From positions 1,050,001 through 1,082,000 of the forward strand of contig NC_015913.1 of assembly GCF_000270205.1 (NCBI RefSeq): a DNA stretch of 32,000 nucleotides, in the 5' to 3' direction. Numbering within the stretch: the stretch's first letter is position 1; every line of letters begins with the position of its first letter. A program made the translations under genes and the position numbers. The notes under the pieces were generated by a model that was not told where the DNA came from, did not search any database, and worked only from the letters and a program-made list of their open reading frames with translations. This DNA comes from Candidatus Arthromitus sp. SFB-mouse-Japan. GTDB taxonomy: Bacteria; Bacillota; Clostridia; Clostridiales; Clostridiaceae. Of this stretch, positions 1-32,000 are shown piece by piece.

Positions 1-390
1 AATATAATAAAATCATCACCACATCATTATATAACATCAAATGGCATTTCAATTTTTGTTGGAAAAAATAATATACAAAACGAGTCATTAACTTTCAAAA
101 TTTCAAAAAAAGACTATATTTGGTTTCACGTTAAAAATATCGCTGGTAGCCATGTTATCCTTGCACATAATAATCCAAATGATAAATTAATAGAAATAGC
201 GTCAATGTTAGCAGCATTTTATAGCAAGGCATCATCATCTTCAAATGTTCCTATTGATTATACTAAAGTAAAAAACGTCAAAAAAATGCCACATGCAAAA
301 CCAGGAATGGTTATTTACACATCATATAATACGGCTTATGTTACTCCTCCTAAGGACATAAATGAACTCAATCTGACAATAAAATCCTGA
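1..390 (+). CDS. rqcH: C-terminal part of an RqcH/FbpA-type NFACT protein (NFACT-R/DUF814 region); the 5' end lies outside the window
   Basis: Frame 1 is open from base 1 to TGA 388-390 (NIIKSSPHHYITSNGISIFVGKNNIQNE..DYIWFHVKNIAGSHVILAHNN..PIDYTKVKNVKK..AKPGMVIY). The W-F-H..GSHV string and the PGMV tail are typical of the DUF814 module of fibronectin-binding protein A / RqcH homologues. Confidence 0.7.
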   Translation, partial: NIIKSSPHHYITSNGISIFVGKNNIQNESLTFKISKKDYIWFHVKNIAGSHVILAHNNPNDKLIEIASMLAAFYSKASSSSNVPIDYTKVKNVKKMPHAKPGMVIYTSYNTAYVTPPKDINELNLTIKS

Positions 391-463
391 TTATTTTGAT
401 ACATAAATCATAATTAAAGGTTAAATAATATAAGTGTATTCTAAAATAAAAGGTGGTTATATT

Positions 464-640
464 ATGGGAAGAAATGTTCAAGATCATGTTGATTCAAGTA
501 TAAGTTCAATGCAAAATGTAATAAGTGCTTTGCAAAAAGCTGAATGTAACTGTGAAAAAGAATCTAATAAGAAAGTTATAAGATCAGCAATAGAATCTAT
601 AAATTGTGCTTGTGATCATCTTTGTGAATACTGCGATTAA
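464..640 (+). CDS. Small Cys-rich hypothetical protein (58 aa; CxC..CxC..C..C)
   Basis: ATG at 464 lies 7 nt after GGTGG (452-456), which is better than the GTG at 434 used by the ORF track. The ORF is followed directly by a strong hairpin terminator. I recognise no family. Confidence 0.5.
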   Translation: MGRNVQDHVDSSISSMQNVISALQKAECNCEKESNKKVIRSAIESINCACDHLCEYCD

Positions 641-644
641 AACA

Positions 645-676
645 AAAAATCCTATGAAAATTATCATAGGATTTTT
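645..676. terminator. Bidirectional rho-independent terminator between convergent genes
   Basis: Perfect 13-bp stem AAAAATCCTATGA (645-657) / TCATAGGATTTTT (664-676) with a 6-nt loop. The A-run on one side and T-run on the other serve both strands. Confidence 0.75.
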
Positions 677-677
677 A

Positions 678-1154
678 TTATTTATTGTGTGCTGGAACAT
701 TCTTATCTACAACTACTTGTTTCTCTACCCAAGTATTATTTTCATATGTTAAATCAAAAGCCTTACCAAAACCTTTAACTAATCTTCCACTCAAGATATC
801 TATTTCGAAAAAATCGAAATCCATTCCATATAATACTTCCATCATTCTCTTTCCATGTATTTCTTCAAACTTTTCCTTAATACAGTCTGAAATTTCATCA
901 AGTTTCTTTGCATTACCCTTGAAGCTTACTCTTTCCCTTGCAAATAAGTTTTGAGATTTAGACTCATCACTTATAACCATTAAACTTACGTTACCATTTT
1001 TCTGTATATTGCTATGATGATCTGCAATTCTACTTATATAAATATAAATTTTATTATCTACCATTACATATGGCGAATAACTTATTTGTGGAAATCCATC
1101 ACCATTAATAGATGAAATCATTATAGTTTTTTGTGAATTTAAAATTTCTTTCAT
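678..1154 (-). CDS. HutZ/HugZ-like heme-utilisation protein (pyridoxamine-5'-phosphate-oxidase-like split-barrel family)
   Basis: 158-aa ORF with RBS GGAGGG 7 nt upstream of the ATG. Its size and sequence pattern (..DGFPQISYSPYV...ISRIADHHSNI...ERVSFKG..) fit the PNPOx-like fold. It is the last gene of a heme/iron-type ABC importer operon. Confidence 0.55.
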   Translation of the reverse strand: MKEILNSQKTIMISSINGDGFPQISYSPYVMVDNKIYIYISRIADHHSNIQKNGNVSLMVISDESKSQNLFARERVSFKGNAKKLDEISDCIKEKFEEIHGKRMMEVLYGMDFDFFEIDILSGRLVKGFGKAFDLTYENNTWVEKQVVVDKNVPAHNK

Positions 1155-1173
1155 TTAATTTCCCTCCAATATT

Positions 1174-1950
1174 TTAAGATTTATAATTACTAATTGGTAT
1201 TATTATTGATTTATTTTTGTACTCACATATATGACAATTTATATCATATACCTCTCTTAAATTTTCGCAATTTATAACTTCTTTAGGTTTACCATAATCA
1301 AAAACTCTGCCACCCTTCATTAATATAATCTTATCACTATATTGAATAGCTTGATTCAAATCATGTAAAACCATAACTATAGTTATACTTTTGCTACTAT
1401 TTATATCTTTAATAAGTCCCATAAGTTCCAATTGATGTGATATATCCAAATATGTTGTCGGTTCATCTAATAGCAGTAAATTCGGAGTTTGCGCAAGAGC
1501 CATAGATATCCAAACCCTCTGTCTTTCCCCACCAGATAAACTATTAATATTCGTATTCCTATATTTAAAAACTTTTGTGTATTTCATAGCTTGCTCTACT
1601 ATTTCACAATCTATATTACTTTTCTTCTCATACCATCTCTTATGTGGAGATCTACCATAGTAAACTAATTGTTCTACTGTTATATCTCCTATCAACTCAT
1701 TATGTTGCGATAAAATAGCCACTTGTTTTGAAAAATCTTTTAAAGATTTAGAATAAATATTTTTATCTTCAAAATAAATATCTCCAGATAAAGGTTTAAG
1801 ATATCGAGTTAAACAATTAAGAAGAGTAGATTTACCTGAACCATTAGGTCCTAAAATTGTTACAATTTCTCCTCTTTGTATCTCAATAGATAATTTTTCT
1901 ATTATAACCTTATCCTCATATCCAACTTTTAAATCTTTTACACTTAACAA
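1174..1950 (-). CDS. Iron-complex/heme-type ABC transporter ATP-binding protein (FepC/FecE/HmuV family)
   Basis: Walker A GPNGSGKST, signature LSGGERQR and Walker B LLLLDEPT are present. TTG start at 1950 lies 9 nt after GGAGAG. It directly follows the permease gene. Confidence 0.9.
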   Translation of the reverse strand: MLSVKDLKVGYEDKVIIEKLSIEIQRGEIVTILGPNGSGKSTLLNCLTRYLKPLSGDIYFEDKNIYSKSLKDFSKQVAILSQHNELIGDITVEQLVYYGRSPHKRWYEKKSNIDCEIVEQAMKYTKVFKYRNTNINSLSGGERQRVWISMALAQTPNLLLLDEPTTYLDISHQLELMGLIKDINSSKSITIVMVLHDLNQAIQYSDKIILMKGGRVFDYGKPKEVINCENLREVYDINCHICEYKNKSIIIPISNYKS

Positions 1951-1956
1951 AGATTC

Positions 1957-2946
1957 CTACTCTCCTTTCTTTTTTCTTAACAAATATAGGAAAAACGGTG
2001 CTCCTAACAATGACATTATTATACCAACAGGTAATTCTAAACTTCCACCTATCACCCTAGATAATGTATCAGCTAAAAGTACAATTATCCCTCCAAAAGA
2101 GATAGCCAGCGGTAAAGAATATTTATAATCATATCCAACTATCATTCTACAAATATGTGGTATTACAAGTCCAACAAATCCTATAATACCAACAATTGAT
2201 GTACATACCGCTGCCAAAAATACCCCAACTATTGATACAAACAATCTCAAATGTGTAATATTAAAACCTAAATTCAAAATTGTTTTCTCTCCAAGAGCCA
2301 ATATATTAGCTGGCTTTATACAAAATAAAGCTAGCAACAATCCAATAATAACATAAACACTTAAAACTTTAAAATCAGCCCATGTTTTCTGTGACAAACT
2401 CCCATTCAACCAAAGCAAAGCACTTTGTATCCTATCACTATAAAAAATCGTAAATATTGATATCACACTTCCAAATACAGAATTAATAGCAACACCAGAT
2501 AGTATTATTCTACTTGGAGAAATTCCGCCATCTTTCCATGCTAATAAAAACACTAATGCACATGCTATAAGTCCACCTAAAAAAGATGCTATAGGTAATC
2601 CATAAGAAAATGATGGCAACGCTAAAAGTATTATAATCGCTACAACACTAGCTCCTGAAGACACTCCAGTTATACCTGGATCTGCTAATGGGTTTTTCAT
2701 AACAGACTGTAAAAGCATACCCGATACAGATAAACTAGCACCAACTAAAACAGCAATGAGATTCCTTGGCAATCTAATCTCATAAATTATCACATTTAAT
2801 AAGTCATTTCCATTTCCAAAAAGCGATAATAAAATCTCTTTTAATCCGAACTTTACACTACCAAAAGCACACAATACAAATGTCAAAATTAATAACACTA
2901 TATATGAAATTATTATAATCGTTATAGATTTTTTTCTATTAACCAT
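1957..2946 (-). CDS. FecCD-family ABC transporter permease (iron-siderophore/heme/B12 type)
   Basis: Polytopic membrane protein with FecCD-type motifs (RLPR.L.A.LVGA.L..SG...Q...NPLADP.ILG.S.GA). I prefer the ATG at 2946 (GGAG 9 nt upstream, ATGGTTAA overlap with the SBP stop) over the track's TTG at 2961. Confidence 0.88.
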   Translation of the reverse strand: MVNRKKSITIIIISYIVLLILTFVLCAFGSVKFGLKEILLSLFGNGNDLLNVIIYEIRLPRNLIAVLVGASLSVSGMLLQSVMKNPLADPGITGVSSGASVVAIIILLALPSFSYGLPIASFLGGLIACALVFLLAWKDGGISPSRIILSGVAINSVFGSVISIFTIFYSDRIQSALLWLNGSLSQKTWADFKVLSVYVIIGLLLALFCIKPANILALGEKTILNLGFNITHLRLFVSIVGVFLAAVCTSIVGIIGFVGLVIPHICRMIVGYDYKYSLPLAISFGGIIVLLADTLSRVIGGSLELPVGIIMSLLGAPFFLYLLRKKKGE

Positions 2947-3856
2947 TAAATATTTCTCCAAGTTTAGTCAATGCTTGATCAATGTAAATATTTGCTGATG
3001 TTCCAAATAAGTTAGAGTCTAAATTATAAATCTTATTATTCTTTATAGCATCTAAATTTCTCCATGCTGGATTCTCTTCAAATAATTTTTCAAGCGACTT
3101 ATTGGCTTCTTCTATATTTCCATGTCCAAAAGTCAGTATTACATCTGGCTGATTTACAAGTAATTGTTCCAAATTTAAGTTAACATAATTATTCACTGCC
3201 TGCATGTCTGAATTACTTTCCATTATCTCATTAGCTATATTTTTTAATCCTAAAGCCTTGACCAAACTTCCCACATAAGAATCTTCAGTTGCAAGCATAT
3301 TACTCTCAGAAGTACCGAATATTATAGCAACCTTCAAATCTTCACTTACTCCACTTAAATTATTTATCGGCTCTCTAAACCTTTGTACTAACTTATTTGC
3401 CTGTTCTTCCTTGTTTATCTTTTTCCCCAATTCTTCTATATCATGTAAAAATTTGTCATAAGTAGAAGTATCAATATAAAACGTATCAATTCCATATTGT
3501 TTTGCTGAATCTTCAATTTTATCTTTAAACAAATAATCACCAATCAAAAGTTCTGTTCCAACAGAGAGTACCTTTTCAAAATCTGGAGAAAAAGAACTTC
3601 CTATCTCAGGAATATCAACATATTCATTTGGTAATTCTAATTTAGTTGTCGGTCTACCAACTATTTTTTGATTCATTTCAGATAAAACATGAGAAATTGA
3701 AACACTAGCTACAGATATTTTAATTTCATTCTGTTCCTCATTAACTCCAACATTACTACTAGTTGTAACATTATCTTTATATGTTTGTTCAGTGGAACTA
3801 CATCCAACAAGTAAAAAAACAGTTAAAATAATACTCGATACTTTTTTAAAACTCAT
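2939..3856 (-). CDS. ABC transporter substrate-binding lipoprotein (class III, heme/siderophore-type binding protein)
   Basis: Signal peptide with lipobox LLVGC|S. Its size and its position as first gene upstream of the FecCD permease and ATPase fit a substrate-binding protein. Confidence 0.8.
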   Translation of the reverse strand: MSFKKVSSIILTVFLLVGCSSTEQTYKDNVTTSSNVGVNEEQNEIKISVASVSISHVLSEMNQKIVGRPTTKLELPNEYVDIPEIGSSFSPDFEKVLSVGTELLIGDYLFKDKIEDSAKQYGIDTFYIDTSTYDKFLHDIEELGKKINKEEQANKLVQRFREPINNLSGVSEDLKVAIIFGTSESNMLATEDSYVGSLVKALGLKNIANEIMESNSDMQAVNNYVNLNLEQLLVNQPDVILTFGHGNIEEANKSLEKLFEENPAWRNLDAIKNNKIYNLDSNLFGTSANIYIDQALTKLGEIFNG

Positions 3857-3892
3857 AAAACATACTCCAATATTTACTAATATTATTAATAC

Positions 3893-3907
3893 TGATAATC
3901 AAAATCA
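3893..3907 (-). promoter_or_regulatory. Candidate Fur box upstream of the heme/iron ABC operon
   Basis: TGATAATCAAAATCA compared with the 7-1-7 Fur consensus TGATAATnATTATCA has a perfect left half and 5/7 in the right half. It lies about 37-51 nt upstream of the SBP start codon (3856). Confidence 0.4.
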
Positions 3908-3927
3908 TTTATTTTATCGTTAATTTT

Positions 3928-3952
3928 AGGAGCAATATCAACTATTGCTCCT
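3928..3952 (-). terminator. Hairpin downstream of ahpC (possible terminator without a clear U-tract)
   Basis: AGGAGCAATA (3928-3937) / TATTGCTCCT (3943-3952) with a 5-nt loop, 13 nt past the ahpC stop. There is no T-run on the minus-strand side. Confidence 0.35.
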
Positions 3953-3965
3953 TTCAGTTCTTATA

Positions 3966-4529
3966 TTAAAGTTTTCCAACTAAGTCAATTCCTGGTTTTA
4001 AAGTTTCACTTCCAGGTTTCCATTTAGCTGGGCAAACTTGATCTCCATATTGAGCTACAAATTGGCTAGCTTGTAACTTACGAAGTAATTCTGATGCATT
4101 TCTTCCAACGTTACCCGCGTTAACTTCATAACATACTATCTTACCTTCTGGGTTAACGATGAAAGATCCACGCTCAGCTAATCCATTTTCATCTATGTAT
4201 ACTTCAAAGTCTTTTGAAAGTACATGAGTTGGGTCAGCAAGCATAACATATTTGATCTTTTTAATGCTATCAGATGCATCATGCCAAGCCTTATGAACAA
4301 AGTGTGTATCTGTAGAAACTGAATAAACTTCGCAGTTATTATTCTTAAATTCTTCGTAAAGATCTGACAAGTCTTCTAACTCTGTAGGACATACAAATGT
4401 AAAATCTGCTGGATAAAAGAAAAATACACTCCATTTTCCTAAAACATCATTCTTAGTTACTGTTTTAAATTCACCATTGCAAAGTGATTGTACGCTAAAA
4501 TCAGAAATTTCTTTGTTTATTAATGACAT
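3966..4529 (-). CDS. ahpC: Alkyl hydroperoxide reductase subunit C (typical 2-Cys peroxiredoxin)
   Basis: 187 aa with the peroxidatic-Cys motif FFFYPADFTFVCPTEL and the resolving-Cys region QVCPAKW near the C-terminus. It matches AhpC over its full length. Confidence 0.95.
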   Translation of the reverse strand: MSLINKEISDFSVQSLCNGEFKTVTKNDVLGKWSVFFFYPADFTFVCPTELEDLSDLYEEFKNNNCEVYSVSTDTHFVHKAWHDASDSIKKIKYVMLADPTHVLSKDFEVYIDENGLAERGSFIVNPEGKIVCYEVNAGNVGRNASELLRKLQASQFVAQYGDQVCPAKWKPGSETLKPGIDLVGKL

Positions 4530-4566
4530 AATAGTAACTCCTTTTTATATTTTATTTGATAGTCAC

Positions 4567-4595
4567 ATTATAACAAATAAAAAACTAATTGTAAA
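4567..4595 (-). promoter_or_regulatory. Sigma-A-type promoter for ahpC
   Basis: Read on the minus strand: -35 TTTACA (4595-4590), 17-nt spacer, extended -10 TGTTATAAT (-10 hexamer at 4572-4567), about 38 nt upstream of the ATG. The -35 sits inside the inverted repeat at 4583-4620. Confidence 0.5.
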
Positions 4596-4620
4596 TAATA
4601 ATAATTAATATCAATTAGTT
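4583..4620 (-). terminator. AT-rich inverted repeat after the EamA gene pair (weak terminator and/or operator overlapping the ahpC -35)
   Basis: AACTAATTG (4583-4591) / CAATTAGTT (4612-4620) with a 20-nt AT-only loop. On the minus strand it is followed by TTTTATTTG. Confidence 0.3.
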
Positions 4621-4636
4621 ATTTAATTAACATTAA

Positions 4637-5098
4637 TTAAAATGTCATTATGATTGTCCCAAATACAATAAATATTAAACCTATAAATGATATTTTACTT
4701 AATTTCTCATTAAAAAATATATATGAAAATGCTACAACAACAACTATACTCAATTTATCTATTGGAATAACTAAACTTACAATTCCATTTTTTATTGCAT
4801 AATAGTAGCATAACCATGAAGCTCCAGTAGAAATACCTGAAAGTGAAATAAAAATTAATTCCCGTCTATCAATCTTAAAAATACTTTTATATTCTTTTGT
4901 TACAATAATAATTATCCAAGAAATTATAAGTATAACAAACGTTCTTATTAAAGTAGCTAGATTTGAATCAATGTTATCAATTCCAATTTTACCAAGGATT
5001 GAAGTTAATGCTGCAAAAATTGCTGAAAGTATTGCATAAACAATGTAAATATTATTCTTTATATCTTTGTTTCCTTTCAAGCATAAAGATTGTTCCAA
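4637..5098 (-). CDS. Half-size EamA/DMT-superfamily membrane protein (about 5 TM), second of a pair
   Basis: About 150 aa and hydrophobic throughout, with an EamA-like pattern (ILSAIFAALTSILGKIGI...). It overlaps the upstream paralogue by 47 nt if the ATG at 5098 is used. An internal TTG is also possible. Confidence 0.65.
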   Translation of the reverse strand: MEQSLCLKGNKDIKNNIYIVYAILSAIFAALTSILGKIGIDNIDSNLATLIRTFVILIISWIIIIVTKEYKSIFKIDRRELIFISLSGISTGASWLCYYYAIKNGIVSLVIPIDKLSIVVVVAFSYIFFNEKLSKISFIGLIFIVFGTIIMTF

Positions 5099-5489
5099 TT
5101 AAAATAAGAACAATGCCGATTAATTTAATTAATAGTTTATCTGTTTCTTTGAATAAAACTATAGCAAACAATATGCTAAGTACTACGCTTGACTTATCTA
5201 TTGCGGCAACTTTGTTTAAGTCGCCAATAGAAACAGCCTTGAAGTAAAATAGCCAAGAAACTCCTGTTACAACTCCAGATAATAAAAGAAATATTAATGA
5301 TTTTGGTGTAATGTTATGAATCAAATTAAAAGATCCACTTATAAAGACTATCAGCAACGAGAAAATCAAAATTATAATCGTTCTTATTGCCATAGCAACA
5401 TTTGATCCTATTTTCCTTATACCACACTTTGCAAGTATTGATGTTATTCCTGCAAAAAATGCAGACATTAAAGACATAATGATCCACAT
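5052..5489 (-). CDS. Half-size EamA/DMT-superfamily membrane protein (about 5 TM), first of a pair
   Basis: 145 aa, with MSAFFAGITSILAKCGI.. paralogous to the downstream ORF. RBS GGAGG lies upstream of the ATG. Confidence 0.7.
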   Translation of the reverse strand: MWIIMSLMSAFFAGITSILAKCGIRKIGSNVAMAIRTIIILIFSLLIVFISGSFNLIHNITPKSLIFLLLSGVVTGVSWLFYFKAVSIGDLNKVAAIDKSSVVLSILFAIVLFKETDKLLIKLIGIVLILIGTIFMLERKQRYKE

Positions 5490-5520
5490 TTTAAATCCTC
5501 CTAAAAATATTTTTTATAAA

Positions 5521-5563
5521 TAATAAACAAAAAGAGTAATAAACAAACTGTTCATTACTCTTT
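5521..5563 (-). terminator. Rho-independent terminator of the cellobiose-PTS/GH1 operon
   Basis: Minus-strand stem AAAGAGTAAT / ATTACTCTTT (5554-5563 pairs with 5531-5540) with a 13-nt loop, followed by TTGTTTATTA. The stem overlaps the stop codon at 5555-5557. Confidence 0.6.
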
Positions 5564-6001
5564 ATTAGATTTTATATATGTTTCGATGGACTTTATAAGT
5601 CTTATTGCTCTTTTCTTTGATCTTTTCTTGTAGAAAAAATTCATAATCTTAAAGTTTAAATCCATACTGTTTGTTTTACCTATAAACTCTTCTTTATATA
5701 TAACATCAATGTTCTCATCATCAACTTCCTCGATATTATAATATATAGTATTAATTCCCATTGCAGATTTAAAATTTGCACCATATAACTTCGGAGAAAC
5801 AAAATGCGTTATAATAACGTCAACCTCTCCCCTTCTACCGAGTTTATTTTTAAGATTCTTTGTATATTTAAATCCATTGTATATATCCCTTGGAACTAGT
5901 TTCTTCCCAGTTGATTTCTCAATATCATATATTACAGATTCTTCTATCTTACTAAAAAAATCCTTCGCACTTACATTAAGTCTCTCTTTTACTTCAATCA
6001 T
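5555..6001 (-). CDS. DUF3284-like protein (uncharacterised family commonly linked to cellobiose PTS / phospho-beta-glucosidase operons)
   Basis: 148-aa soluble ORF located 5 nt after the GH1 gene. Its N-terminus (MIEVKERLNVSAKDFF..I..S...DI....GKK) resembles the DUF3284 proteins I recall from Firmicute cel operons. This was not checked by any search. Confidence 0.45.
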   Translation of the reverse strand: MIEVKERLNVSAKDFFSKIEESVIYDIEKSTGKKLVPRDIYNGFKYTKNLKNKLGRRGEVDVIITHFVSPKLYGANFKSAMGINTIYYNIEEVDDENIDVIYKEEFIGKTNSMDLNFKIMNFFYKKRSKKRAIRLIKSIETYIKSNKE

Positions 6002-6006
6002 TCCTA

Positions 6007-7383
6007 TTAAAACCCATTATTATCATGTAATTCTTTAAACCAATAACCAGACTTTTTAATTATTCTTTCTTGAGTATCAATATTGAGTTCTATTAATCCA
6101 TATCTATTTTTGTATGCGTTTATCCAACTCCAACAATCTATAAATGTCCAAACCTGATACCCAATACAATTACTTCCTTCACTAATTCCTTTGTGTAACC
6201 AACTTAAATGTTCTTTATAAAAATCTATTCTATAATCATCCTCAATGCGTCCATCTTTTTTGAAACGTTCCTCACCTTCAACTCCCATTCCATTTTCAGT
6301 TACCATCCATTCAATATTCCCATAATTATCTTTTATATTTATAGCAATATCATACAATCCTTTAGGATAAATTTCCCAACCCCTGTGTGGATTAATTTTT
6401 CTTCCTGGCATTATATAATCATCAAAATAATACTGTGGAAAGAAAGGAGCATCTGGGTTTGGCATATTTGCTTTTGCACAAACTCTAACCGGATGATAAT
6501 AATTAACTCCTAAAAAGTCTACCGTGTTTTCTTTTATAGTTTTTAGATCTTCTTCTGTATATGTTGGCATCAAATCGTGTTTTTTGATTATATTAAATAA
6601 CTCTTTGCTATACTCCCCTTTAACTGCTGGATCTAAAAAACTCTTATTTGCAAATAGCTCAGCAATTCTTGAAGCATCAACATCTTTTGGGTTATCACTT
6701 CTTGGATATGCTGGGGTAAGATTAAGTACTATTCCAATTTTCCCACCTTGATTTAGTGTGTGATACTCCTTTATTGCAGATGCACTTGCAAGTGCTGTAT
6801 GATACGCAACTTGAACCGCAGCTTTTGGATCAACCTTGCATGGATAATGATAACAAAGTAAATACCCACATTCAACATGTACAATTGGTTCATTAAATGT
6901 AAACCAATGTTTAACTATATCTCCATAAAGTTCGAAACATTTCTTTGCATAATCTCTGTAATAATCTACAACTTTTCTATTTTCCCATCCTCCAATTTTT
7001 TGGAGTTCATATGGCATATCAAAATGAAACAAGCATACAAAAGGTTCTATTCCTTCATTTTTCAGTTCCTCAAATACATTGCGATAAAATTTTACGGCAT
7101 CTTGATTTAATTTACCATATCCATTTGGAAACAATCTTGACCAACTTATAGATGTTCTAAAGGAATTATGGCCTGTCTGCTTTAGTAATTTTATATCAGA
7201 TTTATAATTTTTATAAAAAGTTGATGTATCTTTTGGTCCAACACCACCAAAAAATTTATATGGCTCTTCCTCATACCAAATATCCCATATATCTTGTCCC
7301 TTTAAACCATCGTCATGAGATCCTTCGCTCTGAGTTGCACTAGTAGCACTACCATAATAAAAATTATTTGGAAACTTAATCAT
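6007..7383 (-). CDS. 6-phospho-beta-glucosidase, glycoside hydrolase family 1
   Basis: 458 aa with the GH1 acid/base motif FTFNEP and nucleophile motif VTENGMG. The N-terminus FPNNFYYGSATSATQSEG is typical of BglA/BglH-type enzymes. Confidence 0.9.
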   Translation of the reverse strand: MIKFPNNFYYGSATSATQSEGSHDDGLKGQDIWDIWYEEEPYKFFGGVGPKDTSTFYKNYKSDIKLLKQTGHNSFRTSISWSRLFPNGYGKLNQDAVKFYRNVFEELKNEGIEPFVCLFHFDMPYELQKIGGWENRKVVDYYRDYAKKCFELYGDIVKHWFTFNEPIVHVECGYLLCYHYPCKVDPKAAVQVAYHTALASASAIKEYHTLNQGGKIGIVLNLTPAYPRSDNPKDVDASRIAELFANKSFLDPAVKGEYSKELFNIIKKHDLMPTYTEEDLKTIKENTVDFLGVNYYHPVRVCAKANMPNPDAPFFPQYYFDDYIMPGRKINPHRGWEIYPKGLYDIAINIKDNYGNIEWMVTENGMGVEGEERFKKDGRIEDDYRIDFYKEHLSWLHKGISEGSNCIGYQVWTFIDCWSWINAYKNRYGLIELNIDTQERIIKKSGYWFKELHDNNGF

Positions 7384-7553
7384 CCCTTTTTACCTCCAGA
7401 TTTATTTTTTTTAAGCAAAATAATCCCCAATAAAATAATCACCAATCCTCCTACAATCATTATCATAGGATTAGGAGTTCTGGGTGACAACATAATACAC
7501 AATAATCCAATTGATATTAAAAACAAAATCCAAGCTGATTTTTCATCTTTCAT
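7380..7553 (-). CDS. Unannotated 57-aa two-TM membrane peptide, translationally coupled to the GH1 gene
   Basis: Hand translation gives MKDEKSAWILFLISIGLLCIMLSPRTPNPMIMIVGGLVIILLGIILLKKNKSGGKKG*. It has two hydrophobic helices and a Lys-rich tail. Its TGA overlaps the GH1 ATG (ATGA at 7380-7383). It is below the 60-aa cut-off of the ORF track, and its RBS is weak. Confidence 0.4.
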   Translation of the reverse strand: MKDEKSAWILFLISIGLLCIMLSPRTPNPMIMIVGGLVIILLGIILLKKNKSGGKKG

Positions 7554-7581
7554 AATTAACTACCCTATTCCTAAAAATTAA

Positions 7582-7603
7582 GAGTAGGGAGATAACCCTA
7601 CTC
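7582..7603 (-). terminator. GC-containing hairpin between EIIC and the downstream genes (intra-operon terminator or RNA-stability element)
   Basis: GAGTAGGG (7582-7589) / CCCTACTC (7596-7603) with a 6-nt loop, starting 8 nt after the EIIC stop. On the minus strand it is followed by TTAATTTTTAGG. Confidence 0.45.
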
Positions 7604-7610
7604 ATTAATT

Positions 7611-9005
7611 TTATTTATCTTTAACTCTGTTTGCCAACAGAATAAAAGGAGTCCATATACAAGTAGATATGACAACGTTCAGTAATGCGACTCCTGCCGC
7701 TAAAATGCTACCACCTGTAGAGAAAAATGCGTAAAGCCCAACAGGCATTACCCAAGGTACTTGAATATATACAGGCGGAATGACTCCAATAGCTGTAAAG
7801 AAATATGCAACCATTCCACAAATCGGAGGAACAATTAACCAAGGTATCAAGTAAACTGGGTTTAAAACTATCGGCATACCAAATATTACAGGTTCATTTA
7901 TATTAAATACTCCCATCGGCGCTGAAAGTTTCGCAACCGCCTTAGCATCATCACGTTTTGAGAAAATAAAGATGGCAATTATTAATCCTAGTGTTATACC
8001 TGATCCACCCATCTGCGCAAAAGCATCGATTGATCCTCTAGTCCACAAATAAGGCATTCCTTGTGTTGTTCCATTCTGTGTGAAATACTCCAAGTTTTTA
8101 AGAAGTGCTGGTGTATAAACTCCTTCAATTATTGGAGCCATAACATTTGATCCGTGCAATCCGAAGAACCACAATAGTTGCACTAGGAACAATACTATTA
8201 TAACACTAAAGAAACCTTGTGACAAAGATAAAAGTGGCTCTTGTACCCATTTTATTATTAAATCATTTGGATATAGTCCTGTTAATGAGATACAGATCTG
8301 TGTTACTATTCCAAACGTATATATCGCAATAACTCCCGGTATAATAGCAGCAAATGCATTACTTACCGCTGGTGGCACTGATTCTGGAAGCTTAATTGTA
8401 ACTTTTTTTACCATCAATTTTATATAAATCATTGATGATAAGAATCCTACAATTAGACAAGTAAAAAGTCCAGAGGCACTAGTATACCCCTGACTCATAT
8501 ACCCCCAAGAACTAACGCCTTGAAGTACAACATTATTATCATTATTTAGAGCCACATTGAGTCCCAAGTTTTTAAGGGTCTCAAATGCAGACGAATCTAC
8601 ATTTGGTAATATAAAATCAAAAATAGCACTTTGATTCATACAAGTAACAACTGCAGCAAAAGATACAATACCTCCTGCAATTGGGTTTACGTTATAAGCT
8701 CTAGCTAGATTATAACCAAACGCAAATGTAAACACAATTCCCAAAATTACAATTGAACCAAAATAAACATTACCATTAATATTAATAATTTGAGTCATTG
8801 ACTCTACAAATTTATTTCCAACACCAAACCAAGTATTTGGAAGATCTCTTAAGAAAACATTAAGAAGTACAGCAATACTTCCAACCATTGTAATTGGCAT
8901 TATTGCAACAAATCCATCACGAATAGCAACTAAATGCTTCTGACTTCCGATTTTAGAAGCAACAGGCATGAAGTACTTTTCCATCCATTTTAAAAATGCG
9001 TTCAT
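7611..9005 (-). CDS. PTS lactose/cellobiose-family EIIC permease
   Basis: 464 aa and polytopic. The N-terminus (FMPVASKIGSQKHLVAIRDGFVAIMPITMVGS) is the canonical start of cellobiose/chitobiose EIIC proteins. Confidence 0.9.
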   Translation of the reverse strand: MNAFLKWMEKYFMPVASKIGSQKHLVAIRDGFVAIMPITMVGSIAVLLNVFLRDLPNTWFGVGNKFVESMTQIININGNVYFGSIVILGIVFTFAFGYNLARAYNVNPIAGGIVSFAAVVTCMNQSAIFDFILPNVDSSAFETLKNLGLNVALNNDNNVVLQGVSSWGYMSQGYTSASGLFTCLIVGFLSSMIYIKLMVKKVTIKLPESVPPAVSNAFAAIIPGVIAIYTFGIVTQICISLTGLYPNDLIIKWVQEPLLSLSQGFFSVIIVLFLVQLLWFFGLHGSNVMAPIIEGVYTPALLKNLEYFTQNGTTQGMPYLWTRGSIDAFAQMGGSGITLGLIIAIFIFSKRDDAKAVAKLSAPMGVFNINEPVIFGMPIVLNPVYLIPWLIVPPICGMVAYFFTAIGVIPPVYIQVPWVMPVGLYAFFSTGGSILAAGVALLNVVISTCIWTPFILLANRVKDK

Positions 9006-9051
9006 TTATATCTCTCCCTAGATAATGATATAATCAAATACTCCTATGCCC

Positions 9052-9354
9052 TTAGTTACCAAGTAAATTTAAAGCTTGTTCTAAGACCTTTTCTCCATTC
9101 ATAGTACCATAAGCTTGCATATCTATAACAGCAACAGGTTTATCTCCTGCAAGACCTTTCATTTTGGACTCTAAAAATCTAACTTGTGGTCCAAGAAGTA
9201 AAACATCAGCATTTGGCAAATTATCTATTGCCTCAGACTCAGAAACAGCCCAAATTTCAGCTTCTATTCCTTTTGCTTTTGCTGAATCCTTCATTTTTGT
9301 AACCATCAAGCTTGTTGACATACCTGCAGAACATACAAGTAGAACTTTAACCAT
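9052..9354 (-). CDS. PTS lactose/cellobiose-family EIIB
   Basis: MVKVLLVCSAGMSTSLMV contains the phospho-Cys motif. The ATG at 9354 lies 7 nt after GGAGG. The track's TTG-started 25-codon extension has no RBS. Confidence 0.9.
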   Translation of the reverse strand: MVKVLLVCSAGMSTSLMVTKMKDSAKAKGIEAEIWAVSESEAIDNLPNADVLLLGPQVRFLESKMKGLAGDKPVAVIDMQAYGTMNGEKVLEQALNLLGN

Positions 9355-9457
9355 AATAAAACCTCCTAATGATTTTGAAAAAAATAAATAATATATCAAA
9401 ACGATATCACGTTTAAAATATTTAAGCAATCGTTTAGTTGAATTTTATCTTAAATTT

Positions 9458-9472
9458 TGGAAACGTTTAACA
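9458..9472. promoter_or_regulatory. cre-like / LacI-family-type operator just downstream of the cel promoter -10
   Basis: TGGAAACGTTTAACA has a palindromic core AAACGTTT and only partly matches the cre consensus TGWAANCGNTNWCA. A second AAACG-n6-CGTTT repeat lies at about 9399-9414. Confidence 0.3.
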
Positions 9473-9475
9473 TTA

Positions 9476-9504
9476 ATTTAATCACATTTATATAGACATG
9501 TCAA
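9476..9504 (-). promoter_or_regulatory. Sigma-A-type promoter of the cellobiose PTS operon
   Basis: Minus strand: -35 TTGACA (9504-9499), 17-nt spacer, extended -10 TGaTTAAAT (-10 hexamer at 9481-9476). Confidence 0.5.
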
Positions 9505-9665
9505 TTTAAACTGTGTTATAAAGTTACTATATTTTATTTGAAAAGTAGGTTAATTCAACATTTTATAAAATTTCAGATTTATGTTTCATTTAACTAGATA
9601 ATTTTTAAGAAGTTAAAAATTAACAATACGAATCCAAAAAATTCTTAAAATAAGGAGGGCGTTTC

Positions 9666-10997
9666 ATGGATATGAAACCAATCAAAATTGTCACAATAGG
9701 TGGTGGTAGTAGTTATACACCAGAATTAGTTGAAGGTTTTATAAAAAGATATAACACTCTACCCGTAAAAGAATTATGGCTAGTTGATATTGAAGAAGGT
9801 AGAGAAAAATTAGAAATCGTTGGCAATCTAGCAAAGCGTATGGTTAAAAAAGCAGGCGTGCCAATGAAAATAATTCTTAGTTTGAATAGACATGAAGCTT
9901 TAAAAGGTGCTGACTTTGTTACAACTCAAATTCGTGTTGGAAGACTACCTGCTCGTATACTGGATGAAAAAATTCCTTTAAGTCACGGAATGATTGGACA
10001 AGAAACAAACGGTGTTGGTGGAATGTTCAAAGCATTCAGGACAATCCCAGTTATACTCGAGATCATTAAGGATATAGAAGAAATTTGTCCTAATGCTTGG
10101 CTTATAAATTTCACAAACCCAACCGGAATAATAACAGAAGCAATTTTAAAATATACAAACTTCAGGAAAGCAATAGGTCTATGCAACGTTCCTGTAAACA
10201 TGATTGACGGTTTTGCAAAAATACTCGAAGTTAATGAAAAAGACGTAACTATGGAAATACAAGGTACAAATCATTTCATATTTGCAACAGACATATTTGT
10301 AAATGGTAAATCAAGATTTGAGGAAGTTCTAGAGAAATACGCATACTTATCAAAGGAAGATTCAATACAAATGAAAAACTTTATTTCTCTTCCTTACTCT
10401 CCATCATTTATAAAAGGTCTAAATGCAATACCTTGTCCATATCACAACTATTACTTCTTCACAAAAGAACAACTTGAAGAGGAACTCGAACAATTTAAAA
10501 AAGGAGAAGTTCGTGGTGAAGTTGTATATAAAACTGAAGAAGAATTATTCGCACTATATAATAAGGAAAATTTGCAAGAAAAACCTGAACAACTATCTAT
10601 GCGTGGTGGTGCTAAATATTCTGATGCTGCCTGTAATTTGATTCAAAGCATTTACAATAACACAGGCGATATACAATATGTAAACGTAAAAAATAACGGT
10701 GCTATATCTGATATGCCAAATGATTGTGCTGTAGAAATCGCTTGTAGAATTACTTCAGATGGTCCAAAACCAATTGCAACTGGTAATCTAAAACTTCAAA
10801 TAAGTGGATATATCCAAATGATAAAAGCATTTGAAAGAATGGTTGCTGATTGTGCTATTAGTGGAAATAGAAATCTTGCTGTAACTGCTCTAAACATGAA
10901 TCCACTTTGTCCTAGTGATGCAATAGCAAATGTCGTTATTGATGAACTTATTGAAGCACACAAAGAATATTTGCCACAATTCAAAAAAAAGATGTAG
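9666..10997 (+). CDS. 6-phospho-beta-glucosidase, glycoside hydrolase family 4 (CelF/LicH/ChbF type, NAD+/Mn2+-dependent)
   Basis: 443 aa with the N-terminal Rossmann motif KIVTIGGGSSYTPELV and a GH4-typical body (GLCNVP, Q.T.G.GG). RBS AAGGAGGG precedes the start. Confidence 0.9.
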   Translation: MDMKPIKIVTIGGGSSYTPELVEGFIKRYNTLPVKELWLVDIEEGREKLEIVGNLAKRMVKKAGVPMKIILSLNRHEALKGADFVTTQIRVGRLPARILDEKIPLSHGMIGQETNGVGGMFKAFRTIPVILEIIKDIEEICPNAWLINFTNPTGIITEAILKYTNFRKAIGLCNVPVNMIDGFAKILEVNEKDVTMEIQGTNHFIFATDIFVNGKSRFEEVLEKYAYLSKEDSIQMKNFISLPYSPSFIKGLNAIPCPYHNYYFFTKEQLEEELEQFKKGEVRGEVVYKTEEELFALYNKENLQEKPEQLSMRGGAKYSDAACNLIQSIYNNTGDIQYVNVKNNGAISDMPNDCAVEIACRITSDGPKPIATGNLKLQISGYIQMIKAFERMVADCAISGNRNLAVTALNMNPLCPSDAIANVVIDELIEAHKEYLPQFKKKM

Positions 10998-11011
10998 CTT
11001 AACACTACATC
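10983..11011 (-). terminator. Hairpin shared by the two convergent genes; terminator for the minus-strand ula-like operon
   Basis: GATGTAG (10991-10997) / CTACATC (11005-11011) with a 7-nt loop. A8 at 10983-10990 gives a U8 tract for the minus-strand transcript. Both stop codons lie in the stem arms. Confidence 0.5.
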
Positions 11012-11853
11012 TTAAACACATCATCCAAAATATTTCTCAGAAATTTTACAGCATCAACACAAACTTCTCTCCAATCATCATTTCCAACATACCAAAACTC
11101 GCCATTAAACATTCTAACTCCCATTTCTTTAAGAAGAGTAACATTTTCTTTAAATTCAGTATGCCCACGCCCAAATTCTATTTCTCTATAATGATTCGGT
11201 ATTGTTTCTTTTAGATGTGCTGCAAATATATGACCTTCTCCACTCTTTATATCATCATTAACACTGTGATTATATATAAGGCTGGCATTCTTAAGATTTC
11301 CGATATCTGGATAAACTCCAAGATATGGACTATTAATTATATTCACATAATGCATTGCCTTCTTAACTGTGTCCATAAAACTCGTTTCCATAGTTTCAAA
11401 CCCAAGCATAACACCCTTAGTTGATGCAAGCTCTACACATTTGTATAAATTCTCTTCAAATATCTTCGCAGTTTCATTTGTTGACTCTTCATAGTAAACA
11501 TCATATCCAGCAAGCTGTATTATTCGGACTCCAAGATCACTTGCAAGATTAATAGCCTTCTCCATTATATCTAGAGATCTATTTTGCATATCCTTATCCA
11601 AATGCCCTAAAGGAAATTTTCTATGTGCACTTAAACATATAGAATTTATTTTCTGCTTGCTCTCAAAAATATCATCTCTAAGAGCCTTAACTTCATGTGA
11701 AGTCCATTCAAGTCTCTTAAGTTTTTCATCAGTTTCATCAATGCTCATCTCTAAATAATCAAATCCAAACTCACGACTCAAAGTAAGTTTATCAATCCAA
11801 CTCAAATTTGATGGCATACTCTTCTCATACTGACCTAGTAAATAGGATTTCAT
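11005..11853 (-). CDS. ulaE: L-ribulose-5-phosphate 3-epimerase (UlaE/SgbU family, xylose-isomerase-like TIM barrel)
   Basis: 282 aa. The N-terminus (LGQYEKSMP..LSW.DKL.L....GFDYLEMSIDETDEKL.RL.W) matches UlaE/SgbU. RBS AGGGGTGA lies 7 nt upstream. Confidence 0.85.
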   Translation of the reverse strand: MKSYLLGQYEKSMPSNLSWIDKLTLSREFGFDYLEMSIDETDEKLKRLEWTSHEVKALRDDIFESKQKINSICLSAHRKFPLGHLDKDMQNRSLDIMEKAINLASDLGVRIIQLAGYDVYYEESTNETAKIFEENLYKCVELASTKGVMLGFETMETSFMDTVKKAMHYVNIINSPYLGVYPDIGNLKNASLIYNHSVNDDIKSGEGHIFAAHLKETIPNHYREIEFGRGHTEFKENVTLLKEMGVRMFNGEFWYVGNDDWREVCVDAVKFLRNILDDVFKM

Positions 11854-11860
11854 TTAAAAA

Positions 11861-12559
11861 TCACCCCTGACCATAATACGAATTTGGACCATGTTTTCTC
11901 TTAAAATGCTTATTCAATAATACAGGATCCATATGTTCTAATTTATTTCCAGTTAATTGATTGCTCAAATATGCCATATTAGCACACTCTTCAAGAACAA
12001 CGGCATTATGCACTGCATCAAAAGCATCTTTACCCCAAGAAAAAGGTCCATGACTTTTAACAAGCACAGAAGGAATATGCTTCGCATCTATATTTCTTGT
12101 ATTAAAAGTTTCAACTATAACTTTTCCAGTTTCAGCTTCATACTCTCCATTTATCTCTTTTTCATTCATATCTCTTGTGCAAGGAATATTTCCATAAAAA
12201 TAATCTGCATGAGTAGTTCCCAAAGCTGTTATATCTCTTCCAGATTGTGCCCAAGCTGTAGCGTATCTTGAATGAGTATGAACAACCCCTCCCACATCTT
12301 TAAAATTCTTATAAATTTCAATATGCGTCATAAGATCAGAACTAGGTTTTAAATTTCCTTCAATAACTTTCCCATCTAAATCACAAACAACTATATCGCT
12401 TTCCTTCATAATTTCATAATCAACACCACTGGGCTTTATCAAAACTAATCCACTTTTCCTATCAATTGCAGAAACATTTCCTCAAGTCATAATTACAAGA
12501 TTATACTTAGGCAATAGTAAATTTGCCTCAAATACATCTTTCTTCAAATTTTCTAACAC
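11861..12559 (-). pseudogene. araD: L-ribulose-5-phosphate 4-epimerase (AraD/UlaF/SgbE family) interrupted by an in-frame TGA at codon 26
   Basis: GTG at 12559 lies 7 nt after AAGGAGGAG. Translation gives [48 protein letters not shown].., colinear with E. coli AraD (..[28 protein letters not shown]..). The TGA at 12482-12484 occupies the conserved Trp codon. The rest ([27 protein letters not shown]) is intact and ends ..YYGQG-TGA. Confidence 0.8.
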
Positions 12560-12571
12560 AATAACTCCTCC

Positions 12572-13606
12572 TTAATCCTCAACAATATAAACAACTGCCT
12601 CATTAGCGGTATGATTTGCACTCAAAATCAAATCTCTATTTCCTTCATTTATCAAATGTAAATTTGCAGGTTCCACACCTTTATCTATAACCTTTGTTAC
12701 AAACTTTCCATCAATATATTGAACATAAAATAACTCAGCATCTAAACGCCTAACTCCAGCAATAAATATCGGAACACCTCTCAAATTTCCAGACACAAGT
12801 GAGTGTGCAAAATCAATTTCATTTTCATAAGTATAAACTTTCCTATACTCTCCATCTATCATCTTATGGATATGAATTTTATTTTCATGAAAAGCCTCTA
12901 TCGTCATAATTTCTTTAATTCCATCATTATCTATGTCAATAAGAGAAACTTCACCGATCATTCCATTCATTACCTTCTCTATACTCCACTCATCTCCTAA
13001 ATCTATAGGTGGTTTAACCTTATAAAGCCCATCATCACAACCAAAATATCCACAAACACTACCATCTTCGTCATAATCTCTTGAATATCCATGATTTCTA
13101 AACATTCCATCTTTCAAAACTTGAACCTTCAATTCTCCTTCAGGAGTTTCTGGAAGTACCCCTACATAAATTTTCCCTGCACGGCTCCAATCTTCTTTAC
13201 TATCTTTTAACTCAGCTATAGTTGCAACTATGAAATAATTAACATTCCCAACTCTATAAATATCAAATCTATGAATATATGGAATCTGTAATATATCTTT
13301 ATACTCCCATTTTCCATTAACGACTTTACCCCAAACAACCTTAGCAAGAGATGGAGAAACCTTCATATAAAATTCTTGAATTGCAAGAAACTCCTTTTCC
13401 TTATTTGGTATAGGAATAAGTGACATACATCCTCCAGCCTTCTTCCAAAGTTCACAATCAAATTCAAAATCTTCTCCCTCAAAGCTCTCACAAATAACAT
13501 CAGGGTCTTCACTCGCAAAAATATAGTGATTAACATCGTCATAATACATGCTACTGACTGCGTAACACCTTTTTATATCATCTAACTTTTTCTTAGTAAT
13601 TTTCAT
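12572..13606 (-). CDS. Hypothetical cytoplasmic protein with FG-GAP/VCBS-like repeats (probable beta-propeller); function unknown
   Basis: 344 aa with RBS AAGGAG 9 nt upstream and no signal peptide. It has two DxDxDG-type loops (DYDEDGS, DIDNDGIKE) and repetitive beta-strand-like segments. It is embedded between the PTS genes and araD. Confidence 0.6.
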   Translation of the reverse strand: MKITKKKLDDIKRCYAVSSMYYDDVNHYIFASEDPDVICESFEGEDFEFDCELWKKAGGCMSLIPIPNKEKEFLAIQEFYMKVSPSLAKVVWGKVVNGKWEYKDILQIPYIHRFDIYRVGNVNYFIVATIAELKDSKEDWSRAGKIYVGVLPETPEGELKVQVLKDGMFRNHGYSRDYDEDGSVCGYFGCDDGLYKVKPPIDLGDEWSIEKVMNGMIGEVSLIDIDNDGIKEIMTIEAFHENKIHIHKMIDGEYRKVYTYENEIDFAHSLVSGNLRGVPIFIAGVRRLDAELFYVQYIDGKFVTKVIDKGVEPANLHLINEGNRDLILSANHTANEAVVYIVED

Positions 13607-13638
13607 CTTTTAATACTCCTTTACAAATTCTAAATATG

Positions 13639-13663
13639 AAAAAAGCTACCTCTTATGGTAGCC
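13639..13663 (-). terminator. Intra-operon rho-independent terminator after the EIIB gene
   Basis: Minus strand: GCTACC-ATAAGA-GGTAGC (13662-13645) followed by TTTTTT (13644-13639). It lies 5 nt after the EIIB stop and 33 nt before the next start codon. Confidence 0.6.
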
Positions 13664-13667
13664 TTAA

Positions 13668-13967
13668 TTACTTTATACCAACACCAAGTAAAGACTCTTC
13701 AATTTCCTTTACTGAAATGACATTCTTTAATCCAATAACTTTTGTTCCTTTTTTCTCAGCTTCTTGAAACATTGGAACAAAATTCTTAGAGCATAATACG
13801 ACCTCATATTGCGATGCTAATGATTTTCCTTCTGATATTGCACAGTGATAAATTGATTGAACATCTAAACCAATTTTTTTAATAACCTTTTCAACATTTA
13901 ACTTTATCATCATGCTAGTTCCTGCACCATTACCACAACAAACTAACAATTTTAATTTTCCTGCCAT
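13668..13967 (-). CDS. ulaB: PTS ascorbate-family EIIB (UlaB/SgaB type)
   Basis: MAGKLKLLVCCGNGAGTSMM contains the phospho-Cys motif. The ATG at 13967 lies 6 nt after GAGGTG. Confidence 0.85.
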   Translation of the reverse strand: MAGKLKLLVCCGNGAGTSMMIKLNVEKVIKKIGLDVQSIYHCAISEGKSLASQYEVVLCSKNFVPMFQEAEKKGTKVIGLKNVISVKEIEESLLGVGIK

Positions 13968-13981
13968 AATATACACCTCAA

Positions 13982-15439
13982 TTATTTATTATTAGTCTTT
14001 TCTTTGTAAGCATCCCAGTCTTCAACGATTAAAAAGTAAGTATCAGGTCTTTTACGATATTGAATCTGTGGAATAGCAATTAAAATTAAAATAACTATGG
14101 CAATTCCTGCATAACCTGTAAACCTCATAATAACTGTAAATATTGGCCATACAGTAGCCCAGTCAAACATTCCTATATATCCTCCAAATCCTGCAAGTTC
14201 TACCCAACCTGCAATAAGAGCTGATCCAAACACTTGTATAAGTCCAGATATAAATGGGAATAACATCGCTGCTCTTATTCCTCCACGATTATCTGCATAA
14301 ACAGCTATTACTGCATTATCAAAGAACAAAGGAACAAATCCTGCAATAATAAGTGTTGGAGATTTAATAATTAAAAGAATTAATATAGCTAAAAATTGTC
14401 CTAATGCTCCCATAATAAATCCAACAGTTACAGCATTAGAAGAACCAAATCCAAATACTGCAGCACAATCTATTCCTGGAACAGATCCTGGTAAGAATGA
14501 ATTTGAAATTCCTTGAAAGGATTGAGTAAGTTCTGTTACAAATGTCCTAACCCCTAACTGTAATATGGATAAATAAACTGCAAAATTTAATGAAGTCGTT
14601 AATATATAAAAGAAAAAGTTATCATTTGCAGTAAGGAATTGTGATTGAATCAAATAATCTTTTCCTAAAACTACAAGTATAATTCCAAAGAATATGAACA
14701 TTAAACATGAAGTCGCAACTATATTTTCATTAAATATTGATAAGAATCCCGGGAATTTTATATCATCCAATTTCTTACCATCAGCTCTCTTAAGTTTTTC
14801 TGCAAATTTTGAGAAAAGAGCTATACCAAACATTTGTTGATGAGCAATACAAAATCCTCCGCCATCAGTTAATTCTTGAGTAATCTCAACCGTTAAATTT
14901 GAACCAACAGCCCAATAAAGTCCCAATATAATTCCCATTATTACAAGTATCGAAACATCATTTAAAAATGGGAAACAGAATAATATAAGCCAAAAAGTAG
15001 TTGATGCCTGTTGTACTTGAACGTGACCAGTTGTAAAAACAGCTCTCATCTTTGTATACTTTTTAAACTTAACTAACAAAAGATTCATTACAAAGGCAAT
15101 AAGTAATAATATCAAAACATTAGAAAAAGTTTTACCAAAAGCCGAAGACAAAGCCTCATTTACAGCATTTTGTCCAAAATAAGGATCAATAACAGCCGCA
15201 CTTAAATTAAACCTCTCTTTAAGTCCAACAAGTATCGGCCCAAAGTTATTTACAAGTCCTGATGATCCAACCGATAAAATCATATATCCAACGGTTGCTT
15301 TTATGAAACCAGAAAATGCATCATATATAGGTTTTTTCAACAACAAATAACCAATTAACACCACAAAACCTATAAGGTAAGCTGGCTTAGTTAAAATATT
15401 GTTTGCAAAAAATTCCCAAATACCAATTAAAAATTCCAT
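13982..15439 (-). CDS. ulaA: PTS ascorbate-family EIIC (UlaA/SgaT type)
   Basis: About 485-aa polytopic permease with UlaA-like sequence throughout. I prefer the ATG at 15439 (7 nt after AGGAG). The track start at 15445 is 1 nt from the RBS. Confidence 0.88.
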   Translation of the reverse strand: MEFLIGIWEFFANNILTKPAYLIGFVVLIGYLLLKKPIYDAFSGFIKATVGYMILSVGSSGLVNNFGPILVGLKERFNLSAAVIDPYFGQNAVNEALSSAFGKTFSNVLILLLIAFVMNLLLVKFKKYTKMRAVFTTGHVQVQQASTTFWLILFCFPFLNDVSILVIMGIILGLYWAVGSNLTVEITQELTDGGGFCIAHQQMFGIALFSKFAEKLKRADGKKLDDIKFPGFLSIFNENIVATSCLMFIFFGIILVVLGKDYLIQSQFLTANDNFFFYILTTSLNFAVYLSILQLGVRTFVTELTQSFQGISNSFLPGSVPGIDCAAVFGFGSSNAVTVGFIMGALGQFLAILILLIIKSPTLIIAGFVPLFFDNAVIAVYADNRGGIRAAMLFPFISGLIQVFGSALIAGWVELAGFGGYIGMFDWATVWPIFTVIMRFTGYAGIAIVILILIAIPQIQYRKRPDTYFLIVEDWDAYKEKTNNK

Positions 15440-15453
15440 AATCATACTCCTAT

Positions 15454-15906
15454 TTATTTGTATTTATCTACAATCTTTCGGAACATATGTTCATTATCAG
15501 CCTCCAAAAGATCAGATATTAATTCCTCATTCTCCAATATCTCCATTAAATCCTGCAAATTCTTGACATGTTCATCATTATCTCGTATGGAGAGTGAAAA
15601 GAATAAACGAGCTTGCTTTTCATTATCATTAGGATCAAACATTACTGGTTTTTTTACTTTCATGAAAGCTATAGTTGTTTCTTTGCACCAATCCTCATTC
15701 ACATTTGAATGTGGCATAGCTATATCCTTCATAAGAACAATATAAGGTTCATATTCCTCTACACTTCTAATCACATCATCTACGTAATAATCGTTTACAA
15801 TCCCATTTTTAAGAAGTGGAACATAGCTACTCTTAATTGCATCTCTCCAATCATCGAAACTTTCATGAAATGAATAATAAGATTTATCTAATATTTTTTT
15901 TAGCAC
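15454..15906 (-). CDS. ulaC: PTS EIIA, mannitol/fructose/ascorbate (UlaC/SgaA) type
   Basis: 150 aa with the active-site region IAMPHS. GTG start at 15906 lies 7 nt after AGGAGA. It sits between ulaG and the EIIC gene. Confidence 0.85.
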   Translation of the reverse strand: MLKKILDKSYYSFHESFDDWRDAIKSSYVPLLKNGIVNDYYVDDVIRSVEEYEPYIVLMKDIAMPHSNVNEDWCKETTIAFMKVKKPVMFDPNDNEKQARLFFSLSIRDNDEHVKNLQDLMEILENEELISDLLEADNEHMFRKIVDKYK

Positions 15907-15917
15907 AAAATCATCTC

Positions 15918-16976
15918 CTATAAAATTGAACGGAACGGAACATTAGGTTCATCTGTGAAACAATCCTCAAAACCTCTTCTATAGTGATATTGACGTTTAT
16001 CTTTGTCATTTGGATAAATGAATTTTCCTCCAACATCCCAGATAAACGGCTTAAACTTATATTGAAGTACATCTTTCTTATATTCATACAACATATTAAC
16101 TTCCTGAGGATCAGCTTTAAAATTAGTCCAAACATCATAATGGAAAGGAATTACAACTTTACATTGAAGTGCCTCAGCCATACGTAATATATCAATTGAT
16201 GTCATCTTATCCTGATTTCCAATAGGATTCTCACCAAAAGATCCAAGAGCAACATCTATTTCATGGTCTTTACCATGTTTTGCATAATAAACAGAATAAT
16301 GAGAATCTCCACTATGGTATATGCTTCCAGCATCAGTCTTTATTAAATAGTTAACAGCTTTCTCATCCATATCATTTGGACAAACTCCTCTAATATCTTC
16401 ATCAGCTGTAACCAAACAAGTTCTATCAAAACTATCCAAAACTACAATTTCAACTTCATTTACCTTTACTACATCACCAGGCTTAACTTCAATACATCTT
16501 TCAGCAGGTACTCCATAAGAAATCCATTTTTCTATACATTTCTTTGGTCCAATAAACGGTACTTCTTTATTAACATTTTTCATAACCGCAGCTGCATAAA
16601 AAGGATCTATATGATCGTTATGGTAATGTGTAGATAAAACTGCATCAACATTTTTAACCGCAAATGGATCAAAAACTATCGGAGCTGCTCTTAAATTTGG
16701 TTGAGTCGCTCTTCCCCCTGTCATATTTCTCATTTGATGATACTTATCCATCTCTTTGACTTTCTTAGTTCTCTTTCCATTTCCAAACCATAAGTCAATT
16801 GAAATGTTAGTATTTTGGTGCGTTTTAATCCAAATACCAGTACATCCAATCCACCACATTGCAAATATTCCTTTTTCTACTACTTCATCCTCTATATCTT
16901 CATTGAGCCAAGTTCACCACTCAGGAAACGCTCCAAGTATCCAAGACTCTCTAGTTATTTCATCTATCTTACTCAA
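15918..16976 (-). pseudogene. ulaG: L-ascorbate-6-phosphate lactonase (UlaG, metallo-beta-lactamase fold) interrupted by an in-frame TGA at codon 21
   Basis: TTG at 16976 follows AGGAG (16983-16987). Translation gives [48 protein letters not shown].., colinear with E. coli UlaG ([30 protein letters not shown]...FAMWWLGCTGIWLK). The TGA at 16914-16916 replaces the conserved Gly codon. The remaining 313 codons, including HYHNDHID, are intact. Confidence 0.8.
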
Positions 16977-17111
16977 TTTAAACAACTCCTAAAATTAAAT
17001 TAAAATATGTTTTTAATTTACTACTGTACAATAAATCGTTTCAATAACTTTTAGGAGCATTTTAATTTTTTATATGATCATTTTAAGTTAATCAATTAAT
17101 AACAAATGGTG

Positions 17112-17117
17112 TATAAT
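17112..17117 (+). promoter_or_regulatory. Consensus -10 hexamer (TATAAT) of the probable regulator-gene promoter
   Basis: AAATGGTGTATAATAT is on the plus strand about 70 nt upstream of the DeoR-family gene. The -35 is poor (TTAATC/TAATCA). Confidence 0.35.
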
Positions 17118-17186
17118 ATTTAACAAACAATAATTATAATCTAGTTATAATAAAATTAATTCTTCAATTTATATTTAATTTTAAAA

Positions 17187-17945
17187 GTGGTGAGTATTTT
17201 GAAAATATCCAAGAAAATAATCAATACTCGTAGATGCAAAATACTAATGGAAATCCAAACTTGCGACAAAGTATTTGTGAATAATCTTTCTGAAAAGCTC
17301 AAGGTATCCCCCCTAACAATTAGGAGAGACCTACAAGTGCTTGAAGACAATGGCTTTGTTGAAAGATTTTATGGAGGTGCAAAATTCAAAGAAGAAAAAT
17401 TATGTCTCAGAGAAAAAGAGGATTATATAGATTCAATTGCAAAAATAGCTTCAAGGTATATTGAAGATAATGATGTTATTTTTGTAAACTCTAGCAAAAT
17501 AACTTTAAAAATGCTCGAGTATATCCATAGCAAAAACGTAAATGTAATAACTAATAATGCAAATGCAGTACTTATAAACAACCCAAACATATCAGTTATT
17601 TTAACTGGCGGTGAATTAAACATAAACAAAAAATCCCTAACAGGTGAATTTGCAATTAAAACATTAAATAATATTGTTGCCACTAAATGCTTTCTTGGAT
17701 GCAGTGGAATCACTACAAATGGATTTACTTCAATTATTCCACAAGAAGCATATATTAATGAATGTATGCTTAAAAGATGTGTTGGTAATGTATTTATTTT
17801 AGCCGAAACTTCAAAGATTGGGCGTGAATATAACTTTTTAAGTGCTCCAATCAATATGATAAACACTTTAATAACTGACGCATCTCCATCTGATGAGCTT
17901 ATAAATATTCAGAAAAAAGGAATCAAAATAATTTATTCACATTAA
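17187..17945 (+). CDS. DeoR-family transcriptional regulator (UlaR-like), divergent from the ula-like operon
   Basis: N-terminal HTH (..LSEKLKVSPLTIRRDLQVLEDNGFVERFYGGA) plus a DeoR C-terminal sugar-phosphate sensor domain. The start could be GTG 17187/17190 or TTG 17199. Confidence 0.85.
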   Translation: MVSILKISKKIINTRRCKILMEIQTCDKVFVNNLSEKLKVSPLTIRRDLQVLEDNGFVERFYGGAKFKEEKLCLREKEDYIDSIAKIASRYIEDNDVIFVNSSKITLKMLEYIHSKNVNVITNNANAVLINNPNISVILTGGELNINKKSLTGEFAIKTLNNIVATKCFLGCSGITTNGFTSIIPQEAYINECMLKRCVGNVFILAETSKIGREYNFLSAPINMINTLITDASPSDELINIQKKGIKIIYSH

Positions 17946-17954
17946 AACATTAAT

Positions 17955-17990
17955 AAAGAGTATTTGAAAATCAAATACTCTTTTTGTTTT
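17955..17990. terminator. Bidirectional rho-independent terminator
   Basis: AAAGAGTATTTGA (17955-17967) / TCAAATACTCTTT (17971-17983) with a 3-nt loop, followed by TTGTTTT. It lies between convergent genes. Confidence 0.75.
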
Positions 17991-17996
17991 GAAATT

Positions 17997-18263
17997 TTAT
18001 TTACTCCATCTCTTAACTTTAACTTTTCTGGTTTTATAACTTTCAAATTTTTGAGCAAACTTCTTAAATCCACCTAAAAAGTTTTTAGCAAACTTCTTAT
18101 TCCTATCATCCATAATAAAAGATTTTGTTTTTCTAAAAATCTCTTGAGGGGAAAACTTATTATATCCTATAGTATGAACAACATTTCTCCTTGGTTTCCT
18201 CTTACTCCTACTTTCAATCATTTGTCTTAAACTAGCTATATCAAATTTAAAATTCATGACCAT
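17997..18263 (-). CDS. Small, very basic hypothetical protein (88 aa, Lys/Arg-rich)
   Basis: The ORF starts 18 nt downstream of cutC, with GGGAGA upstream. An ATG at 18257 has better spacing to that RBS. I recognise no family. Confidence 0.45.
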   Translation of the reverse strand: MVMNFKFDIASLRQMIESRSKRKPRRNVVHTIGYNKFSPQEIFRKTKSFIMDDRNKKFAKNFLGGFKKFAQKFESYKTRKVKVKRWSK

Positions 18264-18281
18264 ATTCTCCCTTTATAAATT

Positions 18282-19031
18282 CTAGAAATTATTTAAAATA
18301 TCCTTAACTTTCCTTATCTCTTCTTCGTTAGTTCTCCATATTTCATACTCACTTAAACTCGGTATACCCATATTAACATTCTCATTTCTAAATTCCATTT
18401 TACTATTTAAAACTTGTTTAGCTGACATATGAAATGCCTTTATTTTAGTTTTTAATAAGAACTCCTTTATAATATTTGAATTCATACCTGAGCCTGCCAT
18501 TATAGAAATTTTACTCTGAGATTTTTCATGCAACTTACTTATTAACTCCATTCCCTTTAAACAATTGTTCTGTTGTCCAGAAGTTAATATTGTATGAAGT
18601 CCAATCTCTATCGATTGGTTCAACACTTCAAAAGGATCACGACAAACATCAAAAGCTCTATGAAGTACAACATTCATATCTCCAGAAATTTCCTTAATCT
18701 CTTTCATAAAATCATAATCAAGTTCCCCATCTTTTTTTAATGCTCCAATAACAATTCCTTCAGCTCCAGCATCACGAAAAAGTTCAACTTCACACTTAAT
18801 AATATTTTTCTCATAATCTGTGTATAAAAAATCCCCAAATCTTGGTCTCAAAAGAACATGCATAGGTATACTGGATATCTTTCTGATTTCTTTAAATAGA
18901 AATATGCTAGGACTAGTTCCTCCAATTGATAAGTTTGCACAAAGCTCTAATCTATTTGCTCCACCATTACTTGCATTTATAGCTGATTCAACGCTATCAA
19001 CACAACACTCTAAAATAAACTTATTATTCAT
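18282..19031 (-). CDS. cutC: CutC-family copper homeostasis protein (TIM barrel)
   Basis: 249 aa. The N-terminus (LECCVDSVESAINASNGGANRLELC.NL..GGTSPS) and overall length match CutC. Confidence 0.85.
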   Translation of the reverse strand: MNNKFILECCVDSVESAINASNGGANRLELCANLSIGGTSPSIFLFKEIRKISSIPMHVLLRPRFGDFLYTDYEKNIIKCEVELFRDAGAEGIVIGALKKDGELDYDFMKEIKEISGDMNVVLHRAFDVCRDPFEVLNQSIEIGLHTILTSGQQNNCLKGMELISKLHEKSQSKISIMAGSGMNSNIIKEFLLKTKIKAFHMSAKQVLNSKMEFRNENVNMGIPSLSEYEIWRTNEEEIRKVKDILNNF

Positions 19032-19068
19032 AAAGCACCTCTCCTAATTAAAAGATATCATTAATAAG

Positions 19069-19098
19069 ATACTTTAAAATGATGATATTTTAAAGTAT
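19069..19098. promoter_or_regulatory. Perfect 12-6-12 palindrome overlapping a TATAAT hexamer (candidate operator)
   Basis: ATACTTTAAAAT (19069-19080) - GATGAT - ATTTTAAAGTAT (19087-19098). TATAAT at 19096-19101 lies 42 nt upstream of the DUF454 gene start. Confidence 0.3.
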
Positions 19099-19142
19099 AA
19101 TTTAAATAATAATTAAATTTAGATAATTTTGAGGTTTAATCA

Positions 19143-19499
19143 ATGAAATATATTTTCATACTTTTAGGTGTTTTTTGTTTCATAATTGGAGTTATTGGGA
19201 TAATTCTTCCCCTAATACCAACAACTCCTCTATTTCTACTCACTCTAATTTGTTTTGCTAAATCCTCTCCCAAACTTGAAAAGAGGTTCATTTCATCTAA
19301 ATTTTACAAAAAATATTTGGAAGACTTCATGAAAAATAAAAGACTTCCTCTTAAACGTAAAATATTTTTAGTATGCTTAGCTACAACAATGATGTCTTTT
19401 CCTCTAATAATACTCGATAATATAATAATAAAAATATTAGTGGTAATGCTACTTGCATATCTTTATTACTACTTCTTCTTTAAAATTAAAAACTATTAG
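19143..19499 (+). CDS. DUF454/YbaN-family inner-membrane protein
   Basis: 118 aa. The sequence ..GVIGIILPLIPTTPLFLLTLICFAKSSPKLEKRF.. is the typical YbaN-family N-terminus. Confidence 0.7.
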   Translation: MKYIFILLGVFCFIIGVIGIILPLIPTTPLFLLTLICFAKSSPKLEKRFISSKFYKKYLEDFMKNKRLPLKRKIFLVCLATTMMSFPLIILDNIIIKILVVMLLAYLYYYFFFKIKNY

Positions 19500-19500
19500 C

Positions 19501-19529
19501 TTGCATTCCATTTATAATTATTGTATAAC
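19501..19529 (+). promoter_or_regulatory. Sigma-A-type promoter of the single-domain globin gene
   Basis: -35 TTGCAT (19501-19506), 17-nt spacer, -10 TATAAC (19524-19529) preceded by TG. It lies about 29 nt upstream of the ATG. Confidence 0.45.
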
Positions 19530-19557
19530 TATAAGGTAATAAATTTTAAGGAGGTCT

Positions 19558-19995
19558 ATGATGTTAGATTACAAAGTTAAATGTATAATAAAGGATTGTG
19601 TTCCAGTATTAAGAGACCGTGGAGTTGAATTAACAGAAAATTTCTATAATTTAATGTTTACAAATAATCCAGAGGTTAGATCTCTTTTTGATGATGATAG
19701 ACAGAAAAGTGGGGAACAAGCCAAAGCTCTAGCATCTTCGCTTCTTGCAGTTGCTCAGAATATAGATAATTTAGAAAAAATTCTCCCAACTGTTAAAAAA
19801 ATTGGCATGTCTCACGTTAAAGCAAATGTTAAACCTGAACATTATCCAATAGTTGGAAAAAATCTTTTGCTAGCAATTAAAGAAACTTTAGGTGATACGG
19901 CTACTGATGAGCTTATTAATGCGTTTTCAGAAGTTTACAAATATATTTCAAAGATATTTATAGATATAGAAAAAGAACTATATAATACTATTTAA
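19558..19995 (+). CDS. Single-domain bacterial haemoglobin (Vitreoscilla Hb / flavohaemoglobin globin-domain type)
   Basis: 145 aa, colinear with Vitreoscilla Hb as I recall it: ..VPVL...GV.LT..FY..MF..NPEVR.LFD..RQ.SGEQ.KALA...LA.AQNI.NL..ILP.VKKI...H......HYPIVG..LL.AIKE.LGD.ATDE.. Tyr-B10, Gln-E7 and His-F8 are all present. Confidence 0.9.
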   Translation: MMLDYKVKCIIKDCVPVLRDRGVELTENFYNLMFTNNPEVRSLFDDDRQKSGEQAKALASSLLAVAQNIDNLEKILPTVKKIGMSHVKANVKPEHYPIVGKNLLLAIKETLGDTATDELINAFSEVYKYISKIFIDIEKELYNTI

Positions 19996-20001
19996 ACGCT
20001 C

Positions 20002-20048
20002 AAAAGGAACAATAAACTGCTATTTTATTGTTCCTTTTGATATTTTTT
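20002..20048 (+). terminator. Strong rho-independent terminator after the globin gene
   Basis: Perfect 15-bp stem AAAAGGAACAATAAA (20002-20016) / TTTATTGTTCCTTTT (20024-20038) with a 7-nt loop, followed by GATATTTTTT. Confidence 0.8.
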
Positions 20049-20145
20049 AAGATAATCAGAGTTGTATTATAAATCTTTTTGTTATAAAATCCAAAGTAAA
20101 AGTAAACAATTTATTTAAATATATTTCTAAAACCTGAGGGGGATA

Positions 20146-21195
20146 ATGATGAATCAAAACGCTAAAAAAATTATCGAAAACCATATTCCAATTTTTAAAA
20201 ATAAAGGAATGGAATTCTCAAATAATTTCTATAAAATTTTATTTGAATATAATAATAACGCTAAATTACTTTTTAAAGAAAATAGCTTAAAAAATGATGA
20301 GCAAATAAAAGATACGTCGTTTCTTTTTGTATCCATCTTTGAAAACGTAAACAACATTGATAAAATTATTCCTATTATAAAAGAATTTGTAAATAAACAT
20401 ATGAACATAAATTCTAATATTAAAATAGACTCTTGTCAGATTATTAAAGAAGCTTTCTTATCATCTTTTAAGAAAACATTTAACGAAATTGCTACAAATG
20501 AACTTATAACTGCATATTCCGATATATATGACCTAATTTCTAGAGAATTATGTGATAAGAAAAATAATTCGGGATACAAAAATGAACATGAATTCATTCA
20601 AGACCCTTGGGCAAGAATTACTACAAGAAATGGACTTGCTGGAGATGAGGTTATATCTTCACTTCAAAAGTGTATAAGACGTGGTCTTGTTGAAGATGCT
20701 TGTAAATTTGCATATGAAATGTACATCACATCCCCACAAATGGAAGATAAACTTTGGAGAAGACTTGTTACTATAACTGTTGAGGATATTGGTATGGGTG
20801 ATGTTAATGCCCCAATATTAATAAACACATTAAACGAAATGAGAAAAAATTACGCATATGCTGACGGAGACAGACCAATATTTTTCATACATGCAATAAG
20901 ATATTTATGTGCTTGTCAGAAAGATCGTTCAAGTGATCTACTTAAAAATATAGTTATAAAAAGTTTTGCTATGGGATTTATTCCTGAGATTCCAGACTTT
21001 GCTTTAGATAAACACACTATAAGAGGTGCAAAAATGGGACGTGATTCATTCCACTTCTTAAACGAAGCAAGTAAAGTAATTCCCCAACTTCCAATAGACA
21101 ATGACTATAAACAACGTTATGAAGAAATACTAAAGACCTATAATCCTGATAATGTTTGTAAATCAGCATTTAAATACAATCCTTGGCAAGAATAA
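20146..21195 (+). CDS. Globin domain fused to an MgsA/RarA C-terminal-like helical domain (no AAA+ ATPase module)
   Basis: 349 aa. Residues 1 to about 137 are a diverged paralogue of the upstream globin, retaining Tyr-B10 (NNFYKILF), Gln-E7 (NDEQIKD) and His-F8 (FVNKHMN). Residues from about 150 to 349 align by eye with the C-terminal half of E. coli RarA: ISSLQKCIRRG..DACKF ~ ISALHKSVRGS..DAALYW; WRRLVTITVEDIGMGDV ~ ARRCLAIASEDVGNADP; AIRYLCACQKDRS ~ AIVYLACAPKSNA. There is no Walker A/B motif. RBS GAGGGGG precedes the start. Confidence 0.75.
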   Translation: MMNQNAKKIIENHIPIFKNKGMEFSNNFYKILFEYNNNAKLLFKENSLKNDEQIKDTSFLFVSIFENVNNIDKIIPIIKEFVNKHMNINSNIKIDSCQIIKEAFLSSFKKTFNEIATNELITAYSDIYDLISRELCDKKNNSGYKNEHEFIQDPWARITTRNGLAGDEVISSLQKCIRRGLVEDACKFAYEMYITSPQMEDKLWRRLVTITVEDIGMGDVNAPILINTLNEMRKNYAYADGDRPIFFIHAIRYLCACQKDRSSDLLKNIVIKSFAMGFIPEIPDFALDKHTIRGAKMGRDSFHFLNEASKVIPQLPIDNDYKQRYEEILKTYNPDNVCKSAFKYNPWQE

Positions 21196-21216
21196 TAGAA
21201 CGAGAGGTTATAAAAA

Positions 21217-22512
21217 ATGAAATCAAGTTCAATGTTTGAAAAATTAGATAAAGCACTATCTCCTATAAGTACAAAAATAGCTAATCAACGTCATTTAAGA
21301 GCCGTTTCAACGGGTATGATGTTAACATTACCTTTAATTGTAATTGGTTCACTGTTTCTTATAATAGCGAATCCTCCGGTAAACCCTGATATAATTGATC
21401 CTAATACTACAAATATATTTTTAAAATTCCTTCTTTTATGGAAATCATTTGCTGTACAAAATTATTCTCTAATCACTACGCCATACGATATGACAATGGG
21501 ACTTTTAGGACTTGCATCAGCATTCACAATTTCATACGCTTTGGCTAATGAATACAAAATGAAAAGCATAATGTCTGGTCTTATATCAATGTGTGTGTAC
21601 TTTATGGTATCTGCAACAGTAATTGACGGAAATATATCAACAGCATTTTTAGGATCTGATGGATTATTTGTAGCCATAATTATTAGTCTTTTATCAGTCG
21701 AAATAACTAGATTAATAGAAAGAAAAGGATTCCAGATTAAAATGCCAGATAGCGTTCCCCCTGCAGTAACATCATTTATAAATTCAATGTTCCCACTACT
21801 CGCAAACATTTTAATAATCTATGGCATAAATGTAATAATAAAAGTAAATTTTGATATGTCAATACCTCAAGCCATAATGTCTATATTAAACCCTGCTCTT
21901 TCTGTTGTTGACAATTTATGGGGATTCCTATTAATTATGACATTTGGTAATTTATTATGGATTATTGGCGTTAATGGTACATCAATAATATTCCCAATCG
22001 TATTCACTCTTGGGATAACTAATACTGGATTAAATGCCGATTTAATTGCATCTGGTCAAGCTCCAAATTTTTTAATGAACTTACAAATGTTTAGGGTCAC
22101 AGTACTTGGTGGAGCTGGGAATACATTAGGACTTGTAATTTTAATGTTATGGAGTAAATCTGTTCATTTAAAATCCCTAGGTAAACTCTCTATTATTCCA
22201 GGAATATGCGGAATCAATGAACCTATAATTTTTGGTGGACCAATCGTATTTAATGCAATATTAGCAATACCATTTTTATTAACTCCAATAATAACGGTAA
22301 GTATGACATATTTTGCACAGAAAATTGGATTAATAGGACTTGGATATTTAGTTGATCCATCATTTACTCCTTTCTTTGCTCAAGCTTATTTATCATCATT
22401 AGACTTTAGAAATGTTATATTTTCATTCTTTTTAGTTCTTGTAAGTCTTGTCATATATTATCCCTTTTTCAAAGTTTACGAGAAAAACACACTAATCAAG
22501 GAAGCTAAATAA
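21217..22512 (+). CDS. Orphan PTS lactose/cellobiose-family EIIC permease
   Basis: 431-aa polytopic protein. The N-terminus (LSPISTKIANQRHLRAVSTGMMLTLPLIVIGS) is the EIIC-family signature. It starts 21 nt after the globin-fusion gene. No EIIA or EIIB gene is adjacent. Confidence 0.85.
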   Translation: MKSSSMFEKLDKALSPISTKIANQRHLRAVSTGMMLTLPLIVIGSLFLIIANPPVNPDIIDPNTTNIFLKFLLLWKSFAVQNYSLITTPYDMTMGLLGLASAFTISYALANEYKMKSIMSGLISMCVYFMVSATVIDGNISTAFLGSDGLFVAIIISLLSVEITRLIERKGFQIKMPDSVPPAVTSFINSMFPLLANILIIYGINVIIKVNFDMSIPQAIMSILNPALSVVDNLWGFLLIMTFGNLLWIIGVNGTSIIFPIVFTLGITNTGLNADLIASGQAPNFLMNLQMFRVTVLGGAGNTLGLVILMLWSKSVHLKSLGKLSIIPGICGINEPIIFGGPIVFNAILAIPFLLTPIITVSMTYFAQKIGLIGLGYLVDPSFTPFFAQAYLSSLDFRNVIFSFFLVLVSLVIYYPFFKVYEKNTLIKEAK

Positions 22513-22520
22513 AAACAATT

Positions 22521-22549
22521 AAAGGTATAGCAGTTTTAGCTATACCTTT
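22521..22549. terminator. Bidirectional rho-independent terminator
   Basis: AAAGGTATAGC (22521-22531) / GCTATACCTTT (22539-22549) with a 7-nt loop, between convergent genes. Confidence 0.7.
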
Positions 22550-22554
22550 AATAA

Positions 22555-23550
22555 TTAATTTATGAAACTAATATCTTGATCTTTTGGAATCTCTATATAT
22601 TTAATTTTTGTATTATTAAGTTCTTTTTTAAGATCAATACAAGAAATTCTTCTATTAGTTGTTAAAGAGAAATAATATTTCAGGCTTTCAGAGCACATTA
22701 TATCTATACTTTGTGTGAACTCAAAATCTGATCCCTTATCTGTTTGAAGCCCAACTATTCCTTCTGCCATATAAACTGTTGAAAACATATTAAACATTCT
22801 TGTTACTCCATCAAGCTCATCATTCCCCTTAGGAGAAAAATTTTTAGTAAGAGCAACTCTTATAAAACGATCAGTTGAAGCATATCCTCCTGGGAATCTT
22901 AACCCCCACACACCAAAAGCCTTAAACTCTTTTCCACATATAGTATCTTGTTTTACTCCAAGTGGTGATTGCCCCAAATAATTCCTAATATTTTGTTCAT
23001 GCCATTCATAGTTAGGACTATTTGTCATAACACCTATAGTATTTCTATGTACAGTAACTCCTCCTTCATTAGGTTCAACAATTATCGCCTCACCTGTAGA
23101 ATCAAAAAATATAAAATGAACTCTTATTTCATTCCCAAATACCTTCTCACTACTAAAGTTTATTGCTTTAGCCTCTCTCTCTACCTCATCTAAAGTTTTA
23201 CAAGTAGACAACATATAGGTAACTATAAATGACGGATTAACACTAACACTATAATTATCATTTGTATCATAACAAGCAAAACCTGGATAATTTAGAAGTG
23301 CACCCATAAGTCCATGTTCATTGATTCCATCAACAAGAAATGGTGTATCTAGACCGTTTATATTCATTCCTGTTACTACATATTCTGATTTCACCATACT
23401 CTTAGTTTCAATAAGTGTACTAAACTCATAATTCCTTGGAATAACAACGAATGAATTACTATCTAAATTCCCAAAATAATCATAAGTTCTTCCGAGCAAA
23501 TGTTTCCCGTCAATTGTCTGCCATGAAAAACTACTACAACCAATATTCAT
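22555..23550 (-). CDS. Choloylglycine hydrolase-family Ntn hydrolase (penicillin V acylase / bile salt hydrolase-like)
   Basis: It is colinear with Lysinibacillus penicillin V acylase as I recall it (MLG|CSSLSIRT.. versus MNIG|CSSFSWQT..). The catalytic set is conserved: nucleophile Cys after a short propeptide, GRTYDY (Arg/Asp), IGVMTNSP..EWH (Asn) and DRFIRVA (Arg). The start is ATG 23550 or TTG 23562. Confidence 0.85.
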   Translation of the reverse strand: MNIGCSSFSWQTIDGKHLLGRTYDYFGNLDSNSFVVIPRNYEFSTLIETKSMVKSEYVVTGMNINGLDTPFLVDGINEHGLMGALLNYPGFACYDTNDNYSVSVNPSFIVTYMLSTCKTLDEVEREAKAINFSSEKVFGNEIRVHFIFFDSTGEAIIVEPNEGGVTVHRNTIGVMTNSPNYEWHEQNIRNYLGQSPLGVKQDTICGKEFKAFGVWGLRFPGGYASTDRFIRVALTKNFSPKGNDELDGVTRMFNMFSTVYMAEGIVGLQTDKGSDFEFTQSIDIMCSESLKYYFSLTTNRRISCIDLKKELNNTKIKYIEIPKDQDISFIN

Positions 23551-23711
23551 ATCGATTACCAACCTTCAAATTTTATAATAATTTATTATACTCTTAATTT
23601 TAAGAATTAGCCAAAACACTCAAAAATTTTTTAGAGTATTTAATTCAAATATTGCAAACAATAATTATGTTTAATGATTTTTTACATTGCAAATTATCAG
23701 GAGTGAAATTA

Positions 23712-25322
23712 ATGAAAAATATAGAAAATAATAATTTATTTCCAATAAGTTTATTAATAGATCGAATCATTTCTAAATTTAACCCCACAAATTGCAACAA
23801 CTTACATATAGTTTATTCTCTTGTATTTGATAATCAAGATCCTATTTATTTGGAAGTTAAAGATGGATTTTGTAAACTTTTAGATCATATCCCTTCACAC
23901 ATAAATACGACAATCAAAACAACTCACGCAATTTGGCAAAAAATTTGCTTAAATGAAGCATCACTACAACACGCATTAGAAGAAAATCTAGTTAAATGTG
24001 ATGGAGAAATCAAAAATTATATGTTGCTATGCAACTTACTCAATAAAGATTTACCTGATGATATCAAAAACTCTAATGCATTCTCAATTACTAAAACAAC
24101 AACTGAAGAAATCAGTACAGAAAATAAAGAATTGCTACCACACCCAAATACCATAACGAAAATTGAAACTCCTTCAAATATCATAACTATAACAGAAACT
24201 CAAAATCCTGAAGTCAAAATAAATGGATCTACCCCTATAGATAACACAGCAATAGCAAACTTAGATAATTTAAAAAATAAGAACGTGGAAATACAAGATA
24301 AGAAAGTTCACAAACGTCAAAAAAAGAAGAAAGAAGAAAAGAAATGCAAGAAAATTATTGTCAAAGAAAATAAAAAACCTCAAAAAATAAAAGCTCCTAA
24401 ACCACCAAAAGTTAAAAATAAATATAAAAATTTTATTTCAGCTAATTCCCTATTAAGTGTAATGGTAGCCAACTTCAACCCTACACAATCAAATAATCTA
24501 AATCTATCATATAAATTTATATTTGAAAATTCAAAACCAATTTATCTTGAAATTAAAAATAAAACCGCAAAATTACGTCATCGATTTAATGAGGAAGTAA
24601 ACACTACAATAACATCAACTTATAAAACATGGTATGAAATTATTTTTAAGGATTTAAAAATTGAAACTGCATTATTAGATGGAAAAATTAAATGCGATGG
24701 GGAAGTCAAAAATTTAAAAATTTTACGTGAATTATTTAAAACTAATAGTGAAAACAAACAACTAAAAACAACAAATTTAAATCTCAATCCTATTATTTGG
24801 TTTGTACTCGCTATAATACCATGGTTATTTTACTGGATAGGTATAGATACTTTTAATTCACTAATTACTTCTACATTTGCAATACTATACACTACAATTT
24901 TTGTAACATTTATAAAACCCTCAAAGTTTAGAAAAATTACAAAACTTGAAGCATTAACATTAATTGTCTTTCCATTTTACAATCTATTTAATGTATTAAA
25001 TCCAGTAGTATTTAATGAAATAGTCTCATCTTTTTTTCTTAACATAATACTAATTTTGATGTTCTTTATGAGTTCAGGATGTGAAATATCAGCTATGTCA
25101 GAATATTCTGAAATTTCATACAATTCTACAATTTCTGAAACACTGTTATTTAAGATTATAAATAAAAATTTAACAATATTATGGTCAATTATATTTACAA
25201 TTAGATTTATTTTATCCTTGATTTTAGAAACACCTCTATATAATGTATCTTATATATTTATTATATTAGGAATAATTATTTCATGGATATATTTAAAATT
25301 AAAACTTAATATTAAGGACTAA
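23712..25322 (+). CDS. Membrane protein with two N-terminal SCP2 (sterol-carrier-protein-2-like) lipid-binding domains, a Lys-rich linker and a C-terminal ~6-TM domain
   Basis: The ATG at 23712 lies 7 nt after AGGAGTG; the track's TTG at 23652 lacks an RBS. Two homologous modules are present: ..NLHIVYSLVFDNQDPIYLEVKDG...NTTIKTTHAIWQKI...ASLQHALEENLVKCDGEIKNYMLLCNLL and ..NLNLSYKFIFENSKPIYLEIKNK...NTTITSTYKTWYEI...KIETALLDGKIKCDGEVKNLKILRELF. Both fit the SCP2 pattern (..Y.f......yl.l.......t.t.s...w..i..g.l....A...Gk.k..Gd......l..lf). The C-terminal 180 aa are hydrophobic helices. Confidence 0.6.
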   Translation: MKNIENNNLFPISLLIDRIISKFNPTNCNNLHIVYSLVFDNQDPIYLEVKDGFCKLLDHIPSHINTTIKTTHAIWQKICLNEASLQHALEENLVKCDGEIKNYMLLCNLLNKDLPDDIKNSNAFSITKTTTEEISTENKELLPHPNTITKIETPSNIITITETQNPEVKINGSTPIDNTAIANLDNLKNKNVEIQDKKVHKRQKKKKEEKKCKKIIVKENKKPQKIKAPKPPKVKNKYKNFISANSLLSVMVANFNPTQSNNLNLSYKFIFENSKPIYLEIKNKTAKLRHRFNEEVNTTITSTYKTWYEIIFKDLKIETALLDGKIKCDGEVKNLKILRELFKTNSENKQLKTTNLNLNPIIWFVLAIIPWLFYWIGIDTFNSLITSTFAILYTTIFVTFIKPSKFRKITKLEALTLIVFPFYNLFNVLNPVVFNEIVSSFFLNIILILMFFMSSGCEISAMSEYSEISYNSTISETLLFKIINKNLTILWSIIFTIRFILSLILETPLYNVSYIFIILGIIISWIYLKLKLNIKD

Positions 25323-25350
25323 AATATATTAATATTTTAGTCCTTTTTTA
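25315..25350 (+). terminator. Rho-independent terminator overlapping the stop codon of the SCP2 membrane-protein gene
   Basis: AGGACTAAAATAT (25315-25327) / ATATTTTAGTCCT (25332-25344) with a 4-nt loop, followed by TTTTTTA. Confidence 0.75.
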
Positions 25351-25376
25351 TTTACATTTAGTTTTATTTTTTAATA

Positions 25377-25405
25377 TTGACGTAATGTTAATTATTTTTT
25401 ATACT
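25377..25405 (+). promoter_or_regulatory. Sigma-A-type promoter of the symporter gene
   Basis: -35 TTGACG (25377-25382), 17-nt spacer, -10 TATACT (25400-25405). The predicted leader is about 100 nt. Confidence 0.5.
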
Positions 25406-25511
25406 ATTCCTGCAGTCACATTTTTGCATAAAACCAAAAAGTATTACAAAAAAAATATCACATAGTAATAAAAAATATTAAATTTTTCTAAAGGGTTGGT
25501 GATTTATTTCA

Positions 25512-26903
25512 ATGGAAAATTCATTTCTGAGTGGATTTTTAATGGTAAGCAATCCTTTAACGCTTACATTTTTAGTTTCATTAATACTATTGTTTGGCAT
25601 CATGGTATTCTTGAAGAAAAAACATATAAGCTTTTCAATCAGAACAATAATAGGGACAATTATCGGTATTTTATTGGGTGTGGTAATCCAGTTAGTATCT
25701 AGAACTCCTGAGAATCCACTAGATATTACTTGGATTAATGAAACAACAAAATGGTATTCACTATTTGGTAATGGATTTATCGATTTGATAAGAATGATTG
25801 TTATTCCTCTAATTGTTATATCAATTATTCATGTTATTATTTCAATTAAAAATTCATCAAATATAAAAAACCTCACATCAAAAACCATTTTCGGATTTAT
25901 TGTAAATGTTCTTATAGCATCCATTATAGGTATAGTAGTTGCCCAATTGTTCAAATTAGGAATATCAGGAAATGTAGTTTCTTCATCTGTAAAGATAAAA
26001 GAAGTTAAAAATTTCGTTGATATACTAAGAAATTTAATTCCAAAAAATCCAATTGAAGCAATGGTTAATACAAATATAATTGCTGTTGTAATTTTTTCTG
26101 CATTTGTTGGGATTGCAACCAAAAAGATGGCTTCAATTTATAAAACTCAAATCAGTACTTTTGTTAATTTAATTGATGCTCTTCATAAAATAATAGTTAG
26201 TATTGCAATGTCAATAATAAGTCTAATACCTTACGCAGTTATTCCACTAATGGCGAATTCAATTGCACAACGAGGTTTAAAATCAATTTTAGAAGTTTTG
26301 ACATTTATAGTAGCTATGTATGTTGCAATGGCCATAATGTTTGTGGTTCATTTGATAGCCTTATCGATATTTGGATTAAATCCGATTATCTATTTAAAAA
26401 AATCTATCGCTCCTCTGTTCCTTGCATTCACTTCAAGATCTAGCCTAGGAACGCTACCTGTTGCCGTTGAATCTTTAACAGATTCTATGGGTGCTACTGA
26501 CTCAACTTCCGCCTTTGTTATGGGGCTTGGTTCTACAGCAGGACAGGCTGGTTGTGCCGGAGTGTTTGGTGCAATGGTTATCATTACTATAGCAAATATG
26601 AGTTCTACACCAATGACATTTTCATTTTATTTAATGTCGGTTTTAGTTGTAACTATAAGCTCATTTGGTATTGCAGGTATCCCTGGTGGTGGACATACTG
26701 TTGCCTCATCAGTTTTATCTGGTACGGGATTAGCTCCATATTTTGAACTTGTTGGACCAATATTAGCTGTTGATCCTATAATAGATATGGGGAGAACACT
26801 TTTAAATATAAACGGTGCTATGACCATATCACTAATTGTTGATAAATCATTAAATCAACTAGATATAGAAAAGTTTAACAATGAGAGTCTAAAAATAAAT
26901 TAA
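25512..26903 (+). CDS. tcyP: Dicarboxylate/amino-acid:cation symporter (DAACS) family, TcyP-like (L-cystine type)
   Basis: 463 aa, colinear with B. subtilis TcyP/YhcL as I recall it (..GLNPI.YLKK..P....AFTSRSS.G..P......). RBS AAAGGGTTGGTG precedes the start. Confidence 0.7.
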   Translation: MENSFLSGFLMVSNPLTLTFLVSLILLFGIMVFLKKKHISFSIRTIIGTIIGILLGVVIQLVSRTPENPLDITWINETTKWYSLFGNGFIDLIRMIVIPLIVISIIHVIISIKNSSNIKNLTSKTIFGFIVNVLIASIIGIVVAQLFKLGISGNVVSSSVKIKEVKNFVDILRNLIPKNPIEAMVNTNIIAVVIFSAFVGIATKKMASIYKTQISTFVNLIDALHKIIVSIAMSIISLIPYAVIPLMANSIAQRGLKSILEVLTFIVAMYVAMAIMFVVHLIALSIFGLNPIIYLKKSIAPLFLAFTSRSSLGTLPVAVESLTDSMGATDSTSAFVMGLGSTAGQAGCAGVFGAMVIITIANMSSTPMTFSFYLMSVLVVTISSFGIAGIPGGGHTVASSVLSGTGLAPYFELVGPILAVDPIIDMGRTLLNINGAMTISLIVDKSLNQLDIEKFNNESLKIN

Positions 26904-26943
26904 ACACTTTGTAAAAATAAAACATAAAACAATCCAAAAATGA

Positions 26944-26969
26944 CGGGTATAGATTTTTATCTATACCCG
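26944..26969. terminator. Bidirectional rho-independent terminator (tcyP-like gene / sigF)
   Basis: CGGGTATAGAT (26944-26954) / ATCTATACCCG (26959-26969) with loop TTTT, flanked by A-rich sequence on the left and CTTTG on the right. Confidence 0.7.
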
Positions 26970-27004
26970 CTTTGAAAATATAAAAATCTTCTAACATTCA
27001 AAAA

Positions 27005-27766
27005 TTAATACTCTTTCAAAATTCCTTTTAGCTTTGCTAATACCCTTTTTTCAATACGAGAAACCTGTACCTGACTAATTCCAAGTACAGATGCTACTTG
27101 AATTTGTGTCTTATCTTTAAAATATCTAAGCATTATAATTTGCCTACTTTTTTCATCAAGTTTACTTATCATTTCTTTTAACACGAGCCTATTTAAAATA
27201 ATTGAATCATCAGAAACTTTTTCTTCAATTTTATCGATCAAAAGAATTGGTGATCCGTCGTCTTGATGTACAGTATCGTATAAATACTGCGTACTTGAAC
27301 AAGAATCTATAGCCAAAATTATATCATCAACACTTAATTTAGTATATTCAGCCAATTCATAAACCGTTGGTTCTCTATTCAATTCTTTTGTAAGCTCATC
27401 ACGCTTAAACATTATTTTTCTTGATATCCCTTTTACATTTCTACTAATTTTAACGATTCCATCATCTCTCAAAAACCTTTTTATTTCACCCAAAATCATA
27501 GGAACCGCATAAGTAGAGAATTTAACATTATAATCGCTATTAAAATTTTTAATAGCTTTAATAAGTCCAAGTGCTCCAACTTGGTAAATATCATCATAAT
27601 CATATCCCCTACCTAAAAATTTTTTACTTAGTGATGCAACTAATGGTAAATTAATTTCCAAGAGCAAATCTTCAGCTTTTTTATCTCCATCTTTAACTCT
27701 CTTTAAGAGCTCATCATTTTCATAATGACGTAAAGTATTACTGGAGACTGCATTTTCATGTGCCAT
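27005..27766 (-). CDS. sigF: Sporulation sigma factor SigF (SpoIIAC)
   Basis: 253 aa with sigma-70 regions 2-4 (DLLLEINLPLV, YDDIYQVGALGLIKAIKNF, STYAVPMILGEIKRFLRD, QVASVLGISQVQVSRIEK). It is the third gene after spoIIAA and spoIIAB. Confidence 0.95.
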   Translation of the reverse strand: MAHENAVSSNTLRHYENDELLKRVKDGDKKAEDLLLEINLPLVASLSKKFLGRGYDYDDIYQVGALGLIKAIKNFNSDYNVKFSTYAVPMILGEIKRFLRDDGIVKISRNVKGISRKIMFKRDELTKELNREPTVYELAEYTKLSVDDIILAIDSCSSTQYLYDTVHQDDGSPILLIDKIEEKVSDDSIILNRLVLKEMISKLDEKSRQIIMLRYFKDKTQIQVASVLGISQVQVSRIEKRVLAKLKGILKEY

Positions 27767-27778
27767 TATACACTCACC

Positions 27779-28225
27779 TTACTTTTTTATATACTTTACC
27801 ATTCTAATATGAGTTCCTTTATCCTTGCCACTCTCCACATATAATTCATCCATAAAGCTTTCCATCACAGAAAATCCCATACCTGAACGCTCAAGATCAG
27901 GTCTTGATGTATACAAAGGCTCTCTTGCCTGAACAATATCATCAATTCCACATCCATGGTCTATAACACTTATTATAACTTTGTATTTGTCATTTTCATT
28001 TTCTTCTTCATCTTCGATACTAACATTAATAATCACATTAGTACTTTTATCTTCATTATAGCCATGTATTATAGCATTAGTAACAGCTTCTGATACTGCA
28101 GTTTTAACATCACTAATCTCTTCGAGCGTTGGGTCCAATTGAGCAATAAACGCAGCAACAGCAACCCTAGCAAAACTTTCATTGCTAGATCTACTGCTTA
28201 AAGTTAAACTCATAGTATTTTGCAT
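27779..28225 (-). CDS. spoIIAB: Anti-sigma F factor / serine kinase SpoIIAB
   Basis: ..[42 protein letters not shown]...[15 protein letters not shown].. matches SpoIIAB. The ATG at 28225 follows GGGGGA. Confidence 0.92.
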
Positions 28226-28235
28226 ACAAATCCCC

Positions 28236-28580
28236 CTAAGCATTATTCATAACCTCTGTCAAATCACTATGTATTTTCACAATCTTACTAATACCCGACA
28301 ATTCAATAACTTTTTTGATCGTTTTATTCAAATTAATTAAAAACACTTGTCCATTCTTAGCTGTTATTTTCTTATGTCTTCCGATTATTATTCCAATACC
28401 TGAACTATCCATAAACGAAACGTTTTTAAAATCAAAAACTAAATTTTTAGAAGTGGACGTATCTATGTAGTAATCTATTTTTATCCTTATGTATTCAGCC
28501 GAATGATGATCTAATTCTCCATTAAGATAAGCTACAATGGTATTATTTTGTTCTTCACAAAAAACTTCCAAAAAAAACAT
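28236..28580 (-). CDS. spoIIAA: Anti-anti-sigma F factor SpoIIAA (STAS domain)
   Basis: ..[11 protein letters not shown]......[23 protein letters not shown].. contains the phosphorylatable Ser in the DSSG motif. Confidence 0.9.
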
Positions 28581-28681
28581 CCTTTCTAAAAAACGAATTT
28601 GGGATATCTTGAATATGTAAAAATTTTACAATATTATAATAATAAATTCAACATAAAAATATAAATATTTTCTATATTATA

Positions 28682-28720
28682 ATAAAAAAATTTCAGTACA
28701 CAAAATTTTATGTACTGAAA
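28682..28720 (-). terminator. Rho-independent terminator upstream of the spoIIA operon
   Basis: Minus strand: TTTCAGTACA (28720-28711) - 10-nt loop - TGTACTGAAA (28700-28691), followed by TTTTTTT. Confidence 0.7.
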
Positions 28721-28727
28721 ACTTCTA

Positions 28728-29390
28728 CTACTTTGTTAATTGTATAATCTTAACAATATCATTTATTTTATATATCAAATGATCACTATTTTTCATAACA
28801 AGAGATATATTTTCATCTTCATAAAGTTTCTTGAATAGTTTCAATTTGTGTTCAACATCTAGTAAAAATTTTTCATTTACTGCTTGTACCGATACGTCAT
28901 TCTTATATGTAACTGAATCATTTATTTTTCCTAATATAAAAGATAAAACACTGTCTAAATCTTCATTTAATAAATACAAATAAATTTCAACAATACATAA
29001 AAGATCAATTTCTTCCAAAAGGTCAACAAGCTTTACACACAAATTGATATCAAACTTATTTTTTAATGTCATCCCTCTTAATATAGAACTTATATGAAAT
29101 AAAATATTTTTTACATCATCGTTACTAAAAATCCCATTACAAATATTTTTGATATGTCCAACATTGATAGATCTATTTCTAATGTGAGCATTTAAGTTTA
29201 GTTGATTAATATAGCTTCTTACGATTTCAAAAATTCTCCCCGAAAAATCGCTAAATAATTTATAGAAAGTATTTCGAAATTCGTTTAATACTTTTGAATA
29301 ATCAAAGGAATCCTCTAAGTCATTTAATAATTCTATAGCATTATGACCTTCATTAAATAAGAAAAAATATCTTTCATTGCAGTATTTCAT
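28728..29390 (-). CDS. Hypothetical protein (220 aa, predicted all-alpha, no TM segment or signal peptide)
   Basis: Long ORF with its own terminator. I recognise no family. The weak RBS context is only AAGGAG-like (TAAGGAGTAAAAATCAG-ATG). Confidence 0.5.
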   Translation of the reverse strand: MKYCNERYFFLFNEGHNAIELLNDLEDSFDYSKVLNEFRNTFYKLFSDFSGRIFEIVRSYINQLNLNAHIRNRSINVGHIKNICNGIFSNDDVKNILFHISSILRGMTLKNKFDINLCVKLVDLLEEIDLLCIVEIYLYLLNEDLDSVLSFILGKINDSVTYKNDVSVQAVNEKFLLDVEHKLKLFKKLYEDENISLVMKNSDHLIYKINDIVKIIQLTK

Positions 29391-29487
29391 CTGATTTTTA
29401 CTCCTTATTTATTACCAAATTATTAACTAATTATTATTATTTTAACATATTATTTACTTTTTCTTCAATATATTTTGATCTAAAAAA

Positions 29488-29512
29488 CAAAAAAAACCTC
29501 CTTCAGGAGGTT
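29488..29512 (-). terminator. Rho-independent terminator of the M28 peptidase gene
   Basis: Minus strand: AACCTCC-TGAA-GGAGGTT (29512-29495) followed by a T-run (TTTTTTGTTTTTT). It begins immediately after the stop codon. Confidence 0.75.
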
Positions 29513-30454
29513 TTAAATACCAGTCAATATAAATTCTTTAATTAAACTTATATATCCTACTAAATGTTCTCTTATTCTTTCATCAAAAAAGTTCTCTAAA
29601 AAATTCATGTTATCCATTGGAGTGTGAATTATTCTTCCGAACATTTCAGTTTGTGTACGTCCATCATTCTCCCCAATGTTCCAATTTGTAGATTCAAAAT
29701 ACAGAACAGGTATTCCAACTTCAAAAAACGGATAATAATCACTTTTAGTATTTGTAAAGCTTAACTCTTCCCCATCTCTAGGATTAATCATTATATCTAT
29801 CTCCATATTTTGAGCTACTTCTATCAGCTTTTGCAAAAATATATTGTCTATTTCATCAATTTTTTCATCTTTATAAACATTATAAACATACATATTATCA
29901 CCAGATAGTAATGTATCTAAATTAATCATATACTTTATTTTTTCCTTATCAGAATCACTTAATGATTCAACATAATTATATGATCCATGAAGTCCTCGTC
30001 CTAATAAATTTATCTCTTCAGCTCCAAAAAATATAAATTTCAAATCATAATGGGTTTGTGTATTTCGGAATATTTCGCAAAGTTCTAAAAGCGTAGCAAT
30101 TCCAGAAGCATTATCATCGAATGCATTACCTTCAATACGTCCGTCATAGTGTGCACCTAAAATTATAACTTTTGAAGAATCAAGACCTTTTTTATTTACC
30201 TCAATGTTTGCAGTTTCATATCCATCAACATCAAATTTATGAATATCTACTTCATATCCTAAATCTTTCAGGGTCTTTTCTATATAATTTCTAGAATTTA
30301 TTTCACTTTGTGTAACTAATGCTCTACTTCCTATTAATGAAAATTTCAATAAATGTCTATATGCAATATCTCCATTAATTGCCATAACATTAAGTAAATC
30401 AAAATTACAAATCAATATTATAAAAACTACAACTATTTGTATATATTTTTTCAA
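29513..30454 (-). CDS. Secreted M28-family metallo-aminopeptidase
   Basis: N-terminal signal/anchor (IQIVVVFIILICNF) and Zn-ligand motifs of M28 (GAHYDG, DDNASGIATLLEL, FIFFGAEE). TTG start. Confidence 0.85.
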   Translation of the reverse strand: MKKYIQIVVVFIILICNFDLLNVMAINGDIAYRHLLKFSLIGSRALVTQSEINSRNYIEKTLKDLGYEVDIHKFDVDGYETANIEVNKKGLDSSKVIILGAHYDGRIEGNAFDDNASGIATLLELCEIFRNTQTHYDLKFIFFGAEEINLLGRGLHGSYNYVESLSDSDKEKIKYMINLDTLLSGDNMYVYNVYKDEKIDEIDNIFLQKLIEVAQNMEIDIMINPRDGEELSFTNTKSDYYPFFEVGIPVLYFESTNWNIGENDGRTQTEMFGRIIHTPMDNMNFLENFFDERIREHLVGYISLIKEFILTGI

Positions 30455-30476
30455 TCATACACACCCCTTCCGAGAA

Positions 30477-32000
30477 TCATTTTCTCAAAATTATTTCATC
30501 ATAATAAAATGTTTTAAATACATTAGTCGAATTTATTCCAAAAATTCTTCCATTATAAGCATCAAACTTTTTACGTTGAAATAATGGAATTACTGGCAAA
30601 TCTTCTCTAAGAATTTCATAAGCTTCAAGATAAAAATTTCTATTTGCTTCTATATCAAAATTTGTATCTATATTCGTTAATAATTCATCTAAGCTTTGAT
30701 TGGAGTAAGAAAAATAATTGTTTACTCCCGATGTATAAAAACTCTTGTACCAATTGCTGCCATAAGTAAACTCATCATCAACCAAAAACAAATCATAATT
30801 ATGTTTTCTTGCACTCACATCTGAAAAATCATTAATATTGACATATTCTTTAATCAATGAAATTCCAATATTTTTAAGATTATTTTCTATTATCGGAAAA
30901 ATATCTTGACATATGGAACTATTTTCCTGAACCAAAATATTAAATTGCAGAGCCTTACCATCTTTTTCTAAAATTCCAGATTTATTTTTAACCCATCCAT
31001 GTTCATTTAAAATTCTGACTGCTTCGTTCTTGTTAAAATCATTTTTCATATTATCTTTATCATAAAAAAATTTTTGAAATGCTCCATCAATTGGAGCATC
31101 TATAATATTAAAATTTTTATCCGATATATTCTTTACAATTTGGTTTTTATCTATACATACATTAATTGCTTTCCTGATAGAAATATCTTTCAATAATTCA
31201 TTTGAATGATTTATTCCGATAGAACCATAATCATATGTATCAAACATATATCCATTTAAAAATTGAGCATTTGATGCCTCTTCAATATTTTCATTATTTG
31301 GCAAAATATCATATGCTATATCAATATTTCCAGATATCAAATTATTTATATACGATTTTTCATCAACCTTTTTAAAAGTTAATGTTGAAATATCACTTTT
31401 ATCCTTGTAATAATAATCATTAGTTTTAAGAATCAAATAATCATCTTCATAAGCAAAAAATTTAAATACTCCATTACCAAAAGGTTTTAAATTTTTTTCA
31501 ACAATATCATTTGCTTTCCCTTGATAATAATATTGACCATAATATATGTAAGAAAGAGGATAAATATTTAAAAGTCCAATTGTTTGAATACTTGGATTTT
31601 CCACATTGACTCTAAAATTATAATCATCTATAATTTCAATTCCTTCAATTGTGTTACTTGTTCCACTGTTATAATCTCTCCAATTTTTTAAGTTCAATGT
31701 TTCTCGATCAAAACTTCCTCTATAATCTCCATCCATTAAAAATTTATATGTAAAATCAATGTCTTTTGTCGTCAACTTTGTTCCATCTTCCCATAATAAA
31801 TTCTCTTTCAATGAAAACAAATAAGTTTTCTTATCTTCCGAAACTGTAGGAAGTTGTTTTAAAATATTTGGATAAAACTCACCATCATATCCTACCTTCA
31901 TTAAAGGTTCCCAGATAGCATCAATCACATAATAATCAGATTTAGACTCAACGAAATATGGATTAAAATTAAACTTGCCTAAAAACTTCACACCAACATT
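30477..32000 (-). CDS. ABC transporter substrate-binding protein, family 5 (peptide/nickel, OppA/DppA-like); the 5' end lies outside the window
   Basis: The frame stays open to base 32000 (..NVGVKFLGKFNFNPYF..). Its size and pattern (..W.DG..lT..D..FT......) fit SBP_bac_5. Confidence 0.8.
   Translation of the reverse strand, partial: NVGVKFLGKFNFNPYFVESKSDYYVIDAIWEPLMKVGYDGEFYPNILKQLPTVSEDKKTYLFSLKENLLWEDGTKLTTKDIDFTYKFLMDGDYRGSFDRETLNLKNWRDYNSGTSNTIEGIEIIDDYNFRVNVENPSIQTIGLLNIYPLSYIYYGQYYYQGKANDIVEKNLKPFGNGVFKFFAYEDDYLILKTNDYYYKDKSDISTLTFKKVDEKSYINNLISGNIDIAYDILPNNENIEEASNAQFLNGYMFDTYDYGSIGINHSNELLKDISIRKAINVCIDKNQIVKNISDKNFNIIDAPIDGAFQKFFYDKDNMKNDFNKNEAVRILNEHGWVKNKSGILEKDGKALQFNILVQENSSICQDIFPIIENNLKNIGISLIKEYVNINDFSDVSARKHNYDLFLVDDEFTYGSNWYKSFYTSGVNNYFSYSNQSLDELLTNIDTNFDIEANRNFYLEAYEILREDLPVIPLFQRKKFDAYNGRIFGINSTNVFKTFYYDEIILRK

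What the first reader, a model, noticed from the sequence alone, without database searches (positions are those of the whole stretch)
20146..21195. Globin domain fused to an MgsA/RarA C-terminal-like domain with no AAA+ ATPase module
The first ~137 residues are a diverged copy of the adjacent VHb-type globin and keep the heme-pocket triad: Tyr-B10 in NNFYKILF, Gln-E7 in NDEQIKD and His-F8 in FVNKHMN. The remaining ~200 residues align by eye, block for block, with the helical C-terminal half of the replication-associated AAA+ protein RarA/MgsA. That region is normally found only behind a Walker A/B ATPase core, and no P-loop is present here.

A heme sensor or carrier seems to have taken the place of the ATPase module. 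I know of no characterised globin-coupled protein with this output domain. The known outputs are MCP, GGDEF, kinase, STAS and similar. The MgsA C-terminal domain mediates oligomerisation and partner binding in RarA. A gas- or redox-responsive assembly or scaffold function is therefore conceivable, but this is pure inference.
Basis: partly seen in the sequence, partly recalled or inferred. Interest (0 to 1): 0.8.

Follow-up and report, generated by a model that had tools for sequence, protein, structure and literature searches.

The report
Decaying globin inserted into PTS-linked gene
In mouse segmented filamentous bacteria, a copy of the neighbouring haemoglobin gene was spliced into the front of a small ATPase-less RarA-tail-like gene that travels with a sugar-transporter gene; the fusion is real, but its haem-binding side is evolving freely, so it is probably not a gas sensor.

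Summary
The ORF (20146-21195, +) is real. It is identical to WP_005805807.1 / SFBM_1012 of Candidatus Arthromitus sp. SFB-mouse, which NCBI already names "MgsA/globin-like domain-containing protein". Both domain calls hold: an N-terminal VHb/Hmp-type globin fold and a C-terminal RarA/MgsA C-terminal-like domain, with no P-loop.

The evolutionary reading is wrong. The C-terminal half belongs to a large, highly conserved family of stand-alone ~204-aa ATPase-less proteins. These sit next to a lactose/cellobiose-type PTS EIIC gene in 31 of 33 Firmicutes/Fusobacteria loci. SFB-rat and a related Clostridiales MAG have the same synteny but an unfused gene. In the SFB-mouse lineage a diverged copy of the adjacent globin sits in frame after codon ~4 of that gene.

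The fusion is not an artefact, since at least 8 independent assemblies carry it. The globin part looks degenerate:
- It keeps 24 of 83 family-conserved positions.
- Leu-E11, Tyr-G5 and Glu-H23 are lost.
- His-F8 is Tyr in the sister lineage.
- dN/dS is 0.29 overall and 0.91 in the F helix, against 0.03 for the C-terminal half.
- GC is 22%.

A haem-sensor role is not excluded (about 0.2). Interest is modest.

The parts
19558..19995 (+). G1: free single-domain VHb/Hmp-type globin (145 aa), the probable donor of the inserted globin segment
   Evidence: Pfam Globin E=8e-16 and NCBIfam Hmp N-terminus E=4.5e-50. It is 86% identical to the SFB-rat globin. It keeps 73 of 83 family-conserved columns. 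dN/dS is 0.04.
20000..20040 (+). Intrinsic terminator hairpin plus T-run that ends the G1 transcript
   Evidence: 17-bp stem followed by TATTTTTT. The same element is present between the globin and the unfused gene in SFB-rat.
20041..20148 (+). Promoter/5'UTR/RBS region (GAGGGGG at 20136-20142) inherited from the stand-alone gene, including the first ATG (20146)
   Evidence: It aligns with the SFB-rat intergenic region upstream of the unfused 207-aa gene, continuously through the RBS and start codon.
20149..20160 (+). Probable true start and first codons (MNQN), derived from the stand-alone gene and not from the globin
   Evidence: SFB-rat has ATGAATCAAAAT (MNQN-NKEFIQDPW) and the window has ATGAATCAAAAC, 11 of 12 nt identical. 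The RBS spacing of 6 nt favours this ATG.
20161..20556 (+). Inserted globin-derived domain (residues ~6-137); the His-F8 codon CAT is at 20398-20400
   Evidence: It retains 24 of 83 conserved globin columns. GC is 22% and FYMINK 56%. dN/dS is 0.29 overall, 0.91 in F/FG (residues 71-99), 0.02 in the E helix and 0.12 in the G helix. All 12 allelic amino-acid polymorphisms lie in the globin half (residues 11-133).
20557..20592 (+). Linker (residues 138-149, CDKKNNSGYKNEHE). Its end (NEHE-F) corresponds to codons ~5-8 (NKEF) of the ancestral stand-alone gene.
   Evidence: pLDDT is below 50 for residues 137-148. See the alignment to the SFB-rat, L007 and Romboutsia N-termini.
20593..21195 (+). RarA/MgsA C-terminal-like domain (residues 150-349 plus stop), the body of the ancestral stand-alone ATPase-less gene
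   Evidence: It is 92% identical to the SFB-rat 207-aa protein and 72-87% identical to 204-aa proteins of Clostridia, Fusobacteria, Brevinema and Bacilli. pLDDT is 95-99. The family profile hits RarA structures at E=1.5e-12. dN/dS is 0.03.
21217..22512 (+). PTS EIIC (lactose/cellobiose family), the conserved operon partner, 21 nt downstream
   Evidence: Pfam PTS_EIIC E=1e-48 and TIGR00410 above its cut-off. It is adjacent to the stand-alone homologue in 31 of 33 Firmicutes/Fusobacteria loci. There is no terminator in between.
22518..22552 (.). Bidirectional terminator that closes the fusion-EIIC operon
   Evidence: 14-bp stem called on both strands.

Best explanation
The gene is the SFB-mouse-lineage version of a widespread stand-alone, ATPase-less protein, here called M. 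M is homologous to the helical C-terminal half of RarA/MgsA and forms a two-gene operon with a lactose/cellobiose-type PTS EIIC permease.

After the split from SFB-rat, a copy of the adjacent single-domain globin gene (about residue 6 to the H helix) became joined in frame after codon ~4 of M. M's own promoter, RBS and start were kept. The likely route is inferred, not shown: a tandem duplication spanning the globin body, the intergenic region and M codons 1-4, followed by a ~170-nt deletion of the stop codon, the intergenic region and the duplicated start.

The M half is under very strong purifying selection. It most likely still does the ancestral, still unknown, PTS-sugar-linked job, probably as an oligomer like RarA.

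The globin half is tethered by a disordered ~12-residue linker at the position where RarA carries its ATPase. It is no longer maintained as a canonical haem globin. Its proximal (F-helix) side evolves almost neutrally and has lost the His-Tyr-Glu network, and its composition has drifted to AT-rich codons. Its E and G helices stay conserved.

My reading is that it is a haem-free or only weakly and non-canonically haem-binding helical appendage. It is kept folded because the whole protein must be translated through it, and it may have been exapted as a structural or interaction surface. I do not read it as an O2/NO sensor.

Sub-confidences:
- origin and architecture: 0.95
- M retains the ancestral function: 0.85
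- the globin part is not a canonical haem sensor: 0.65
For: Identity and reality of the fusion:
- The protein is identical to WP_005805807.1.
- The fused allele is found in the window, L046, L049-L052, L045 (long-read) and the divergent L001/L002 lineage.

Ancestral state:
- SFB-rat (L048) and L007 have the same DeoR/CutC/DUF454/globin/.../EIIC synteny, but with an unfused 207- or 204-aa gene.
- The upstream intergenic region, RBS and MNQN codons are homologous to SFB-rat's M gene.

Stand-alone family:
- 1043 proteins score E<=1e-3; every listed one apart from the two fused clusters is stand-alone. 622 representatives score E<=1e-10.
- EIIC is adjacent in 31 of 33 loci and a divergent RpiR in 28.
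- No other sensor fusions were found.

Origin of the globin:
- Its best matches among 122 free globins are the G1 copies of its own lineage.
- On an NJ tree it is a long-branch sister of the SFB G1 clade.

Decay of the globin:
- It keeps 24 (window) or 20 (L001) of 83 conserved columns, against 73 for G1.
- L57T (E11), Y95C (G5), E137K (H23) and P96Q are changed in both alleles.
- H85Y (CAT to TAT) occurs in both L001-lineage alleles.

Selection:
- dN/dS is 0.285 for the globin half, 0.039 for G1 and 0.029 for M (Fisher p=1e-5 and 2e-6).
- The F/FG segment has dN/dS 0.91.
- 12 of 12 allelic polymorphisms fall in the globin half (p=4e-5), including G21V at a 100%-invariant glycine.
- GC is 22% against 29-33%, and FYMINK is 56% against ~36%.

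Structure:
- Two independent domains are joined by a low-confidence linker, with a pLDDT dip at residues 90-95.
Against: - The globin half is not neutral overall: dN/dS is 0.29, below 1 with p=1e-4, and 0.18 outside F/FG.
- All four key distal and core residues (Phe-B9, Tyr-B10, Phe-CD1, Gln-E7) survive in both lineages although only ~29% of conserved positions do.
- His-F8 is present in every SFB-mouse allele seen.
- Tyr can ligate ferric haem in other proteins (my own knowledge: Hb M variants, catalase, haemophores). The His-to-Tyr change therefore does not prove haem loss.
- AF2 still predicts a complete 3-on-3 globin fold.
- The regional dN/dS values rest on small counts (3.5 synonymous and 14.5 non-synonymous changes in F/FG) and on only two lineages.
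- No experiment or transcript data were available.
- The function of M itself is unknown.
Confidence: 0.6

Rival explanations
1. It is a working haem-based sensor or regulator. The globin domain binds haem (His-ligated in SFB-mouse, Tyr-ligated in the sister lineage). Its ligand or redox state controls the M domain, and through it the co-transcribed EIIC sugar permease. This would adapt sugar uptake to O2/NO at the epithelial surface where SFB attaches.
For: - The distal pocket (Phe-B9, Tyr-B10, Phe-CD1, Gln-E7) is retained in both lineages, and His-F8 in all SFB-mouse alleles.
- The E helix is under strong constraint, with dN/dS 0.02.
- Overall dN/dS is significantly below 1.
- The globin fold is predicted.
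- The N-terminal placement on a flexible linker resembles sensor-transmitter proteins.
- The operon has lost the RpiR regulator that controls it elsewhere, so a new regulatory input is conceivable.
Against: - The F helix/FG loop evolves at dN/dS 0.91, and the F8 ligand itself differs between the only two lineages.
- Leu-E11, Tyr-G5 and Glu-H23, all 100% invariant in 122 free globins, are lost.
- An invariant glycine is polymorphic (G21V).
- The composition shows extreme AT drift.
- The globin belongs to the F (VHb/Hmp) lineage, not the sensor lineage.
- M is not a known signalling output.
Confidence: 0.2
2. The globin half is a purely neutral passenger on its way to loss. It has no function at all and persists only because the start codon of M now lies upstream of it.
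For: - The ancestral ATG of M has been replaced (AAT at 20581-20583), and there is no in-frame ATG, GTG or TTG near the junction. Frame and translatability through the globin are therefore enforced regardless of function.
- AT drift, neutral F/FG evolution and polymorphisms confined to this half all fit.
Against: - dN/dS of 0.02-0.12 in the E and G helices and 0.18 outside F/FG is much lower than expected for a functionless spacer.
- No in-frame deletions have accumulated between two lineages with dS ~0.37.
Confidence: 0.15
3. It is an artefactual fusion caused by an assembly chimera or a sequencing frameshift that joined a globin gene to the downstream gene.
For: Orthologous loci in SFB-rat and L007 have separate genes. 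One assembly (L045) shows the gene broken into pieces.
Against: - The same 348/349-aa ORF occurs in complete SFB-mouse genomes (87 contigs for P0392) and in many independent short- and long-read assemblies.
- A lineage with 11% amino-acid divergence keeps the frame.
- The fused genomes also keep the separate globin G1.
- In L045 every gene is fragmented, which points to long-read indel errors.
Confidence: 0.01
4. One reading: a full RarA/MgsA ATPase lost its AAA+ module and a globin took its place.
For: The globin sits N-terminal to the RarA-C-like region, where RarA has its ATPase.
Against: - The immediate orthologues are stand-alone 204-207-aa proteins with no ATPase.
- The stand-alone family is large, old and only distantly related to RarA proper: 20-23% identity, and E=8e-5 for the single sequence.
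- Its genomic context is PTS and hydrolase operons, not replication.
Confidence: 0.01

Closest known systems
Stand-alone MgsA_C-only proteins (e.g. SFB-rat WP_014094885.1, 207 aa; 204-aa 'hypothetical / AAA family ATPase' proteins of Romboutsia, Clostridium perfringens, Paraclostridium, Cetobacterium); uncharacterised
   Same: The C-terminal 200 residues are 72-92% identical. The operon partner (lac/cellobiose-type EIIC immediately downstream) is the same. In SFB-rat and L007 the flanking genes are the same too.
   Different: It carries a ~140-residue globin-derived N-terminal insertion. The divergent RpiR regulator and the IIA/IIB genes seen in most other lineages are missing, as in all SFB/L007 loci.
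RarA/MgsA/Mgs1/WRNIP1 (AAA+ clamp-loader-clade ATPase, tetrameric; PMC5389604; PDB 3pvs, 2r9g, 3bge, 8g28)
   Same: The helical region after the ATPase core is homologous: profile E=1.5e-12 to 1.9e-7, and Foldseek probability 1.0.
   Different: There is no AAA+ core and no Walker motif. Identity is only ~20%. The context is a PTS operon, not genome maintenance. Oligomerisation and SSB binding were not tested.
Single-domain F-family bacterial globins (Vitreoscilla VHb, Campylobacter Cgb, the C. perfringens-type globin, and the adjacent G1) and the globin domain of flavohaemoglobin Hmp
   Same: It has the 3-on-3 fold and shares Phe-B9, Tyr-B10, Phe-CD1, Gln-E7 and, in this allele, His-F8. Its closest relatives are the G1 copies of the same lineage.
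   Different: Identity is 31%. It keeps 24 of 83 conserved positions. Leu-E11, Tyr-G5 and Glu-H23 are lost, there is a 2-residue FG insertion, and the H helix is shortened or rewritten. The F helix evolves neutrally. It is fused to a non-reductase partner.
Globin-coupled sensors (S family: HemAT, the diguanylate-cyclase, kinase and STAS types; PMC7475203, PMC1457004)
   Same: An N-terminal globin domain is followed by a linker and a C-terminal non-globin domain.
   Different: The globin is of the F lineage, not the sensor lineage. The partner is not a known transmitter. Conservation of the haem site fails. The fusion is confined to one narrow clade.
Other unusual globin chimeras, e.g. the haemoglobin-like protein fused to a Roadblock/LC7 domain (PDB 3wfw)
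   Same: It is a precedent for a 3-on-3 bacterial globin fused to a small non-enzymatic domain. It appears as a weak hit (E=0.22).
   Different: The partner domain is unrelated. That protein is a crystallised globin, while haem binding here is unknown.

Membership tests
Globin superfamily, F (VHb/Hmp-type) lineage | Significant sequence similarity to VHb/Hmp globin domains | tested here: met
   NCBIfam Hmp N-terminus E=8e-18, VHb E=2e-10 and G1 E=1e-28. Pfam Globin scores 19.9 bits, just below the gathering score of 22.
Globin superfamily, F (VHb/Hmp-type) lineage | 3-on-3 alpha-helical globin fold | tested here: met
   AF2 pLDDT is 79.5, with TM 0.78-0.81 to 2wy4, 7dih and 6wk3.
Globin superfamily, F (VHb/Hmp-type) lineage | Proximal His-F8 conserved as the haem ligand | tested here: inconclusive
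   His85 is present in the window and in all SFB-mouse alleles. Tyr is present in both alleles of the sister fused lineage.
Globin superfamily, F (VHb/Hmp-type) lineage | Family-invariant pocket residues (Leu-E11, Tyr-G5, Glu-H23, and others) | tested here: not met
   L57T, Y95C and E137K are changed, and only 24 of 83 columns that are >=90% conserved are retained, against 73 of 83 for G1.
Globin superfamily, F (VHb/Hmp-type) lineage | Binds haem | not testable with these tools
   This needs recombinant protein and UV-vis or pyridine haemochrome assays.
Globin-coupled sensors | Sensor (S) lineage globin domain | tested here: not met
   All significant hits are F-lineage (VHb, Hmp, Cgb). There is no Protoglobin (PF11563) hit, unlike the weak one for G1.
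Globin-coupled sensors | C-terminal signalling output domain (MCP, GGDEF, kinase, STAS...) | tested here: not met
   The only C-terminal match is MgsA_C. See PMC7475203 for the list of known outputs.
Globin-coupled sensors | Ligand-dependent regulation of the output | not testable with these tools
   Biochemistry is required.
RarA/MgsA AAA+ ATPases | AAA+ core with Walker A/B | tested here: not met
   No motif was found by regex, and there is no AAA Pfam hit.
RarA/MgsA AAA+ ATPases | MgsA_C-type helical C-terminal region | tested here: met
   The family profile hits 2r9g at E=1.5e-12 and 3pvs at 1.9e-7. Foldseek agrees. 34 of 40 relatives hit PF12002.
RarA/MgsA AAA+ ATPases | Tetramer formation, SSB or DNA interaction | not testable with these tools
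   RarA functions as a tetramer (PMC5389604). This was not assessed here.
Stand-alone MgsA_C-only, EIIC-linked family (uncharacterised) | High identity over the ~200-aa body | tested here: met
   Identity is 72-92%.
Stand-alone MgsA_C-only, EIIC-linked family (uncharacterised) | Immediately adjacent lac/cellobiose-type PTS EIIC gene | tested here: met
   EIIC lies 21 nt downstream in the window, and is adjacent in 31 of 33 Firmicutes/Fusobacteria loci.
Stand-alone MgsA_C-only, EIIC-linked family (uncharacterised) | Single-domain ~204-aa protein | tested here: not met
   The protein is 348/349 aa because of the globin insertion. Fused forms make up only two 90%-identity clusters out of 5.8 billion.
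Flavohaemoglobin (Hmp) | C-terminal FAD/NAD(P)H reductase module | tested here: not met
   The Hmp model matches only positions 1-138 of 399.

The most novel reading that the evidence does not exclude
The globin-derived domain still binds haem, with His ligation in SFB-mouse and Tyr ligation in the sister lineage. It acts as a lineage-specific O2/NO/haem-responsive switch on a RarA-tail-like accessory protein of a PTS sugar permease. This would replace the lost RpiR control and tune nutrient uptake of SFB-mouse to the oxygenated, NO-rich epithelial surface. It would be the first F-lineage globin recruited as a sensor for a transporter-associated, non-enzymatic output, caught soon after its birth.
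Probability: 0.15. Interest if true: 0.7.

Novelty: new variant of a known kind. Interest (0 to 1): 0.3.

Why it matters
The fusion itself is a narrow, young event in one SFB clade, and GenBank already labels the protein "MgsA/globin-like domain-containing protein". It does not reveal a new class of gas sensor.

Its value is twofold:
1. It is a clean, datable example of domain accretion in a reduced-genome gut symbiont that matters to immunology. Both the before state (SFB-rat, L007) and the after state (SFB-mouse, L001 lineage) are available. The new domain shows a mosaic of neutral and constrained segments, which makes it a useful case for studying how new domains are kept or lost. It is also one of the gene-content differences between the host-specific mouse and rat SFB.
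2. It draws attention to the parent family. This is a highly conserved ATPase-less RarA-tail homologue (72-87% identity across phyla) that is almost always paired with an RpiR-controlled lac/cellobiose-type EIIC and has no glycosidase in the operon. Its function is unknown and is probably the more interesting open question.

Tried and rejected
- **Joint alignments.** Joint MAFFT alignments of the fused protein, free globins and M proteins misplaced the globins onto the C-terminal half. I dropped them and ran two separate structure jobs.
- **Globin-half search.** A homologue search with the globin half alone returned only a 91-aa fragment. I considered it as evidence of pseudogenisation. I rejected that because every gene on that long-read contig is fragmented.
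- **Metagenome scan.** The JGI metagenome scan for further fused alleles found nothing.
- **Longer M-family proteins.** I checked the 299-392-aa representatives for other sensor fusions. They are tandem doubles or probable mis-calls.
- **Literature.** Searches for SFB globins, locus tags, PF12002/MgsA_C and related terms found nothing about this protein or the stand-alone family. Page et al. 2011 (MgsA structure) is not held.
- **Internal start.** I looked for an in-frame ATG, GTG or TTG near the junction that could yield M alone. There is none.
- **Foreign origin of the globin.** This was rejected because the closest relatives are the G1 copies of the same lineage. The margin in bit score is small.
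Full report
**What is there**

The ORF at 20146-21195 (+) encodes 349 aa. No Walker A or B motif exists.

The N-terminal ~137 residues are a globin:
- They match the globin part of flavohaemoglobin (NCBIfam E=8e-18) and Vitreoscilla haemoglobin (E=2e-10).
- They match the adjacent free globin G1 (19558-19995) at 31% identity, E=1e-28.
- Pfam Globin is just below its gathering score.
- AlphaFold2 gives a 3-on-3 globin fold (pLDDT 70-89), with TM 0.78-0.81 to Cgb, thermoglobin and RmaNOD.

Residues 150-349 are RarA C-terminal-like:
- They are modelled at pLDDT 95-99.
- They match RarA/MgsA C-terminal fragments by Foldseek (2r9g, 3bge, 8g28, 3pvs).
- A family profile hits the same structures at E=1.5e-12 to 1.9e-7.
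- 34 of 40 relatives hit PF12002.

**Identity**

The protein is identical to WP_005805807.1/EGX28537.1. NCBI names it [quoted passage not shown]. The 348-aa form is SFBM_1012 of SFB-mouse-Japan.

The window is therefore mouse segmented filamentous bacterium (SFB), which fits its ~28% GC. The architecture is already labelled in public databases. I found no paper that discusses it.

**The C-terminal half is not an orphaned piece of an ATPase**

- A search of 5.8 billion protein clusters found only two fused clusters. It found more than 1000 stand-alone ~204-aa proteins at 72-87% identity. They occur in Romboutsia, Clostridium perfringens, Paraclostridium, Cetobacterium, Brevinema and Bacilli.
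- The exhaustive representative search found 622 representatives at E<=1e-10, mostly ~200 aa. RarA proper is not among the best 150.
- Longer members are tandem doubles, not sensor fusions.
- In 31 of 33 Firmicutes/Fusobacteria loci this gene (M) abuts a lactose/cellobiose-type PTS EIIC. In 28 a divergent RpiR regulator precedes it.
- In Chloroflexi, M ends hydrolase operons.
- In the window, EIIC follows 21 nt downstream with no terminator between. Terminators flank the pair at 20000-20040 and 22518-22552.

**How the fusion arose**

- SFB-rat-Yit (L048) and a Clostridiales MAG (L007) share the window's synteny: DeoR, CutC, DUF454, globin, M, EIIC. They have one globin and an unfused M of 207 or 204 aa.
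- SFB-rat M starts MNQN-NKEFIQDPWAR. The window protein reads M-MNQN-[globin]-K-NEHEFIQDPWAR.
- The intergenic region, the terminator, the GGGGGATA RBS and the first four codons are homologous to the region upstream of SFB-rat M.
- The globin segment is therefore an in-frame insertion after codon ~4 of M. It is not a stop-codon read-through, and it does not replace an ATPase.
- The original ATG of M is now AAT, and no alternative start exists nearby.
- The inserted globin's best matches among 122 free globins are the G1 copies of its own lineage. It branches as a very long sister of the SFB G1 clade. This indicates a local duplication followed by strong acceleration.
- Inferred route: a tandem duplication from G1 codon ~6 to M codon ~4, then deletion of the stop codon, the intergenic region and the duplicated start. 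This would explain all the junctions.

**It is not an artefact**

The fused ORF recurs in complete SFB-mouse genomes and in many independent assemblies: L046, L049-L052 and the long-read L045. It also occurs in a second lineage (L001/L002, P0408) that is 11% divergent and keeps the frame.

**State of the globin half**

Conserved positions:
- Of 83 columns that are >=90% conserved in 122 free globins, G1 keeps 73. The fused domain keeps 24 (window) or 20 (L001 lineage).
- Retained: Phe-B9, Tyr-B10, Phe-CD1, Gln-E7.
- Lost in both: Leu-E11 (Thr), Tyr-G5 (Cys), Glu-H23 (Lys), Pro96.
- His-F8 (CAT) is Tyr (TAT) in both L001-lineage alleles.

Selection, window against L001:

| Region | dN/dS |
|---|---|
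| G1 (free globin) | 0.039 |
| Fused globin half, overall | 0.285 |
| M half | 0.029 |
| Globin F helix/FG loop | 0.91 |
| Globin E helix | 0.02 |
| Globin G helix | 0.12 |

- The globin half differs from G1 and from M at Fisher p~1e-5 to 2e-6. It is still below neutrality (p=1e-4).
- All 12 amino-acid polymorphisms among the sequenced alleles lie in the globin half (p=4e-5). One is G21V at a 100%-invariant glycine.
- The domain's GC is 22% against 29-33% for its neighbours. FYMINK residues make up 56% against ~36%. This is the signature of relaxed constraint under AT pressure.
- The model's confidence dips at residues 90-95, and the linker (137-148) is disordered.

**Interpretation**

- The M half continues the ancestral, still unknown, PTS-linked role.
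- The globin half is best read as a partly constrained helical appendage whose canonical proximal haem site is no longer maintained. The pattern of a free F helix with conserved E and G helices resembles an apoglobin.
- A working haem sensor is not excluded. The distal pocket is intact, His is present in all mouse alleles, and Tyr can ligate ferric haem (my own knowledge). I put this at about 0.2.

**Comparison with known families**

- It is not a globin-coupled sensor in the defined sense. The globin is F-lineage, not S-lineage, and the partner is not a known transmitter (PMC7475203, PMC1457004).
- It is not a RarA, because it has no AAA+ core. RarA is a tetrameric AAA+ ATPase (PMC5389604).
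- It is a member of the stand-alone M family that carries an N-terminal insertion.

**Verdict**

- Novelty: a new variant of a known kind (a chimeric F-globin), already annotated but uncharacterised.
- Interest is about 0.3.
- The M-EIIC family may be the better target for follow-up.

Noticed in passing
window 20593-22512; loci L003-L034, L044: The stand-alone ~204-aa RarA-tail-like family is 72-87% identical across Clostridia, Fusobacteria (including a Cetobacterium somerae plasmid copy, L021), Brevinema and Bacilli. It almost always occurs as an RpiR <-> M-EIIC (lac/cellobiose type) cassette with no glycosidase in the operon. It is often near host-glycan genes (sialidase, M60 peptidase, GxGYxYP). 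It is uncharacterised and looks horizontally mobile.
   Followed up: partly
L035-L043 (e.g. L041 2493-6564, L037 4487-6567): In Anaerolineae/Chloroflexi the 50-56%-identical homologue has no EIIC neighbour. It sits at the end of operons encoding an Amidohydro_1 amidohydrolase, an inosine-uridine nucleoside hydrolase and an M20 peptidase. This is a second, independent metabolic context.
   Followed up: partly
window 22555-23562 (-) and 25512-26903 (+): A choloylglycine/bile-salt-hydrolase-family (CBAH) gene and an SDF dicarboxylate-symporter gene are present in SFB-mouse and the L001 lineage. Both are absent from the syntenic site in SFB-rat (L048). This neighbourhood is a hotspot of differences between host-specific SFB lineages.
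   Followed up: no
window 20136-20151: The RBS GAGGGGG is 3 nt from the first ATG (20146) but 6 nt from the second (20149). The 348-aa product starting MNQN, as annotated in SFB-mouse-Japan, is probably the real one.
   Followed up: partly
window 17997-18263 (-): An 86-88-aa very basic ORF between the DeoR and CutC genes is conserved in all SFB loci (L001, L047-L051). It has no Pfam match.
   Followed up: no
window 11005-17945: There is an L-ascorbate (ula)-like PTS operon on the minus strand: a UlaG-like metallo-beta-lactamase, EIIA_2, EIIC-GAT, IIB, a 344-aa unknown protein, a class II aldolase and an AP_endonuc_2 isomerase. A divergent DeoR/UlaR-like regulator lies at 17187-17945. The DeoR gene therefore probably serves that operon, not the globin/M genes.
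   Followed up: no
window 23652-25322 (+): A 556-aa protein has two SCP2/alkyl-sulfatase-C lipid-binding-type domains, a lysine-rich low-complexity middle and C-terminal transmembrane segments. It is conserved in the SFB and L007 loci.
   Followed up: no
L045 (ENA ERZ1948694 contig_3642, 672 kb): In this long-read SFB assembly nearly every gene is split by frameshifts. The protein fragments it contributes to public protein collections (e.g. the 91-aa P0121) can mimic pseudogenes.
   Followed up: yes
window 27005-28580 (-): This is a sporulation sigma-F operon (SpoIIAA-like STAS, SpoIIAB-like anti-sigma kinase, sigma-70 family factor). It is consistent with the spore-forming lifestyle of SFB.
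   Followed up: no
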